In this document: in pieces, positions 1-64,000 of the stretch
Layout of the letters: every line of letters starts with the position of its first letter
Position numbering within the stretch: position 1 is the stretch's first letter
Virus record (IMG/VR): IMGVR_UViG_3300028027_000001
DNA from: a virus
Strand: one strand, 5' to 3'
Length of the DNA stretch: 64,000 nucleotides
Program-made: the position numbers and the translations under genes
Notes under the pieces: model-generated
What the model saw: only the letters and a program-made list of their open reading frames with translations
What the model was told of the DNA's origin: nothing
Databases searched by the model: none

Positions 1-1
1 C

Positions 2-403
2 ATTAAATGCCCAAGATGCCGTAGCAACATATGAAGCAGTTTGTGCATTTTCTACATATGAAGCCGTTGAGGAATATGATGCGCTTATAGCGTTTGAAGA
101 TGTTGCAGGAGCAATAGCATTGGATGCAGTATAGTAGAATTGACCGTTAATTGGATTATATGTTACTACATCTGATTGTGCGGTATTGGTTAAATTAGGT
201 ACAACTACATTACCATATATGGTAGTAGGCCCATCTACGTTCAATTCACCTTCTATTGATGTGGAACCAGTTACAGTGAATGAACCTGATATGGTTATAT
301 CGTAGTTATCGGCGCCGGTAAAGGCATCTACGGATTGGGATACGTGTTGAGGGTAAATTGTTTGGTTTAGAACTATGCCGTTGTTCGATAGGTTTTTTGC
401 CAT
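2..403 (-). CDS. Tail-fibre-like structural protein, 5' part only (runs off the window start)
   Basis: Not in the ORF track. ATG at 403 gives MAKNLSNNGIVLNQTIYPQHVSQSVDAFTG... with SASY/TASY repeats, open to position 2. Late motif at 418-425. Confidence 0.75.
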   Translation of the reverse strand, partial: MAKNLSNNGIVLNQTIYPQHVSQSVDAFTGADNYDITISGSFTVTGSTSIEGELNVDGPTTIYGNVVVPNLTNTAQSDVVTYNPINGQFYYTASNAIAPATSSNAISASYSSTASYVENAQTASYVATASWAFN

Positions 404-436
404 CTTGTATTTTAATTATAAATATGGTTGAAACTA

Positions 437-1345
437 TTAAATATTTGGGGATCCTGGGTAGTATGTTTCAGTGCTTACTATTACTTGTGCCTTACTATTG
501 AATTTACGATGTGCCGTGATTTCCTTCTGGATATTGTCTGGGATGATATATCCTGATAATTTGAGGGTGAATGTGGCTTTCACTATACGATCCATACCAT
601 CGTTCAATTCTGTGGTTGTATTGAATGTGTCAATGGTGGTTTTGAATTTGAAGCGTTCTGGGTCTCCCCAATATGCATTTGATGCGTAATTGACTGCTTC
701 AACTATTTTGTTAAGTTGATCCACGTAGTATGTTTGTATAGTACAACTATATGTTAAATCCACATAGTCAGGTATTACTATGAGTTGATACGTTTTAACG
801 GGTTTACGGTTATTTAGTAAATCGAAATTTGAATATGAATTTTTAGCGTTGTATGTAGTAGCCCAGGCTGCATATAGGTGTGGTTGATTGGCATCTAGTT
901 TATTAGTGATTGAAGTGTTTTTACTTACAGTATCACGTTTGAACATAATTATAGGCGCCATGATCTTGCCGTTCTTGTCTTTGTAGTACCCGTCCTTTTG
1001 TGCCGATTTCCAACGTTCAGGGGAACCATATATTACTGGCACCGCAATACGTTGTCCGTTTTGTTGAACAGAGGGACGTATTACTTCATTGAAGTAATAG
1101 AATATGGATTCGTCCATGTCCTGAATCCCAATGGTGAAGGGTTTGGTTGTGTCGTTACGGAAGGATATTTTTTCTGAGCGATTGAATTCATTCCCGGATT
1201 GTTCGGTTTTGGTAAATTGCTCGAACGAGTTTAGTTGATTTGGGTTACCTAACGTTTCACCAGTTTCTTGGTTAACATATGGTTCAACTTGCTCGTTTGA
1301 GATTTGTCGCTGTGACTTTGGGTTGGGTTTTCTTGTTTTTGCCAT
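437..1345 (-). CDS. Tail completion/sheath stabiliser, T4 gp15-like
   Basis: IAVPVIYGSPERW and APIIMF motifs typical of the gp15 family; lies downstream of the gp13/gp14-like genes. Confidence 0.65.
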   Translation of the reverse strand: MAKTRKPNPKSQRQISNEQVEPYVNQETGETLGNPNQLNSFEQFTKTEQSGNEFNRSEKISFRNDTTKPFTIGIQDMDESIFYYFNEVIRPSVQQNGQRIAVPVIYGSPERWKSAQKDGYYKDKNGKIMAPIIMFKRDTVSKNTSITNKLDANQPHLYAAWATTYNAKNSYSNFDLLNNRKPVKTYQLIVIPDYVDLTYSCTIQTYYVDQLNKIVEAVNYASNAYWGDPERFKFKTTIDTFNTTTELNDGMDRIVKATFTLKLSGYIIPDNIQKEITAHRKFNSKAQVIVSTETYYPGSPNI

Positions 1346-1371
1346 ATCGTGTATAAATATGAATGGGGGTG

Positions 1372-1400
1372 AAAAAAATAGCCACCTGTAAGGGTGGCTA
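1372..1400 (-). terminator. Intrinsic terminator
   Basis: TAGCCACC/GGTGGCTA stem (1379-1400) followed by a T7 tract on the minus strand. Confidence 0.8.
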
Positions 1401-1427
1401 AATTTGATTACCAGGTTGTGGTTTAAA

Positions 1428-1646
1428 TTACATTGGTAATTCGCTTACAACTGGGTTATAAGTGATTTCTGGTAAATTATGGATCCACTCAAATGCACCA
1501 TTTTCATGGGTGCATCCGTTTACTTCTTCATTTGAGATGAACCAGTTTCCATCTGCATCTTGGGTTGGGTTGAAATATGTTATGCCATTCCATGTTTGGC
1601 CAACTAATTGGTCTTTTTGTTCGGTTGTTAATTTATATACGTTCAT
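1428..1646 (-). CDS. Small hypothetical protein co-transcribed with the LamG gene
   Basis: 72 aa ORF; YFNPTQDADGNWFIS motif. Confidence 0.7.
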   Translation of the reverse strand: MNVYKLTTEQKDQLVGQTWNGITYFNPTQDADGNWFISNEEVNGCTHENGAFEWIHNLPEITYNPVVSELPM

Positions 1647-1656
1647 AATTATTTAA

Positions 1657-2388
1657 TTAAAAAGTTGGATAAAATTTACCTGTACCTGAATTGTATAGAC
1701 TACTAACACTGGATGGGGATAATACACCTGTGTATACATATACTTCATCAATAAGACCGTTAAATACACTGCCAACACCTGATGGTGATGAGTTTATAGC
1801 CCCTATATTTGTTCTATTAGATCCAACCGCATATAAAATTGAAGAAGCGGCTGCATTTGTGTAGGTATCAGATAATACATTATTAATATATAATTTCCAA
1901 GTTGTATTTACCTTATCCCATAATATGACTATATGGTTCCACTGATTATTTGATAAAGTTAAGGTTGAGTTAAATCCTACTCCTACAGACCCCGTTCCTA
2001 GAGCAAATACTTGTACTTTATTTGTATTTGTTACACCAAATGTATACCCATGGTCAGATGTACCATAATAATAGTCTCCAAACAGTCCCTTAAGAGCACT
2101 TTGATTTGCTGTAGTGTAAGTCCACATTGATACAGAGAACGAGTTAGTAAATCTCATTGAATTTTGAGGCAATAATATATAGCTATTAGTACCATTAAAT
2201 GAAAATGCATTTCCACTTTTTCCTGATGTGTAAGTTAAACCACCATATGCTGTGCCATTATACAAACCTAAACTATCGTTTGCATTACTCTCAGCTTTAT
2301 ATACTGCGTATAAGTTTGCACTTAATGATGAGGTGGATGGAATGGATGCACTACGCCATCCAACCTGACCATAAGATAAAATTGCCAT
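1657..2388 (-). CDS. LamG/concanavalin A-like lectin domain virion protein
   Basis: SFSVSMW, NNQWNHIV, KLYINN and FNGLIDEVYVY..LS..V..LY pattern of the laminin-G domain. Confidence 0.85.
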   Translation of the reverse strand: MAILSYGQVGWRSASIPSTSSLSANLYAVYKAESNANDSLGLYNGTAYGGLTYTSGKSGNAFSFNGTNSYILLPQNSMRFTNSFSVSMWTYTTANQSALKGLFGDYYYGTSDHGYTFGVTNTNKVQVFALGTGSVGVGFNSTLTLSNNQWNHIVILWDKVNTTWKLYINNVLSDTYTNAAASSILYAVGSNRTNIGAINSSPSGVGSVFNGLIDEVYVYTGVLSPSSVSSLYNSGTGKFYPTF

Positions 2389-2465
2389 ATTTAATTATTT
2401 AAAATTATTACTATCATACATATTACAACGTTTTGGAAGAATATGTATCACCAAAACATAACTAC

Positions 2466-3044
2466 ATGAACGATAAATTAAAACAACTCGAAATACAGAA
2501 ATTACTGCAAGAATACAATTATTTGCTACTAGATGATGAGTACAAGCAGGAGTTGATTGCTGAAGGGAAAACACCTTTTCTTGAGCAAGTGCATGAGTTT
2601 ATGAAGACGCTAAATATGTCTCCACCCCCACCAATGCCCCCTTCGCAAGAGAAAGAAGGGAAAAAGAAAAAACGCATTGATCCAAACACAATAGATGAAT
2701 ATATACGCAACAAAGTGAAAAAATTGTATCGCGATATAGTTAAGCTAACACATCCGGATAAAGCCAAAACCGATGAACATAATGATTTGTATGTTGCGGC
2801 TACTACCGCTATGGAAACATATGATTTATTTGAATTATATAACATATGCGTTAAACTAAATATAGCGCACACCATTGATGCAACGGATAAGCCGATAATT
2901 GAAATGCGGGTGCAAGCAAAGAAAGATGAGTTAGCCAATATTGAGCGTTCATATGTTTGGTTATGGTATCACGCAGTGACAGAGGCCGATAAGTTGTTAT
3001 ACATACGAAATTTTGTTGAGAACCATGGTGGTTCATTCATATGA
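2466..3044 (+). CDS. J-domain-like (HPD) co-chaperone
   Basis: VKKLYRDIVKLTHPDK matches J-domain helix II plus HPD. ATG 2466 preferred over TTG 2433; own late motif at 2441-2448. The only credible + strand gene. Confidence 0.7.
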   Translation: MNDKLKQLEIQKLLQEYNYLLLDDEYKQELIAEGKTPFLEQVHEFMKTLNMSPPPPMPPSQEKEGKKKKRIDPNTIDEYIRNKVKKLYRDIVKLTHPDKAKTDEHNDLYVAATTAMETYDLFELYNICVKLNIAHTIDATDKPIIEMRVQAKKDELANIERSYVWLWYHAVTEADKLLYIRNFVENHGGSFI

Positions 3045-3049
3045 CAAAG

Positions 3050-3078
3050 ACAAAAAAAGGGGCGCAAAAGCGCCCCTT
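3050..3078. terminator. Terminator between convergent genes
   Basis: AAGGGGCGC-AAAA-GCGCCCCTT stem-loop; T tract on the minus strand. Confidence 0.85.
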
Positions 3079-3097
3079 CCTATATTCTATTTACTGA

Positions 3098-6000
3098 TTA
3101 TAAACCAGCGTTAGATATATTAGTTAATGTACCATATACACCGTAGAACATAAGTTTATCTTCAGTTGCTGGGGCAGCCGTGAAGGTAACTCCTGTAACT
3201 ACTCCACCTGCAACTGTAGTTGTGTAGTCGCCGTCTGTATCAAGTAATTGACCGTTCAAGTAAACTTGTTCAGATCCAACTTTAACAGCGTTAGTGAATG
3301 TAAATGCAGTTGTTGTACCATTTGGAGCAGCAGTAACTGTGTTTTTCTTAGCATATACCGCGTCGAAGTTAGCAGCGTTAACTGTGTTGATGTTGTTGAT
3401 TACTTCTTTGAACGAGTCAATAGCAGTAATATCAGTATTAGCTAATATATCAGCAACATTTTGTGTTAATGTAGCATCAGCAGCCTCACGTGCCGCAATT
3501 TCAGCAGCTAAAGCTGATTCGAAAGATGCAGATAACAATGTTACATCAGCACTACTTGAGAAGTTCAACGCAGCAATAGAAGCAGACAATGTCGCTTCAG
3601 CAGCTAATGCTCTTGTTTCTTCAGCCGCTAAAGCAGCGTCGTTAGATAAAACATATCCAGCAAACGCTGTATCGTTTGTAGTATCAACTGAGTTGATTAA
3701 AGCAACGATTTCAGCGAATGTATCTTTGTCAGCAGTTGAAGCAGATAAGATAGCATCGATACGTCCTTTTTCTGTTGCGATTGCAGCAGCAGCTGATGCA
3801 CTTAATGCAGTATCAGCAGCGGTACGAGCATTTGCTTCAGTAACGATAGCAGCAGCTAATGATGCACTGTTTGCAGTACGAGTTGTGATTTCAGTAGCTA
3901 AACCAGCAGCTAATGATGCAGAAATTGCAGTATCATTATCAAATGCCAATTTACGTGTGATTAATGTTAAATCACCATATCCACCAAATGTAGATGGTTG
4001 AGCACCAACGTTGATTAATCCATTGAATGTACGAACACCCGCTGAACCAGATGCAACTGTGTCCATCAATCTAACTGTACTTCCAGTTACCTCGATAGTA
4101 ACACCATCAACTAATGGTAATGCAGCAATTGATTGAGATAAAGATGCAGATAATGCTAAGTCAGCAGCAACACGAGATGCAGATTCTGCAGTTAATGCAG
4201 TTGCAGCAGATGCACTGTTGTTTGTATCAGCAGTAGTACGTGCTGTGATTTCAGCAGCTAAACCAGCAGCTAAAGATGCACTATTTGCAGTACGAGTTGT
4301 GATTTCATTTGCTAAGTTAAGAGCTAATGATGCACTGTTTGCAAGACGAGTTGTTGTTTCTGTAGATAAAGATGCACTTAAAGCAGCATCACCCGCAATA
4401 CGAGCAGTTTCTTCTGCAGTTACGGCAGCAATACGAGCAGTTTCTTCAGCATCAACGTCTGCAATTCTTGCAGCAACCTCAGCAACTAATGAAGCAGATA
4501 AAGCAGCTTCAGCAGCTAATGCACGAGTTTCTTCAGCATCAACGTCAGCAATACGAGCCGAGATTTCAGCAACCAATGAAGCAGACAAAGCAGCTTCAGC
4601 AGCTAATGCTCTTGTTTCTTCAGCAGAATCACCAGCGATACGTGCAGCAATTTCTGTTGCTAAATCAGCAGTAAACACATTATCAGCAGCCTGTGAACGT
4701 GAAGTTTCAGTATCGATATTTGCTTGTAATACTTGTTCAGCATTTAATGAACGAGTAATCTCTGTGTTTAAGTTTGATTGTAATGTAGCGTCACCTGAAA
4801 TTCTATTTGAAATTTCAGTATCTAGTGATGCAGAAATGGAAACGTCAAATGATGTTGCTCTTTCAATTTCATTAACTAATGAAGCAGAAATTGCAGCTTC
4901 AGCAGCCATTGCTCTAACAATCTCAGCATCTAATGAAGCAGAAATAGCAGTGTCTAATGCAGTACGAGCAGCTGTTTCAGCAGCTAAAGCAGCATCGTTA
5001 GATAATACATAAGAAGCGAATGCTGTATCATTAGTAGTATCAACTGAGTTGATTAAAGCAACGATTTCAGCAAATGTATTAGCGTCAGCAGTAGATGCAG
5101 ATAGGATAGCGTCAATACGACCTTTTTCTGTGTTGATGTTTCCTTGTAATACCCCCTCAGCAGCTAATGCACGAGTTTGTTCAGCAACGATAGACCCAGA
5201 TAATACTGCCTCAGCAGCCAACGCTCTTGTTTCTTCAGCGTTAACATCTGAAATGCGGTCAGCAATTTCTGTAGCTAGGTTAGCAGCGATCACAGCTTCA
5301 GCAGCTTGAGAACGAGATACCTCAGTATCAATGTTTGCTTGTAATGTGATATCTGCGTTAGCGCGAGCTGTTGCTTCAGCATCTATGTTATCTTGCAACA
5401 TTTCATCACCTGCAATACGGTCAGCAACCTCAGCAGCATCTGCAGCTAAACGTGCTGTAATTTCAGCAGCTAAAGAAGCAGACAGTGCAGTATCACCAGC
5501 GATGCGAGCAGTAGCTTCGTTAGATACAGCTAATTCACGTGCAGCAATTTCTGTTGCAACAGAAGCGCTCAATACAGCTTCAGCAGCTAATGCACGAGTT
5601 TCTTCAGCATCAACGTCTGCAATTCTTGCAGCAACCTCAGTAGCTAAAGATGCACTTAATACTGCCTCAGCAGCCAATGCTCTTGTTTCTTCAGCGTTAA
5701 CGTCAGCAATTCTTGCGTTTGTTTCAGTAGCGATAGAAGCACTCAATGCTGCTTCAGCAGCCAATGCACGAGTTTCTTCAGCATCAACATCTGCTATACG
5801 AGCAGCAACCTCAGCATCCAATGAAGCCGATAATTGGGTATCACCAGAAATACGTGCAGCCTCTTCAGCGTCAACGTCTGCGATACGAGCAGCAACCTCA
5901 GTAGCTAAAGATGCAGATAATGCTAAGTCACCGGCAATGCGGGCAGCAGCTTCATCTTCATCAGCAGTAACTAAGTTTGCTAAATCTGTAACTAATCCAG

Positions 6001-6100
6001 CAACGTCGCTTTTTACAAGACCTTGAGGTGTTGTCAACGTGGCATTAGTTAAGATCAAATCGGACTGTTTGTCCAATACAATTTTAGTAATTTTACTCAT
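3098..6100 (-). CDS. 1000-aa Ala/Glu-rich coiled-coil fibre with a C-terminal beta domain
   Basis: Many ARIADVDAEETRALAAEAxLSASL repeats; C-terminal GSEQVYLNG...DY domain shared with ORF 6476-7264. Confidence 0.75.
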   Translation of the reverse strand: MSKITKIVLDKQSDLILTNATLTTPQGLVKSDVAGLVTDLANLVTADEDEAAARIAGDLALSASLATEVAARIADVDAEEAARISGDTQLSASLDAEVAARIADVDAEETRALAAEAALSASIATETNARIADVNAEETRALAAEAVLSASLATEVAARIADVDAEETRALAAEAVLSASVATEIAARELAVSNEATARIAGDTALSASLAAEITARLAADAAEVADRIAGDEMLQDNIDAEATARANADITLQANIDTEVSRSQAAEAVIAANLATEIADRISDVNAEETRALAAEAVLSGSIVAEQTRALAAEGVLQGNINTEKGRIDAILSASTADANTFAEIVALINSVDTTNDTAFASYVLSNDAALAAETAARTALDTAISASLDAEIVRAMAAEAAISASLVNEIERATSFDVSISASLDTEISNRISGDATLQSNLNTEITRSLNAEQVLQANIDTETSRSQAADNVFTADLATEIAARIAGDSAEETRALAAEAALSASLVAEISARIADVDAEETRALAAEAALSASLVAEVAARIADVDAEETARIAAVTAEETARIAGDAALSASLSTETTTRLANSASLALNLANEITTRTANSASLAAGLAAEITARTTADTNNSASAATALTAESASRVAADLALSASLSQSIAALPLVDGVTIEVTGSTVRLMDTVASGSAGVRTFNGLINVGAQPSTFGGYGDLTLITRKLAFDNDTAISASLAAGLATEITTRTANSASLAAAIVTEANARTAADTALSASAAAAIATEKGRIDAILSASTADKDTFAEIVALINSVDTTNDTAFAGYVLSNDAALAAEETRALAAEATLSASIAALNFSSSADVTLLSASFESALAAEIAAREAADATLTQNVADILANTDITAIDSFKEVINNINTVNAANFDAVYAKKNTVTAAPNGTTTAFTFTNAVKVGSEQVYLNGQLLDTDGDYTTTVAGGVVTGVTFTAAPATEDKLMFYGVYGTLTNISNAGL
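3627..5131. repeat. ~150-bp internal direct duplication (3627-3774 and 4983-5131) in the fibre gene
   Basis: Both copies encode EKGRIDAILSASTADxxTFAEIVALINSVDTTNDTAFAxYVLSNDAALAAE, with an identical DNA core GTAGTATCAACTGAGTTGATTAAAGCAACGATTTCAGC. Confidence 0.9.
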
Positions 6101-6159
6101 TCTTTGTAAATTTAAAGAAATTAATTAAATAGTTAACTAGTGAACTATCTATGAAATTA

Positions 6160-6390
6160 CTACCTATTGAATAGCAAATTCTTCAAGTTCTTTATAGCAT
6201 TGGTAAATGCTAAGGGTTCGCACGAACCTGTTTCCGTTAAATATTCATCTACATGTAATAGTAAATCGGGTGTTTGGTTAAACATGAATGTGGACTTCTT
6301 TGCAGATTTTTCCACAGTGAAACGATGCCCCTTAATTTTAAGGTAGGCTGTTAAATATAAATCTGATGTTGAATATGTTTCAAGACTCAT
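6160..6390 (-). CDS. Small protein, DUF5659-like
   Basis: YSTSDLYLTAYL motif, 76 aa. Confidence 0.55.
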   Translation of the reverse strand: MSLETYSTSDLYLTAYLKIKGHRFTVEKSAKKSTFMFNQTPDLLLHVDEYLTETGSCEPLAFTNAIKNLKNLLFNR

Positions 6391-6475
6391 TGTGTAGGGA
6401 TATTTTTAATTATACATATAGCGATTTCCCGTAAAGGAAATAAAATATTAGAAATATTGTAAGATAATTTAATTA

Positions 6476-7264
6476 TTACACATCATAATAATATGTGCAA
6501 CGAAGCCTTGTATCAATATCGGGGGGGTATACAAACACAATTGTATTTCCTGTTAAGGTATAGTCGTTCCCGCTACCCTCTTGCAATAAACCATTTAAGT
6601 AAATATGTTCACTACCTAATACAGGATCATGGGCTAGATGGAATGTAGTGTTTTCACCGTTTATGAGACCATATGGGGCTTCTTTATCTGCAAACAGACG
6701 TACTATTGTTTCGGTAGCATAGTAATATGTACAGTGGAGTTTTGCTCCTTCCCACAGCGGCTCACTAAATGTGATTGTAGAACCAGATATGATATAGTCT
6801 GTTTGGGAACCTTCCTCAATTAATAAACCATTTAAATATAAATGCTCACTTCCGTTTACAGGAATGTTGCGCAAAATAAACGTTGAATTTGTTCCATCGA
6901 TAGAACCGATGGGAATTTCTTTGTTTACGTGTATGTTGGTTGATTTTGTGTTGGATAACGCTAAATCTTCAATAGTGGATAACATTACTGACTGACTAGC
7001 CATGGTTAATGTAAATGAATCGATGGATTGGGATAACGTGGTAGTTACTTGTGATAATGATTGAGATACATTGGTGTTGGTTGTACCTATTGATTGGGAA
7101 AGATTTGTATAATTGTTGGTTACGGTATTACCCAATACTGTTGTTGTATTATTGATAGTAGATACGGCATCATTAACGATGATATCAGCATATTTAATTG
7201 AAACGGAACCATTTCTAAATTGGTTCATTTTACGTAACGGGGTCGAGCTTGGTCTTTCAGCCAT
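6476..7264 (-). CDS. Structural protein with two tandem beta-rich repeats
   Basis: Two copies of E.P.G.I.G.N.TF.L...P..GSEH.YLNGLL...DY...G.TI.F..P....L.CTYYY. Confidence 0.7.
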   Translation of the reverse strand: MAERPSSTPLRKMNQFRNGSVSIKYADIIVNDAVSTINNTTTVLGNTVTNNYTNLSQSIGTTNTNVSQSLSQVTTTLSQSIDSFTLTMASQSVMLSTIEDLALSNTKSTNIHVNKEIPIGSIDGTNSTFILRNIPVNGSEHLYLNGLLIEEGSQTDYIISGSTITFSEPLWEGAKLHCTYYYATETIVRLFADKEAPYGLINGENTTFHLAHDPVLGSEHIYLNGLLQEGSGNDYTLTGNTIVFVYPPDIDTRLRCTYYYDV

Positions 7265-7268
7265 ATGT

Positions 7269-7775
7269 TTAACGTTCTCTAGTTATTTGCACACGATCCG
7301 CAGATGTAAGATGTGCTTTGACAATGATAGATAAATTAGTACCAAATTCTTCCAATCCTGGATTAAGTGGGTTTTGGTTGTATGGGTATTCTGGGTCTTT
7401 ACCAACAAATAATTGGTTATCGTTTATGTTATCTACTTCAAAGTAGCTTTCTTGGTACAGAATGATATCACCCACCTCAGGAACTAGATTTGCTTCTACT
7501 AAGTCATCACGGAAGAAACGGAACTCCATTTCACGGAATGAATCTACCCCCATATCTCCAGATGTTTGGGATTTGTCACCACGTTGGATTAGTGCATTAA
7601 CTAATACCGGGTCAAAATAAAAACGATCACCGGATGCCTCCCCATATATGTTTATTTTGGTTTGGTTTAGTTTAAGTTTGTACACAGCACATTGTTGTGT
7701 AACCACATCCCACAATAATTCACGGTTAATGTGTCTGAAAAATGAAATATCTCTTTGCGATCCAAAAATTGCCAT
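7269..7775 (-). CDS. Neck/head-closure protein, gp14-like
   Basis: NIYGEA and PEVGDII...YFEVD motifs; follows the gp13-like gene. Confidence 0.65.
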   Translation of the reverse strand: MAIFGSQRDISFFRHINRELLWDVVTQQCAVYKLKLNQTKINIYGEASGDRFYFDPVLVNALIQRGDKSQTSGDMGVDSFREMEFRFFRDDLVEANLVPEVGDIILYQESYFEVDNINDNQLFVGKDPEYPYNQNPLNPGLEEFGTNLSIIVKAHLTSADRVQITRER

Positions 7776-7786
7776 AACTTAATGTA

Positions 7787-8938
7787 TTACCCGATAAATA
7801 TATTCATTGGTACCTGTGCTATTGTGTCGTTTTGGAATTTTGCTTCGTTTGCTTTTTTCTCCATTAAGTTAGTACGTGATGTTGAATCTAAATAGGCACG
7901 TAAACGTTCAATCAATGCATTTTTCTCTGCAGTAGCCGCGTTAATCAAATCACTTTGATTTAATGTCACTTCAGCTCCTGGTATTGGTGTGGTTGAATAT
8001 TTTCCTCTAACGTATCCTAGTATTTCTTTAACTATTGCTAATGCATATTCGAATATCCATTGTCTACCAATTGAGTTAATTTGGGAGTAATTTGGATTAT
8101 TATATGGTACATTAGATACGTTAGTAATTATGCTAGTACCATTCCTATCAACATATGGTTGATTGCGATCATTAGTTAATATATAGTGGAAGAATAATGA
8201 ATGGAACCCTGTTGTTGTAGGTATAGGAAATACCCTTAATTTATTGTTTACTAATTCAAATGTATATTGGGACTTACGAATTTGATCATTTAGTTCAATT
8301 GCTTGAATTTTTTGCATATCATAATTCATAGGCATCAATAGAAAGTTGATAGCAGGTGAATATCCACCCCAACCAAAACTATCCATCATTTGCATCATAC
8401 CAGTACCCGTACCGGCGTAAGGATCAAAATAACGAGTAATTGCTGGGGATGCTTCATAAAACACACGTTTGATTTCAATAGGGCTGGTTATACCCTTTTG
8501 TTTTGCCCACTCATTTAAATCATACGTCTGCTGACTTGCATTAAGTGCAATCGAACCCGTATGATATTCAACAGTTCCACCAACACCTGCTTCTGTTCCA
8601 TACTGGTTTGAAAGGCGAACCATAGAAGCCAAATTATCCTGTACCAATTCATTATTTCCTGGGTTTATAGTTGTGGGCGCTCCTTGGAATGATAATAGAT
8701 TTTCAGCAACTTGGTAGGCATATAACTCGTTTCCGTATGTGGTAATGGCTTCTTCAAAAGCCGCGTAAAAGTTCAAATCTTGCAATTCTACTTCCATAAT
8801 CGGATAACCTAATCTACGTGAAGCAAATGTAGTAAATTTGTCCGAATCGGTTTGGAATTGGAAATCCGCATCGTAGAAACCAAATGGTGTTTTGCCAGGT
8901 GAGAAGGAGGAACTTCCTCCGTAAATTGGGATATTCAT
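7787..8938 (-). CDS. Neck/head-tail adaptor, gp13-like
   Basis: RRLGYPIMEVEL and WIFEYALA..KE.LG.VRGKY...P motifs. Confidence 0.8.
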   Translation of the reverse strand: MNIPIYGGSSSFSPGKTPFGFYDADFQFQTDSDKFTTFASRRLGYPIMEVELQDLNFYAAFEEAITTYGNELYAYQVAENLLSFQGAPTTINPGNNELVQDNLASMVRLSNQYGTEAGVGGTVEYHTGSIALNASQQTYDLNEWAKQKGITSPIEIKRVFYEASPAITRYFDPYAGTGTGMMQMMDSFGWGGYSPAINFLLMPMNYDMQKIQAIELNDQIRKSQYTFELVNNKLRVFPIPTTTGFHSLFFHYILTNDRNQPYVDRNGTSIITNVSNVPYNNPNYSQINSIGRQWIFEYALAIVKEILGYVRGKYSTTPIPGAEVTLNQSDLINAATAEKNALIERLRAYLDSTSRTNLMEKKANEAKFQNDTIAQVPMNIFIG

Positions 8939-8942
8939 GGCG

Positions 8943-9389
8943 TTATGCGTTAATTAGTGTATATTCTATATCTGCATTACCTGTCATAGCATATGCTGAA
9001 ACGGATTGAATTGTATCACCGAATGAGCTTGAGAACATACTTGAGGTAATGTTTGGTGAAACAATAAATATGGATGATACAGGTAGCAATTCTTGTGTGT
9101 ATCCACCCTTCGATCCACTAACGGTAATAGCGATAGATGTTGCGTCGTCTAAATTAGATATACGCGCGTATTTTAAACTACTAGATGGGAATACACCCGC
9201 TCCCGGATTCACACCATTTAAATTGAATAAATCAACCGAAGTGGTAGCGGGGCAAGTAAGTATCCTGTGGTCAACGTTGCTTACGTTTGGAATAATGTAA
9301 GTGAGTTCGTTTTTGTTTACGCTGTTTCTTACTATTTGCTCCTCGATGATGTGTATCTTGAATGTAGTAGGTGTTAAGGTAGATGCCAT
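8943..9389 (-). CDS. Hypothetical virion protein
   Basis: 148 aa, beta-rich, KYARISNLD; late motif at 9404-9411. Confidence 0.6.
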   Translation of the reverse strand: MASTLTPTTFKIHIIEEQIVRNSVNKNELTYIIPNVSNVDHRILTCPATTSVDLFNLNGVNPGAGVFPSSSLKYARISNLDDATSIAITVSGSKGGYTQELLPVSSIFIVSPNITSSMFSSSFGDTIQSVSAYAMTGNADIEYTLINA

Positions 9390-9415
9390 TTTATTGTTTG
9401 TGTATAAATATAGAC

Positions 9416-9441
9416 AAAAATGGGCTCAGTTAAGAGCCCAT
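9416..9441 (-). terminator. Intrinsic terminator
   Basis: ATGGGCTC/GAGCCCAT stem followed by Ts on the minus strand. Confidence 0.7.
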
Positions 9442-9444
9442 ATT

Positions 9445-10761
9445 TTATTGGTAATATTCGATTATGAAACGGAATTTGAAATCTGGTATTGTACCGTAGT
9501 CAAATTCCCCTCCAAATGGTCTGATATAGAATGATATATTTGATCCATATGCTAATTCAACTGGGTCATTTTCAAGTATATCTATTGTATCGCCGTTTGA
9601 GTTTACATAGCTAGTATCAAATGGGATTGGGTATGCTGGGTCTAGTGTTTTTTTACCTACAAGTGTACCATAACCTGATATGGCTGCATCTACGCTCATT
9701 CCAGGTCCAGCTGAAATTTCACCCCACAATGTACCTGGGTCGCCTATGTTTGTTGATGTATATGCTGTACTACCAGTTGATGGTGTTCCTGTAATTACAT
9801 TAGATGGGCTCAATTCATACATCGTATCACTACTCATATGGTTAAAACCTAAATATACTAATGGATCAGCAGGTGCGTAGTATTGAGCTGTACCTAATCC
9901 GTTTAATCGGATATATGTTTGGGTTCCGTTGTATGAATTGATGATGTTAGTATACACCTTAATTTTGCTGATGCCTTTCCACGATATGTCTGGGCAATAT
10001 CCTATATTAGCATATATACCAGATGTTTCGTATACTAATGGAGGGAAATTTTTGAAGTCTTCTCGGAAATCACCAGTAGGTAATCCTGAAACTATACCTA
10101 CATGAGTCCCATCCCACCCAATAACATATGGGTTAAATCCATCTTTGGATAACGCATCAATAGATATGGTTATATCTCCACTGTCATATTGTGCGGTAGC
10201 AGGAGCGGAAAATGTCCATTCACCTGGTAATGGGTTCTCAATGCAAATAAACTCATATGGCATTCCATCTGGTGGTAATATAGCAGGTGTATCTACCGGG
10301 TAATTGTTGATTTTACCACCAACATTGGATGGATAAACTGACAAAAATGAATTACTATTGTTTACAACGCGTACACTTTTACCAGTTGTTGGTTGTGGTA
10401 GTTTAGTTGCTCTGTTTGTTGTTGTTACATATTCAAACACGTTTACACCATACGAACATATGGATGTAGTTGCGGATGAAGTTGTACTTGCACTCAACGC
10501 AGCATTGACTGTATACAACGTGTCTGAAATGTTTAGTGACGCTGTTTGTGTTGTAGTTACAAATGATGCAGTGTCTGCACTAGTGATAAATGAACCTGTG
10601 TCTGTGCTAGATACGAATGAAGATGTATCCGCGCTGGTTAGGAATGAACCCGTTACCGCAATTAATGCGTTAACGGACCCAGTAAGGTATTCGAAATTAC
10701 CATCCAACTCATCGTGAGTTAATGGGGCTCCTTTGGTTGAGCGTAATGTTAAATTAGCCAT
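9445..10761 (-). CDS. Fibre/decoration protein, paralog 2
   Basis: N-terminal LTLRSxKGAPLTHxELDGNF attachment motif and TSADTxSF repeats. Confidence 0.65.
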   Translation of the reverse strand: MANLTLRSTKGAPLTHDELDGNFEYLTGSVNALIAVTGSFLTSADTSSFVSSTDTGSFITSADTASFVTTTQTASLNISDTLYTVNAALSASTTSSATTSICSYGVNVFEYVTTTNRATKLPQPTTGKSVRVVNNSNSFLSVYPSNVGGKINNYPVDTPAILPPDGMPYEFICIENPLPGEWTFSAPATAQYDSGDITISIDALSKDGFNPYVIGWDGTHVGIVSGLPTGDFREDFKNFPPLVYETSGIYANIGYCPDISWKGISKIKVYTNIINSYNGTQTYIRLNGLGTAQYYAPADPLVYLGFNHMSSDTMYELSPSNVITGTPSTGSTAYTSTNIGDPGTLWGEISAGPGMSVDAAISGYGTLVGKKTLDPAYPIPFDTSYVNSNGDTIDILENDPVELAYGSNISFYIRPFGGEFDYGTIPDFKFRFIIEYYQ

Positions 10762-10764
10762 AGT

Positions 10765-12063
10765 TTATTGGTAATATTCAATTATGAATCTGAATTTGAA
10801 GTCTGGGATGGTGTCGTAGTCAACATATTCTAGAGGGCATATCTGAAATGATATGTAAGATGAGTAGAATTTTTCTACTGTTGTGCCAACATATACAGGG
10901 TTAGAAAATGGGTAAAGTAAAGTACCCAATGATTTATTACCTATAAGAGTACCTTGCTCAGTATCTAAATTGACATTAGCTTCAACGTCTGAAAATGCTA
11001 CTTGCTCTCCCCACATTGTACCAGCATCACCTATATTTGCTGATGTATATGCTGTACTACCTGTTGATGGGGTTCCAGATATTGTATTGTTTAAATAGAG
11101 TCTAAATAAATTAATATTAAGTGCACTAGCACCATTAGTTATTATTGAACCGTCGGATATTTTGTAGTAATCTGCTTCCCCATTCCCTAACAATCTAACT
11201 TCAGTATATCCTACAGGGTCACCACCTTCATCCACTGTTGCTAATATATTTGTGTATACTTTGATTTTGCTAATACCTTTCCATGCGGTATCTGGTCTGA
11301 ATGCTAGGTAATAGTATCCGCCAGATGTTCTTTGTTGGATAGTACCTTTGTTTTTCCCATTGTACCCCCAAGTCTCACTATTAAAGCTATTTGCTAATCC
11401 AACATGAGATGCATCATATGCAGTAACAACGGGGTTGTATCCCTCTAATGTACCTGCAGTAACAGATATTTCTATTTCTCCACTATCGTATTGTCCAGTA
11501 GCGGGAGTTGAGAATGTCCATGCTCCTGGTAATGGGTTCTTGATACATATGAATTCATATGGCTTACCATCTGGAGGTAATATTGCTGGAGTATCTACCG
11601 GGTAGTTGTTAATGTTACCGCCAATATTAGATGGGTAAACATATAACAATGATGTGCTATTGTTGATTACAGTAACGCTTTTACCTGTGGTTGGTTGTGG
11701 TAATTTAGTAGCGAAATTAGTTGGAGTTACGTATTCAAATACGTTTACACCATATGAGCACACTGACGTAGTTGCTGATGATGTTATACTCGCGCTCAAC
11801 GCAGAATTAACTGTGTATAACGCGTTAGATATGTTTAACGATGCCGTTTGTGATGTGGTGACAAATGAACCTGTATCCGCGCTAGTAATAAATGATGCAG
11901 TGTCTGCACTGGTTAGGAATGATGATGTATCGGCACTAGTGATAAATGAACCGGTTGCAGCATTGATTGTATTAATTGAGCCCGTAAAGTACTCAAAGTT
12001 GCCGTCTAGTTCCTCGTGGGTTAATGGGGCTCCTTTTACAGAGCGAAGGGTTAGGTTTGCCAT
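10765..12063 (-). CDS. Fibre/decoration protein, paralog 1
   Basis: Same N-terminus and identical final FKFRFIIEYYQ as 9445-10761. Confidence 0.65.
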   Translation of the reverse strand: MANLTLRSVKGAPLTHEELDGNFEYFTGSINTINAATGSFITSADTSSFLTSADTASFITSADTGSFVTTSQTASLNISNALYTVNSALSASITSSATTSVCSYGVNVFEYVTPTNFATKLPQPTTGKSVTVINNSTSLLYVYPSNIGGNINNYPVDTPAILPPDGKPYEFICIKNPLPGAWTFSTPATGQYDSGEIEISVTAGTLEGYNPVVTAYDASHVGLANSFNSETWGYNGKNKGTIQQRTSGGYYYLAFRPDTAWKGISKIKVYTNILATVDEGGDPVGYTEVRLLGNGEADYYKISDGSIITNGASALNINLFRLYLNNTISGTPSTGSTAYTSANIGDAGTMWGEQVAFSDVEANVNLDTEQGTLIGNKSLGTLLYPFSNPVYVGTTVEKFYSSYISFQICPLEYVDYDTIPDFKFRFIIEYYQ

Positions 12064-12098
12064 ATTTTAATGTTTACGTATAAATATGGACGAACATG

Positions 12099-12794
12099 TT
12101 AATCACGAAATTCTTCGTATATTTTAAGTATATCCTCTACTGCTTCGTGGCGATGGTTTTTCTTAAGAGTGACCACTTTAACGGTAGGTGTGCGTTCTTC
12201 TAGGCGATTGAAGAATGATATACCGGATTCTTTTTTGGAACGTAAATCTACCTGGGATATATCACCACAAAATACCATTTTTCCACCTTTACCCAAACGG
12301 CCTAAAATCATTTCGGTTTGTGGGTGAGTGATGTTCTGGCATTCGTCTACAATTACAAATGAATTTGGGAATGTACGGCCTCGCATGAATGCAAATGGTA
12401 CTACCTCAATTATACCGTCCGCAATTAACTTGTCGATTTTTTCCTTATCGTACAGCATGTATAGGTTGGCGTATATTGGTGCTAACCACGGGTCCATTTT
12501 TTCCTTTAAGTCGCCAGGAAGGAAACCAATGTCCTCTTTTGCTACGGTAGGTCGGGTGATGATTAGTTTTTCCATTTCCTTACGGAACACTAAATCGAGT
12601 GCTATTTGACACGCTAGTAATGTTTTACCTGAACCGGCCATACCCTTAATTAGGGTAACGGGTGTGTTTAGGATGATGTCTTTTGCTTCTTTTTGTTCCT
12701 CGTTAAGGGACATTTTGAATTTGATGGGTCCCTTAGGTTTGCGTTTTTCCTTGAATACATCTTGTGCTTCAGGAGTACGGTTATAGTCAGTCAT
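12099..12794 (-). CDS. phoH: PhoH family ATPase
   Basis: GMAGSGKT, IGFLPGDLKEK, MRGRTF, DECQN, GDISQ.D and NHRH motifs. Confidence 0.95.
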   Translation of the reverse strand: MTDYNRTPEAQDVFKEKRKPKGPIKFKMSLNEEQKEAKDIILNTPVTLIKGMAGSGKTLLACQIALDLVFRKEMEKLIITRPTVAKEDIGFLPGDLKEKMDPWLAPIYANLYMLYDKEKIDKLIADGIIEVVPFAFMRGRTFPNSFVIVDECQNITHPQTEMILGRLGKGGKMVFCGDISQVDLRSKKESGISFFNRLEERTPTVKVVTLKKNHRHEAVEDILKIYEEFRD

Positions 12795-12810
12795 ATAACT
12801 TGTTTTGGTA

Positions 12811-12842
12811 TAAATATACTAAATGGTTGGTGGGTAGCCAAA
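12811..12842 (-). promoter_or_regulatory. Bacteroidota sigmaA-type promoter overlapping a late motif (phoH)
   Basis: TTTG-N20-TATATTTA on the minus strand. Confidence 0.7.
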
Positions 12843-12843
12843 T

Positions 12844-14547
12844 TTAAAGCACCATTTCAAATCTAGTAACACCACAATCCCATACTCGGTGGTAACCCAT
12901 GTTTCGCATTAGTTCTACCTCGGTATGGTTGTCAGTGTCCATACCCATTTTTTTGAGTACACCTTTATTGTAATTGAACCGGTGTTCCCTACTCATATAG
13001 TCTTTGGTATACCAGTAACCATGTTGTGATGTTGATACATGTTTAAAACCACAAGTTAAATATAAATTGTTTACAGGTGATGACCATCGGTTATCTGCAA
13101 ATGAATATATGTGTTGTGGGTTTACTTCACGGATAAAATGTTTGAGTAAACGCGATGCAGCACCAATTACATTGGTGTATTTTTTGTTACAGAATCGAAT
13201 GAGTTCCCATGTATCGCCATTGTTTACGTTTGTTTTACCTATTGCGGTACGTGGTTTTCTGAATGTCATTATGGATACCAGTTCGTTCTGGTAGTATAGT
13301 CCGTATTTGTAGAATGCTTGGTCGCGCCCCTGAATGTGGTTTTGGTCGAGGAATGTGTTTTTAATGTTTGGTGCCACATCACGTATTTCACATTTACGAG
13401 CAAATATAGTGGTGGTGTTTGCTTTTAGTTCGTTTTGTATTCGTGAATACACAATGTCTTTTTTGTTTAGTAATTCGTCCGAGAATATTTGTATGAGTTT
13501 AATGTTTAACTGGCTATATTTGGTATATAAATTGCGGGTATAGTTTTTTTCATATAACGTGCTGTCCTTCAAATCAACTACGTTGATACCCAATCCTAAA
13601 TCAGGTATATATATGTCTATTTCGCTATTGTAATTATGTAATATACTCCCGACATATAGACTGGATATATAGGATGTTAATTTAAATATATTTGGTTTAT
13701 GTTTGGTTAGTTCATGTTTGTATTGATTATGGATATGTTTTTGTGTTTCAATGTGGTTTAAATCATATTCTTTGATGGTGTTCTCTATTAATGATGTACC
13801 GTATTGCCATTTGTACCCACCACATGTTTTCTGTTTACCATTACAACATGCTCGAATGTCGGTGGAGTTAATGCGTATGCCTTGTTTAGCGTATTCTTTT
13901 TCGGCATAGTAGCTATTTGGGTATTCACGTATGAATGTACCTTCCAAGTCGTATTGCAATACGGTTTGTTGTTTGATTTTCACATTGTTTTGAAGTCCAG
14001 CTAGTATTTGTTGTATGTTGTCGTCATCCGACCACTGGAATATACAACCACGGAATGTTTTTTGTTTGGATTGATTGCATGACTGAATGATACCACCTGT
14101 GGTGTCTTTGATGTCCGGGAATAATATGGTTTTGGCTTGGGAGGGTGAATCGAATTTAGCTATGAATGTACCATCCAGTTTGTATACATTTACCGCACGT
14201 GTGTTTTTAATGGATGAAATGGACATTTTTTGTTTAGTAGTGGTTGATTTGTTGCCACCTTTACCGTCGTTTAACATGGTAAACATAGCTGAATCCCATC
14301 CGTATTGGTCTACGTGGGTTTGTTTATGATGTGCTTCACGTTCATCTAGTATGTCTGGGCTGCATTGTTCGAGTATCTCAAATGTGTGGTTAGCGATACC
14401 ATGATGTATGAGTGAATTATATAGTTGTGGTTGACCTTTGCAACGCAAATTTTGGTAGTGGTACCAACGTTTATCTATGTCAAGTGATTGACCGATATAT
14501 ATTTTATTGGTTGGTGATGTGATTTTATATATGCCTATTTTCTTCAT
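12844..14547 (-). mobile_element. Free-standing homing endonuclease: GIY-YIG + NUMOD repeats + Hef-like C-terminal half
   Basis: GIYKITS...IYIGQS; two NUMOD1-type segments (V.xY.L.G.FI); IFARKCEI, NHIQG, WELIRFC and SFADNRWS motifs. Confidence 0.8.
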
Positions 14548-14571
14548 GTAAATATACCTTATGTTCCGGTA

Positions 14572-14603
14572 TAAATATACTAAAGGAACATAGGGGGGGC
14601 AAA
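14572..14603 (-). promoter_or_regulatory. SigmaA-type plus late promoter of the endonuclease gene
   Basis: TTTG-N20-TATATTTA; shares GGTATAAATATACTAAA (+ strand) with the phoH promoter. Confidence 0.65.
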
Positions 14604-14650
14604 TATAAAGGGAAAATCAGTGATTATATGTGTGGATGAAGAGTAACGGG

Positions 14651-14708
14651 AAAAAAGAAGGGCGCCGAAACCGGCGCCCTTTTTAGCGTGAAATCTGCGA
14701 TTTTACGC
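14651..14708 (-). terminator. Double hairpin and terminator after the major capsid gene
   Basis: AAGGGCGCCG/CGGCGCCCTT stem (14658-14681) with T tract, plus a GCGTGAAATC/GATTTTACGC stem (14686-14708). Confidence 0.85.
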
Positions 14709-14712
14709 GCGA

Positions 14713-16374
14713 TTAGATGCTTGCTAAGTCAGAAACAAACACTCTTCCGTAGAATTCCGGACGGATCATTTTCTTCGCGTAACGAGTCAATAGACCTTTT
14801 CTTGGTGTAAATGTTTCAGGATCGTATACAAGTGGCGTCATGATTAATGGAACGTAAGGCGCAAATACAGCTCCTGTTTCTAAGAATTGAGCACCTCTAT
14901 AACCCATCAAGATAACGTTTTCAGTCATGTATGGGTTTTTGTATACTGTGTAACGGTTGTTCAAGTTACCTGCTTTTTGGATACCAAAAGCGTAGCTTGC
15001 TTTAGTTACATCACCATCAGAAGATGAAGCAAATCCTGGGATTGACTCAAGGATTGTTGCTACAGCTGGAGAACATACCATGAAGTTAGCGCCACCTCTT
15101 AAAGTCTTTTGGTGAATTTTGTTAGATACTTTTTGGAATTTCGTTCCTAAAGTTTGGAACCATTGTCCTTGTGTGTTGTAGAAACCTAAGTTATCGTATC
15201 CAGTTTTAGCTGAATTTAATGACTTGTTGTTTACTGCTGACCAATACTCATCTGCTGCAGAAGCGTCTTGAATCAACATATCTAAGTTTTCTAAATCGAT
15301 TTCTAATGCGATGTACTCAGACATGATTGATGTTAATTCTGCTTCAGCATCTAATGATTGGTAAGCATTTAAATCTTGTGCGAACTCTGGAGTCCATTGT
15401 GCTTTCAACTTACGTGTTTTAGCAACGATAGCTTCTGATTTCAATTTGATATCGATAGATGGGATAGCTAATGTATCAGCAGCTTGTGCGTTTGCATATC
15501 CTCCACCAGCTTGGTCTTCGAAATCACCTCTGTTGTTATCAACTGGTTGTTGGTTGTACCATACAACGTTTCCAGCACCTGCAGCAGGAACGTCAGCTGA
15601 AGCTACAGCACCTACATAGATGAATGAAATGTTTGTTCCGTCTGTTTTAGTGAATTGAGGTAATACTTTAGCGTTTGTGTTTGGAGTCAATGTTGATCCA
15701 GAAGCTAATGTAAATGCTCTAACACCTTTCAAATCAGGACGTGTTAATGCAGAAGCAGCAACAGATACTTTTGTATAAGCACCAGCAGCAATAGATGCAG
15801 ATAATTCAGCAGCATAGTTAACGTCTGCCCAAGATGCAGTAGCAACTGTAGTTGCAGCAGAAGCTGAGAATTGATTAATTGTGTATCCGAAACGACCAGC
15901 ACCATATAAACCACCATTTGGATCGTTTGCAGCACCTGGGTTAGTAACACCGTATAATGAACCTGTTCCGTAGATATCACCTGCTGGTCCGAAGTTCAAT
16001 TTTTTGTTTTGTCCGAATGCGAAATCCAAGAAGAAAACTAGACCTGAAGGTAAGTTCATTGGTTGAACTGACATGAATTCTTTAGTTGATAAAGAACCGA
16101 ATACTTTACGTACTAATGGTAAAGCTACTCCTGCCCATTGCTCACCTTGTCCTACTGAAAATGTAGCACCACCTTGGTTTGTTGAGTTAGATTCCATAAC
16201 CAATTGTTTAGCTTGGTTTTCAAGAATCATTGCCATGTTGTTTTTTTCAATTTCTGAGTTAACACCCTCTAAAAGGCCTGTTTTACCCCATTTTGCAGCC
16301 ATTCTTGCTGCATCACTTTGCAAGTTTTTCCAACCTGCAGCTGAACTTTCTAATAAGTCGTTAATTGTTGACAT
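14713..16374 (-). CDS. gp23: Major capsid protein, T4 gp23 family
   Basis: SVQPMNLPSGLVF, AKTRKLKAQWTPEFAQDL, EAEL...I..EID, APYVPL and DPETFTPRKG..TRY motifs. Confidence 0.97.
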   Translation of the reverse strand: MSTINDLLESSAAGWKNLQSDAARMAAKWGKTGLLEGVNSEIEKNNMAMILENQAKQLVMESNSTNQGGATFSVGQGEQWAGVALPLVRKVFGSLSTKEFMSVQPMNLPSGLVFFLDFAFGQNKKLNFGPAGDIYGTGSLYGVTNPGAANDPNGGLYGAGRFGYTINQFSASAATTVATASWADVNYAAELSASIAAGAYTKVSVAASALTRPDLKGVRAFTLASGSTLTPNTNAKVLPQFTKTDGTNISFIYVGAVASADVPAAGAGNVVWYNQQPVDNNRGDFEDQAGGGYANAQAADTLAIPSIDIKLKSEAIVAKTRKLKAQWTPEFAQDLNAYQSLDAEAELTSIMSEYIALEIDLENLDMLIQDASAADEYWSAVNNKSLNSAKTGYDNLGFYNTQGQWFQTLGTKFQKVSNKIHQKTLRGGANFMVCSPAVATILESIPGFASSSDGDVTKASYAFGIQKAGNLNNRYTVYKNPYMTENVILMGYRGAQFLETGAVFAPYVPLIMTPLVYDPETFTPRKGLLTRYAKKMIRPEFYGRVFVSDLASI

Positions 16375-16405
16375 TTGTGTGTTTTTGTTTTAGTTTAAAA
16401 TTAAA

Positions 16406-17401
16406 TTAAGCCAATCCTGCTAATTTACGCATTCTATCGAATACTGCGTTTGATTCAACGATTGGATGTTTAGTTGTTGTAACTGGTGTAGTAGTTGATC
16501 TTGATGCTCTACCTAAGTTTTCGCGAATTGGGTTAGTTTTAACTTTTAATCCCTCGTTTAAAGTTGAATAAACTAATTTTACTTCTTTAACTGTAGTAGC
16601 TTTGTCAAATGAACTCAATACTTTCACTTTTTGCTCTTCGTTTAATGATTTTGCTTTGAAGATTTTATTTGTGTAAAGAAGTTTAGCGTTTAACAAGTTG
16701 ATCTCGTTTAATTCTGAACGTAGTGTTTCGATTGTAGAGTAAGCATTTTCTAATTCTGTTGTTAATGATGTAGTGTCTACTGTTGTTTCAGTAACTGTTT
16801 CTTCTTCGATTTCTCTTAACAATTCAGCTAAGTCTACATCTTCTTCTTCACTGTTGTCCAAGTCTAAGTCAATTTCTTCGTCGCCTTCTTCCTCTTCACC
16901 TTCTTCGCCATGTCCTGCTTCTAATTCTCCATCTTTAACCATATCCGCAATTACGTCTTCGATCATTGATTTCAAATCTTCGTCAGTCATGTCTTCTAAT
17001 TTCATCGGTTCTTCCTCTTCTTCTTCCTCCTCTTCGGATTCACCAGCTTCTTCAGCTTCGTTTAAAGTTTCGTCGATTTCTTCTTCGCTTTCAATCTCTG
17101 CAAGTAACTCTTCTAAGTCGATTTCTTCTTCGTCTAGGGCCTTTTTACCCATTTCTCCGAATCCTGTATTTTCAGGTGTATCGAACTCACCAAATCCTTC
17201 TTCTACTTCATCATACGTTTCTTCAATTGATTCTTCTGACAAATCTTCGTCAGCCATTTCTTGAAGTTTTAACGATAACATAGATTTTAATTGTGGTGTG
17301 AATGCTTCTTCCAGAGCTGCTTTTGCGTTTGCTATAGCCATATCTTTTACAGATTTAGCGTCAGCGATTGCTTCTGCAAGCATGTCTCTGTTTGTTGCCA
17401 T
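16406..17401 (-). CDS. Prohead scaffolding protein, gp22-like
   Basis: Very acidic coiled coil directly upstream of the MCP, many L/I-x-E sites, C-terminal RMRKLAGL. Confidence 0.85.
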   Translation of the reverse strand: MATNRDMLAEAIADAKSVKDMAIANAKAALEEAFTPQLKSMLSLKLQEMADEDLSEESIEETYDEVEEGFGEFDTPENTGFGEMGKKALDEEEIDLEELLAEIESEEEIDETLNEAEEAGESEEEEEEEEEPMKLEDMTDEDLKSMIEDVIADMVKDGELEAGHGEEGEEEEGDEEIDLDLDNSEEEDVDLAELLREIEEETVTETTVDTTSLTTELENAYSTIETLRSELNEINLLNAKLLYTNKIFKAKSLNEEQKVKVLSSFDKATTVKEVKLVYSTLNEGLKVKTNPIRENLGRASRSTTTPVTTTKHPIVESNAVFDRMRKLAGLA

Positions 17402-17547
17402 TTTTCCTAAATTATGTTTTTTGTTGGGAAAATACGTTTATTGGAAACGTAATAGAATATAAATTAATTGGATACCATATAATATATTGAGGGGATGGTA
17501 TATTCGGAGTATACGTATGTGTGGAGGTAGTCAAAGTCGCATAGGAC

Positions 17548-17572
17548 AAAAAAAGCCCCCAAAAGAGGGAGC
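17548..17572 (-). terminator. Probable terminator after the protease gene
   Basis: Imperfect GCTCCCTC/GGGGGC stem plus T7 tract. Confidence 0.5.
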
Positions 17573-17604
17573 GATTTTTGACCGGTTTGCAATCTTAAAT
17601 ATTT

Positions 17605-18240
17605 TTAAAATATAGGGCATGTGCCTTTAGCACATAGTATTTCGGTAACTAGTGAATTAACTTTATTGTATGGGTTTAATTGTGTAGTTCTAGATTCGTT
17701 AAGTTGACCAGGTTGGGTAAACCATGAATTTGGATTTGATGGGTTGCTTACAAAATCGAAACAAAGCAATTCGAAATCATCTTGTACCTCCATGACTTCA
17801 CCTACTTGTTTGAGTGAACCCATACCACGAGATGACATACCAACGTTCAAGCCATTCTTAATCAATGCCCCAACAATACGTCCAGAAGATGTTCCCTTTT
17901 CACCCATGTCCGAGAATATTTCTATTAACCCCATAATTTTATCCCCATCCCACCATATCTTTCGAATAGCATGAGATACGTTTTTAAGGTTGATAATTTG
18001 TGAATCTGGATGGTCTAACTCACCACATACTTCTGTAGTTTTTTTCTGGATATGTTGTTGGAATTTATCTATTTCACGTTCCCATAGTTCACGTGGGTAG
18101 TAGCGGCCATTTCCATTTTTTACTTCAACGGTTGCTAAGATACCTTCTACAAATACATTACCACCATTTCCCTGTCCTTCTACTAGAAGGACAGGTGATG
18201 GGTTAAAGTATCGTGTTTCAATTAATAATTGTTTGTTCAT
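17605..18240 (-). CDS. gp21: Prohead maturation protease, T4 gp21 family
   Basis: NGNGRYYP, GELDHP, GMSSRGMGSL and DFVSNPS catalytic motifs. Confidence 0.95.
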   Translation of the reverse strand: MNKQLLIETRYFNPSPVLLVEGQGNGGNVFVEGILATVEVKNGNGRYYPRELWEREIDKFQQHIQKKTTEVCGELDHPDSQIINLKNVSHAIRKIWWDGDKIMGLIEIFSDMGEKGTSSGRIVGALIKNGLNVGMSSRGMGSLKQVGEVMEVQDDFELLCFDFVSNPSNPNSWFTQPGQLNESRTTQLNPYNKVNSLVTEILCAKGTCPIF

Positions 18241-18258
18241 GGGGGGTAAATATATTTT

Positions 18259-19395
18259 TTAGTAATCCATTCCTTCAAACCCACCAATTATATCGTTGTA
18301 TAATTCGCGTTTGAATTGTGGGTAATCAGCCATAATTGAGTCGATGTCTTCTCCTTCATTATAACGATCTTCTGCGTCTTGCTTAGCAGCCATATATTCT
18401 GGTGATGCTTCGTCTGTGTTTTCAGTTTCGTCAAGTACTTCTTTTTTCTTACCCTTCATGGATTTCTCCAATTTTGCTTTTGCTTTTTCTAGCAACTTGA
18501 TTTCTTTTTGAAGTGCTTTAATTTTCTTACCATCTGTCAAGTCTTTCAAGTCTTCGTTTTCGTCTAACATATTTAATTGTGCTTGACGTTTTTCGATTTC
18601 TTCTTGTACTTTGTTAAGTTTTGATTGTGTTACTTCGTTTGCTACTTCACCATCAATTTCTTTTAAACGTTTATGTACATTTTCGTTTAATGGTGTTTTA
18701 CTCATTTCTTCAGCAATGATTGAGCGAATAATACCGCGTAACTTTGATTCGTTGATTGACATATCTTTTGTTTGTTTATTTTCGTTCAATTTAACTGCTT
18801 CCATTCCAGATGAAGCATATTTTCCTTTTGCTTCTTTTGGTGTACCTAAGCCTGGGTGTTCAGTTGTATAGCCTAATTCTTTAACACCAAATTGTCCTTC
18901 TTTAGTGTAGTGGATAGGATCTTTTTGTAGGTTTTTAAGCACAATGGATTTTAATTCTTCCATTGTTTTATCACAATTCTTAGGGTCTTTCATTTCCGCG
19001 TAATAACCCATCATTACTTGGTCGAATATAACGTTGTCGATATTTTTCTCGTCTGCGTTATCGTGCGCGTGTTCTTGCTTGTCTTCAACCGATTTAGATA
19101 CGGTTTTTGCTTCTGCTTTATCCGCCGATTCTTTCTTTTTTGCTTCTTTCAAAAATGAATCAAACGCAGTTTCAAATGACTCTTTTTTAGTTGGAGTTAA
19201 CTGATTTATTGCTTGTAAACCAACTATGTTCTCACTAATAACATTTTTGTCTTTTAAGATACGTGTAGTTAATTCAATATCAGCATTAACCGGAATAAGA
19301 TTTGGAAATTGACGTTTTGCTTCAGTTAAGAATACACCTTTATGTCCTTTTCCCTCTTTGATTAGTAAATATTGGTCTTGTAGTGTTTTTTTCAT
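18259..19395 (-). CDS. Prohead core/internal protein
   Basis: Charged coiled coil with repeated LNE/INE/IAE/LDE sites, between portal and protease. Confidence 0.6.
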   Translation of the reverse strand: MKKTLQDQYLLIKEGKGHKGVFLTEAKRQFPNLIPVNADIELTTRILKDKNVISENIVGLQAINQLTPTKKESFETAFDSFLKEAKKKESADKAEAKTVSKSVEDKQEHAHDNADEKNIDNVIFDQVMMGYYAEMKDPKNCDKTMEELKSIVLKNLQKDPIHYTKEGQFGVKELGYTTEHPGLGTPKEAKGKYASSGMEAVKLNENKQTKDMSINESKLRGIIRSIIAEEMSKTPLNENVHKRLKEIDGEVANEVTQSKLNKVQEEIEKRQAQLNMLDENEDLKDLTDGKKIKALQKEIKLLEKAKAKLEKSMKGKKKEVLDETENTDEASPEYMAAKQDAEDRYNEGEDIDSIMADYPQFKRELYNDIIGGFEGMDY

Positions 19396-20093
19396 TTGTT
19401 TGCAGTTAATAGTGTTTCGATGTTTTTTAGGTAATCTAAAATCATCTCGGTTGGTTTATATATATCGTATGATCCGGGATGTTCATTATAGTAATCTGCG
19501 GTTTCGTTTTTTGCGTTAGATACAAGTGGATGTAGCGCGTTTAAACGCGTTTCTATGTCGTCGAATGCAGATATGCGCTCACGTTGGAAATCGCTGGTTT
19601 CGTTAATGGGTTCTACTTCAAATAGTTGTTTTACTTCTAAACCAGATCCCTTAATTTTATTAGGAACAGCTTTATATCCTAGTTTGTAGTAGAATTTAGT
19701 GGCAGCACCTTTAGCATTTTTATTTTTGTTAAATGCTTTAGGTGTAGCATATTGCTCACCAGCACCCGGTAAAAAGGAGGCACCACCCTGGGAAGTAGTT
19801 GAATCTTCTTCTAGGTGGCCTTTTGAAATTTTAAATTGATATAATTTTTGGCGGATTATTTTTCCTATTTTAATAATATCTTTTAATTTAGAATCATCAT
19901 ATTTAGCAGATGCATTTTCTAATTGCTTGACAACATCTACTACGGCTCTATAAGTTTTGTCTAAATCAGGAGCATATTCCACATCCCACTCTGATGAGTG
20001 GGTTTCGGGGTCGTCCGTTACATGTTTCGTTGAGAAAAAATGTTGATGGACTTCTTGGAATAATTGAATAGAATTCTTTTTTAGATTATCCAT
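19392..20093 (-). CDS. Prohead-region protein
   Basis: ATG 20093 overlaps the end of the upstream gene; YATPKAF motif and L/I-x-E sites. Confidence 0.6.
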   Translation of the reverse strand: MDNLKKNSIQLFQEVHQHFFSTKHVTDDPETHSSEWDVEYAPDLDKTYRAVVDVVKQLENASAKYDDSKLKDIIKIGKIIRQKLYQFKISKGHLEEDSTTSQGGASFLPGAGEQYATPKAFNKNKNAKGAATKFYYKLGYKAVPNKIKGSGLEVKQLFEVEPINETSDFQRERISAFDDIETRLNALHPLVSNAKNETADYYNEHPGSYDIYKPTEMILDYLKNIETLLTANK

Positions 20094-20949
20094 TAGCTTG
20101 TTCAAGTTCTTTTACTAAATCGTAATATTGTAATAGGTCAACTATATTGTTGTCTTTAATTTTATGTGTTTTACCAGGTATAGTAATCATGTTGATTATT
20201 TCATCAATTTTGATTTTAGTTACTTGGTTTTTTGTATGTTTGTTTATTTCTGTTAGTTGGGACTTGATTTCGTTTGTTTTATCAATATAAAATTCACGTA
20301 AGCGGGTACTGTTGTCTACTGAATTGATATATTCTTTAAGTACTGCTTTTTGATTTGAGTCGAAATTATTATATTTACTGTTAAATTTATCTAATGACAT
20401 TCTATATGCTAACAAACGTACATCTTTATCTGAATCGATAAATGCTTCCATTACGTCATCCTTTACTTTTTTCTCGGTAATAGGTGCAGCTGTTAAATGT
20501 TCAAGTATAGTTACTTTGTTATTTATTATTTGTTCAGGATTAACAGTATTTGGTGGGATATTATATGTTTCTAATAATGTATAAAACGCAGCAAATACTT
20601 TGTAATTAGGTAGTTTGTGATTAAAGAATTTTTCTAAATCGTAGTGTTCCTTAATTTCTTTAATTAAATTATACTTTTGGCGTTTAATAGCACCACGATT
20701 TAAAGTCTTGGAAGATTCAGCTAATGCATTTACTACTATATTTGCCTTAGTTTCAGTTAATGAAGTTTTTTTCAATAACGTTTCATATAGTTTATACTCA
20801 CGCCCTAACTCGGTTTTTACGAAATATTTTTTTAGTAGGCCTTTTACTGGTGAATCTTTTCCGTCTAAAGTGTCAGAGGTGATTTGGCGAACCAACAATT
20901 CAAATAATATTCCTGTATTTTTATACTTCGAATGTTTTATGAGATTCAT
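20086..20949 (-). CDS. Conserved-looking head morphogenesis protein
   Basis: IKHSKYKNTGILFELL N-terminus; immediately downstream of the portal gene. Confidence 0.6.
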   Translation of the reverse strand: MNLIKHSKYKNTGILFELLVRQITSDTLDGKDSPVKGLLKKYFVKTELGREYKLYETLLKKTSLTETKANIVVNALAESSKTLNRGAIKRQKYNLIKEIKEHYDLEKFFNHKLPNYKVFAAFYTLLETYNIPPNTVNPEQIINNKVTILEHLTAAPITEKKVKDDVMEAFIDSDKDVRLLAYRMSLDKFNSKYNNFDSNQKAVLKEYINSVDNSTRLREFYIDKTNEIKSQLTEINKHTKNQVTKIKIDEIINMITIPGKTHKIKDNNIVDLLQYYDLVKELEQANG

Positions 20950-20989
20950 TCTATATAGTTTAGTTTAATTATAAATATGGTAAAATATG

Positions 20990-22888
20990 TTACTCTCGTA
21001 TTTGTGACTCATCTAGTAGCGAATTTCCGTTAATATCTGATTCAAATATGATACGTTTTTTATTTTGATTTATTTGGTTAAATAAAGCCGCGTTGCGTTT
21101 TGGGTGTTTTTTTGATTCAAGTGCTAACGGAGATCCACCTTTGTAGTTTGGTTTAATTGAATCTGAGGAGTCATTATCTTTTTTCATACCCATAACACCA
21201 AGTAAATCTTTACCAAATGCACTATCTTGAGTATTACGATTGGTTACTTTTTCTTCAGGTCGTCCAAGTGGATTTTTCTCATCGTATCCATCAGGTAATT
21301 GGGTATCTTCGTATCTTCCTCTACCATACAATGATGCTAAATCGTGTGGAGTACCATATGATTTACCAGTTTCAAGTGGATCGTTTCCTTCGTTTTCAAT
21401 TTGAGCTAATCTAAATTTACGCTTAGCATCTTGCATTATCAAGTCTTTATATTCATCAAATTTATCTTCACTAAACTGGAATATATGCTCATAAATAAAA
21501 TCGGATGGTAATAATTTATTTTCCATCATAGAGTTGGCTAATTCTACTTTTTCTTTAAGTAATGCAATTTTTTCTTGTTCGAATATGATTGATGGGTTGG
21601 TTAATGATAATTCAAAGTTTGTTAAATTTTCATCAGTATAACCTTGTGAATACAAATGCACTAATGCTATCTTAGTTAATTCAGATACCATAATGCTTTG
21701 TATGCGGGAAATGGTACGAGCAAAACGAATATCTTCAGCAGCTAAAGTTGCTTTACCCGTTAAATCTTTTTCATAACCCATAAATGCTTTTGGGACCTTT
21801 AAAGCAGCAAATAATTTGTCACGCAAATATTCAACATCCTGGATCCCATCATATTGTAAACCACCTAAATTATCTATTTTGGTTGCTTGATCATTACCGC
21901 GTACTGGGATGTAGAAATCTTCAAGCAGGTTTTGCATGTTATATTTCAAGTTATAATCACCAGTTTGTTGGTCAATATATGGAGTACGTTTCATTTTAGA
22001 AATGGTTTTCTGCATGAAATTTTCTACTTCTGTTGGTGCAATATTACCTACGTTGATATAGAATATACGTTTTTCAGGTGCCCTTACAATCCTATGAATT
22101 AACATAGCATCTTCCATCATCGTATACTGTTTAAACAATTTACGCCCTGGTTCTAAGTATGATCTACCATATGGTAAAAAGTTAGTATCAGTTAATAAGC
22201 GGAAATGAGCCATTTCGTAGTTATCAAAGTATACATCGTTTGCTTGATTAGCTGAATTAGGCACATTGTAATAACCATAGTTAGATGGGGATGAAACGCC
22301 ATCTGGTTGGAATTTATATCGCACCCCTGATGGGTTATCTCTATCATATCCGTCTTGTCTTTCAATATGGAATGCGTTAAATGGTATTACGTTATACACA
22401 CCAAACTTTTCAGATATTTCTAGTTTAAGGAAAAAGTCACCGTATTTGCACATACCTCTAACCCACGGCCATAAATTAAATTCAACGTTTAGAACGTCGT
22501 AGAACAAATTATATAGTATCTTTTGAATATCTTCATCTGAGCTGCGGATTTGAAGTATTTCCCCCATATCGTTTTTCAATGTACTTTCATCAGCAATGAT
22601 ATCTAATGCTGATGCTACAATAGCATCGGTATCCATTGCATCATATTCAGAATACAATGTAGGGCGTAATGTTTGGTAGTTAAAACTACTTTGATAACCA
22701 TATATTGAAGTATGAGTATTTGTCCATATTCTACTGAATCTATCTACCAATGAATTGGTTTCGTATTTTCCAGATTGTTGAATTTTATTTACATCCATCA
22801 CCTTCAATCCAGCTCCACCCTCATTACGAATGATGACATCTGTTGAAAATAATCGTTTTAATCGAGGTAATAAATTTGTGTTAGCCAT
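20990..22888 (-). CDS. gp20: Portal protein, T4 gp20 family
   Basis: MEDAMLIHRIVRAPEKRIFYINVGN, LEDFYIP and DVEY..KLF.ALKVP motifs. Confidence 0.97.
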   Translation of the reverse strand: MANTNLLPRLKRLFSTDVIIRNEGGAGLKVMDVNKIQQSGKYETNSLVDRFSRIWTNTHTSIYGYQSSFNYQTLRPTLYSEYDAMDTDAIVASALDIIADESTLKNDMGEILQIRSSDEDIQKILYNLFYDVLNVEFNLWPWVRGMCKYGDFFLKLEISEKFGVYNVIPFNAFHIERQDGYDRDNPSGVRYKFQPDGVSSPSNYGYYNVPNSANQANDVYFDNYEMAHFRLLTDTNFLPYGRSYLEPGRKLFKQYTMMEDAMLIHRIVRAPEKRIFYINVGNIAPTEVENFMQKTISKMKRTPYIDQQTGDYNLKYNMQNLLEDFYIPVRGNDQATKIDNLGGLQYDGIQDVEYLRDKLFAALKVPKAFMGYEKDLTGKATLAAEDIRFARTISRIQSIMVSELTKIALVHLYSQGYTDENLTNFELSLTNPSIIFEQEKIALLKEKVELANSMMENKLLPSDFIYEHIFQFSEDKFDEYKDLIMQDAKRKFRLAQIENEGNDPLETGKSYGTPHDLASLYGRGRYEDTQLPDGYDEKNPLGRPEEKVTNRNTQDSAFGKDLLGVMGMKKDNDSSDSIKPNYKGGSPLALESKKHPKRNAALFNQINQNKKRIIFESDINGNSLLDESQIRE

Positions 22889-22910
22889 ATATATTTTAAT
22901 TATTTTTTAT

Positions 22911-24491
22911 TCAAAGCAACCATGATATATCTTCGGTGCCATTTCCGTATGGGTTAGGTATGTTGAATTGGTTTTGGTTTGAACCATTCATATAACCACC
23001 AGCATATGGGTTTGATGTTGTATTAATACTATTTAATATACTTCGAGACATATCCATACCTTGTTGTCTCATTTTAAATGTTGTGTCTCTTAAATAACAC
23101 CCAATAGAAAAGGCCATTACTAGGTCATCATTATATCCTGTCTGTGCTTCAGCACGGCCATTTTTCCAAACAAACACTTTCATTTCCTCAAATAACCTAG
23201 ATGAATATATGATTCCACTTTTGTCTCTCACAGCTTCTTGGAACTTTCCTATAGCTACTGGTCGATTTTGTTGGTTAAGGTTAAATCCCGCTACCATTTT
23301 ACTACTATCCATTACTGGATCAAAATATGAATTAACGCTAGATCCTTTTGGTGTATAGTATAAGTTAGGATACCCACGATCAATTATAGTCTGGATGGTT
23401 GACCAGCCAATAGATGCGTTTTCTACGGCTAATAAAGCATTATTATATTCGGTTGCTATACCAACAAGTAAATGTCCAAATTCAGTGGTGGTTAATTGCC
23501 CCCTATATTCACCCACTTGTTTAAATGATTCAACATCAAATATATGGAATGTTGAAAAATCCTTTCCATCACCTCTAGCAACGTCTGCCGCTACCATGTA
23601 ATTGCGAGAATAATCAGCAGGTTCCCATATCCATAAATTTTGGTCAACACCTCGTTTTTCCAATGGTTCTCGAATATATGTTTGAGATATAAAATCCATA
23701 TCTTCTGGGGTGAATACAGTATCACCGGATGTTGAGAAATCACAATCACACTCTTGTGCCGCCATACGAATACCTAAATCCGCGTCCTGTTTATCTCTCC
23801 AATTTTGGTCTCGTTCAGGGTGGACACTCCAAGGTAATTTGATTGGCAAGAATGAATTATCACCCATTTCAGCACCTAACCATGTTTTATGGAACCAGTT
23901 ACCTGTACCATATGGTGTGGATAATGCGATGCAGCCCCCACCAGTTGCTAGGGTTTGTTGAGCAGATGCCCATATCTCACCAATGTTGTTGATGAATGCA
24001 GCCTCATCAATTAGTAGCAAAGATACTGCTTCTGATCGACCTGCATCAGATGATGCTGATGTTGCTTTAATTTGGGAACCGTTGTTGAGACGTAGGGTTA
24101 ATTTGTTATCTTCAACTGGTTTGTCTTTTTCACGTAACCATGTAGGTAAATTGTCGTACATGAATTTTACCTTGGTTACAATATTTTTTGCAGTATCCTG
24201 TTTAGTGGCAATACAAAGTATGTTTTTATCTTGATGGAATAACATTAACCATACCGCATAACCTGATGCTAATGTAGATATACCTAACTGCCTGGATTTA
24301 AGTACGATTGAATACGGGTTTTCTTGGAATAATTGAAGTACCTTTTCCTGGAATGGGTATAATTGGAATTGGATGCGTCCGCGTTTAGGGTGTTGGATAT
24401 AACAATATTTCTTCATGAAATATGCTGGAGATTGGGAGCATTTAATGTATTCTTCCCTGATTACTTGGCGTAGGCTTTTATTTGATTCCAT
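22911..24491 (-). CDS. gp17: Terminase large subunit
   Basis: KSRQLGIS Walker A, LLIDEAAF Walker B, STPYG coupling motif; DVARG.G.D and DDLVMA nuclease motifs. Confidence 0.97.
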   Translation of the reverse strand: MESNKSLRQVIREEYIKCSQSPAYFMKKYCYIQHPKRGRIQFQLYPFQEKVLQLFQENPYSIVLKSRQLGISTLASGYAVWLMLFHQDKNILCIATKQDTAKNIVTKVKFMYDNLPTWLREKDKPVEDNKLTLRLNNGSQIKATSASSDAGRSEAVSLLLIDEAAFINNIGEIWASAQQTLATGGGCIALSTPYGTGNWFHKTWLGAEMGDNSFLPIKLPWSVHPERDQNWRDKQDADLGIRMAAQECDCDFSTSGDTVFTPEDMDFISQTYIREPLEKRGVDQNLWIWEPADYSRNYMVAADVARGDGKDFSTFHIFDVESFKQVGEYRGQLTTTEFGHLLVGIATEYNNALLAVENASIGWSTIQTIIDRGYPNLYYTPKGSSVNSYFDPVMDSSKMVAGFNLNQQNRPVAIGKFQEAVRDKSGIIYSSRLFEEMKVFVWKNGRAEAQTGYNDDLVMAFSIGCYLRDTTFKMRQQGMDMSRSILNSINTTSNPYAGGYMNGSNQNQFNIPNPYGNGTEDISWLL

Positions 24492-24492
24492 A

Positions 24493-24921
24493 TTATTTAA
24501 TGTAAAGGAAAATTGATATAATAGCTACAGTACCTATTAAACCCGCAGATAAATATTTTGTTGTTGCCCTATAAATATCTAGTTGGTTTTGTTTATTTTC
24601 ATTATCTGATTTGAGTTCAGCTACCATATATTTTTGAAGGGATATAGTAGTATCACGTAAAGATAATTCTTGAACATATGTTGATGTTTTATCGCGATAT
24701 ATTTTAATTACGCTATCACGTTCAACTAATGATTTTCTATACTGCTCCATAAGAACATGGGTATATTTCAATTCAGCAATTGCTGAGTCTCCTTTAACTA
24801 GATCAATGACTATGTGTTTTGCTGTTGGGTATGGGAAACAAATTTTATTTGTATCGATTTGTGAAAAAACTATAGAGTTGAGTAGAAGTATAACGGTTAA
24901 TATCCTTAATTTTAGTATCAT
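24493..24921 (-). CDS. Spanin-like protein (signal peptide, coiled coil, C-terminal hydrophobic segment)
   Basis: Overlaps the 3' end of 24845-25198 in another frame, as in overlapping Rz/Rz1 pairs. Confidence 0.45.
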   Translation of the reverse strand: MILKLRILTVILLLNSIVFSQIDTNKICFPYPTAKHIVIDLVKGDSAIAELKYTHVLMEQYRKSLVERDSVIKIYRDKTSTYVQELSLRDTTISLQKYMVAELKSDNENKQNQLDIYRATTKYLSAGLIGTVAIISIFLYIK

Positions 24922-25198
24922 AATATGAACGTGTGTCGATTATTTGTTGTTGGGTGTTTTGAATGGCATTATTTAGTGAGTCTATATTTCGAGTATGGTA
25001 GATTAAAGTGCCATCTAATTTATGTTGTTTTAACTGTAGTTGTTTGATAACCCCAGATATACTGTCTATTTGTGTTTGTTGTTTGGTTAAATCTATTGGT
25101 TTTGAACCGCATGATTTAGTTGATATAAATAAAACAACAAGGGCAATACATAATAGTATTACCGTTGATAAATTAATATGAATTACCCTGTCGTTCAT
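24845..25198 (-). CDS. Spanin-like membrane-anchored coiled-coil protein
   Basis: N-terminal hydrophobic helix followed by a coiled coil. Confidence 0.5.
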   Translation of the reverse strand: MNDRVIHINLSTVILLCIALVVLFISTKSCGSKPIDLTKQQTQIDSISGVIKQLQLKQHKLDGTLIYHTRNIDSLNNAIQNTQQQIIDTRSYYDTKIKDINRYTSTQLYSFFTNRYK

Positions 25199-25204
25199 GT
25201 ATTA

Positions 25205-26401
25205 TTACATTTTTACTTGTTTCAATTTTTCAATTGCTGCTTCAATACGCATTTTTTCAGCAGTTAATGCTTTACGTTTTTCCATATCAGGTGAACCAAC
25301 CATTGCTTTAAGTTCAGCTGTCTTAGCGTCCAACGCTTTTTTTAATTTACCATATTTGTCACCAGCGTTTATTGCACCACCTTTAACACTAGCTGCCATT
25401 TTCATTGCTGCTGCGTCTTCTTTGTCTACTGGTTCAGTTTTAGCTGTTGTAGGTTTTTCTGCTTTAGGTTTTTCTGTTTTGGAAGAGGGGGTTGATTTTG
25501 GTTTTGTTGATTTAGGTTCAACTGCAGGTTTTTCAGTTGATTTACGTCCACGTTGTCCTGGTTCATATTCACCTAGTGCTTTTGCTACTGCTTTTTCTGT
25601 TTGAGGACCACCTAAATTAGATGTGTATTTTGGGTCGTCACCATATTTTTCTTCTTGTGCCATTAACGCATCCTCTACTTCTGGGGCAAATTCAGGGCGT
25701 TTCTTTTTACTTAATATGATTTTTGAGATATCTTTTGCTGTTGCATCTGGGAATTTATCTTTTAATTTTTCAGATGCAGACTTAATTGCATTGAATAGTT
25801 CTGTGCCTTTCTCACCACCGATGAAGGGCATTTCATTTAATGTTTCTTCGTCAAGTTGATTACTTTCATCTAATCCTTGCTTTTCTGCATTAACTTTTCG
25901 TAAAAAGTCAATGTAAATATTTTCATCTTTACCATTCAGTCCATAAACGCGTGCGTGGTAAAGGTTCGGGTCATCTTCATTCCATGAAATTTTAACTCCA
26001 TCATTAAACTTAGTAATTACTCTACCTAAACCCATATCCTCCCAATCAGATCCAGAAATAGAAATCTCATTATCTTCATTCAATGACGTGCCTGGTTTAG
26101 ATAATTCTTGTTTAGTTTTATTTAACGCGGTAATTTTTTTATCAATAGCCATGCGTTGAGCATCTGCTGCTGCCTTATTTGCGGCTGCGTCTTCGTTTAC
26201 ATTGAAAGTATTAGCAGTTGCTTCTAATTGTGCTATTTGAGCATCTAGATTATCACGCAATTGTTTCAATTGTTCTACTTGATCTAATAATTTATTCATT
26301 TCACGTTGTTGTGTTTGTGGTGAATCATACATTTGTTCATTCTCACCTAAATAATTAGATATTTCTTCGCGGATAATGCCCATTAAGTAATTTTGTTTCA
26401 T
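25205..26401 (-). CDS. Putative internal head protein
   Basis: LMGIIREEI leader, multiple LxE sites, Lys/Pro-rich C-terminal region. Confidence 0.55.
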   Translation of the reverse strand: MKQNYLMGIIREEISNYLGENEQMYDSPQTQQREMNKLLDQVEQLKQLRDNLDAQIAQLEATANTFNVNEDAAANKAAADAQRMAIDKKITALNKTKQELSKPGTSLNEDNEISISGSDWEDMGLGRVITKFNDGVKISWNEDDPNLYHARVYGLNGKDENIYIDFLRKVNAEKQGLDESNQLDEETLNEMPFIGGEKGTELFNAIKSASEKLKDKFPDATAKDISKIILSKKKRPEFAPEVEDALMAQEEKYGDDPKYTSNLGGPQTEKAVAKALGEYEPGQRGRKSTEKPAVEPKSTKPKSTPSSKTEKPKAEKPTTAKTEPVDKEDAAAMKMAASVKGGAINAGDKYGKLKKALDAKTAELKAMVGSPDMEKRKALTAEKMRIEAAIEKLKQVKM

Positions 26402-26417
26402 TTGAATATATTTTTAA

Positions 26418-26960
26418 TTATAAATATGCGGGGAATATTGTCTGTTTAACTTTGAGTACCCTTTCCTCAACGGAACCCGTTAATTCTGCGTAATTTTTCA
26501 TTTGATATGAATGTTTACGACATATACTTCTGATTTCATCATCCACAGACATTCTATATTCTGGGTCTATGGTTCGCACTCCATTATCTTCGATTGCTAC
26601 CCCATCAGGTGATATGTAGAATATATAGTCGTATTCGGATATTAAACCATATGCTAAATTGCGGAAATCTGATTTTAGATAGAATGGGATAGATTTGGAT
26701 AGTTCAGTAAATGCAATTACATCAATTATTGTACGGTCAGTGATAATATTAGTACACATTAATTCACTAGCACGTTCAGCAGCAAATATAATTTGCCCCT
26801 TAATAGTTGAATCAGTATTGAGTGGTACTCCCAAATCACGCAAGTATTTTGAACGTTCTGTGGTGAATGTATATCCTTCAAATTCAGGTAATTGTTTGAG
26901 TGCATTTACGAGTGTAGTTTTGCCTACCGAAACACTGCCTGTGAAACCTATTTTAGCCAT
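26418..26960 (-). CDS. NadR/AAA_28-like P-loop kinase
   Basis: GSVSVGKTT, IITDRTIID, YDYIFYI and EDNGVR motifs. Confidence 0.75.
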   Translation of the reverse strand: MAKIGFTGSVSVGKTTLVNALKQLPEFEGYTFTTERSKYLRDLGVPLNTDSTIKGQIIFAAERASELMCTNIITDRTIIDVIAFTELSKSIPFYLKSDFRNLAYGLISEYDYIFYISPDGVAIEDNGVRTIDPEYRMSVDDEIRSICRKHSYQMKNYAELTGSVEERVLKVKQTIFPAYL

Positions 26961-26978
26961 ATAATTTATTATTTAATG

Positions 26979-27010
26979 TGAATATATGAAGCCCCGATTG
27001 GGGCTCCAAA
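26979..27010 (-). promoter_or_regulatory. SigmaA-type promoter with a hairpin in its spacer
   Basis: TTTG-N20-TATATTCA; the spacer contains GAGCCCC-AATC-GGGGCTT. Confidence 0.65.
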
Positions 27011-27096
27011 TATTGTTTAACTAGAACTCGATAGTATCGCCTTGTTCCCATTCATTTTCCATAACACAATTATTTGAGGGGTTATGGAGATAAATA

Positions 27097-28404
27097 TTAT
27101 TTAATTAATGAATCTGCGATATAGATACCATGTAATGCTGAAATGTATATTCCTCTAGCCCCAGCAGCATCTCCTTGTAAGTGGATATTTGGATATTTTG
27201 GTAGAGATAAATTGTGTTTGTTTAGTACTATTTCATTGGTTAAGAATTTTACTTCAGGACAATAGAATATATAATTGTCGTCAATACCAAATGTTGAATT
27301 TAAATCAGATATAAACTCCATAATATAGTCGGCATATTTACCGAATCCTTCTTTGAATTTGTCCAAAGTGATTTTATATCCAGGTACGGATCCACCTTGA
27401 TCAGTTTGGGATGGTTCTCTATCTGTTGGTGAGTAGTATGCTGCTTTACCTTCGGATTGGAAGAATTCCACTAATTGTTTACTGAATGTAAATGGATCTT
27501 CAATACCACGCGCCTCAAGTAATATACCGAAATTGGTTAAATCATTGAATTTGTCTGGGTCTTTATGAGCATGACCATTAAATGATTTCATCCCGTATGT
27601 TTCTTCTTCTGCTACGAATGCAGCGAAATTGTTTGTGCAAAATGAACGGGCGCTATCGTCGCCAAATTTCTTGTACAATTTAAAATCGTATGCTATTTTG
27701 TTTAGTTCGGTGAAATATTTTCCGTCTGTTTCGTAACGCACACCAATTTGTGCTGGTTTAGGTGTAGTGTCTAGTTGGTATTCTTCGATTAAATCCGACA
27801 AGAAGTCCATTCCCGATTTACCTGTACCAACAATTAACACATCATAGTCAGTATAATTATGTACGGTTTCCCCAGCGTATTGAGTATCAAATATAACGCG
27901 ATTATGTTGTGCATCTATACTAGTAACATTGGCATTGTATACCTGGTATACACCACATTGCTCAAAGTACTCGAATATAGCTTTAACTTGTTGCTGACCA
28001 AAATCAGTACCCAAGTGATAACATGGTGATTGGCGCAACTCAAATGGTGAATCCTTGATGTATTGTGGTTTATCCGTTGGTTCAGTATACATTATTTTAG
28101 ATGCATCTGGGTGGTATTCTACAATATAGTCATACAATTGTTTGGATAATTGTTCAGCATATTCTTGGTTAGTACAATAGTGTGGGTAAAATATACCGCC
28201 TTGGTTGAATGATGGGATTACTTTAAAGTCACTCCATGTACCACAACCACCGGCCCCGGTCATAACATCCTCTGGTAATCTGTTGTGGATGTCTTTTCCC
28301 TTATCTATGATGGTGATTTTAGTAGCATCATAACCATTTTTAAGTAAGTGTAGTACAGCATATTGGGTAGATACCCCTGCACCAATGTATACTATTCTTT
28401 TCAT
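27097..28404 (-). CDS. FAD-dependent oxidoreductase, COG2509-like
   Basis: Rossmann IGAG..; GAGGCGTWSD, RSFCTN, NGHA, TNFGIL, PEVKF and GDAAG motifs. Confidence 0.8.
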   Translation of the reverse strand: MKRIVYIGAGVSTQYAVLHLLKNGYDATKITIIDKGKDIHNRLPEDVMTGAGGCGTWSDFKVIPSFNQGGIFYPHYCTNQEYAEQLSKQLYDYIVEYHPDASKIMYTEPTDKPQYIKDSPFELRQSPCYHLGTDFGQQQVKAIFEYFEQCGVYQVYNANVTSIDAQHNRVIFDTQYAGETVHNYTDYDVLIVGTGKSGMDFLSDLIEEYQLDTTPKPAQIGVRYETDGKYFTELNKIAYDFKLYKKFGDDSARSFCTNNFAAFVAEEETYGMKSFNGHAHKDPDKFNDLTNFGILLEARGIEDPFTFSKQLVEFFQSEGKAAYYSPTDREPSQTDQGGSVPGYKITLDKFKEGFGKYADYIMEFISDLNSTFGIDDNYIFYCPEVKFLTNEIVLNKHNLSLPKYPNIHLQGDAAGARGIYISALHGIYIADSLIK

Positions 28405-28423
28405 ATATAAATTTTAATTTAGT

Positions 28424-28455
28424 TGAATATACGTAAAATAAAAAGTGGCTCCAAA
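28424..28455 (-). promoter_or_regulatory. SigmaA-type promoter of the oxidoreductase gene
   Basis: TTTG-N20-TATATTCA. Confidence 0.7.
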
Positions 28456-28476
28456 TACTTTCGTATAAGGAGCCAC
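28435..28476 (-). terminator. Intrinsic terminator with a GAAA tetraloop
   Basis: GTGGCTCC-TT-ATAC-GAAA-GTAT-TT-GGAGCCAC then TTTTTATTTT. Confidence 0.8.
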
Positions 28477-28480
28477 AGCT

Positions 28481-28518
28481 TCCATAATTTTATTGAATCG
28501 ACAGGCTATGAATCTATC
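28481..28518 (-). other. Predicted H-type RNA pseudoknot in the 3' UTR
   Basis: S1 GAUAG/CUGUC, S2 UUCAUAG/UUAUGGA, A-rich loop 3. Confidence 0.4.
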
Positions 28519-28533
28519 TACATGTTTGGCTAA

Positions 28534-28842
28534 TTAATCACCGGTGTATGCTGAACCCATATGTCCTTTTCCTTTTCCTAAATCAACATATTTGGTGGAT
28601 TTAGGAGATGTTGGTTTTGGGTTAATTTTAATGCTTAAATCGTAAAGTTGTTCAAGTGATAGATCGGATAATGATTCTACATTATTTTTGTCTAAAAACA
28701 CATTGATTATAGATTCACGGTTTGTTTTAGCAGCAACATTTTTAATCCCACGAATCATCATTGATTTATCACGAGATTCATTTTCATTAATTACACGGGA
28801 TATTTCTTCCTTAATGATGCGACGGATGTCTGTTTTATTCAT
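28534..28842 (-). CDS. Small protein with IIKEEI leader (putative internal head protein)
   Basis: MNKTDIRRIIKEEISRVINE. Confidence 0.6.
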   Translation of the reverse strand: MNKTDIRRIIKEEISRVINENESRDKSMMIRGIKNVAAKTNRESIINVFLDKNNVESLSDLSLEQLYDLSIKINPKPTSPKSTKYVDLGKGKGHMGSAYTGD

Positions 28843-28857
28843 GTTTATATGTTTTTG

Positions 28858-29133
28858 TTACCCTACCCAAGACCTTTTTGTCCTCCTATTAAAATATATA
28901 GGACGGCCATTTTTCCTTCCCATTATAGTTATTTCGTCATTATCATCACTTTTACCTAATATTTCATTATATTCACTATCGTCTAATTCACGACCTAAAT
29001 ATTTTTCAACTTCAGATTTGTTATTTGGATTAACACCAGCTGCTTTTAAGTCCCTTAAAGTATCATACGATTCTTCGTTTAGTACTTTTTTAATTTCTTC
29101 TTTGATAATGTTACGTAAATCAGATTTTTTCAT
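28858..29133 (-). CDS. Small protein with IIKEEI leader (putative internal head protein)
   Basis: MKKSDLRNIIKEEIKKVLNE. Confidence 0.6.
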   Translation of the reverse strand: MKKSDLRNIIKEEIKKVLNEESYDTLRDLKAAGVNPNNKSEVEKYLGRELDDSEYNEILGKSDDNDEITIMGRKNGRPIYFNRRTKRSWVG

Positions 29134-29389
29134 GTTTATGTATTTTTATTTTTAATGTACCATCACCTTTAATTAATCGGTGATATATATGTTTCGGTAT
29201 AAATATATGTTCTTTTAGTGAGGTAGGCAAATTATTGTCTAACTGGATTTGCCAGTTTGTGTCTTCTAGGATTTCTATAGTGCGATCTTCAGCATCCCTG
29301 TGCCAAAGCATTTCGATTGGATCTACATTTTCGTTGAAGTTACGGATGATATAGGTATCGGTTATCTCTATGTCGGTGTATGGGGTCAT
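29120..29389 (-). CDS. Small cupin-like protein
   Basis: WHRD.EDR and IPK..YHRLIKG His motifs; ATG 29389 overlaps the upstream stop (TAATG). Confidence 0.6.
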   Translation of the reverse strand: MTPYTDIEITDTYIIRNFNENVDPIEMLWHRDAEDRTIEILEDTNWQIQLDNNLPTSLKEHIFIPKHIYHRLIKGDGTLKIKIHKHEKI

Positions 29390-30066
29390 TACCAAAATCC
29401 TGTAAACGTTGTGTTGATACCAAGTGCTTTGGCAAATTTTGGAAGGCGACATGACCAATAACGCGCACTAGTTTTTGGTTCGCCAGTACCACATTTATGT
29501 CGTTTAGCGAATGCTCGGCGTGCCTCTGGGTTGTTTATTTTTGCTTTAAGTCCACCAGCATCACCAAATGACACTTTTTTGATATTTTTGGTTTTTGGAT
29601 TGCGAACATAAACATAGTATTTTTTACCACCAGCACCACCACGTTTTGGTTTTCCAATTGGTGGGTCTTTTTTGTCTGCTTCGTTAATATCTTCATCAAC
29701 CATAGGCATATCTAATGGTACTTTTTTACCTTCAAACATACCATACTCACCTAAATTGGTTTCGGTAAGTATTTCTTTGTCCAAATCGTTTACATGGATA
29801 GCTTCACGAACATATAAATAACGAGCTTCTGCCCATAAATCGAGGAATGATTTTGAACCATAGCGGAATGTGTTTTCGGTTAGTGGTAATTTATTTTCCA
29901 CATGATATCGCAGATTTTCCGTCATTAACACTGGTGTATTAAGTGACTCATTTATTACCACGCCAGGGTTTCCAACATTGTCACAATCGTGACACCCACA
30001 ATTACATTTGTCTTGTTTTGGTGGTGTGGATAGTGCTTCGCGAATAAGTTTTTCTAGTCTGTTCAT
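29389..30066 (-). CDS. Leader-bearing protein with a basic C-terminal domain (DUF6321-like)
   Basis: KKVSFG...ARRAFAKRHKC...SARYWSC; N-terminal LEKLIREAL leader. Confidence 0.6.
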   Translation of the reverse strand: MNRLEKLIREALSTPPKQDKCNCGCHDCDNVGNPGVVINESLNTPVLMTENLRYHVENKLPLTENTFRYGSKSFLDLWAEARYLYVREAIHVNDLDKEILTETNLGEYGMFEGKKVPLDMPMVDEDINEADKKDPPIGKPKRGGAGGKKYYVYVRNPKTKNIKKVSFGDAGGLKAKINNPEARRAFAKRHKCGTGEPKTSARYWSCRLPKFAKALGINTTFTGFW

Positions 30067-30077
30067 GTAGATAAATA

Positions 30078-31539
30078 TTACGATATTTTAGCGAATACTG
30101 AACTTGATTTGGTTGAAGATGAAGCATATCTAATTATATCTGAAATGATTTCATTTTTAATATCATCAGATTGAGATTCAATGATACTTGCTAAGCTGGT
30201 AGATAAATATTTGGATACTAGCCAGTTTAAGTCTTTTTCATCTACTATTTGGTTAAATTCTTCTCGGGATATTTTTCCAACTATTTTAATATAATTAGCA
30301 TAAAAATCATCCAATAAATTGGAATCATTTGATTTGAATTTTGTTTGTAATTCTGAGGTTGATGGTAAGGTTTTAAGGTTAAGGGAATTCAATACATCAT
30401 TGATGGCACCATGTCCTATTTTACCATGAGCGGCAGTTTTACCTTTTATTTCACCTGCAAAATTCCCAGCAAAATTAAATGTTCTAAATGTAATAGAACC
30501 ATCATTATATAATATTACCGTATTATTGTTGGTAGGTCTTGAATCTGCTCCTTCATATGTGTATCCGGCTTTATCTTCTTTACTTAAGTTATAAGTACCT
30601 AGCTTGGCTTCAGCACCTGTTTTTTTCAGGGATACTCCTATCAATTTATTACTAGAATATAAATCGGCAAGGGTTGCGTTTAATTCATTTAGTTCTGTTG
30701 GAAATTCCATTCCCAAAATGGATATATCTACCATCCAAATATCAGATGGATTCCATTTATCAGATTGCATAGATACACCTGATTTTTTCTTAGCTATGGC
30801 AAACGCTCCGTATATTTTATTAACAAATTCGGAACCTCGGTGTTGTTGGAAATTAGGATTGGGGTAATTGGATAATAATATATTAGCGGATAAAATAAAG
30901 GTATTTGTCCAACTATTTTGGTTTTTAATGAAATCTTTAACTTCATCCAAAGTACTAGAAACATCACTCAACCCATATGCCTTATCAATATTACCATCAG
31001 TTAAATCTTCTGGGGATATATTTCCTTTTTTTTATTTTGTATGCTATAGAGTTAACAACACTTTGAGATGATTCTTGGATTGCCGTACTAGCGGCCCCAC
31101 CACCTTGTCCGGCCCCACTACCAAATTCTTCTGTTTTTTTAAACGAAGTGATCCCATATGCTTTACCATTAGTGTCAATTAATACTTTAGCACCCTTATT
31201 TAAAATACTGTATTGTTTTTTCTTCAGGGCATCTATTAAGTCAGATGATGATTTGGGATCAATTACAATAGTAGAACCATCATTTAATTCAAATTCACCA
31301 CCTTGTAGTATTTTTTCTAAAAATCTTTCACCACGGTCAGAATATTTACTTGAAAATTCATTTCGGGGTGGGTATGGTTTTTCTAATTCTTTAGGGGACA
31401 ATGAACTTTCTGTTATATTAATACCTAATTTGCTTAACTCGTTTTCCAATAACGTAACGTCTTGTGGATTATTTACGTCTGGGTATCCCTTATGGAATTT
31501 GTATGATATTCTACGTAAAAATTGTTCAATGATATCCAT
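30078..31539 (-). pseudogene. Restriction-endonuclease-like (PD-(D/E)XK variant) gene split by one extra A in an A8 tract
   Basis: ORFs 30997-31539 and 30078-30971 fuse into ~486 aa if the T8 run at 31026-31033 is T7; DKWNPSDIW...GVSLKK motif. Confidence 0.65.
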
Positions 31540-32003
31540 TACGCTTCAGGTGTTTCTGGTTCAGTTGGTGTTTCTTCTTTTGATGGTTTTTCATCGGGGA
31601 AATTCTCAAAACCATCGTTGTCTTCGCTTGCCACTTCTTTAGTACCATATCTTAATATACGGGCAATAGATTCGGCCGCGCGTTCTTCTTCGGGGAGGTT
31701 AGCTAAGTAGTAGCGTTTACCTTCAATTTGAGCCATCCAACTACGTGTACCGTAGATGAGGTAAAATTCTTGGTTGTTCTTTAAATTAATACGAAATGTA
31801 GTTGGGCGTGGTGCTACCCAATCAATTGATGAGAGGAAATTATCGTATTCGTTAGTCAATAAATCAACCAAAACCGATTTAAGTTCAGGGAATTTGGTTA
31901 GTTCATCGTATTCGACAACATCAGGCAGTACATCTTGTTGTTTTGATTTATATACCTGTTTTGCTAGTTCACGAATGCGGGATTTGAAATCGTCTATTGT
32001 CAT
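31539..32003 (-). CDS. Hypothetical protein
   Basis: 154 aa; WVAPRPTTFRINL motif; acidic tail. Confidence 0.7.
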   Translation of the reverse strand: MTIDDFKSRIRELAKQVYKSKQQDVLPDVVEYDELTKFPELKSVLVDLLTNEYDNFLSSIDWVAPRPTTFRINLKNNQEFYLIYGTRSWMAQIEGKRYYLANLPEEERAAESIARILRYGTKEVASEDNDGFENFPDEKPSKEETPTEPETPEA

Positions 32004-32434
32004 TTCGTTTTGTTTTTGATACGATTAAATATGGTTTCAGTTAAATCAGGTACTATATTTGAATCATTTTTTGGTGGAGTAGATAACGCAGTGCGGATTA
32101 TTTCACGAAGTTTTTCTTCGTTTGTAGCCGTTTTACGTTCATCTAGTTGTTTTGCTTTGGATATGGCATGACCATATGCTACTTTTTCTGCATCAGCACC
32201 ATATTTTTTAAATAACATGTCTCGCTTGTCGGCGATCATTGATTTAAATATAGCTACTGCTTTTTTGGATACTTCGGGAGATAGACCTTCGGTTAATGAT
32301 TCGTTTTTTTCAGCAGCATATAGTGCACGTAAATGTGCTTTAGCTAATTCTACAGAATCAGAAACCCCAACGGATTTTAATTTTCCGTTGGGTAATTCTT
32401 TGTATACAGTTTTTCCGATTCTTTTGTAAGGCAT
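32000..32434 (-). CDS. Basic hypothetical protein with an internal KLREIIR motif
   Basis: MPYKRIG...AKAHLRALYA; LTE/LDE sites. Confidence 0.65.
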   Translation of the reverse strand: MPYKRIGKTVYKELPNGKLKSVGVSDSVELAKAHLRALYAAEKNESLTEGLSPEVSKKAVAIFKSMIADKRDMLFKKYGADAEKVAYGHAISKAKQLDERKTATNEEKLREIIRTALSTPPKNDSNIVPDLTETIFNRIKNKTK

Positions 32435-32435
32435 A

Positions 32436-32609
32436 TTAGTTTGCTTTGTCTTCTGCAGTAGATGTACGTTTGAAGTCAGCTGCTAATTTTTTAATTACGT
32501 TTGCTACACTACGAGCTCTACTACGAGATACTTTTGTTGTTTTTGTGTGTTCTGCTTTCAAAACTTCTACAGCCGCAACTAATGCGTCTAGGATTTCTGT
32601 TGTGTTCAT
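32436..32609 (-). CDS. Histone H1-like (Hc1-type) nucleoid protein, 57 aa
   Basis: Not in the ORF track. MNTTEILDALVAAVEVLKAEHTKTTKVSRSRARSVANVIKKLAADFKRTSTAEDKAN matches the K...RAR....IKK...FRK.S pattern. Confidence 0.7.
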   Translation of the reverse strand: MNTTEILDALVAAVEVLKAEHTKTTKVSRSRARSVANVIKKLAADFKRTSTAEDKAN

Positions 32610-32632
32610 AGATTTTATTATTTATTTGTTTA

Positions 32633-33430
32633 TTATTGTGCCATTGATTGATCAATAGCGAATTTAAGTGTGTTTAAGATTTGAGTAGTTAATTTCTCAT
32701 TACCCATTGCTTTAGCAGCATCCAATGACGTCATTAAATGGTTAATTAATTCTTTAGCGTCACCGGTTGCACCAGCAGCAGCAGCGCTTAATTCGTCTTC
32801 AGGAGCATCTATTTCTGTATCCATTTCCATATCTGGGTCTAGGTCAGCGTCGTCAACTGGGAGGTCTTCTTCTTTGTCTTTTTTAGCTTCGTATAGCTCA
32901 TCTTCGTCTTCAGCATCAATGTCGAAAAAATATTCGTCAGCATCGCTACCGTCCCATTCTTCATCTTCGAATTCATCTTCGATTTTATTATTTCCACCCA
33001 ATTCAGCTAATACCATTTCGCGAATTTTAGAACGTAATATGTTTTCATTTAACCCATTACTGTGTTCAATATCTGACATATTCATTAATGTCTTGAGAAA
33101 AGTAATATCACCTCTATTATAATCGGGGTTGTTGGAAATTTGTTCCATTTCCTCTGGGCCAAATCCATATCTATATGATTCGTTGAACCCAATTGTATTG
33201 ATTAATCTTGTATATTTTTCAGCTGCTTCTCTGCCTAAAATACTGCCTATGGTTCTTGCTGCATTTTTAATATTTTTTTGTTCATCAGCATCATGGGAAT
33301 CTAATCCATATTCATTAATTCTTCCAGGGTTTTTTTCCGTGTTTTCGTTTAATTTACGGAAAATAGGGTTCATATTTTCAATAGATTTGCTCTCTACTAA
33401 AAATTTACGTAAGTCAAAGTTATCGCTCAT
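32633..33430 (-). CDS. Acidic putative internal head protein
   Basis: FDLRKFLVE leader, several LNE/INE sites, LRSKIREMV motif. Confidence 0.6.
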   Translation of the reverse strand: MSDNFDLRKFLVESKSIENMNPIFRKLNENTEKNPGRINEYGLDSHDADEQKNIKNAARTIGSILGREAAEKYTRLINTIGFNESYRYGFGPEEMEQISNNPDYNRGDITFLKTLMNMSDIEHSNGLNENILRSKIREMVLAELGGNNKIEDEFEDEEWDGSDADEYFFDIDAEDEDELYEAKKDKEEDLPVDDADLDPDMEMDTEIDAPEDELSAAAAGATGDAKELINHLMTSLDAAKAMGNEKLTTQILNTLKFAIDQSMAQ

Positions 33431-33467
33431 TGTTTATGTTTTCGGTATAAATATATGTGAGTATGTG

Positions 33468-33680
33468 TTATTTGTGGTTTTGTTTAAGTATCGCTAATGT
33501 TTGTGTAACTTGTTCACGTAACGCTTGAGCATCAAATGGTACTTCGTTTTCGTTTACATTTTCTAAATCCATCAAAATCGAATCTAATCTGCCATATATT
33601 TTTTCAGGTAAGGTTAATTCAAGTGGGGATTCGTTTAAGTATTGGTTTTTGAACCATTTATGTGCGTCAAATTCACTCAT
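33468..33680 (-). CDS. Small hypothetical protein
   Basis: FDAHKWFKNQYLNE leader similar to that of 33430. Confidence 0.6.
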   Translation of the reverse strand: MSEFDAHKWFKNQYLNESPLELTLPEKIYGRLDSILMDLENVNENEVPFDAQALREQVTQTLAILKQNHK

Positions 33681-34254
33681 TAGTATTTGGTTTACGTTTT
33701 AAACTATTTAAATATTCGATTGATTCTTGCATAGATTGAGCAACACGGTCCTTGTCTATACCACCAACCCATTTCTGGATGTCACCAGCTTCGGTAATAT
33801 ATCCTTCATTACTTTCGGATAGGGCATCTTGCATATATGCTTTGTAGTCTTCGATGTATCCGTCTATTTCTTGATTATATGCTTCGGTTACATAGTCGTC
33901 CCACTTGCCTTCTAATTTGAGTTTGGTTTCAAATTCAGTACGACAGTCTAAACATGAACCGTATGACTTGTAGTAATGTGGGTCCAACTGTTTATCCATT
34001 ACTTGCTTACATGATGGACAAAATAATGGGACTGCTACTTTTTTGAATTTGTCTAGTTTGGTGATATTTTCACGGATGCCATCTCTAATAGTCCATTTTT
34101 TCCCATCTTCTACCCACACATCACCTTCAACATGGTCTTCTTGTGTTTTTGTGTAACCTACACCGTGAGTGATGCGATCACCACTTTTACCTTTTACTAA
34201 ATTACGAATACGTTGTACGTCTCGTTCATTGAATTGTTTCTTTAGTACTGACAT
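33673..34254 (-). CDS. Hypothetical zinc-ribbon protein
   Basis: CPSC...CLDC; EGDVW.E.GKKWTI motif. Confidence 0.7.
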   Translation of the reverse strand: MSVLKKQFNERDVQRIRNLVKGKSGDRITHGVGYTKTQEDHVEGDVWVEDGKKWTIRDGIRENITKLDKFKKVAVPLFCPSCKQVMDKQLDPHYYKSYGSCLDCRTEFETKLKLEGKWDDYVTEAYNQEIDGYIEDYKAYMQDALSESNEGYITEAGDIQKWVGGIDKDRVAQSMQESIEYLNSLKRKPNTNE

Positions 34255-34793
34255 TATAACCCGAGTTGTTTAAGTTGTTGTATTGTGTCTGCGGCGCTAA
34301 TGTGGTGGATACCTACTCCACCTTTTGCTCTCCAGTCGTCGATAGTTGCTTTTCTATCATCGATAAGTATACGGTTTTTACGTGAATATTCTGCTTTAGT
34401 AGCAGCTGACTTGAAGTATAGTTTTTTAACGTTGTCCAAATTAGTAGTAACCCACAACATTTTTCCTTCTTTTGATTCTGGGTTAAATGTAGGTGCTGTT
34501 AAAATGTATGGGGTGTACTTTTTAATATAATCCCATAGTTGTTTTCCGTCAGACATCCATTCAAGTTCCGACCAGTATTTGAATTCGGATGTGTCTTTAT
34601 TCTTGATTGAATCGTTGAATGTTTTCCAAAAATCTTTCTTAACTTGTACGTCTGCGTGGTGAGTATGCTTACCTGTTAATTGGTAATAACCTTTGTCGAA
34701 GTCGACCAAAACGCCATCCAAATCTGCAAATATCACATATTTAGGGTGTTCATCCTCTTTAATTAGTTTATACAGGTCTAGTAATGTCTTCAT
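34254..34793 (-). CDS. HAD-family 5'(3')-nucleotidase-like phosphatase
   Basis: DLDGVLVDF, ILTAP, GK..W, ILIDD and W...GGVGI.H motifs. Confidence 0.9.
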   Translation of the reverse strand: MKTLLDLYKLIKEDEHPKYVIFADLDGVLVDFDKGYYQLTGKHTHHADVQVKKDFWKTFNDSIKNKDTSEFKYWSELEWMSDGKQLWDYIKKYTPYILTAPTFNPESKEGKMLWVTTNLDNVKKLYFKSAATKAEYSRKNRILIDDRKATIDDWRAKGGVGIHHISAADTIQQLKQLGL

Positions 34794-34797
34794 TTTA

Positions 34798-35472
34798 TTA
34801 AATTATGTTGTTTTTTTTAGATCTATTATCCGATTTATATAATGGTTGGGTATTGATATAATTGAATGCGGTGAATATATTTTTTTCTAAAGTCAAATCA
34901 AATTTAGATAGAGGAATTATATGATCTATTTCCCAAACATCTCCGTGATTTTCCCAAGTCATACCATCTAAAAATTGTTGTTCTATATATGATCTATAAT
35001 ATTCTATAGAACACCCCAAATATTGGAGGGATGAGTTGTCTCTATGTATATTTTTTTTAGTTAACATACTATTCATCCTACATCTTAAATTACTTTTTAA
35101 TTTATGATTTATATCAGTACTATATTTGATATTCTCCCAGTTTATTTTATAATCTTTGTTTCGAGAATATTGTTGTTTATACCAATCTTTAGTTTTATTA
35201 TTATTGGATATACATTCTTTGCAATAGTAATATATGCCGTTAATTGTATTTTTATTTTTTACAAAACATTCATTTGGTTTTTCAATATCACACATCAGAC
35301 ATATTCGACTGTTTTCGAATATAGTTTGTTTTTTTTCTTTAAGTGGTGAATATCTTCTTGACTTTTCAACCACACATGGTTTACAATATATATCTAAACC
35401 ATCTGATTTTGATTTATTTTTATTAAAATGGGTTAAATCTTTTTTTAGATTACATTTATAACATGTTTTCAT
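34798..35472 (-). mobile_element. HNH homing endonuclease with N-terminal zinc fingers
   Basis: Two CxxC...CKxC units; MTWENHG.VWEIDHIIP...N.QPL...N..K. Confidence 0.85.
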
Positions 35473-35513
35473 AACGGTGAATATACGTACCTAAGTTTAA
35501 TTAGGCACGTTTT

Positions 35514-36491
35514 TTATGAATTAGGTAATATGTGGTTTTTGAACTTTCTTAATAATAATCCACCTTGTTCATATGCTTCACGCTCAATTTCAAGTAACTT
35601 TTCATCTTCATGTATATTAGTTGTATTGATGGTTGGTAGGCGATCCTCTAAATTTTGCATATGATGAATATATTCATGACATATTGTAGCTAATACATCA
35701 CGGGGGGAACGGTTAAGAGAATATACGGTTATAGTCAATGTTGAAGGATTATAGTAACCAGTTTTACCAAAGAAATCACTAGCATTTTTAGTGTCGTTAT
35801 CTATTAACTCAACGCGTGGTAATGGTTGCACGTTCATCCCTTCACTAATCATATATTCGTTTAATGATTGAATATAACCTAACAATAATTGACGTGAATC
35901 AGTAGGTTGTTCTATTTCGGTTACTGTGGTTTGTGGGTTAAGTATATTTACTACTTGTTGTTTTTCTTCATCACTCAATATATCTGGGAGGTAGTGTTTA
36001 AATGCTTCATAGTTACCTGATAGTAATGCTTGGCGTGCTTTTGTTCCACTAACATCTGGGTCTCCAGAAAGGACAATGGTTTTAAAATTAGTGTATTTTT
36101 TACCTAGTGAATCAAATCGTTTAATATCGTTTTGGTCTGCTTCTGATCGCATCCCAACTACAGGGAAATAGAAATTTTGTGGATTTTCACCAATTATTTT
36201 ATGTATGTCTATAATAGGTGAATTAGCTTCTGCTATACGAATAGAAACATTTGAAGATAAATGATTTTTATATATTTCCCATATCTCCAAACTTTGATCA
36301 GCAGTTATACCGTCACGTACTTTATGTCCTATTAATACAATTACTTCGTCTATTTCTCCACGTTTTGCTACCTCATTAACTAAATAAAAATGTCCGGATG
36401 TGGGTGGTTTATATCCGCCAGGAATTAATGCTATGGATTTTCCTGGGGTTTCAAGGAATGGTTGGATTAGAGATTCAACTAATTGATTCAT
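35514..36491 (-). CDS. Cytidylyltransferase-like (HIGH-type) nucleotidyltransferase fused to a C-terminal HEXXH zincin-like domain
   Basis: PGGYKPPTSGH and VSGTKAR; C-terminal GYYNP...CHEYIHHMQ...EREA. Confidence 0.8.
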   Translation of the reverse strand: MNQLVESLIQPFLETPGKSIALIPGGYKPPTSGHFYLVNEVAKRGEIDEVIVLIGHKVRDGITADQSLEIWEIYKNHLSSNVSIRIAEANSPIIDIHKIIGENPQNFYFPVVGMRSEADQNDIKRFDSLGKKYTNFKTIVLSGDPDVSGTKARQALLSGNYEAFKHYLPDILSDEEKQQVVNILNPQTTVTEIEQPTDSRQLLLGYIQSLNEYMISEGMNVQPLPRVELIDNDTKNASDFFGKTGYYNPSTLTITVYSLNRSPRDVLATICHEYIHHMQNLEDRLPTINTTNIHEDEKLLEIEREAYEQGGLLLRKFKNHILPNS

Positions 36492-37243
36492 GCTAAGAAT
36501 GTGTTTATTTTTTGTTTGGCACTGTCTAATATATCGAATTTTGGTAACGTTTTTACCATTTGCTCTATATCACGATTTAACTGTGCTTTGTTTGCGTCTG
36601 ATTTTGCTTGTTCTTCTGGTGTTTTGGGTTTACCTGTTGCTATTTGATCAAGTAAATATGGTTTTAATAATGCGCTAGAAAACGATTTATTTGCGTCTTT
36701 CGGGTCGTTATTTATTAATATAAAGTTATCGCCAAATTCGCGCGCGTATGTGTCTATATTGCGATTTACATCACGCCATGTTCTCAATACAATACCAGGC
36801 ATTAAACTACGTTCACGTTCTGAATTACGTTGGAGTGAAGTTAATGGGGAAACATAAATCATTAACATTAATGTTGTATATCCAAGTGCCTCGAGTTCCT
36901 GTTTTTTCTTCAGTACTGGGTTGGTTGAGGCTCCTGTCCCATCAATTACTAAGTCTTGCATGTTTTGAATGGTTTGGGATAGTTTATCTTGGGTAACTTT
37001 GCGGGCCTGTGATTGCATTTTGGCTGCTTGTGATAGTTGATCAGGTGTGAAGTTTTTTTGTTTCAGACCTATACCACTAGCTTTCAACATTTCCTCATAT
37101 GTGTCATCTGAATTGATCACAGTTAATGATGGTGGGATAAGTTGCTTAGATATGTATGATTTACCACTGCCTGCAGGGCCAGCTAGGAATATAGCGTGTG
37201 GTTTATTTTGTATTTCTTTAAGTAATTGTATGAGACTAATCAT
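36488..37243 (-). CDS. P-loop kinase, zeta-toxin/AAA_33-like
   Basis: AGPAGSGKS, VINSDD, LVIDGTG and RNSERER motifs. Confidence 0.85.
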   Translation of the reverse strand: MISLIQLLKEIQNKPHAIFLAGPAGSGKSYISKQLIPPSLTVINSDDTYEEMLKASGIGLKQKNFTPDQLSQAAKMQSQARKVTQDKLSQTIQNMQDLVIDGTGASTNPVLKKKQELEALGYTTLMLMIYVSPLTSLQRNSERERSLMPGIVLRTWRDVNRNIDTYAREFGDNFILINNDPKDANKSFSSALLKPYLLDQIATGKPKTPEEQAKSDANKAQLNRDIEQMVKTLPKFDILDSAKQKINTFLA

Positions 37244-37254
37244 GACTATACATA

Positions 37255-38022
37255 TTACAATTTACGTTTAACTGTGGTTTTAAATTCGGTGAATGCTGGT
37301 TTATGTGTTGGGTTTTCGATGTCAAATATGCGTTTCACGTTTTTGAATATGTCGATATTTTCCTCAAATGTGCGAGTCGATTCAACTATTTCCCAACCTT
37401 TACCCTGCAATTTGTCCGCGTTTGGTTTACGTTTGCTGGATTTTAGCCATAATATACCACATCTATCGATTGGTTTATGGAAACATTCAGTGTAACATTG
37501 AGCATATACCGCTGTTTGTAAATCATAGGTTGTGTGTAAATGGTTGGATGTTTTTAAATCAAGTACCCAACGTTCACCATTCAATTCAATAATCAAATCG
37601 CACGTGCCTGCTACTTTCAATTCGTCTGAAAATAGGTGCACTTCGGCTTCAATTAATGTTGGATGGTGAGTTTCCCAAAAATCAACAAATCTTAATAACA
37701 TTTCCCAAACATCGGGACTACATAGTGGTTGCCCGGATGGGGAAAGAAAATGTAGCTCTTCACCATTTAAATACGCCTCAGCCATTTCGTGTACTTGCGT
37801 ACCTTCTTCTGCTGCTTTTTTAACTATATATTCCGAAGCAAACCCAACTTGTTTCAACCATTTTTCGAAATGTGGTCCTTTTGGATATGAATTTAATACA
37901 TAAGTAATACTTGGGTAATAATGTCCGTTACGGCGGTAATAACGTGAATCGGGAAGGGTGATTTGTTGAGCATCATCAGATATCTCTAAAATGCGATTAT
38001 ACGATCTTTTAATTTTACTCAT
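37255..38022 (-). CDS. PD-(D/E)XK exonuclease (lambda-exonuclease/Cas4-like fold)
   Basis: YPSIT.VL, GTQVH, AGTCDL, LDLKTS and LQTAVY motifs. Confidence 0.88.
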   Translation of the reverse strand: MSKIKRSYNRILEISDDAQQITLPDSRYYRRNGHYYPSITYVLNSYPKGPHFEKWLKQVGFASEYIVKKAAEEGTQVHEMAEAYLNGEELHFLSPSGQPLCSPDVWEMLLRFVDFWETHHPTLIEAEVHLFSDELKVAGTCDLIIELNGERWVLDLKTSNHLHTTYDLQTAVYAQCYTECFHKPIDRCGILWLKSSKRKPNADKLQGKGWEIVESTRTFEENIDIFKNVKRIFDIENPTHKPAFTEFKTTVKRKL

Positions 38023-38945
38023 ATGAGTTGTAGTTTATGTTCCATTAATCTATATTGAGTTAATGGTTGGGTTGTTTGTATTAATTTAGTGAATGTTTCA
38101 AAACCCAGCTCTGAAGGGTCTTTACCACTTAATTCAACTAAATATACTTCTTTGCCTATATTGAGTAGTTCTTCACAGAACTCAATTGCCTTTTTAATTG
38201 CATCTTTGTCTAATGCAATATACACTTTTTGTACACGGGATTCAACCAATTTTTTCATTAGTTGTGGTTGAATATTTTTTCCCAATAATGGAATCACGTT
38301 ACGTTTAATAGCGATAGCATCAAATGGTCCCTCACATAAAATGATAGGTAAATCCCAGTTGATAAACATTTCAAATGCTATTATATCACGCGATACCATT
38401 GGATTACGGTATTTAACATAAGGTTCATGTTCAAACGATCGTGCAGTAAAATAGTTGAGTTTACCATTACCATCATATGAAGGTATAACTACCATATTAT
38501 TATATAAACCACCTTCACAATATCCAATACCATATTTAAGTATATCTTGTGGAGTTAAACCACGTGATTTTAAATAACGATATGCATGTCTTGCTACACG
38601 TGAGTTATTGTCTATGAATGACTTATATTCTTTTGGTAATTCGAGAAATATTGTTTGAGTTTGATTAGATTCGAAATACGTTGATTTAACGTGTTTACTT
38701 AATTCACTCATATGTTCCGGTGAAACATTAATTCGCTTAAATAAACTACGCACTGTTTGACCCTTAACACCACACGCCCAACATGCCCACCTGTGTTTTC
38801 CTTCGGAGTTTTCTAGTAATTGTATTTCTAATTTAGGTTTTGGGTGATGACATAACGGGCAGTGATAGGCAATATTACCACGTGATGTACGTTTACCTTG
38901 CCCTAGTACCGAATTTACCAAATTAACTAATAACTCATTTACCAT
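38019..38945 (-). CDS. DNA primase (zinc finger + Toprim)
   Basis: CPLC...CWAC; CEGPFDA; ALDKDA; KDPSE. Confidence 0.92.
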   Translation of the reverse strand: MVNELLVNLVNSVLGQGKRTSRGNIAYHCPLCHHPKPKLEIQLLENSEGKHRWACWACGVKGQTVRSLFKRINVSPEHMSELSKHVKSTYFESNQTQTIFLELPKEYKSFIDNNSRVARHAYRYLKSRGLTPQDILKYGIGYCEGGLYNNMVVIPSYDGNGKLNYFTARSFEHEPYVKYRNPMVSRDIIAFEMFINWDLPIILCEGPFDAIAIKRNVIPLLGKNIQPQLMKKLVESRVQKVYIALDKDAIKKAIEFCEELLNIGKEVYLVELSGKDPSELGFETFTKLIQTTQPLTQYRLMEHKLQLI

Positions 38946-38950
38946 AATTG

Positions 38951-38981
38951 TGAATATACTAATTATGGGTGGTTAAGCAAA
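38951..38981 (-). promoter_or_regulatory. SigmaA-type promoter of the primase/exonuclease genes
   Basis: TTTG-N19-TATATTCA. Confidence 0.7.
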
Positions 38982-39413
38982 GTCTTTTGAGTAAAACTTG
39001 GCAAGAATGTTAGTGTTTAGCCATTCGCTGGATTCCAATACACCATATATAAATTGATATTTGGTTTCGTAGTATGTGAGAAGTTTTTTGTTTGGTACGA
39101 GATGAATTATTTCGCGGGTGAATTCGTCGTGTTGTTTGTTTTTGATTGCGAGTTTGATGGAGTCTGCGGAACCATAATACGTTTTCCAATCCGATTCCTT
39201 GGTTATTTGTTTGGTGGTTTTAACACGACCTCGAGTTACAGGTTGTTCGGCTAGTTCCTTTTTTCCAAGTTTTTTGTTGGTTGTATGATATAGGGATTTT
39301 TTACCTAAATAACGTTTACCTGTGGGGGTATGGGTGGTGATATAGATGAACCCAAATATATTATCTGGCATATCTTCTATTGATTGGATTGGAGTATTAT
39401 TATATAACCACAT
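38973..39413 (-). CDS. GIY-YIG-like nuclease
   Basis: FGFIY.TT...GKRYLGKK, YYGS, YYE and WLN motifs. Confidence 0.75.
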   Translation of the reverse strand: MWLYNNTPIQSIEDMPDNIFGFIYITTHTPTGKRYLGKKSLYHTTNKKLGKKELAEQPVTRGRVKTTKQITKESDWKTYYGSADSIKLAIKNKQHDEFTREIIHLVPNKKLLTYYETKYQFIYGVLESSEWLNTNILAKFYSKDFA

Positions 39414-39791
39414 TTATTTAATTTTAGTTACACCCTCATTGTAGTCGATTGATTTTTCGACATGATTGGGGTCAATTTTATTTAGTATTGCCGCTATAAA
39501 TATCCCAAATTTGGTTAAAGTATGTTGATTTTTATTTTTACCTAACACAGAACTTATAGTTTCATCTATATTACCAAATTGATAACCATTACCGCATATG
39601 GATAAATCGTTCATTACATATTTGAGCAAACCGTTTCCATATTGATCTTTAGCCACGGCTAAATCAAAGTTCCATTTGTTCCATTCCTTCAACCCACCAA
39701 TTTTTAATGATTTTACCGTCCCATACATATAGGCAAAAGGAGCCACTAAGACCTTAAGTATAGTGGCTATTATTAATAATATTAGTCCCAT
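39414..39791 (-). CDS. Membrane-associated hypothetical protein
   Basis: Hydrophobic N-terminus; DQYGN and FGNIDETISSVLGK motifs. Confidence 0.65.
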   Translation of the reverse strand: MGLILLIIATILKVLVAPFAYMYGTVKSLKIGGLKEWNKWNFDLAVAKDQYGNGLLKYVMNDLSICGNGYQFGNIDETISSVLGKNKNQHTLTKFGIFIAAILNKIDPNHVEKSIDYNEGVTKIK

Positions 39792-39797
39792 AATATC

Positions 39798-40358
39798 TTA
39801 TGATTCTCCTGGGAGTATATATCCATTTGGTACATCCATAGGTAGTACTGATAATATATATTCGATGCTATCCATAATTCCTACTGGGGATTGGATTGGT
39901 GTTCTTGCTAAAGATAAAAACCAATTATTTGCTGCTAACCATTCAGGTTGTTTGATTTCTCCACCCACTGCTATAGTTCCTTCGGCAACAGCATCACCCT
40001 CATTATAATATTGGAATACTGGGTCGCCATTTTCATTAGTGGTTTCACTTCCTGGAATGGTTTCACCTCCAACTGCTAGTGTTCCTTGTGGGAGGGGTTC
40101 TCCAGTATTATAATATGAAGTTGGACGGTTTGGGACGATATATGATTTGTATCGACGAAGTTCGGGTACTTCTTGACCCAAAGCATTTTTGAATATTTCT
40201 ATATAGTTAACAACAATATTACTATCCATAGATAATGTACTGTCATCTGTAAAACGGAAATATGGAATAAATCCATTTTCCCCGTCATATTTGCGATACA
40301 TAACCATATTATTGTATGGTAAATATGATCCTATTTGTACTTCGTTAATTATTGGCAT
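39798..40358 (-). CDS. Hypothetical protein downstream of a fibre gene (possible assembly factor)
   Basis: Internal GT(L/I)AVGGE repeat. Confidence 0.55.
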   Translation of the reverse strand: MPIINEVQIGSYLPYNNMVMYRKYDGENGFIPYFRFTDDSTLSMDSNIVVNYIEIFKNALGQEVPELRRYKSYIVPNRPTSYYNTGEPLPQGTLAVGGETIPGSETTNENGDPVFQYYNEGDAVAEGTIAVGGEIKQPEWLAANNWFLSLARTPIQSPVGIMDSIEYILSVLPMDVPNGYILPGES

Positions 40359-40359
40359 T

Positions 40360-41832
40360 TTAATTAAAATTACTAGTTATTATCCATTGTGTTCCTGTAC
40401 TTCTTACGGTAATGCTTAATTTACCATTTAAATTATAAAAAGTAGCAGCATCTATTAATTGGGAAGATGTAGTCATTATTGTCACGGTTCCCCCAGATAC
40501 CATACTTTTTATAACATATGATTTAGTATTACCCACAGCCGTTGGGAGAGTAATATTGTAAGGACCACCCCCAGAAGCTACTATTATATCATCATTAAGT
40601 GTTATAGTATATGATGCAGTTATAGTTTTGATATTCTGGATTAATGATGTTACATTGTTCCACTTACCCCCAGAATAAAAATATAATTTACTATTGGTTG
40701 AATCTATTACTACAGGTAAGGAAAATGATTGAGAGGTGGGTGTACCTATAGGTGCTCCGGCAGTTGATGCTATGTACATAAAACCATCTGTAGAGGATAG
40801 TGGAAGTTGTGTGGGTCCCCCTTGCACTACAGAACCGTTTCCGGTGATTTGAAGTTTTCTATTTGAAGAAGTGTTACCGTTAGTGTGAAATGTTATAGAT
40901 TTGTTAGAATCAGTTCCTATAGAAAGTGCACCACCAGCAACGTAGATATACCCATCATTGGCTCCACCTATATTAAATGATGGATCATTATAGTTGGACC
41001 CATTAATACCCATATCTATATAGTAATTACTATCACTACCATTATTTGCTGTAGCTACTATATCAGTTGAAGCAAATGCACCATTACTTAAGTTTTGAGC
41101 GTTGGTTTGGGCATAATCATTTATATTGTGGTTAACAGATAAAGGGTTATTTGCTATTGCTGCTCCCGCTGGACCTATGGTTAATGATCCGCTCCTGTTA
41201 TTGCCTTTAGTATTATTAGTTTCCAACCAATTAAGATACCCAAAAGCACTAGTAGCAAATGATCCTGGGGTTTGTCCTCTAAATTGGATATCTCCTTGGG
41301 TTCCTTGTGCAGAACCATTGGAAGTGGGAGTATTAAGTGCATATGATGCTGTAACAGCATACGATGCGGATGGGGATGAGAATGATGATGTTATATTGGA
41401 TATATCGTCAAGAAATATAGGTTCATTGGGTTGAACAAATATATCTCCGGATGATGAATTTGTTGTAAGTACAGTACCTACTTTAATTGTTATAAATGGG
41501 GAAGTGGGTTTATTTTGTGTTAAAGAACCGGAAGTGGTTGAAGATACATATAAACTCCCACCAGGTGTATATGTGGTTGTATTTGTGTTTTTTAATAAAC
41601 CATATGTTATAACATATCCAAACTGTCCATTAGGTATATCATGGGCTACTAATCCTATAAATTTATTTGAATTAGTGGGGTTTGTTTTGGATTGGTCCGA
41701 TATAGATCTTACTACAGATACTTTATCGTCGTATTGTTGAGTTTCGGATATTCTTACTGCTTCTCCTCTTAATAATGGGGTGCCGGTATTGTTGGCAACA
41801 TAAATATATTGTTGTTGAAATGCGTAGCTCAT
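40360..41832 (-). CDS. Tail-fibre-like protein
   Basis: G/S/T/N-rich, SASYAVTASYA repeat, C-terminal ITLPTAVG...W.I module. Confidence 0.65.
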   Translation of the reverse strand: MSYAFQQQYIYVANNTGTPLLRGEAVRISETQQYDDKVSVVRSISDQSKTNPTNSNKFIGLVAHDIPNGQFGYVITYGLLKNTNTTTYTPGGSLYVSSTTSGSLTQNKPTSPFITIKVGTVLTTNSSSGDIFVQPNEPIFLDDISNITSSFSSPSASYAVTASYALNTPTSNGSAQGTQGDIQFRGQTPGSFATSAFGYLNWLETNNTKGNNRSGSLTIGPAGAAIANNPLSVNHNINDYAQTNAQNLSNGAFASTDIVATANNGSDSNYYIDMGINGSNYNDPSFNIGGANDGYIYVAGGALSIGTDSNKSITFHTNGNTSSNRKLQITGNGSVVQGGPTQLPLSSTDGFMYIASTAGAPIGTPTSQSFSLPVVIDSTNSKLYFYSGGKWNNVTSLIQNIKTITASYTITLNDDIIVASGGGPYNITLPTAVGNTKSYVIKSMVSGGTVTIMTTSSQLIDAATFYNLNGKLSITVRSTGTQWIITSNFN

Positions 41833-41855
41833 TAAATTTTATTTTATTATAAATA

Positions 41856-42806
41856 TTAATGCATGTCCAAATTTATAATTATGTTTGTATCCGTTATGCT
41901 AGAAACTGGTAATGGTTGGGATAGTTTAGCTACGGCTAATAGTTCTTTATTATTATTATATAAACCAACTGTGGTAATATATGGGTTAAAATATGAACCC
42001 GTGGCAAAATCTGAAACTATACCACTGTTTGAGCTACCTGAAATTATAGATGGGTTTTGGGAAAATGTAAATTCGTTTTGGCGAATAGTACATTTGTATT
42101 GGGTTTCATATAATGTGATGTGGCTTTGGAATGAGCATGTTACATTATCTGATAGGTAATCTGTTATGGTTGGTGTTGTTGGGGAACCATAACTAGTGCT
42201 ACCGTAGTTACCATTACCATATTCTCCGGATGTTGTTGGAGTATCTTTAGTTAGTATTACCATACCATGTTCATATATGATATCTCCTACTTTGTATCCA
42301 TCGTATGTAATATTTCCATTACCATCATCTTGTAATTCTCCACCGGGCCCAATTAATGAAAATGTATTAGGTTCAATATATTCCCCAAACATGTTGGATG
42401 GGATGGAAATTATTACTATTTCATCATTTATACCTTGTGGGAAATAACGTTCAGCTGGTAAAGTAGAACCCAAATAATTATAGTAACTTGGTGTATATCG
42501 CTCTCCAGTTATAGTACCATCAGTATTAAATGATGCAGTAGATAGTGGAGAACCATTAATTCCACTTAAATAATTTGAATAATATAATTCTTGTATAGAA
42601 CGATATAACAAATATTGGTCTTGTTGGTGGATATTTCCTGTTTGGTTGGAACCAGATACCCACAATGATGAAGTGATATTCTTGCCAAGATAACGATCTA
42701 TACCGGCATTATATAATGCTGCATCCCCACTGAATGTAAAGGTTTTGTTTACTTCAAATGGGGATACTACAACATCAGATGTTACGAATGGTTTAAATAC
42801 ACTCAT
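41856..42806 (-). CDS. Baseplate/tail protein
   Basis: C-terminal PYITTVGLYN..ELLAVAKLSQP, paralogous to 42814-43821. Confidence 0.65.
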   Translation of the reverse strand: MSVFKPFVTSDVVVSPFEVNKTFTFSGDAALYNAGIDRYLGKNITSSLWVSGSNQTGNIHQQDQYLLYRSIQELYYSNYLSGINGSPLSTASFNTDGTITGERYTPSYYNYLGSTLPAERYFPQGINDEIVIISIPSNMFGEYIEPNTFSLIGPGGELQDDGNGNITYDGYKVGDIIYEHGMVILTKDTPTTSGEYGNGNYGSTSYGSPTTPTITDYLSDNVTCSFQSHITLYETQYKCTIRQNEFTFSQNPSIISGSSNSGIVSDFATGSYFNPYITTVGLYNNNKELLAVAKLSQPLPVSSITDTNIIINLDMH

Positions 42807-42813
42807 ATAAAAA

Positions 42814-43821
42814 TCAAAAATCTAACTTAACTCGAAGAAGACACTCTTTCGTGAAGTCTTTTAATAATGGTTTTGATAATTTAGCTACAGCTACTAATTC
42901 ATTTGAATCATTATACATGCCTACTGTAGTGATATATACTTGAGGATGATTGATAAAATTATTGTAGATAACTTCTCCAGTTGAACCTGAAATGAAACTT
43001 GAATTTTCTGAGTAGTTGAATTCGCTATTTCTTGCTCTAATGAATACGTAATCTGAAGTGATTGTTTCTTCGGAGTTTAATGAGAATGAAGAGCCATTCT
43101 TAATAGCATTAAATAGTAATTGGTTGTTGTTCCCTTCTGAATTTGATGAGCGGTTTGGTTGGATGGATATTCCAAACTCTTCTACTAGCGCATGTGGGTT
43201 AAGTAAAATTGTTCCTAGATCCGGAAATACCAACCCATATGAACCCTTTGAAGTAGAATAACCACCATTGTTATCCCATGATGAACCATTAGAACCAGAT
43301 ATTAATTGGTATACTCGAGTAGAGCCCAAATATGTATTTACTAGGGTTTCTTGGGAGTTGTCTGTAAATTGTCTAGTATCACTTCCATCAGTTAATTGTA
43401 AATTCAATGAACCCGGGAATAAAGATTCTTTATAGCATGCTCTTTCTATGGAAAGTGCCCAAAAATGGTCACTTGAAGTAATGTTGGTACCAACACCAAA
43501 TGTAAATTGTGCTGTTTCGTCTTCCAATATCATTGAACGATATTGACCATACATTGTTTTAGATGGGGAGTTATCTGGTACTATGTTATTAAACCATGCA
43601 CTACCACTACCAAGAGCATCACAATATGTTATGTCAAATTGCACCGAGGAGGTTGCAGGAGTATCATATACACTTAAATAGTACTCTCCAGCAGCTGATG
43701 CTTTTTGGATAGATGATGTATAGAATGATGTTAATTTTGGGTTACCATTTGACCACAATGTAGAAGTGATCGAATCGCTACTTACAACGAAATCTTCAGG
43801 GTCAAGTCTTTTAAATGCCAT
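42814..43821 (-). CDS. Baseplate/tail protein
   Basis: C-terminal YITTVGMYN..ELVAVAKLSKP. Confidence 0.65.
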   Translation of the reverse strand: MAFKRLDPEDFVVSSDSITSTLWSNGNPKLTSFYTSSIQKASAAGEYYLSVYDTPATSSVQFDITYCDALGSGSAWFNNIVPDNSPSKTMYGQYRSMILEDETAQFTFGVGTNITSSDHFWALSIERACYKESLFPGSLNLQLTDGSDTRQFTDNSQETLVNTYLGSTRVYQLISGSNGSSWDNNGGYSTSKGSYGLVFPDLGTILLNPHALVEEFGISIQPNRSSNSEGNNNQLLFNAIKNGSSFSLNSEETITSDYVFIRARNSEFNYSENSSFISGSTGEVIYNNFINHPQVYITTVGMYNDSNELVAVAKLSKPLLKDFTKECLLRVKLDF

Positions 43822-43823
43822 GT

Positions 43824-44486
43824 TTATGCTGTTTTATTAATTGTAATTGGTATAGTTACACGAGCACCACTATCTAAACCTACAACAGTTAATGTACCTG
43901 CTAATTGTGTATTTGAGCCAAATAATGTGTTAACAGTTGTTGCTCGTAAATTGATTTGAGTACCTATTACAGTTTTAGATACATTTGTACCCAATGTTAC
44001 TGTTGCAGATGAATTTACTGCATTAGCTGCATCCGTGTTGATACCAACTCCACTATATGTATTCATTAATCTCACGTCTGAAATTGTAGCTGAATAACCA
44101 CTAGTTTCGTAAATTTGATTATTGCCTAAATAGTTTAATGTCTGTGGTGTAATTGATAGAGCAGAACCTTGTTGAAGTGCTATTGAAGCATATCCTAAAT
44201 CCAGTACTGGCATTTTAGCTGTTCCACGAGGTAGTGTAGCTAATTTGTATTTCATGATTTGGGTTTCAATTGGAAATGCTTCAAGTAATGGCATGTTTTC
44301 AATTGCTTCACCATAAAATGCAGAACCTGATGGGTGTGTTGGATTATATAATGTGTAATCGATTTCGTCGTCCGCTAAAGCAAATTGAGTGATGCGGAAT
44401 GAACCATCGTTCTTCGCCATCAATTCCCTACCTTTTTTGGTAAGTATCGCATCAACAGTAACAGAGGTGTTATTTAAATAGCCCAT
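43824..44486 (-). CDS. Baseplate/tail protein
   Basis: VDAILTKKGRE...ITQFALADDEIDY motif. Confidence 0.6.
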   Translation of the reverse strand: MGYLNNTSVTVDAILTKKGRELMAKNDGSFRITQFALADDEIDYTLYNPTHPSGSAFYGEAIENMPLLEAFPIETQIMKYKLATLPRGTAKMPVLDLGYASIALQQGSALSITPQTLNYLGNNQIYETSGYSATISDVRLMNTYSGVGINTDAANAVNSSATVTLGTNVSKTVIGTQINLRATTVNTLFGSNTQLAGTLTVVGLDSGARVTIPITINKTA

Positions 44487-44546
44487 GTATGTTAATATAA
44501 TTTAATTGTTTGTATAAAATTCCATATAATATATGAATAAATATTA

Positions 44547-47500
44547 TTAGAGCAAACCTTTCTGTGTAAGATCGACAATAAATGCGTCAATGTCTTTATC
44601 TAATTCGGGAACTACAAATTCAGGTTTAATAATATATGGTGCTGATGAATTATTTGGTCGGAAACCTTTAATAATAATTTGACTAGCATCATCTACATAT
44701 CGGGTTAATGAGTAGTGGTTAATGTTGATGTTAGTTAAATCTACATCGGGTGCGAAATTTATTTTTAACATTGTTGGATATTCTAATCGCTCTACAGAAT
44801 CTACAATATATGCTTTTTCTTGGTCTCCTTCAAATCTAAATATGTCTCCTCTATCTACATCCCACTCAGTAAGTATGGGGTTAAAACCTGAATTTTCTAT
44901 GTCTTTCATATACCATGTTGGGGTTGTTTGGTTGGTGTCATATGCACTCACCATAAATGATTGGGAGGTAAACATGGAATATGTGAATCCTGGGGATATT
45001 TCAGTGGATTGTTGCCATATATTTGAGGGAATGTTGGTTGTTGGTTGTGCTCCGGGGAGTGGATATTGGTTTATTGCCAGGTTTGATCCTCTAATTTCTG
45101 CAATTGTGTTTCCATTTTCTAAATGGAGACCCAGGGCTATTTTATCTCCACCATACTGAGCGATTAGTTGGGGGGTTAAGGTAAAGGAAACTTCAAAATT
45201 GTAATTATCCGTGGTATTGAAATTTCCCATAGCGTATCCTCTTTGTGCTAGAATACTACCTTGAGTTAAATTAACTATTGCTATATATCCAGTTCCTATC
45301 CCGTCATTGTCAGAAAAATTTAAAGTCATATAAGCGCCGATACTTATAACAACCCCATCAATTGCGGCTTGTGGATTGATAGTATAATAATTATAGAAAA
45401 GTTCATATGGGTTGGGGTAATCAAATCCTTGAACTAGATAATTATTAATAGTGATTGGGGAGGAATGGTTGGTAGTTGTATCATAAGGGGTTCCATTTTG
45501 GAAATACTGGTTTGGGAGATAGTTGGAGTAAATACCAGTATACCCATAATTACCCACAGCTGGTTGGACAAAATTTTGTAATTCAATACTACCAGACCAC
45601 TGAGGTGGTTTAGAACCTGATTGATTATATAATATTGGTTCAATTCTAGTAGCGCCACGAATTATTTCTCTATATGATTTGTTGTTGTCTGGGCCTATTG
45701 CTGTGGTTTGGTCTCCACTTTCATTACGAGAACTGACGTATACCCGCTCCCCAGTTATAAATGTGCCTTGGGAGTTTTGGAGTGAATTGGGAGTTGAATT
45801 AGGTATACTTACAGTCCCATCAGCGTTAATTAAATATTTAATATGAGCCCAAGATGCATCCATATATTCTGGTACCCATCCGGCCATACCATCACAATAT
45901 GCTACGGATGTTTTTAAATGATCTATAGATGGTGTTTTACCAAGAGTGCCTTCATTATATGGACTGTCAGTCCATTTATTAGTGCGTTCTGAAGTATTTT
46001 TAACACCGTTATATCTTGGGTTTTTATGGCGCACGGTAGTATAATTTGAATCTTGTACCGGTGCCTTATACGCTATGCTTCCAGTAATTAAATCAAAATT
46101 TATTGGGGTTTGTGTTCCTCCGGAATAGTCTACATCTTCGAATGTAGTGCTTAATCTAGCATCATCTATATTATTTAATAATGGGTTAAATTCACTATTA
46201 GCGAATGATGAAATGTCTCCTCCAGGGAATGGGGTTGATAACGATTGTGTAGTTACCACTATGTGGTTCCCAGGTAATTCACCATTGTAAAATTCAGATT
46301 GATCAACATATATTTTGTCAACCGAACCGGATAATGTTTGTACAACTTCAGTTTTGGATTGGGATGGGTATAGGGTTTGGTTTATTACTCCACCAGTGCC
46401 TGCATTCACATCGTATATTTTGTTTTCATCGTAATTATCCCATTGTGGTTTAACACTACCCGATAATTCAATGTTAGTATGTGTTAGTTGGGGTTGGGGA
46501 TATCGATTACGTTCAAGTAAATGTTGTTTAACCACAATACCAGATGCTAAACTAGTGCGAGCAGGGACAAAATCACGAATCATTTTGAATAATGAATTGT
46601 CAAAAAATTTGATCAATCGTATAAAATCGCCTAACTTGTAGTTGCTTAAATATTTGGTAAAATATTCGTTACGAAGGGTATCTAAATCAGGATATGATTG
46701 CAATGAGGATGATCTGAATGATGGGTCACCTATGTACTCACCTATGTTAAAGTATCCTAATTGGGAAATTATATCATCGTTTAATTCGTTTTGTGGGGAA
46801 AATGCTACCTCCAAATAATTGATATTTGGTGTGTAGCTAGAACTAGCGTTGGATTGTTGCGTTAAAGACATAAATGGTGATAACGTATCACCAGATGGAA
46901 GTACGTTGTTTTCCACGCGTATTTTATCAGATATCGCGTTTTTAATACCCACCACAGGTTGGTTAAAATAGAAATATTCTGTGTTTGATACAAAATGTGG
47001 TGTTACATCAAAATAAAATTCACTATGATTAGCAAATGAATGGGTTGTTTCCCACCCACCTATAACTTTAGGATGAATAGAAGATGTTAACATATATAAT
47101 TCACCACCAACAGGGGCTCTAAATGCCAATGTTTCTGGTGATTCGTTTAATGTGTTGCCCTCTATTGAATATGGGTTCATGGTGTAATTGTCAAACGCTT
47201 CATTGCTTACCACATTTGAATAGTATCTGATTTCTTGATATGAGCCTGAAAATGGTGAATAAGTACCAGCTAATGCACCTGTACCATCATAAATCCCAAC
47301 ATCGTAATGTATAATGTCATATCCCGTAGGGTCAGCAACAGTAAATGCTGCTGGGAAATAGGATATGTCGGATAGTGTCCAATTATGGCCTGCGGTTGTT
47401 GTAGTTGATGTTGAGGAAAAACCAATAGTGTCTGAATTATTTCCACCACCCAATAATTTATTTTGGGCATGTAATGTGAAATTATCACCATCACGAGTAA

Positions 47501-49664
47501 CCATAACAGACCACCATTCACCATCGAAAAATGGTAAAGTAACATTTGCTGTAGAAGTATTGTTATATGTGTCTGGGTATAGGGTTAATGTTGCATATTG
47601 GTATTGTGGGTCTATTATTGAACCATTATATGATTCTGTAGTATATGCTGTTCCATTATATGTTAAAGTAAGGGCTGATCCTCCATCTCCATACCACACA
47701 CTTTGGGAATATGGAATGTTATTATATGGAAGGTCTTCGGTTTTAAAACGAAACATAAGTGTGGATGGAACATTGTCTTCTGAATTCCAATCACTATTTA
47801 AATCCCAAGATGAAGATATGAAGTTACTACCACTAGTTGAGAATGCATAGTTGAATTCGTTTTGCCATTGATCCCAGTCGTTTGTGTTTACTTTATCTTT
47901 ACCACCATATTCGTTTATTCTTAATATAGTATCAGGGATACCATATGAAGTAATAAGTGCGCGCAATCCGGGTAGGGTTCCTTTTGATTTAAGCAGGTAT
48001 GGCAAATTATGATAAATGCGTTTATATAGCGATTTATTCACATCATCCAACGCCATATTGTCATTTGAAGCAGATATCAATGTATCAACATATTCAAACC
48101 CAGATGAAGCAGGGAATGATTCAGTAATGTTTGGGAATGGGAATAAACTACCATGAGGGGTTAAACCTAAAAACGCAGTATATAAATCTTCATTACTGAA
48201 ATTGTTTTGATATAATTTAACACCAAAATCTCGTATAGCATCCGCTACTAGGTCTTTTGATATACCTTGCTCTAAACGGTTATCTGAATTATATTTTTGT
48301 GTTACTTCATTGTAGTATATCCAGATATTGTCATAATGCTGACCAACCATGTTTACAAATAAATCATATGGTTGATTTGCTGGGTCTTCTCTTAAGTATT
48401 CTGGTATTGAGTAATATAAATTATCGGGGTTGTTAATGTCGTATAAGGATGCTGATAGGATTTCACCACCATATAAGTTGCTATATTCGTTAGTACTACC
48501 AAACCAGGTTTCAACTTCGGTACTGTTTAGTGGAAATAATTGGTATGGTTGAGTAGATGTTGATTTAGGCCACGCGTGTGAACCTGATGTATAGTATAAG
48601 AAATATTCATATCCATCGAAATGGGTAATTATATCGTCTATTTTATTGAAATATGTTGATTTGCTACTACTTATTTCTGTTTGTGAAGATGTTGTTGTAT
48701 CTAAAATAGATATAGCATCTTTATATTGTTCAATAAGATCTATTTTAGCATAGAAATTTTCTAAACGTGTTTTAGCTGAGCTAAAATGAATAAAATTATT
48801 AAAGTCTGTATAGTCAATATTTATGTCAATTTCTTTTTCTTCAAGTAAACTGTTCAATTGATTATGTGAACTAGTGATTGGGGATGAAATTAAATCAACA
48901 TATGATAATTCTATTGTAGAATTATTTACTTGATCTTTAACATTTAAATTAAAATTAGGACCTTTAACATTTACGATATCTGTAAAGATGATTGGTTCTT
49001 CTTCAAATAATACTTTATATGCTACTGGTTCTTCAATTACGGTATTAACCCACAATTGGGAGTTTACATCATATGAATCAGGAAGAGGTTCATATAATTT
49101 GATTAGTATAGTGGGGTTATTAGGGTCTTCATTGTCTAATAATATATTATTAGCTATAGCGAACTGATTATCTCCAAAATTTAAATGAAAATCCAAAAAA
49201 TATGAACTGGATTCGCGTTCATTAATGAAGTTAGTTGTTTTTTCAACTATATCTGTTTCAGTTAATATAGTACTATCTAATCGGATTTCAGTGCGGTCAG
49301 ATGAAAGTTCAGCTATATATAATAATTCAATAGGTGAACCAATTTTTTTATTGGTAAAATTATAGTATGTGATGAATTCTCCTTGAGTAAAACCAAGAGA
49401 TGAAAGATCATTTTCTGGGGAGAATGATATTTGTGATAAAGTATTATTACCAGATGATTGACCATCGTTTAATACTGAATAGTTTTGGAAGTTATATTCA
49501 GTGTGGAGGATATTTTTATTATTATCATATATAAAAAATTCAATACTGCTTGTACTAGACAACGATGTATTTACCTCAAATGATGGGATTAAATTAGTAT
49601 CTGTTATTTGATATGATTGGGCCGTAAAATCGGTTGCATCTATTTGGATTATTTCAGAAGCCAT
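44547..49664 (-). CDS. Large baseplate wedge protein (gp7-like)
   Basis: 1705 aa in the baseplate operon; LPYLLKSKGT..GLRALI..YGIP motif. Confidence 0.7.
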   Translation of the reverse strand: MASEIIQIDATDFTAQSYQITDTNLIPSFEVNTSLSSTSSIEFFIYDNNKNILHTEYNFQNYSVLNDGQSSGNNTLSQISFSPENDLSSLGFTQGEFITYYNFTNKKIGSPIELLYIAELSSDRTEIRLDSTILTETDIVEKTTNFINERESSSYFLDFHLNFGDNQFAIANNILLDNEDPNNPTILIKLYEPLPDSYDVNSQLWVNTVIEEPVAYKVLFEEEPIIFTDIVNVKGPNFNLNVKDQVNNSTIELSYVDLISSPITSSHNQLNSLLEEKEIDINIDYTDFNNFIHFSSAKTRLENFYAKIDLIEQYKDAISILDTTTSSQTEISSSKSTYFNKIDDIITHFDGYEYFLYYTSGSHAWPKSTSTQPYQLFPLNSTEVETWFGSTNEYSNLYGGEILSASLYDINNPDNLYYSIPEYLREDPANQPYDLFVNMVGQHYDNIWIYYNEVTQKYNSDNRLEQGISKDLVADAIRDFGVKLYQNNFSNEDLYTAFLGLTPHGSLFPFPNITESFPASSGFEYVDTLISASNDNMALDDVNKSLYKRIYHNLPYLLKSKGTLPGLRALITSYGIPDTILRINEYGGKDKVNTNDWDQWQNEFNYAFSTSGSNFISSSWDLNSDWNSEDNVPSTLMFRFKTEDLPYNNIPYSQSVWYGDGGSALTLTYNGTAYTTESYNGSIIDPQYQYATLTLYPDTYNNTSTANVTLPFFDGEWWSVMVTRDGDNFTLHAQNKLLGGGNNSDTIGFSSTSTTTTAGHNWTLSDISYFPAAFTVADPTGYDIIHYDVGIYDGTGALAGTYSPFSGSYQEIRYYSNVVSNEAFDNYTMNPYSIEGNTLNESPETLAFRAPVGGELYMLTSSIHPKVIGGWETTHSFANHSEFYFDVTPHFVSNTEYFYFNQPVVGIKNAISDKIRVENNVLPSGDTLSPFMSLTQQSNASSSYTPNINYLEVAFSPQNELNDDIISQLGYFNIGEYIGDPSFRSSSLQSYPDLDTLRNEYFTKYLSNYKLGDFIRLIKFFDNSLFKMIRDFVPARTSLASGIVVKQHLLERNRYPQPQLTHTNIELSGSVKPQWDNYDENKIYDVNAGTGGVINQTLYPSQSKTEVVQTLSGSVDKIYVDQSEFYNGELPGNHIVVTTQSLSTPFPGGDISSFANSEFNPLLNNIDDARLSTTFEDVDYSGGTQTPINFDLITGSIAYKAPVQDSNYTTVRHKNPRYNGVKNTSERTNKWTDSPYNEGTLGKTPSIDHLKTSVAYCDGMAGWVPEYMDASWAHIKYLINADGTVSIPNSTPNSLQNSQGTFITGERVYVSSRNESGDQTTAIGPDNNKSYREIIRGATRIEPILYNQSGSKPPQWSGSIELQNFVQPAVGNYGYTGIYSNYLPNQYFQNGTPYDTTTNHSSPITINNYLVQGFDYPNPYELFYNYYTINPQAAIDGVVISIGAYMTLNFSDNDGIGTGYIAIVNLTQGSILAQRGYAMGNFNTTDNYNFEVSFTLTPQLIAQYGGDKIALGLHLENGNTIAEIRGSNLAINQYPLPGAQPTTNIPSNIWQQSTEISPGFTYSMFTSQSFMVSAYDTNQTTPTWYMKDIENSGFNPILTEWDVDRGDIFRFEGDQEKAYIVDSVERLEYPTMLKINFAPDVDLTNININHYSLTRYVDDASQIIIKGFRPNNSSAPYIIKPEFVVPELDKDIDAFIVDLTQKGLL

Positions 49665-49675
49665 TAATAACTATA

Positions 49676-50020
49676 TTAGTTTATTTGTTGTTGTAACTCA
49701 GCTACTTGTTTTTGAGATTCAAGTAAATCTATTCTTAATTGTGCTATTTCTGCTTGTAATGCAATTATTTCATCTAAGTTTTGTTGATAATTTATATACC
49801 CACTACTAGTTTCAATTAAGTAAGTATGTGAATTATTACCATCTTCAGGAATTTCATAGAATAATTCATTATACATTTCAAAAAATTGTTCAACAGTGGG
49901 TTTGGCTTCAATTTGTTGTTGAATTGTTTTAACTCCTAACTGTTTAAATGAAGTATCAATTATTTTAGAATATTGCCCTTTATTGTAAACTTGCTTAGCA
50001 AATGTAACATTTTCACTCAT
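49676..50020 (-). CDS. Baseplate-region hypothetical protein
   Basis: 114 aa with a C-terminal coiled coil. Confidence 0.6.
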   Translation of the reverse strand: MSENVTFAKQVYNKGQYSKIIDTSFKQLGVKTIQQQIEAKPTVEQFFEMYNELFYEIPEDGNNSHTYLIETSSGYINYQQNLDEIIALQAEIAQLRIDLLESQKQVAELQQQIN

Positions 50021-51108
50021 TAGTTAACTACTTTAAAATAATAATTATCGTCAAATAATACAGTAGAACCATTAATTTCTGATTTGATTATTATTTGGTA
50101 ATAACGCTCAGGTTCAAGCCCACTCATATATACTGTAAAATAATTACCTTTTTCATCAGAACTAATTTGTGTATATGTTTCATCAAATGTACAAACGTAA
50201 TCATTGGTATCCAAGTCTTTTATAGCAAAATAGGAAGAAGTTGGTAAATAATGGATATCTGTAAAATATGAACTTGTTTGGAATGTTCTTGTTGGATATA
50301 AAGGACTTACATTTAAATAAAAACGATTAATGCTTTCTGGATAGAATGTGGTTGGGTTTTCAGCAAGGGATATTTTAATTTCGGGGGAGGAAATAATACT
50401 TGAGGCAGCAGAACCCGTTAATATGGTATGGTAATCCCTCCATCTAAATTCTAGGTGGGGAGGATATATGGTATTTGTATCTACACTATAATATTTCAAT
50501 AATGGTTCAAGGGTTGAATTGAATTCAAATGAACTAGATAATTTGGTTATAAACCCATAATTAGGGATGGAACCTGAATACCATGAATTTACAATTTTAG
50601 TAACATCTAATTCTAAATCTTTTTGGGATCTTAAACCAAAGGATTGAGTAACATAAAGGCTAGATGTTGTGAACCAATTACCACCAGCTAAAGAACTAGT
50701 ATAATCATATCCCCCTATACTACCTGAAAGACTCCAGGAAGTATTAGGGGTGGCTTTATTCCAAGAAGCACCGTCTGTCTCTGAAGGGGAATCACCAAAA
50801 TATCCAGTACCATTATCCCAATCTTGAGCAACTGGGTATATATTAAGGGATATGTTGGTTCCTATTCCTTTCGCAGTTGATATAAAATTGCGAATATGTG
50901 CTGAATATTGACTTCCGGATATAATATTATCTATAATGTCTGTAATTTCTAGATCATCATACAATGAAATATATCGTGCTACTTGAGCGTTTCCGGAAAT
51001 ATCTAGGGTATTGGAGACCTCACACATAGCATCAATCCCAGTATTGGAATCAGGAGTAATGCTATATAATGTGGTATCTTGTAATGGGAATATTTTATAT
51101 ATGGCCAT
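50020..51108 (-). CDS. Baseplate-associated beta-rich protein (DNRLRE-like)
   Basis: QDWDNGTG, DVT.IV..W, NYGF, TNTIYPP.LE motifs. Confidence 0.55.
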   Translation of the reverse strand: MAIYKIFPLQDTTLYSITPDSNTGIDAMCEVSNTLDISGNAQVARYISLYDDLEITDIIDNIISGSQYSAHIRNFISTAKGIGTNISLNIYPVAQDWDNGTGYFGDSPSETDGASWNKATPNTSWSLSGSIGGYDYTSSLAGGNWFTTSSLYVTQSFGLRSQKDLELDVTKIVNSWYSGSIPNYGFITKLSSSFEFNSTLEPLLKYYSVDTNTIYPPHLEFRWRDYHTILTGSAASSIISSPEIKISLAENPTTFYPESINRFYLNVSPLYPTRTFQTSSYFTDIHYLPTSSYFAIKDLDTNDYVCTFDETYTQISSDEKGNYFTVYMSGLEPERYYQIIIKSEINGSTVLFDDNYYFKVVN

Positions 51109-51147
51109 CTATATTGTTTTATTATAAATATGGCGATATATGTTTTG

Positions 51148-52983
51148 TTAAAGGGGAGAAACGCGCCCTTTAATATCTTGTTGGGGATATTTTAATTCAA
51201 ATATGCTTGGGTCAAGGGATGGATATATTACATTATTTTGAGTTGCTCCTAATATATCATATGCATATGGTGAATAACCCAAAGAGGTACCGGCCTTATT
51301 ATCTATAGTGACAGATTTTACTGTTTGTACTCCTTTAATTTTATCTAAAATAATATATAAATCACGCAACATTATAGGTTGATTAATTTGCCATTTATCT
51401 CGATTAAAGTGGTCTTGAATAGCTGTTATACACGCTAATAATACTTCGTTATTATTTGAATTTGGAGATACTACTATTTCAAAATTTACTCCTACATTAA
51501 TTATAAATGCATCTCTAATTTCAATGTTATCCCCAATCATTCTATATTGGGATAGATAGGTACGAATATTATTTTTTAATGTTGAGGATGCGTAATCTAA
51601 TTGACCTAAAGAATTTTGAGATAAAATATATAAATTAAGTGTTTCTATGGTAGATACTTGATTATCCGTTAATTTTGGTTGTTCAATATATGCTTTAGAT
51701 ACGGCTCCAAAATCAGAAGGCATACTTAATGTTCTAATTAAGTAATCGTCTGCAGTAACTGAGCGTTGTTGAGATGCTACTAACATTAATGTATTTTGGC
51801 GGATTTCTTCAATAGTATCTCCCCCCTTCCCCCCACTGGCTGCATTGGGGTTGTTTGAAGCTAATGAGGAAAAAATATAATTAGCTGTGGTTGGGTTTAA
51901 GTTAATTTGATTGAATTTGGTATTTGTAGTGTTTACATTAATTAAAGTATTGGCTGGAGAATTGGATGAAACACCCCCTCCAGTTAAATAACGGACTGTT
52001 AGGGTTGTATTTGATGGTGAAATACCATAAGTACCAGTATATAGGAAATTTGTTGGGGAATATGCTGATGTAAGTTTTGATTTTTTTATAGGTAATCCCA
52101 TACCCACATTATTCGGGTTAGGTGAAATTTCTTCATCTATACTTGTGGGATTACCAGCACCGAATTGGATTTGGAGGTTTGAATTTGATGTAAATCTAGT
52201 AGCAAATCTTCTTTGTACCTTTTTTAAGCGAAGTAAATATGGGATATCTTTACCACTGTTAGGATCATTAATGTTAGTATTTTTAACGGGATCAATTACC
52301 ATTTCTTGACCTAAATGATCTACTTCATACCATATATTTCCATCTGAGTCAATTATATCTAATATCTTGATAAGGTTAGGGGAAGATATATTTACTGTAG
52401 CGAATTGTTGAGGTTCATTAAAGGTAAATGAGGTGGAGTTTATTGTGGCTGATATTGCTTGTCTAGATTTTTTTAATAAGTAATATTGAGGAACCCCACC
52501 GGCTGTTTGATATATAGATACTTCGGTTGGGTCTTGTGAACTAGATAGAGAAAAATCAATTTTATCTTGTATTATAAAGGAAGAATTGTTGGATGATATT
52601 GTGGTGTTTTCTCCTATAGTTAATGCATAATCATAATCAGGTACCACATTCCCTCCACCTATTGATTTTGCTGGGACTTGTTGGTAAAAATCTATAATGG
52701 TTTGGGCGGCTGTTGTTGTTTTTGGTTTATAACCAAACATATAAGCTAACTCATATATGTTGTTGGTTTGTTGTGCATATTGAGTAAAATTTTCTTGGAT
52801 CTGATTATCTAAATAAAAACTCAAAACGTCTCCAACATATGCTGCTTGTTCCATAAACATCATTCCTGGGGAAGATGGGGAAAAATCATTATAAGTGTTG
52901 GGGAAATATGTTTTAGTATATTCTATTAATCGTTGTCTGAAATCGGTAAAATCTCGATTAATATATTTGACATCTCTGTTCAT
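51148..52983 (-). CDS. Baseplate wedge subunit, T4 gp6/baseplate-J-like
   Basis: NRDF...L, DF..SSPG, AYVGDVLSFY.D.Q and QQRSVTADDY motifs. Confidence 0.9.
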   Translation of the reverse strand: MNRDVKYINRDFTDFRQRLIEYTKTYFPNTYNDFSPSSPGMMFMEQAAYVGDVLSFYLDNQIQENFTQYAQQTNNIYELAYMFGYKPKTTTAAQTIIDFYQQVPAKSIGGGNVVPDYDYALTIGENTTISSNNSSFIIQDKIDFSLSSSQDPTEVSIYQTAGGVPQYYLLKKSRQAISATINSTSFTFNEPQQFATVNISSPNLIKILDIIDSDGNIWYEVDHLGQEMVIDPVKNTNINDPNSGKDIPYLLRLKKVQRRFATRFTSNSNLQIQFGAGNPTSIDEEISPNPNNVGMGLPIKKSKLTSAYSPTNFLYTGTYGISPSNTTLTVRYLTGGGVSSNSPANTLINVNTTNTKFNQINLNPTTANYIFSSLASNNPNAASGGKGGDTIEEIRQNTLMLVASQQRSVTADDYLIRTLSMPSDFGAVSKAYIEQPKLTDNQVSTIETLNLYILSQNSLGQLDYASSTLKNNIRTYLSQYRMIGDNIEIRDAFIINVGVNFEIVVSPNSNNNEVLLACITAIQDHFNRDKWQINQPIMLRDLYIILDKIKGVQTVKSVTIDNKAGTSLGYSPYAYDILGATQNNVIYPSLDPSIFELKYPQQDIKGRVSPL

Positions 52984-52994
52984 ATTAAGATAAT

Positions 52995-53402
52995 TTATTG
53001 AAAGTTTAGTTGTAACTGGTCTTGTGTATTAGTGTTAATTATAGAATATGAGAGTATTATATTAACAGTGTTCATATCAGGGTTACCAGTTACGGTTAAT
53101 TCTTCAACTTTAACACTAGGAAAAAATGTTGAGATTTTATTTGATATATCTGTTTGTAGAAATTCTAAATTATTATTAGTTATTTGTTCAAATATAAATG
53201 CTCTTAAACCCCCACCAAATAAGGGATTCATAGGACGTTCTCCGGGGTTAGTGAGTAAAAAATTGATAAGATTATTTTTTATAGCATCCTTTGTTTGGTA
53301 ATTAGAATTAAATACGGAATTCGAACTAAATGGGAGATTAACCCCCACAGCTGTACTTTCCTGTAAGTCTATCGGGTATATCTTAACCGGGTCAAAAGCC
53401 AT
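52995..53402 (-). CDS. Baseplate gp25-like (sheath initiator)
   Basis: IKNNLINFLLTNPGERPMNPLFG. Confidence 0.92.
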   Translation of the reverse strand: MAFDPVKIYPIDLQESTAVGVNLPFSSNSVFNSNYQTKDAIKNNLINFLLTNPGERPMNPLFGGGLRAFIFEQITNNNLEFLQTDISNKISTFFPSVKVEELTVTGNPDMNTVNIILSYSIINTNTQDQLQLNFQ

Positions 53403-53737
53403 TATTTACCGCTTAATAAATTCATAATTTGATCCATCCCTAATTCTCCATTACCTAAATTCCCATTTACAGGATCACCAACCGCTGATGGGTTGAATTG
53501 GTTAATATCTCTGCTAGTAAAACTCATAGCGGTTTCACCTAAAATATTAGCATATTTTTCTCTAGCATCAAATGTTGGTTGTGTAAATGTTGGTTTATAA
53601 TCAGGTTGTGGTGTATGTGTTTCTTGAATAGATGTTTTAGGAGTTTTGAGTGCTTCTAAAAGGATATCTTTCATTTCGTCACGAATAGCATCACGTACTG
53701 CTTCTTTAATTAATTGTTTAAGTTCTGATGTTTTCAT
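53402..53737 (-). CDS. Hypothetical protein with an LKQLIKEAV N-terminus
   Basis: 111 aa; late motif 6 nt upstream of the ATG. Confidence 0.65.
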   Translation of the reverse strand: MKTSELKQLIKEAVRDAIRDEMKDILLEALKTPKTSIQETHTPQPDYKPTFTQPTFDAREKYANILGETAMSFTSRDINQFNPSAVGDPVNGNLGNGELGMDQIMNLLSGK

Positions 53738-53755
53738 ATGGTTATAAATATTAGA

Positions 53756-54907
53756 TTAATCTGCTTTTAAATTATTGGTTTGAATATAAAATGATAATTC
53801 ATCTATCAATATCTGGTCAATTGAGCTGAAAGACCACTCTCCTTGTAAAAGATTAACACCACTTCTATTTTTTGCAATTGCTCGTTTACGTTTTAGTGGT
53901 TTTTCAGTAATTTCAGTTTCTACAGTTAATGTAAAACCATTTATAGAAGGAGGATTTACTACGGTTTGAGTTTCAGCTTCTTTAGTTAAATCTAGTAATA
54001 TTTGATTTAATATTTCTTGAGATTGGGGTGTATTGGGGGCGCAGTGTTGAATTAGTATATCCAATAAATTCAAGTATTGCATTAATTGGGTTAACGTTTG
54101 ACGTATAGATACTAATACAATTAAGGAACCTGCACTTATGGCACTTAATTTACTAATGGTACCTTCAATTTTTTTGATTGAATCTTGAACTTGAGTTATA
54201 ACATTCATAGGAATACCCACCCCGGCTACCGCTACAGGAACAGGTAGTGCTTTTAGAGTTTTTAAAGCAATATTCATCCCCCCCAACAGACCAGTAGTTA
54301 TACCTAGTGCTTTAGTAGTAGTATCAATGGTATTAGTGGTTAAATTTATTTTTTTATATAATTTATTTTTAGTATTGAGTAGTTGATTTAATATATTACC
54401 AGTAGGACAATTAGAATTATCTACATATCTTTGAATTTCAGATTGGGATTTTGTAATTAAATTATTAACATTTGATATTCCAAATTCAGCTATCATTCCT
54501 ATAGCTATCGGAATTAATTGTGATTTTATATCTTTAACAGTATCACTTAACCGTTTTTGTGAATAATAATTAGCATCTTTTTTAGATTTCAATAATGAAT
54601 CTACTTGAGATGAATCCATTTGGGATGATGTGAGTATATCTTGAGATATATCCTGTTTTAATGGACTTAATTGTTGTACACCTAAATCTGTTTTAATCTC
54701 ACCATCTCCCTTAAATGGTTTAATTTCCTTAGTAGAATAATTAATATAGGATATAGTTATATTATTTGGGAATGAGGGAATATCAATAATAAATTTACCT
54801 TTACTATCAGTTGTTGAAGTTACGGGGATGTCACCATTAAATGAAGATAATTTTACTCCCTTTAATGGTTTATTAGTTAATGAATCTATGACTATTCCTG
54901 ATATCAT
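53756..54907 (-). CDS. Carboxypeptidase-regulatory-like N-domain plus helical/hydrophobic baseplate protein
   Basis: ISG.VID..T.KPL.GV...TTD.KG.F pattern. Confidence 0.55.
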   Translation of the reverse strand: MISGIVIDSLTNKPLKGVKLSSFNGDIPVTSTTDSKGKFIIDIPSFPNNITISYINYSTKEIKPFKGDGEIKTDLGVQQLSPLKQDISQDILTSSQMDSSQVDSLLKSKKDANYYSQKRLSDTVKDIKSQLIPIAIGMIAEFGISNVNNLITKSQSEIQRYVDNSNCPTGNILNQLLNTKNKLYKKINLTTNTIDTTTKALGITTGLLGGMNIALKTLKALPVPVAVAGVGIPMNVITQVQDSIKKIEGTISKLSAISAGSLIVLVSIRQTLTQLMQYLNLLDILIQHCAPNTPQSQEILNQILLDLTKEAETQTVVNPPSINGFTLTVETEITEKPLKRKRAIAKNRSGVNLLQGEWSFSSIDQILIDELSFYIQTNNLKAD

Positions 54908-56079
54908 TTTAATTTGATGTATTTGGATTTTGATTTGTCTAAATTATTTATTATACCCTGAACTACAGATGAGGCATTACTTCCAATTATATTTCCAGCA
55001 GCATCAGGAACTGGGGTTCCTCCGGGGAATATTTGGGAGGTTTCTAGTAGGTTGGCTATTGATTTAACTGAAAAGCATAATTGTTCAATTAAACTTATAG
55101 TAGTATCTCCTAATAGTGCTGGTTCGGTGGCAGATGTTGGGTTTGGCCCCATTTTTATATCATTACTATGAATGTTAAATGAGGGGGAATCCGCATTAAT
55201 ACTCTCGTTAGATGATAAACCCACAGACTTAGCTGCGCTTATTAAAACACTATCAGATTTCGCGTTCAAAACCACCCGATCCGACCACAATATAACTTGA
55301 GGGAAATTGAATGATGATGGAGATATTGGGGGTATTGGATATGAAGTGAAGTCTTCATTAGCTAAACTAAATTTTATTGATTGGTTTGATGTCAAATACA
55401 ATGATGCTAAATCATTTTTAACATCTTCGGAGATAGGTATAAATCCGGATTCATTTGTTTTAGATTGTCCATTTCTGAGTATAGTTATTGGGTTTCCTGT
55501 GTTATTTCCAAATCGTAAACTTTGCCCGTGTCTCCCATATCGGATAATATCTCCAGAATTTTGGGTTAAGGGTTGAATTGGGGATTCAATAAATGTGGGG
55601 GTTGTTTCTGTTAATGGTAATGAATGATTTAATATTCCTGATTCTGTTTTTTTATAATTTTTTATATTAGTTTTAACAGAAGATATATTATTATTTATAG
55701 GTGTTTTATTATTATTTATAGCATTCCCATAAGATGAATGGGGTTGATCATATAACCACATAAACCCATTACTGTTGGGGATATATGTTTTATATAAAGT
55801 TACAAGTTCATCCTTAACAGGTATAGTAATAGTTGTGGTAGATTTTGGTGTAGCCACATATTGAGAACCTATTGTATTTTTTGATATGGAATTACATAAT
55901 ATTGTCCCCAATTGGGTAAACTTATTTCCGTTTACATCTATTATAGGTTCTGGGTTATCTGATGTTATGGTGTGGGTAACCTGGGCTATTATAGTATCAC
56001 TATATTGGGTTGTTTGGGTAGGGGATGGGTTTGAATTGGATTTAACCAATTGGGAAAATCCAAATTTGCTATAGCTCAT
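54904..56079 (-). CDS. Baseplate hub/central spike, gp5-like
   Basis: GD....GR.GQSLRFG and SDRVVLNAK beta-repeat region; EPALLGD. Confidence 0.65.
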   Translation of the reverse strand: MSYSKFGFSQLVKSNSNPSPTQTTQYSDTIIAQVTHTITSDNPEPIIDVNGNKFTQLGTILCNSISKNTIGSQYVATPKSTTTITIPVKDELVTLYKTYIPNSNGFMWLYDQPHSSYGNAINNNKTPINNNISSVKTNIKNYKKTESGILNHSLPLTETTPTFIESPIQPLTQNSGDIIRYGRHGQSLRFGNNTGNPITILRNGQSKTNESGFIPISEDVKNDLASLYLTSNQSIKFSLANEDFTSYPIPPISPSSFNFPQVILWSDRVVLNAKSDSVLISAAKSVGLSSNESINADSPSFNIHSNDIKMGPNPTSATEPALLGDTTISLIEQLCFSVKSIANLLETSQIFPGGTPVPDAAGNIIGSNASSVVQGIINNLDKSKSKYIKLK

Positions 56080-56081
56080 TA

Positions 56082-56417
56082 CTATTTAGGTTGAAAATTT
56101 TTTACTTCGGCTAATAATTGCTTTTTCTCATCTTCAGTCATACCAAACCCTTCATCTTCAGTCTTACCAGTACCTACAGCACGTTGAATGATGGTAGCCA
56201 TTTTTATCAATTGCTCATCATTTTTAAGACCTAATTCCATATATTCTTTAATTAATGGGACTATTAAAGTAGCATCCCCTATATCTGAAATTAATGGTTT
56301 TAATTCACCTATTAAAGCTGATATTTGTTCTTCTTTCTTTTTTTGATTATTATATATCTCTTGAAGTATATCGGAGAATTTTTTCTTCCCAAATATATTA
56401 GTATCTAAACTTCCCAT
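56082..56417 (-). CDS. Conserved-looking hypothetical protein
   Basis: 111 aa; VPLIKEY.E...KNDEQL.K motif; late motif upstream. Confidence 0.65.
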   Translation of the reverse strand: MGSLDTNIFGKKKFSDILQEIYNNQKKKEEQISALIGELKPLISDIGDATLIVPLIKEYMELGLKNDEQLIKMATIIQRAVGTGKTEDEGFGMTEDEKKQLLAEVKNFQPK

Positions 56418-56437
56418 GTTTTATGTATAAATATGAA

Positions 56438-57313
56438 TTAATTAAATTCTATATAATCATTCTCTAAATAAAATACGTAATTCTTTTTAAAGATATCATA
56501 TAGTGAATTAGCTATTTTGGTTATACGTGGTGTTTTAGCTTCAGGAACCATCTCATGAATGTATATATAAAGTGCCTTTTTATTAAATACATCAATTTGG
56601 GATCGTTTTCTAAATAATTCCAATACAGAATCAGCAATTTCTCTATCTTGTGATTTATTAAATAATAATTCAATGTTTGAATTTAGATAATCAACATATT
56701 TTTCAGTGAAAATGAATAATTTATCATCTGGGCTATGTGGGTCTAAAGTGTATGATTGATTATGATCTTGATTCAATTCATCAATTTGAGTTTGATTTGT
56801 CTTTGAATTATATACTTTATTATTATATACAATACACCATCTTTTAACTATAGTCCCAAAATATGAATACGCTTTGGGTGGAGTAAGTTTAGAGAGTTGT
56901 TCTCTACATTCTTTAGATACTGTTAAAGTAGATAAAAATTCATTTATTTGATTTTGGGTTACCTTATCTACATTACCCACAAAGTCAATAAAATTACCAG
57001 TATATTCTTCTTGAAATATTTTAGTAATTATTCTAACTAAGCGATCCTGGATGTTTTGCTTATGGTTATAGAGATGAAGCTTCCCTAAGAGGAATACTTC
57101 AATTTCATGTTGTAGATGTTCTAAATTATCAACTTCAGTGTGATAAAACTTAAACGTATGGATTATATTTTGGGTAAGTTTAAAAAAAGGATAATGAATA
57201 TGTTTTTGATAAATTTTATCCCTTAAAAAAGAATCAGAGGTTTTATTATATAATATAATAGCATCTTCTGTTTCTTGGGTAAAATAATTTTTATCTTTGG
57301 ATTTTTTAGCCAT
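56438..57313 (-). CDS. Phage RNA polymerase sigma factor, gp55-like (late transcription)
   Basis: NYFT...E.AI..Y, KL..NII..FKF and KAYSYFGTI.K resemble sigma region 2 of the gp55 family. Confidence 0.7.
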   Translation of the reverse strand: MAKKSKDKNYFTQETEDAIILYNKTSDSFLRDKIYQKHIHYPFFKLTQNIIHTFKFYHTEVDNLEHLQHEIEVFLLGKLHLYNHKQNIQDRLVRIITKIFQEEYTGNFIDFVGNVDKVTQNQINEFLSTLTVSKECREQLSKLTPPKAYSYFGTIVKRWCIVYNNKVYNSKTNQTQIDELNQDHNQSYTLDPHSPDDKLFIFTEKYVDYLNSNIELLFNKSQDREIADSVLELFRKRSQIDVFNKKALYIYIHEMVPEAKTPRITKIANSLYDIFKKNYVFYLENDYIEFN

Positions 57314-57317
57314 AGTA

Positions 57318-57599
57318 TTAGGATTGTTTTATATTAAATTCATTTAATATTTCTTGAATTTGTTTAATTCCATCAAATATAACTCCAGTTTCATCATCAT
57401 TAGCAAAAGCACCCATTTGATCTAATTCTTTAATTTTAATATCAGAAACTTCTATTACTCTAGATAGTTTATCTAAATAATCTAAATACCCAGATAATAT
57501 ATCTTCTGATTTTTCTTGTTTTTTTAATAGGTTCCAGGTAGTAAAACCTAAAGTTAAAGTACTAATAGAAAGTACTATAATTAATATTATATAAACCAT
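57318..57599 (-). CDS. Small membrane protein
   Basis: N-terminal TM helix; F..DDE.G..F motif. Confidence 0.7.
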   Translation of the reverse strand: MVYIILIIVLSISTLTLGFTTWNLLKKQEKSEDILSGYLDYLDKLSRVIEVSDIKIKELDQMGAFANDDETGVIFDGIKQIQEILNEFNIKQS

Positions 57600-57600
57600 A

Positions 57601-58383
57601 TTATAAATTATCTAATAAATTTTTTAAATTATCACTTTTAATAGACCCCAAAGCCTTATTTCGAATATTGTCTTTTTTAGTATTAGTTGGGTGGATTTTT
57701 GGGGTTGATTTAATTGTTTTACTATTTCCTTCTTTTAATTTTCCTAACCATTCTCTCTCAAATTCAATACGGGCAGCCATTAAATCAGCTTGATGAACAA
57801 TAAATGGAAGTGCTGTTCTTGGTTTTTGACCGGGGGTGAATGAAAGGAGATATTTTTTATTTCCTTCATCATATAAACCATCATGGGTTTGAATAGTAAT
57901 CATCTCATTAAATGAATACTGGATATTATGAGATTGGAGTAGAAATAACCCTCTATCAGGGACAGATGCAAATGCTAATTTTTCATTGAACATATAATCT
58001 TCACCTAATTTTTCTTTTCTCCATTGGTCTGTCTGTGGTAAGTATGATTCGTTTTCTTCATCACCTAACTTACCTAAGTCATGATTTAAAGCAGAAAATA
58101 CTAATTCCTCTACAGTATATGTAGAAGTATCAGCTCCATGTTTTTCCCATAATTTATGTTGATCTAATGCACATTCTATTACTCTAATAACATGTTCGCA
58201 ATAACCTCCAGGAAACGCATTGTGGTATTCGCGCTTATGGGCAGCCGGCATCATCATTAAACGCTCGGAAAACTTATTATAGAAATCCAATAATTTTTCT
58301 TTTCTAGGAGACTCGATATATTGTTCAATATATCCTAACAATGTTTCCCAATTTTGTAATATTTCTTCAGGTTTTAAAATCAT
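57601..58383 (-). CDS. HD-domain phosphohydrolase (YhaM-like)
   Basis: HNAFPGG..EH, NHDLGK, THDG and HQAD motifs. Confidence 0.88.
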   Translation of the reverse strand: MILKPEEILQNWETLLGYIEQYIESPRKEKLLDFYNKFSERLMMMPAAHKREYHNAFPGGYCEHVIRVIECALDQHKLWEKHGADTSTYTVEELVFSALNHDLGKLGDEENESYLPQTDQWRKEKLGEDYMFNEKLAFASVPDRGLFLLQSHNIQYSFNEMITIQTHDGLYDEGNKKYLLSFTPGQKPRTALPFIVHQADLMAARIEFEREWLGKLKEGNSKTIKSTPKIHPTNTKKDNIRNKALGSIKSDNLKNLLDNL

Positions 58384-58427
58384 AACTAATTATTTTTAAT
58401 TTAAGACCCAATATACGCTCACCCTAC

Positions 58428-58862
58428 TTAGATACCACGTTTTTTACAAAAATTCTTAATATTTCTTAAATGAGCACATTTTTCATATTCTTCACACATT
58501 TCATAATATGAATTACATAAATCAATACAATCAAAAAATTTTTTATGAGGGATATTAGATAAACAATATTTCCAATCTTCGTTATTTAAATCACACTGTT
58601 CAATCCAATACCAAGCCCTAGCATACATCATAAAATCGCCAGCTTCATTTATATTAGATATATCTAATGAAGCATCAGATTTTGAGAATAAATCTATAAT
58701 TTGGTCTTTAAATATAACCCCATTATTAATTAATTTTATAAACATCCTAATTTTATAATATGGGTTATTTTTAAAATCATCTATTTCATTCTCTATTTGT
58801 TTTTTGGTATTCTCGTTGTTTTCATTAAAGCCGAATAAACCAAATATATTTTCTAAATTCAT
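58428..58862 (-). CDS. Hypothetical protein with a UvrB/UvrC-type motif
   Basis: C-terminal EEYEKCAHLRN. Confidence 0.6.
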   Translation of the reverse strand: MNLENIFGLFGFNENNENTKKQIENEIDDFKNNPYYKIRMFIKLINNGVIFKDQIIDLFSKSDASLDISNINEAGDFMMYARAWYWIEQCDLNNEDWKYCLSNIPHKKFFDCIDLCNSYYEMCEEYEKCAHLRNIKNFCKKRGI

Positions 58863-58929
58863 ATAATTATGTGTTTTTTATATTTACGCGTTTAAATTGC
58901 GCATAAAAATAATTACTCTACGATAAATA

Positions 58930-59382
58930 TTATAAGTTAGATCCAACACTAATTATAGTATTAATAGCATCATCCACCCCCATTTTAAAAAATTCTCTTT
59001 TCTTTTTAATTCGGTATTCGGATAAACATTGATGAACCATATATTCTAACTTTTTTCCATCAACACACCTAAAAGCAAAATCAACATCAAATTCATCAGG
59101 AACCCCTGTTGATTTTGATAATATTAATGCTCTATCATATGGGTTAAGGGATGTGTATCCTATTTTTACAATTCCGGGCATGTATTTATTGGTTAAAACA
59201 TACACAAATTGTTCTCCATTTTGACCAGCAAATTCTCTCTTAGGTTTATTAGTATAATATGTGACTTTAGACCACCCATCTTCATCATCAATTGATGTGA
59301 AGTAATGGGGATCCATATGTGAATACCCATCTTCTTCTATGGATATAAATTTTTTTGATTGTTCTAATGTAATATATTTCAT
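58930..59382 (-). CDS. T5orf172-type GIY-YIG protein
   Basis: FVYVLTN..MPG.VKIGYT, STGVP, LE..VH and REFF motifs. Confidence 0.85.
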   Translation of the reverse strand: MKYITLEQSKKFISIEEDGYSHMDPHYFTSIDDEDGWSKVTYYTNKPKREFAGQNGEQFVYVLTNKYMPGIVKIGYTSLNPYDRALILSKSTGVPDEFDVDFAFRCVDGKKLEYMVHQCLSEYRIKKKREFFKMGVDDAINTIISVGSNL

Positions 59383-59405
59383 AACCTTTATTTTTAATTT
59401 AATTT

Positions 59406-59642
59406 TTAAAACCTAACAGTAGCTCCACCTTTATACCACGGAAGACCTTCACGCCCACGTAAGGCTTTCTTCCATTCCTGGTGTGTCATTCTTACCCCAT
59501 TAATATAATATTCAGCTAATTTTTCATCACCCTGAGGGATCAATGCTGGACCTTCCCAATTATGTAATTTACCATCAAACATGGTAACAACTGTTCCATC
59601 TGCGGTTCTTAATGTTTTGCCTTTTTGATATGTCTTACTCAT
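59406..59642 (-). CDS. Small protein with a GKLH..GPA...EYYING unit
   Basis: 78 aa; sigmaA-type promoter TTTG-N20-TATATTTA at 59664-59695. Confidence 0.7.
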   Translation of the reverse strand: MSKTYQKGKTLRTADGTVVTMFDGKLHNWEGPALIPQGDEKLAEYYINGVRMTHQEWKKALRGREGLPWYKGGATVRF

Positions 59643-59731
59643 AATCTTAATTATTTATATACTTAAATATACACCCAATAAAATTAAACCCCAAATAAGA
59701 TTTAACCATTAGGATTGTTATTTTATAATAA

Positions 59732-60085
59732 TTATGGCTCAATAGTTAATGTTATTCCTCCAGTACCCATTATATTTAATTCGCCAACAGACACATTTAC
59801 AGAAGGTGTAAATTTAAATGAATTAGAACCAGAATTTAAACAGAATGATGCTTGATAGAATGAGGATGAAACACCATTAGCAATATTGGTAAAATTGGAA
59901 AAAGAACCAGATAATGATTGTTTACTATTTTGATCATATAATCCACTTGTTGTTTTGAGTGATTCTAATGTGAGATAAGCGCAGAAAGATGGATTATCGA
60001 TAAGGAATGTGTATGTGGTATTTTTTGTTAAAATTGGCGCGTAACTTCCACTACCATTTAATTGTTCTGAAGTATAATTAGTCAT
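59732..60085 (-). CDS. Probable small virion protein
   Basis: Beta-rich, several SGS motifs, downstream of a late motif. Confidence 0.55.
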   Translation of the reverse strand: MTNYTSEQLNGSGSYAPILTKNTTYTFLIDNPSFCAYLTLESLKTTSGLYDQNSKQSLSGSFSNFTNIANGVSSSFYQASFCLNSGSNSFKFTPSVNVSVGELNIMGTGGITLTIEP

Positions 60086-60197
60086 ATTTTTTAGAGAATA
60101 TTTCTTTAATTAATAATAATGGGGAAAGGGATAATACTATTATCCCCACTATTAATGCCTCTAACATGTCTTCCATACGTTGTAATAGTTTTCCCAT
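60078..60197 (-). CDS. 39-aa membrane peptide
   Basis: MGKLLQRMEDMLEALIVGIIVLSLSPLLLIKEIFSKKYD; late motif 4 nt upstream. Confidence 0.5.
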   Translation of the reverse strand: MGKLLQRMEDMLEALIVGIIVLSLSPLLLIKEIFSKKYD

Positions 60198-60199
60198 AT

Positions 60200-60361
60200 T
60201 CATAAATATCGAATTATATATGTTTTGTTGGATTTTTTATTTAAAGTGTCTGGGTAATATGGTTTTGGAGTAAAACCTTGTGTTTTGGGGGTGTTTTCAC
60301 AATGGTTTAAGATATGGATTACTACCATAAAATAAAATAGTGCTTTTAGTTTTTTTGTCAT
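60200..60361 (-). CDS. 53-aa possible lipoprotein
   Basis: MTKKLKALFYFMVVIHILNHC...: basic N-region, hydrophobic core, then Cys. Confidence 0.4.
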   Translation of the reverse strand: MTKKLKALFYFMVVIHILNHCENTPKTQGFTPKPYYPDTLNKKSNKTYIIRYL

Positions 60362-60461
60362 TTAATTGTTTTTTAAATTAATACTTTTTTACAATTAAAA
60401 TAACTATTAAAAGGAACAATATTGTTATTCTGGGATAAATATAATAAAAGGAAGAAAGAAA

Positions 60462-60801
60462 CTTGGAGTATTATTTTTTATACTGTATATTAACCATGGG
60501 TTGAAAATAAGGATATAAAGGGTTTAGAGATTAGGGAATAAGGGATGAGTAAATGGGGAGTGGGAACGTAGGATAACATGGGGGTGGAAAATATGGAGAC
60601 ATGTACCCGGTACGGAAAATATGGATAAATGGTTAGGGGTTACTGGGTATTATGTTGGGAAACAGTATATTATATCGGTATATATTTTATCGAGGTAGAG
60701 AAAATTTTTAAAAAGAAGAGATTTAAAATTTATGAATTTTCCACAGAAATGACATTTTGGGGATTTTTATTTGGGTTATGGGGGGATTTATCGTATATTT
60801 A
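60462..60801 (+). promoter_or_regulatory. Tandem + strand sigmaA-type promoters in an ORF-free region
   Basis: CTTG-N20-TATATTAA (60462-60493), ACTG-N20-TATATTAT (60642-60673) and TTTG-N20-TATATTTA (60770-60801). Confidence 0.55.
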
Positions 60802-60948
60802 AATTGGGGTTAAAAATGATAATAAAATGGTTGAGGAATAAAGGTTTTTGGGAATTTGGAATAATATGTTTAGGATATAGGGATATACAATGTCGATGGG
60901 TAAGGGTTGTTTGCGATTTATAAAGGCGTCTAATTCACACCCCGCACC

Positions 60949-61042
60949 ACCATATGCGCGTATTGACGCGAACGCACGTGGGATATAATGCGATATATCA
61001 TATATATACCGTACCGCCCATAATATCCAGTACGCATATGGT
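60949..61042. repeat. GC-rich nested inverted repeat
   Basis: ACCATATGCG (60949-60958)/CGCATATGGT (61033-61042) is perfect; inner GGATATAATG/CATAATATCC matches 9/10. Confidence 0.75.
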
Positions 61043-61056
61043 ACGAAGTAGAGAAT

Positions 61057-61290
61057 CTATATCTCTATAGAACCCTCACTCCCAGTATTCTCAATTCCAA
61101 CAATCATATATTGCATGAAATCCCAAACACCAATCCAGTTATCCATTGCTGCCAATGTTTCAGGAGCATTTTCACCTTCCATTATGATTCGATCTTGATA
61201 GATTTCATATAACCATCTCTCACGCTCAGCTAATGCTATAATTAACTGTTCAACACTTAAATTCTTACCATTTACTACTTTCATAACCAT
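61057..61290 (-). CDS. Early small hypothetical protein
   Basis: Preceded by the repeated early promoter. Confidence 0.7.
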   Translation of the reverse strand: MVMKVVNGKNLSVEQLIIALAERERWLYEIYQDRIIMEGENAPETLAAMDNWIGVWDFMQYMIVGIENTGSEGSIEI

Positions 61291-61330
61291 ATGTTTTAAC
61301 TTATTTATACTTGAATATACGAACTGGATT

Positions 61331-61501
61331 CTATGATATTGTTACCTTATATCTATCACTCATGAATGTTTCCATCTCCTCACTTAGTGTATTGAATAAG
61401 AAAAATGATTCACTTACAGTCATATCACTAAAATCATAACCCAGGGTTTCCATTATTAATTTAACTGCTTCTAATTTCTCAATTGCGCTTAACTCTTTCA
61501 T
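61331..61501 (-). CDS. Early 56-aa acidic protein
   Basis: Not in the track: MKELSAIEKLEAVKLIMETLGYDF... Confidence 0.6.
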   Translation of the reverse strand: MKELSAIEKLEAVKLIMETLGYDFSDMTVSESFFLFNTLSEEMETFMSDRYKVTIS

Positions 61502-61506
61502 AACTA

Positions 61507-61590
61507 TTAATTTAAAAATTTAAATATAAAATATTTAACTACACTTAAAAATCCTACTAACACCACTAAATAAACGATTGAACCTAACAT
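61507..61590 (-). CDS. Early 27-aa membrane peptide
   Basis: MLGSIVYLVVLVGFLSVVKYFIFKFLN, directly after an early promoter. Confidence 0.5.
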   Translation of the reverse strand: MLGSIVYLVVLVGFLSVVKYFIFKFLN

Positions 61591-61672
61591 AATATCTATT
61601 TTTAATTATGACTAAATATACGAATTGAATTTAAATGCTTTATGTCCTAACTAATATAAAAATAAAAAGAGG

Positions 61673-61897
61673 CTATATTGCCTCTTTAATATAATTTACT
61701 AATTTTTCTAAACTATTAAAAATATTTAAATCGTCCTCCTCAGTAAATACTTCAAAATCACCCTCTTCCCCAGTTATGAAAATAGAATTATTAATTACTA
61801 ACTCTGTCCCTCCATCAAAATCTCCTTCTATTTTTTGAATTTTAATTTCTACTGCCTTTCCGAAAATTGCTTCTAATTCTAATTTTAAGTCCTTCAT
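61673..61897 (-). CDS. Early acidic small protein
   Basis: 74 aa, preceded by an early promoter. Confidence 0.7.
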   Translation of the reverse strand: MKDLKLELEAIFGKAVEIKIQKIEGDFDGGTELVINNSIFITGEEGDFEVFTEEDDLNIFNSLEKLVNYIKEAI

Positions 61898-61974
61898 AGC
61901 TTTAATTTTAAATTATTAATATTTATCTTTTTATTATACTTAAATATACGAATTGAATTTAAATTATTTATGTC

Positions 61975-62127
61975 CTAACGTTCCGCTCTCACTAATGCAC
62001 CTTCTTCAAACCAATAGAATTGAAATCTACCATCTTTGTATAATGTAATGTTTGCATCTTCAGTTAGACAACCATCTATATTTTGGATATATTGCTTATT
62101 TTGTTCTATGAATTGATATGCGCTCAT
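61975..62127 (-). CDS. Early 50-aa protein
   Basis: Not in the track: MSAYQFIEQNKQYIQNIDG... Confidence 0.55.
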   Translation of the reverse strand: MSAYQFIEQNKQYIQNIDGCLTEDANITLYKDGRFQFYWFEEGALVRAER

Positions 62128-62160
62128 ATGAATTGATTTTACGTGTTTAAATTATATTGA

Positions 62161-62385
62161 TTAAAGGAGAATTTGAAGAAACTCACTACCTATTTTCACA
62201 CTGTACTCCTGGGATAATGCTTCTAATTGCTCCATATTAATGTCTACCTCAGTTTCAGTAAAATAATATTCATTAAAGTGTTTACGCTGACGAAATGAAT
62301 CTTTTAATTGAGGAATTATGTTAACTATATTTTCCATTTCCCAACCTGCAACCACACTATCATTTATTTCAATTGTTCTTTTCAT
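62161..62385 (-). CDS. Early small protein
   Basis: 74 aa, preceded by an early promoter. Confidence 0.7.
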   Translation of the reverse strand: MKRTIEINDSVVAGWEMENIVNIIPQLKDSFRQRKHFNEYYFTETEVDINMEQLEALSQEYSVKIGSEFLQILL

Positions 62386-62432
62386 AATATCGCTTTTTAA
62401 TTATACTGGAATATACGAAATAAAAATGGAGA

Positions 62433-62828
62433 TCATTTGACCTCCATATTTTTTAACATATCAATTAAATTAACATCGTTCATTTCAACTTTTGATTTAG
62501 CTGGACGGCCACGACGAATTTCTCCATTTACACGTTTAGCCTCTAACTCAGCTATTCTCAATTGTCGCTTTGAAGTTGGATCAACGGCTCTACCCAATTT
62601 TAATTCACCACTAGCACGTTTAGCCTCTAACTCAGCTATACGCTTTTGTCTCTCACTATCATTTGAAACCGGTCTCCCCTTTTTAATTGTAACACCTGCC
62701 TCTATTTTAGCATTTAACTCAGCTAAACGTTGTTGACGCTTTGATTCAGGGTTTGGTTTACGGCCAGTTTTGATACCTTTAAATGATTTTTTCTCAACTG
62801 CTACCTCTAATACTTCTAACTTTTTCAT
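62433..62828 (-). CDS. Early basic repeat protein with AT-hook-like GRP motifs
   Basis: Three ~28-aa GR.....S.RQ.R(L/I)AEL.AK units and a final RRGRP. Confidence 0.7.
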   Translation of the reverse strand: MKKLEVLEVAVEKKSFKGIKTGRKPNPESKRQQRLAELNAKIEAGVTIKKGRPVSNDSERQKRIAELEAKRASGELKLGRAVDPTSKRQLRIAELEAKRVNGEIRRGRPAKSKVEMNDVNLIDMLKNMEVK

Positions 62829-62902
62829 AACCTTAATTTTTAAATTTATATTTTCTTATTATGCTTAAATATACGAATTGAATCTCGATTCTATTTACCC
62901 TA

Positions 62903-63223
62903 CTACATTAAGTATTTTGCTTTATTAAAACGTTCCTTACATTCATTAATAAAACTATCTGTAATTAAACCAACACACTCTTCTTCTACCATTGATTCAA
63001 TATCAATTCCCATATCTAACATTTTCTCTTTAAATTGTTTATATGCCTTACCACCATTGATTGGCATCCCCATAAATGTAATATTAACAATATCTGAAAA
63101 CTCAACATCTACTCCTTCATTACTAACTATAATCTGATGTTCAACTGTTGCTTTGAATGATCCATCACCACAAACGATATCGTTTTGAACACTTACAAAC
63201 ATTGATTGATTTACTACTTTCAT
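62903..63223 (-). CDS. Early hypothetical protein
   Basis: 106 aa, preceded by an early promoter. Confidence 0.7.
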   Translation of the reverse strand: MKVVNQSMFVSVQNDIVCGDGSFKATVEHQIIVSNEGVDVEFSDIVNITFMGMPINGGKAYKQFKEKMLDMGIDIESMVEEECVGLITDSFINECKERFNKAKYLM

Positions 63224-63310
63224 AACCTTAATTTTAAATTATTATCTCTTTATTTATACTGGAATATACGAACTATATCTTGTATCGCTTAATCCACCGT
63301 TAAAATTAAT

Positions 63311-63505
63311 CTATTTAAACAATACTACTAATTGTTCCGCTGCTGGAGCATTTTTCAATACTAACTCTTCAAATGAATAACTTGAACTTACCTCAAACGC
63401 AATTTTAACATTGTTATCCCATAACTTGTTAAATTTATTCTTTTTCTCAATCCAGTATAAATCCTTTACTAATTGTTCTTTGCGTAATGTAGCTTCTCTT
63501 TTCAT
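63311..63505 (-). CDS. Early small protein
   Basis: 64 aa, preceded by an early promoter. Confidence 0.7.
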   Translation of the reverse strand: MKREATLRKEQLVKDLYWIEKKNKFNKLWDNNVKIAFEVSSSYSFEELVLKNAPAAEQLVVLFK

Positions 63506-63597
63506 AACCTTTAAATTTAATTTATTTAACTTATTTATGTTTGAATATACGAAATGTCTTTTAAAAATACTTGTCCTACCAATCCAGTGATTGTATA

Positions 63598-63759
63598 TTA
63601 AATGTAAGGATCAATTATTAAATTGCTGTAACGATCTTTTGGTTGGGTAATGTCGTTATACAAGTGAACCACTGCTGCTGGGATTAATAATAATACTCCG
63701 AATGGGTTTCCAAATGCTAATAAAACGAACCCTAATGCTAATAATGAATTTTTAATCAT
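63598..63759 (-). CDS. Early 53-aa membrane protein
   Basis: MIKNSLLALGFVLLAFGNPFGVLLLIPAAVV... Confidence 0.55.
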   Translation of the reverse strand: MIKNSLLALGFVLLAFGNPFGVLLLIPAAVVHLYNDITQPKDRYSNLIIDPYI

Positions 63760-63779
63760 AACCTTTATTTTAATTTAAT

Positions 63780-63926
63780 TTATCTATTATTTAATCTTTT
63801 AAACACGTTTAATAATTTAGGATCGGATTTGATTTTATTCATCATTTCATCCATTTTGTCTCTAAGGAATTTGTTATATTCTTCCTCACTTTTGAATTTT
63901 GTTTTATCGTATTTTAACTTACTCAT
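63780..63926 (-). CDS. Early 48-aa basic protein
   Basis: MSKLKYDKTKFKSEEEYNKFLRDK..., preceded by an early promoter. Confidence 0.55.
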   Translation of the reverse strand: MSKLKYDKTKFKSEEEYNKFLRDKMDEMMNKIKSDPKLLNVFKRLNNR

Positions 63927-64000
63927 AATATCTATTTTTAATTATACTGGAATATACGATTTTAGATTTAATTATTTTTATCCAATGAAAACAAAATCTT

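Follow-up and report, generated by a model that had tools for sequence, protein, structure and literature searches.

Candidate prohead-targeting leaders on small, putatively late proteins of a distant T4 relative

A significant N-terminal helix of 20 residues, leader A, is common to three proteins of the cassette at 25205-37243 (26401, 28842 and 29133; genes are named by their upstream ends) and to one protein of the baseplate operon (53737) in the window, the whole 64,000-nucleotide stretch of viral DNA analysed. It closes with [LI]-x-E at residues 18-20. On balance, leaders of this kind are probably cleavable prohead-targeting tags, resembling the capsid-targeting sequence (CTS) of T4, on the apparently late-transcribed small proteins of a mosaic cassette. 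The source phage is a distant T4 relative on Flavobacterium-type hosts, and its cassette is best explained as a mosaic in which small proteins that change fast are encoded by two parts of late-type transcription, 25205-26401 and about 28534-33430. By analogy with T4, the leader helix would bind the scaffold or core of the assembling prohead, enclosing the carrier protein; a gp21-type protease would then cut after the terminal [LI]-x-E of the tag, freeing the payload inside the head, and the payload would leave together with the DNA when the next cell is infected. The observations behind this reading are the leaders common to several proteins, the place of the cut motif within them, the association with promoters, the exchange of tags between payloads and the T4-type head machinery. 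The features are collected in Table 1.

Table 1. Features of the window discussed in the text, with the basis of each assignment.
Feature	Position	Strand	Basis or remark
Major capsid protein, Gp23-type	14713..16374	-	Pfam Gp23 E 9e-71
Scaffold protein	16406..17401	-	Position; gp22-like N-terminus
Prohead protease, T4 gp21-type	17605..18240	-	Peptidase_S77; phrog_207
Head-core protein	18259..19395	-	Upstream of protease; conserved internal leader-like helix at 18694-18744
398-aa hydrophilic protein, leader A at residues 1-20 (26342-26401)	25205..26401	-	HMM E 3e-10
AAA_28 kinase-like protein	26418-26960	-	Conserved neighbour without leader; own early/middle promoter
FAD dehydrogenase-like protein	27097-28404	-	Conserved neighbour without leader; own early/middle promoter
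102-aa protein, leader A (28783-28842)	28534..28842	-	HMM E 3e-9
91-aa protein, leader A (29074-29133)	28858..29133	-	HMM E 2e-13
225-aa Cys-rich protein, leader D (about 30028-30066)	29389..30066	-	Leader-D HMM
154-aa protein, N-terminal helix matching leader-A profile	31539..32003	-	hhalign P 2.8e-5
265-aa acidic protein, leader-C-like N-terminus	32633..33430	-	Leader-C E 0.27; orthologue 1e-4
HAD 5'-nucleotidase (NT5C-like), untagged	34254..34793	-	Family and leader-profile comparison
HNH endonuclease, untagged	34798-35472	-	Leader-profile comparison
Cytidylyltransferase-like/HExxH protein (nucleotidyltransferase), untagged	35514-36491	-	Leader-profile comparison
P-loop kinase (Zeta_toxin/AAA_33)	36488..37243	-	Tag status ambiguous
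111-aa protein, leader-A-like N-terminus	53402..53737	-	HMM E 5e-8; outside 25205-37243
Late-type promoter motif ATATTTATA	26419..26427	-	Motif search
Further ATATTTATA copies	29198-29206, 33446-33454, 53743-53751; variant 30071-30078	-	Motif search
Early/middle-type promoter motif (G)TATATTCA	38951..38958	-	Motif search
Further (G)TATATTCA copies	26979-26986, 28424-28431, 35478-35485	-	Motif search

The leaders and their statistics

The initial annotation had described one short amphipathic helix on otherwise unrelated proteins. Every peptide that it quoted was found in its place. The single common motif was not borne out, the leaders falling into at least four or five separate families. Its list held for 26401, 28842 and 29133, which carry leader A; 30066 carries leader D and 33430 leader C instead, and 32434 falls outside the leader-A family (HMM E 18).

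Pairwise scoring of all 79 N-termini of the window against shuffled controls gave six pairs scoring at least 35, compared with none in the shuffles. Four of the six connect 26401, 28842, 29133 and 53737, the remaining two being a pair of paralogous fibre genes and the HAD protein with the head-core protein. When refined on 55 members, an HMM of leader A matched only the same four proteins in the window (E 2e-13 to 5e-8); the next best protein gave E 0.8, the nucleotidyltransferase 3.6 and 30066 15, and the HAD, kinase and HNH proteins were absent from the matches listed, which extend to about E 50. The 55 proteins with leader A at residue 1 are the four of the window and 51 from relatives, and [LI]-x-E stands exactly at residues 18-20 in 50 of them, against 1.9% of other proteins. 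By itself the motif is poor evidence because 33% of proteins have one somewhere in residues 10-25. Nor are these counts independent, since a single orthologous family accounts for 47 of the 55, leaving about ten independent payloads; the cut motif is kept in about 70% of the independent payloads and is missing from some members. The coding sequences of the leaders diverge at synonymous sites, and selection therefore acts on the peptide.

That the leaders have no common function, and reflect only a K/E/I/L-rich composition in an AT-rich genome, generic amphipathic helices or local gene duplication, is the least probable of the readings considered, and for leaders A, C and D it is already disfavoured. 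It fits the high frequency of [LI]-x-E, the adjacency of 28842 and 29133, and the comparable profile matches given by the N-terminus of the large terminase, a non-packaged protein (hhalign P 0.003), and by a control segment inside the AAA_28 kinase-like protein (P 0.024). It does not fit the failure of the shuffles to yield any pair at the observed scores, the occurrence of the leader at residue 1 in so many proteins, the unrelated payloads and the exchange of tags on one payload, or the synonymous divergence, which shows constraint on the peptide.

Leader-bearing genes of the window

The 26401 gene is conserved upstream of spanin-like genes and the large terminase, and its 47 orthologues (115-480 aa) keep the leader and a basic C-terminal coiled coil on either side of a variable middle. 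Searches of Pfam and PHROG found no family for the protein. It was considered as a small terminase, which is unlikely given the lack of a family match, the range of lengths and the occupation of its position in the cultured phage immuto by different, leader-C proteins. For the 29133 protein AlphaFold2 predicted a helix at residues 3-19, pLDDT below 50 at residues 20-22 and a small fold thereafter, for which comparison with the PDB gave no match; the protein has 13 database matches in all, two of them sharing the leader alone. The payload of 28842 is a singleton unrelated to that of the neighbouring gene, and in the closest relative (L002) the gene at this position joins the same leader to another payload.

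A leader-D HMM seeded only from an unrelated family recovered 30066 at E 4e-3 and its orthologues at 2e-4, the leader being missing from some of the orthologues. The 33430 protein also contains an internal leader-A-like helix followed by L-x-E, and the equivalent helix of its orthologue matches leader A at E 2e-4. The leader C at the start of this protein had been missed by the initial annotation. The N-terminal helix of the 32003 protein is without a conserved cut site, and the same module sits internally in an 841-aa protein of immuto.

Promoters, arrays and exchange of tags

All 16 matches to ATATTTATA lie on the coding strand, compared with 5.9 expected, and structural genes follow most of them. 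The motif stands before 26401, 33430 (24 nt upstream of the gene) and 53737, and the 53737 orthologue in a near-complete relative, G001, has the same promoter. Of 52 leader-A genes in relatives, 31 have it within 60 nt, the share among other genes being 15%. The copy at 29198 is inside a coding region and is not kept in relatives. The other motif, (G)TATATTCA, is found ahead of two operons, those of the primase and of HNH-HAD, and ahead of the genes for the FAD enzyme and the AAA_28 kinase, as well as before small ORFs at 61-64 kb. By sequence the two motifs appear to be promoters of a late and an early/middle class respectively.

In the cassette leader A stands before three unrelated payloads; in relatives about ten payload families bear it, and there leaders head arrays of unrelated small proteins. 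In G001, an array of 12 genes behind one late-type promoter includes five with leader A and six with leader C; the payloads differ in length and had no family match in Pfam or PHROG searches. For tagged payloads in relatives as a whole, Pfam and PHROGs gave no function beyond a sub-threshold hint of an ADP-ribosyltransferase, and megablast of the cassette against cultured phages gave no match. Depending on the phage, a single payload family is headed by leader A, by leader C or by a scaffold-peptide tag (E 7e-37, 4e-18 and 3e-7). The last of these tags is the C-terminal peptide of the scaffold, copies of which lie close to the N-terminus of small proteins, both in relatives and in immuto, always followed by [LIV]-x-E; in the window it occurs on the scaffold alone. 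The proposal of a portable tag is upheld as regards helices exchanged among unrelated payloads in relatives, a protease motif, selection on the peptide and late-type units, but not as regards one scaffold-mimicking motif.

The leaders could be genuine portable helices that dock elsewhere, at the baseplate or tail or at a hub of the phage or host (chaperonin, clamp or membrane), or that simply serve oligomerisation. This we regard as unlikely. It would explain why a leader-A-like protein leads the baseplate operon, with gp25-like and gp6-like genes next, why the terminase begins with a similar helix, why the G001 arrays lie among replication genes beside a clamp loader and a chaperonin-like gene, and why the payload family that exchanges tags has two hydrophobic helices. 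Against it are the fixed [LI]-x-E at the end of the tag, the direct equivalence of the scaffold C-terminal peptide on the same payload family, and the late-type promoters in common with head genes.

T4-type head machinery and the search for a receptor

The components of a T4-type system are encoded in the window: a gp21-family protease, a gp23-type capsid protein and a scaffold with many cut sites. The protease matches Peptidase_S77 at E 4.9e-27 (95 bits, cut-off 27) and phrog_207 at E 3e-50, and has LLIET at its N-terminus as in T4 gp21; by analogy it is the presumed remover of the tags. In the capsid protein three of the four [LI]-x-E sites fall within the first 52 residues, and alignment of the capsid proteins places the T4 cleavage at residue 65 in the corresponding N-terminal region. 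The motif is enriched 2-4 fold in the scaffold (18 sites, 4.5 expected) and the head-core protein (12 sites, 5.1 expected). The scaffold has 23 orthologues and no family match in a Pfam search; its final nine residues (16409-16435) form the conserved C-terminal peptide. In a divergent subgroup of head-core proteins a leader-E sequence occupies the position of the internal leader-like helix (E 4e-4).

The same helix had been proposed to occur in the scaffold and the core protein. The scaffold helix at residues 138-155 and the core helix at residues 218-234 were each the top profile match to leader A at the predicted register, with P 0.05-0.13 and 0.02-0.03. These likenesses were rejected as evidence because they are no better than the AAA_28 control match, P 0.13 and 0.026 against 0.024 lying within noise. 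Profile comparison of leader C with the scaffold and core gave P 0.1 and 0.14. Prediction of complexes of the scaffold (A3) with leader peptides (A5) gave a score of 0.00, which speaks neither for nor against binding.

Enzymes proposed as cargo

In the initial annotation one scaffold-mimicking tag brought four enzymes into the head (nuclease, kinase, nucleotidyltransferase/zincin and phosphatase), to be ejected before the onset of phage transcription. As a whole this is improbable. The HAD, HNH and nucleotidyltransferase proteins had no leader match, giving hhalign P of at least 0.02 against the leader profiles, within the control range, and E above 3 or no listed match with the leader-A HMM. 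All four enzymes lie in operons with early/middle motifs together with primase and exonuclease, a synteny kept in immuto. All HAD homologues do have some [LI]-x-E in the N-terminal helix, but this helix is inherited as a conserved part of the enzyme family and its distance from the initiator Met varies. The HAD protein and the head-core N-terminus seemed to have a short 'type B' tag in common (pair score 41), but this was rejected when a family-level HMM showed no link. The AAA_28 kinase, the FAD enzyme and the HNH, HAD and nucleotidyltransferase proteins are ordinary nucleotide-metabolism or replication-associated genes and no tagged cargo.

The P-loop kinase may be an exception among the early/middle enzymes. 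Its N-terminus resembles leader E by hhalign (P 4.8e-4, 28 tests), yet the HMM gives E 0.5. Across the 120 homologues examined, the N-terminal decapeptide hardly varies; it closes with L-x-E, a linker of variable sequence comes next, and the predicted model has pLDDT 52 in the decapeptide compared with 84-96 elsewhere. Its claim to be cargo is weakened by the early/middle operon and by its being a core gene of constant length, unlike hypervariable internal proteins; the best 120 of about 3000 homologues are at least 73% identical. A broader reading, possible but doubtful, is that Bacteroidota T4-like phages share a multi-tag system of cargo loading, in which swappable helices would send a fast-changing arsenal to the prohead and be clipped by the head protease. 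One tag would copy the capsid-binding C-terminus of the scaffold and others the head-core helix, and at least one conserved P-loop kinase would be among the proteins loaded.

Significance and comparison with known systems

If the tags load the capsid, they mark proteins delivered with the DNA by this widespread aquatic phage group, and the carriers would be candidate counter-defence and takeover factors unrecognisable by homology. Coexisting, swappable tags, one of them derived from the scaffold, would show how capsid-targeting signals arise and would supply ready-made tags with which proteins could be loaded into the heads of Flavobacterium phages. No paper, virion proteome or experimental evidence of packaging or cleavage was found in the literature for this lineage; the cultured relative immuto makes tag loading directly testable.

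In T4 the CTS is carried by IPI, IPII, IPIII and Alt and is removed by the gp21 prohead protease. A tag of 10 residues, cut after L/I-x-E, suffices to package foreign proteins (PMC9026906, PMC3012670). The leaders described here are likewise short N-terminal peptides ending in L/I-x-E on unrelated, fast-evolving proteins, and the phage shares with T4 an S77 protease, a gp23-family capsid protein, a cut-site-rich scaffold and late-type carrier genes. They differ from the CTS in length, at about 20 residues, in the coexistence of at least four or five swapped families and in the location of some carriers in arrays among replication genes; judged from the published description of the T4 tag, no likeness to it is evident. 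For the carriers described here, binding, packaging, cleavage and ejection are inferred by analogy.

In the giant phages phiKZ, 201phi2-1 and SPN3US a protease related to gp21 trims many proteins of the head interior after Glu (PMC9026906). Presumed trimming after Glu by a gp21-type protease is common to the present phage, although the giant phages use S/A-x-E. To our knowledge no consensus tag that is both short and portable has been described in these phages. Scaffold fusions in engineered P22 particles and the cargo-loading peptides of encapsulins direct cargo into HK97-fold shells. Relatives of the present phage similarly place the conserved terminal peptide of the scaffold on unrelated proteins but, unlike the P22 and encapsulin tags, this copy is natural, lies at the N-terminus, is followed by a protease site and would act through a putative binding to the capsid protein.

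Organisation of the head module and cassette

The genes of the window lie on the minus strand throughout, and the head module is T4-like (see table). The closest cultured relative is the Flavobacterium phage vB_FspM_immuto, with a capsid identity of 60%; Rhodothermus phage RM378 is a more distant one. The cassette genes occupy the interval between the terminase and the primase. The recognisable enzymes among them are tabulated, the P-loop kinase being followed by a PD-(D/E)xK exonuclease and the primase, and the order primase-exonuclease-nucleotidyltransferase-nucleotidase is retained in immuto. No known function was recognised for the remaining cassette genes. Two adjacent ORFs at 30078-31539 jointly match a single 486-aa ORF found in the relatives L002 and L008 (phrog_1462, function not known); in the window this gene is split or frameshifted.

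Features of the window and of related loci

Feature	Coordinates	Strand	Remarks
Tandem paralogues	9445-10761; 10765-12063	-	~435 aa
Homing-endonuclease-like gene	12844-14547	-	567 aa; between capsid gene and PhoH
Gp23-family capsid protein	14713-16374	-	head module
Acidic scaffold	16406-17401	-	head module
Last nine scaffold residues	16409-16435	-	
Peptidase_S77 (gp21-type) protease	17605-18240	-	head module
Core protein	18259-19395	-	upstream of protease
Portal	20990-22888	-	head module; then three genes without assigned function
Large terminase	22911-24491	-	head module
Small overlapping genes	24493-24921; 24845-25198	-	leader protein on one side, terminase on the other
AAA_28 kinase-like protein	26418-26960	-	recognisable enzyme
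FAD dehydrogenase-like protein	27097-28404	-	recognisable enzyme
Helix then A-L-[ST]-T-P-(P)-K	29389-30066; 32000-32434; 53402-53737	-	residues 1-17; 105-122; 24-34
Adjacent ORFs	30078-30971; 30997-31539	-	297 aa, TTG start; 180 aa
NT5C-type HAD nucleotidase	34254-34793	-	recognisable enzyme
HNH endonuclease	34798-35472	-	recognisable enzyme
Cytidylyltransferase-like protein	35514-36491	-	recognisable enzyme; C-terminal HExxH motif
Zeta/AAA_33 P-loop kinase	36488-37243	-	recognisable enzyme
Primase	38019-38945	-	
Scaffold-nonapeptide copies	L022 4726-4803; L041 949-1041; L068 4923-5012; L100 1477-1566; L111 11676-12140		
Payload family with three tags	L111 2295-2870; L059 226-807; L068 3195-3773; L041 949-1578		two hydrophobic helices
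Immuto scaffold and leader-C protein	L111 25627-26868; 17632-18633		phage immuto record
ADP-ribosyltransferase-like protein	L070 1478-2110		210 aa; leader A

Some neighbouring genes deserve mention in their own right. The two small overlapping genes look like a spanin pair, one encoding an N-terminal membrane anchor and a coiled coil, while in the product of the other the N-terminus is signal-like and the anchor C-terminal. The homing-endonuclease-like gene, with a GIY-YIG N-terminus and an HNH-family C-terminus, has its own late-type motif. The tandem paralogues, nearly identical over their first 22 residues (pair score 106) and each preceded by a late-type motif, are probably fibre or receptor-binding proteins. 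In the immuto record the scaffold bears the label DNA polymerase phi-like protein, and a leader-C protein encoded upstream of the terminase that of cob(I)alamin adenosyltransferase; both labels look like misannotations from low-complexity sequence.

A conserved leader on unrelated proteins

All 79 predicted proteins of the window were compared pairwise over their N-terminal 22 residues, with shuffles as control. Six pairs scored at least 35, against none in the shuffles, and four of the six link genes 26401, 28842, 29133 and 53737, named by their start positions. Refined on relatives, the pattern of this N-terminal helix, leader A, is M-K-K-S-x-L-[KR]-x-I-I-[KR]-E-E-I-x-x-x-L-x-E. Within the window its profile matches these four proteins only (E 2e-13 to 5e-8); the best protein outside them gave E 0.8, and the cassette enzymes gave E >3 or were absent from the list. 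The initial annotation had described one helix common to otherwise unrelated cassette proteins: a shared leader does exist on these four, but several families (A, C, D and E) are present, not one.

A profile search of the kind that it had proposed found 51 further proteins beginning with leader A, encoded in 80 loci around terminase homologues. The copies diverge at synonymous positions and the DNA upstream is not conserved, indicating that the peptide rather than a DNA cassette has been kept. One family, encoded upstream of the terminase, accounts for 47 of the 55 leader-A proteins; its members, 115 to 480 aa long, share the leader and a basic coiled coil at the C-terminus and vary in the region between. 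The others carry about nine unrelated small payloads, the portions that follow the leader. The 53737 protein is a conserved orthologue, first in a baseplate operon. In L002, the closest relative, the 29133 orthologue is followed by a leader-A gene whose payload differs from that of 28842, and the payload thus appears to have been replaced while the leader was kept.

Protease sites

T4 gp21 cleaves after L/I-x-E, and an N-terminal tag of 10 residues suffices for packaging (PMC9026906, PMC3012670). The protease of the window retains the LLIET N-terminus of gp21. The scaffold contains 18 [LI]-x-E sites where 4.5 would be expected, and two head-module genes without assigned function contain 13 (3.9 expected) and 12 (5.1 expected). 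The capsid protein has four against 7.5 expected, three of them within the first 52 residues, and its N-terminal region aligns with the propeptide region of T4, which is cut at residue 65. Of the 55 leader-A proteins, 50 have the motif at precisely residues 18-20, compared with 1.9% of other proteins; when independent payloads are counted the fraction is about 70%. In T4, a tag whose closing Glu is replaced by Asp still targets but is no longer processed. An AlphaFold2 model of the 91-aa 29133 protein has a helix at residues 3-19, a fall in confidence at residues 20-22 and then a small separate fold.

Other leaders and exchange of tags

In G001, a near-complete 156-kb relative, a tightly packed array of 12 genes lies behind a single ATATTTATA motif, with leader A on five genes and leader C on six; the payloads vary in length and none matches a known family. 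The N-terminus of gene 33430 resembles leader C at E 0.27 and that of its orthologue at 1e-4. A leader-D profile for which an unrelated family was the sole seed recovers the 30066 family by its N-termini (E 4e-3 to 2e-4), although some orthologues of 30066 are missing this leader. Leader E is found on about eight small proteins and also inside the core-protein orthologues of a divergent subgroup (E 4e-4), at the site of the helix that the initial annotation had quoted from the core protein of the window.

The scaffold ends in a nonapeptide, R-M-[QR]-K-L-A-G and two more residues, that is kept in 23 of 23 orthologues. Small proteins of relatives and of cultured immuto that have nothing else in common bear this peptide close to their N-terminus, each time with [LIV]-x-E after it. 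In one payload family of ~170 aa the tag differs between phages: immuto has leader A, three metagenomic relatives have leader C (E 7e-37 to 4e-18) and one more has the scaffold-peptide tag (E 3e-7), indicating that the tags act as exchangeable modules. This family, which has two hydrophobic helices, could be a membrane-active ejection protein. Of the evidence that the tags would address proteins to the prohead, their exchange, with a scaffold fragment among them, weighs most.

A helix followed by A-L-[ST]-T-P-(P)-K recurs in three proteins of the window, and one of the leader-A proteins of immuto has a similar segment. A single 841-aa protein of immuto combines the 32434-like and 32003-like modules, which suggests that leader-like helices may lie at the borders of modules.

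Timing of expression

The window contains 16 copies of the late-type motif ATATTTATA, all on the coding strand; 5.9 would be expected over the two strands together. Most lie 6-25 nt upstream of structural operons. Copies also stand before 26401, 33430 and 53737, and 30066 has a variant with one base changed. In relatives the core of the motif lies within 60 nt of 31 of 52 leader-A genes compared with 15% of other genes. A second promoter-like motif, of early/middle type, is distinct from it: the longer form, (TTC)GTATATTC(A/C)AGTATAA, stands before the many small ORFs at 61-64 kb (61300-63960), and the shorter, GTATATTCA, upstream of 38945, 35472, 28404 and 26960, before replication and metabolism operons. 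As (G)TATATTCA this second motif lies upstream of four units, namely the primase operon (primase, exonuclease, kinase and nucleotidyltransferase), the HNH operon (also with HAD and two genes of no known function), the FAD enzyme and the AAA_28 kinase. Late-type units therefore alternate with early/middle-type units along the cassette and, with classes assigned from sequence only, the leader-bearing cassette genes would sit in the late-type ones.

Enzymes and scaffold mimicry

The proposal that the cassette enzymes are packaged was largely unsupported. The N-terminal helix of the HAD protein is kept in all 120 homologues examined, at a varying distance from the start codon, and is inherited with the domain; its likeness to the core-protein N-terminus vanishes at family level. 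Profile comparisons gave no leader match for HNH or the nucleotidyltransferase. The first ten residues of the P-loop kinase are near-invariant among 120 homologues examined, end in L-x-E before a variable linker and have pLDDT 52 against 84-96 in the core. Their similarity to leader E reached P 4.8e-4 in 28 comparisons, with an HMM E-value of only 0.5, and a leader tag on this kinase is possible rather than likely.

The leader-A profile was calibrated with 12 family alignments, giving P 3e-5 for the 32003-family N-terminus, 0.003 for that of the terminase, 0.006 for the 30066 family, 0.024 for an internal AAA_28 segment, 0.026 for the core helix and 0.13 for the scaffold helix. Leader-like helices also occur outside plausible capsid cargo, and the suggestion that leader A mimics the scaffold finds no support in the values for the core and scaffold helices, the former being matched by the AAA_28 segment.

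Comparison with T4

A search of the literature found neither a publication describing such tags nor a virion proteome of this lineage. The multi-family system of tags on late-type proteins is real; the tags are probably removed by the protease, and on balance we lean towards prohead targeting as their most likely role.

The leader-A-tagged protein of L070, one of the relatives, has a sub-threshold match to the Tox-ART-HYD1 ADP-ribosyltransferases (E 6e-4, 20.8 bits, cut-off 25). PDB sequences and PHROGs gave no support for this assignment; the hint itself recalls T4 Alt.
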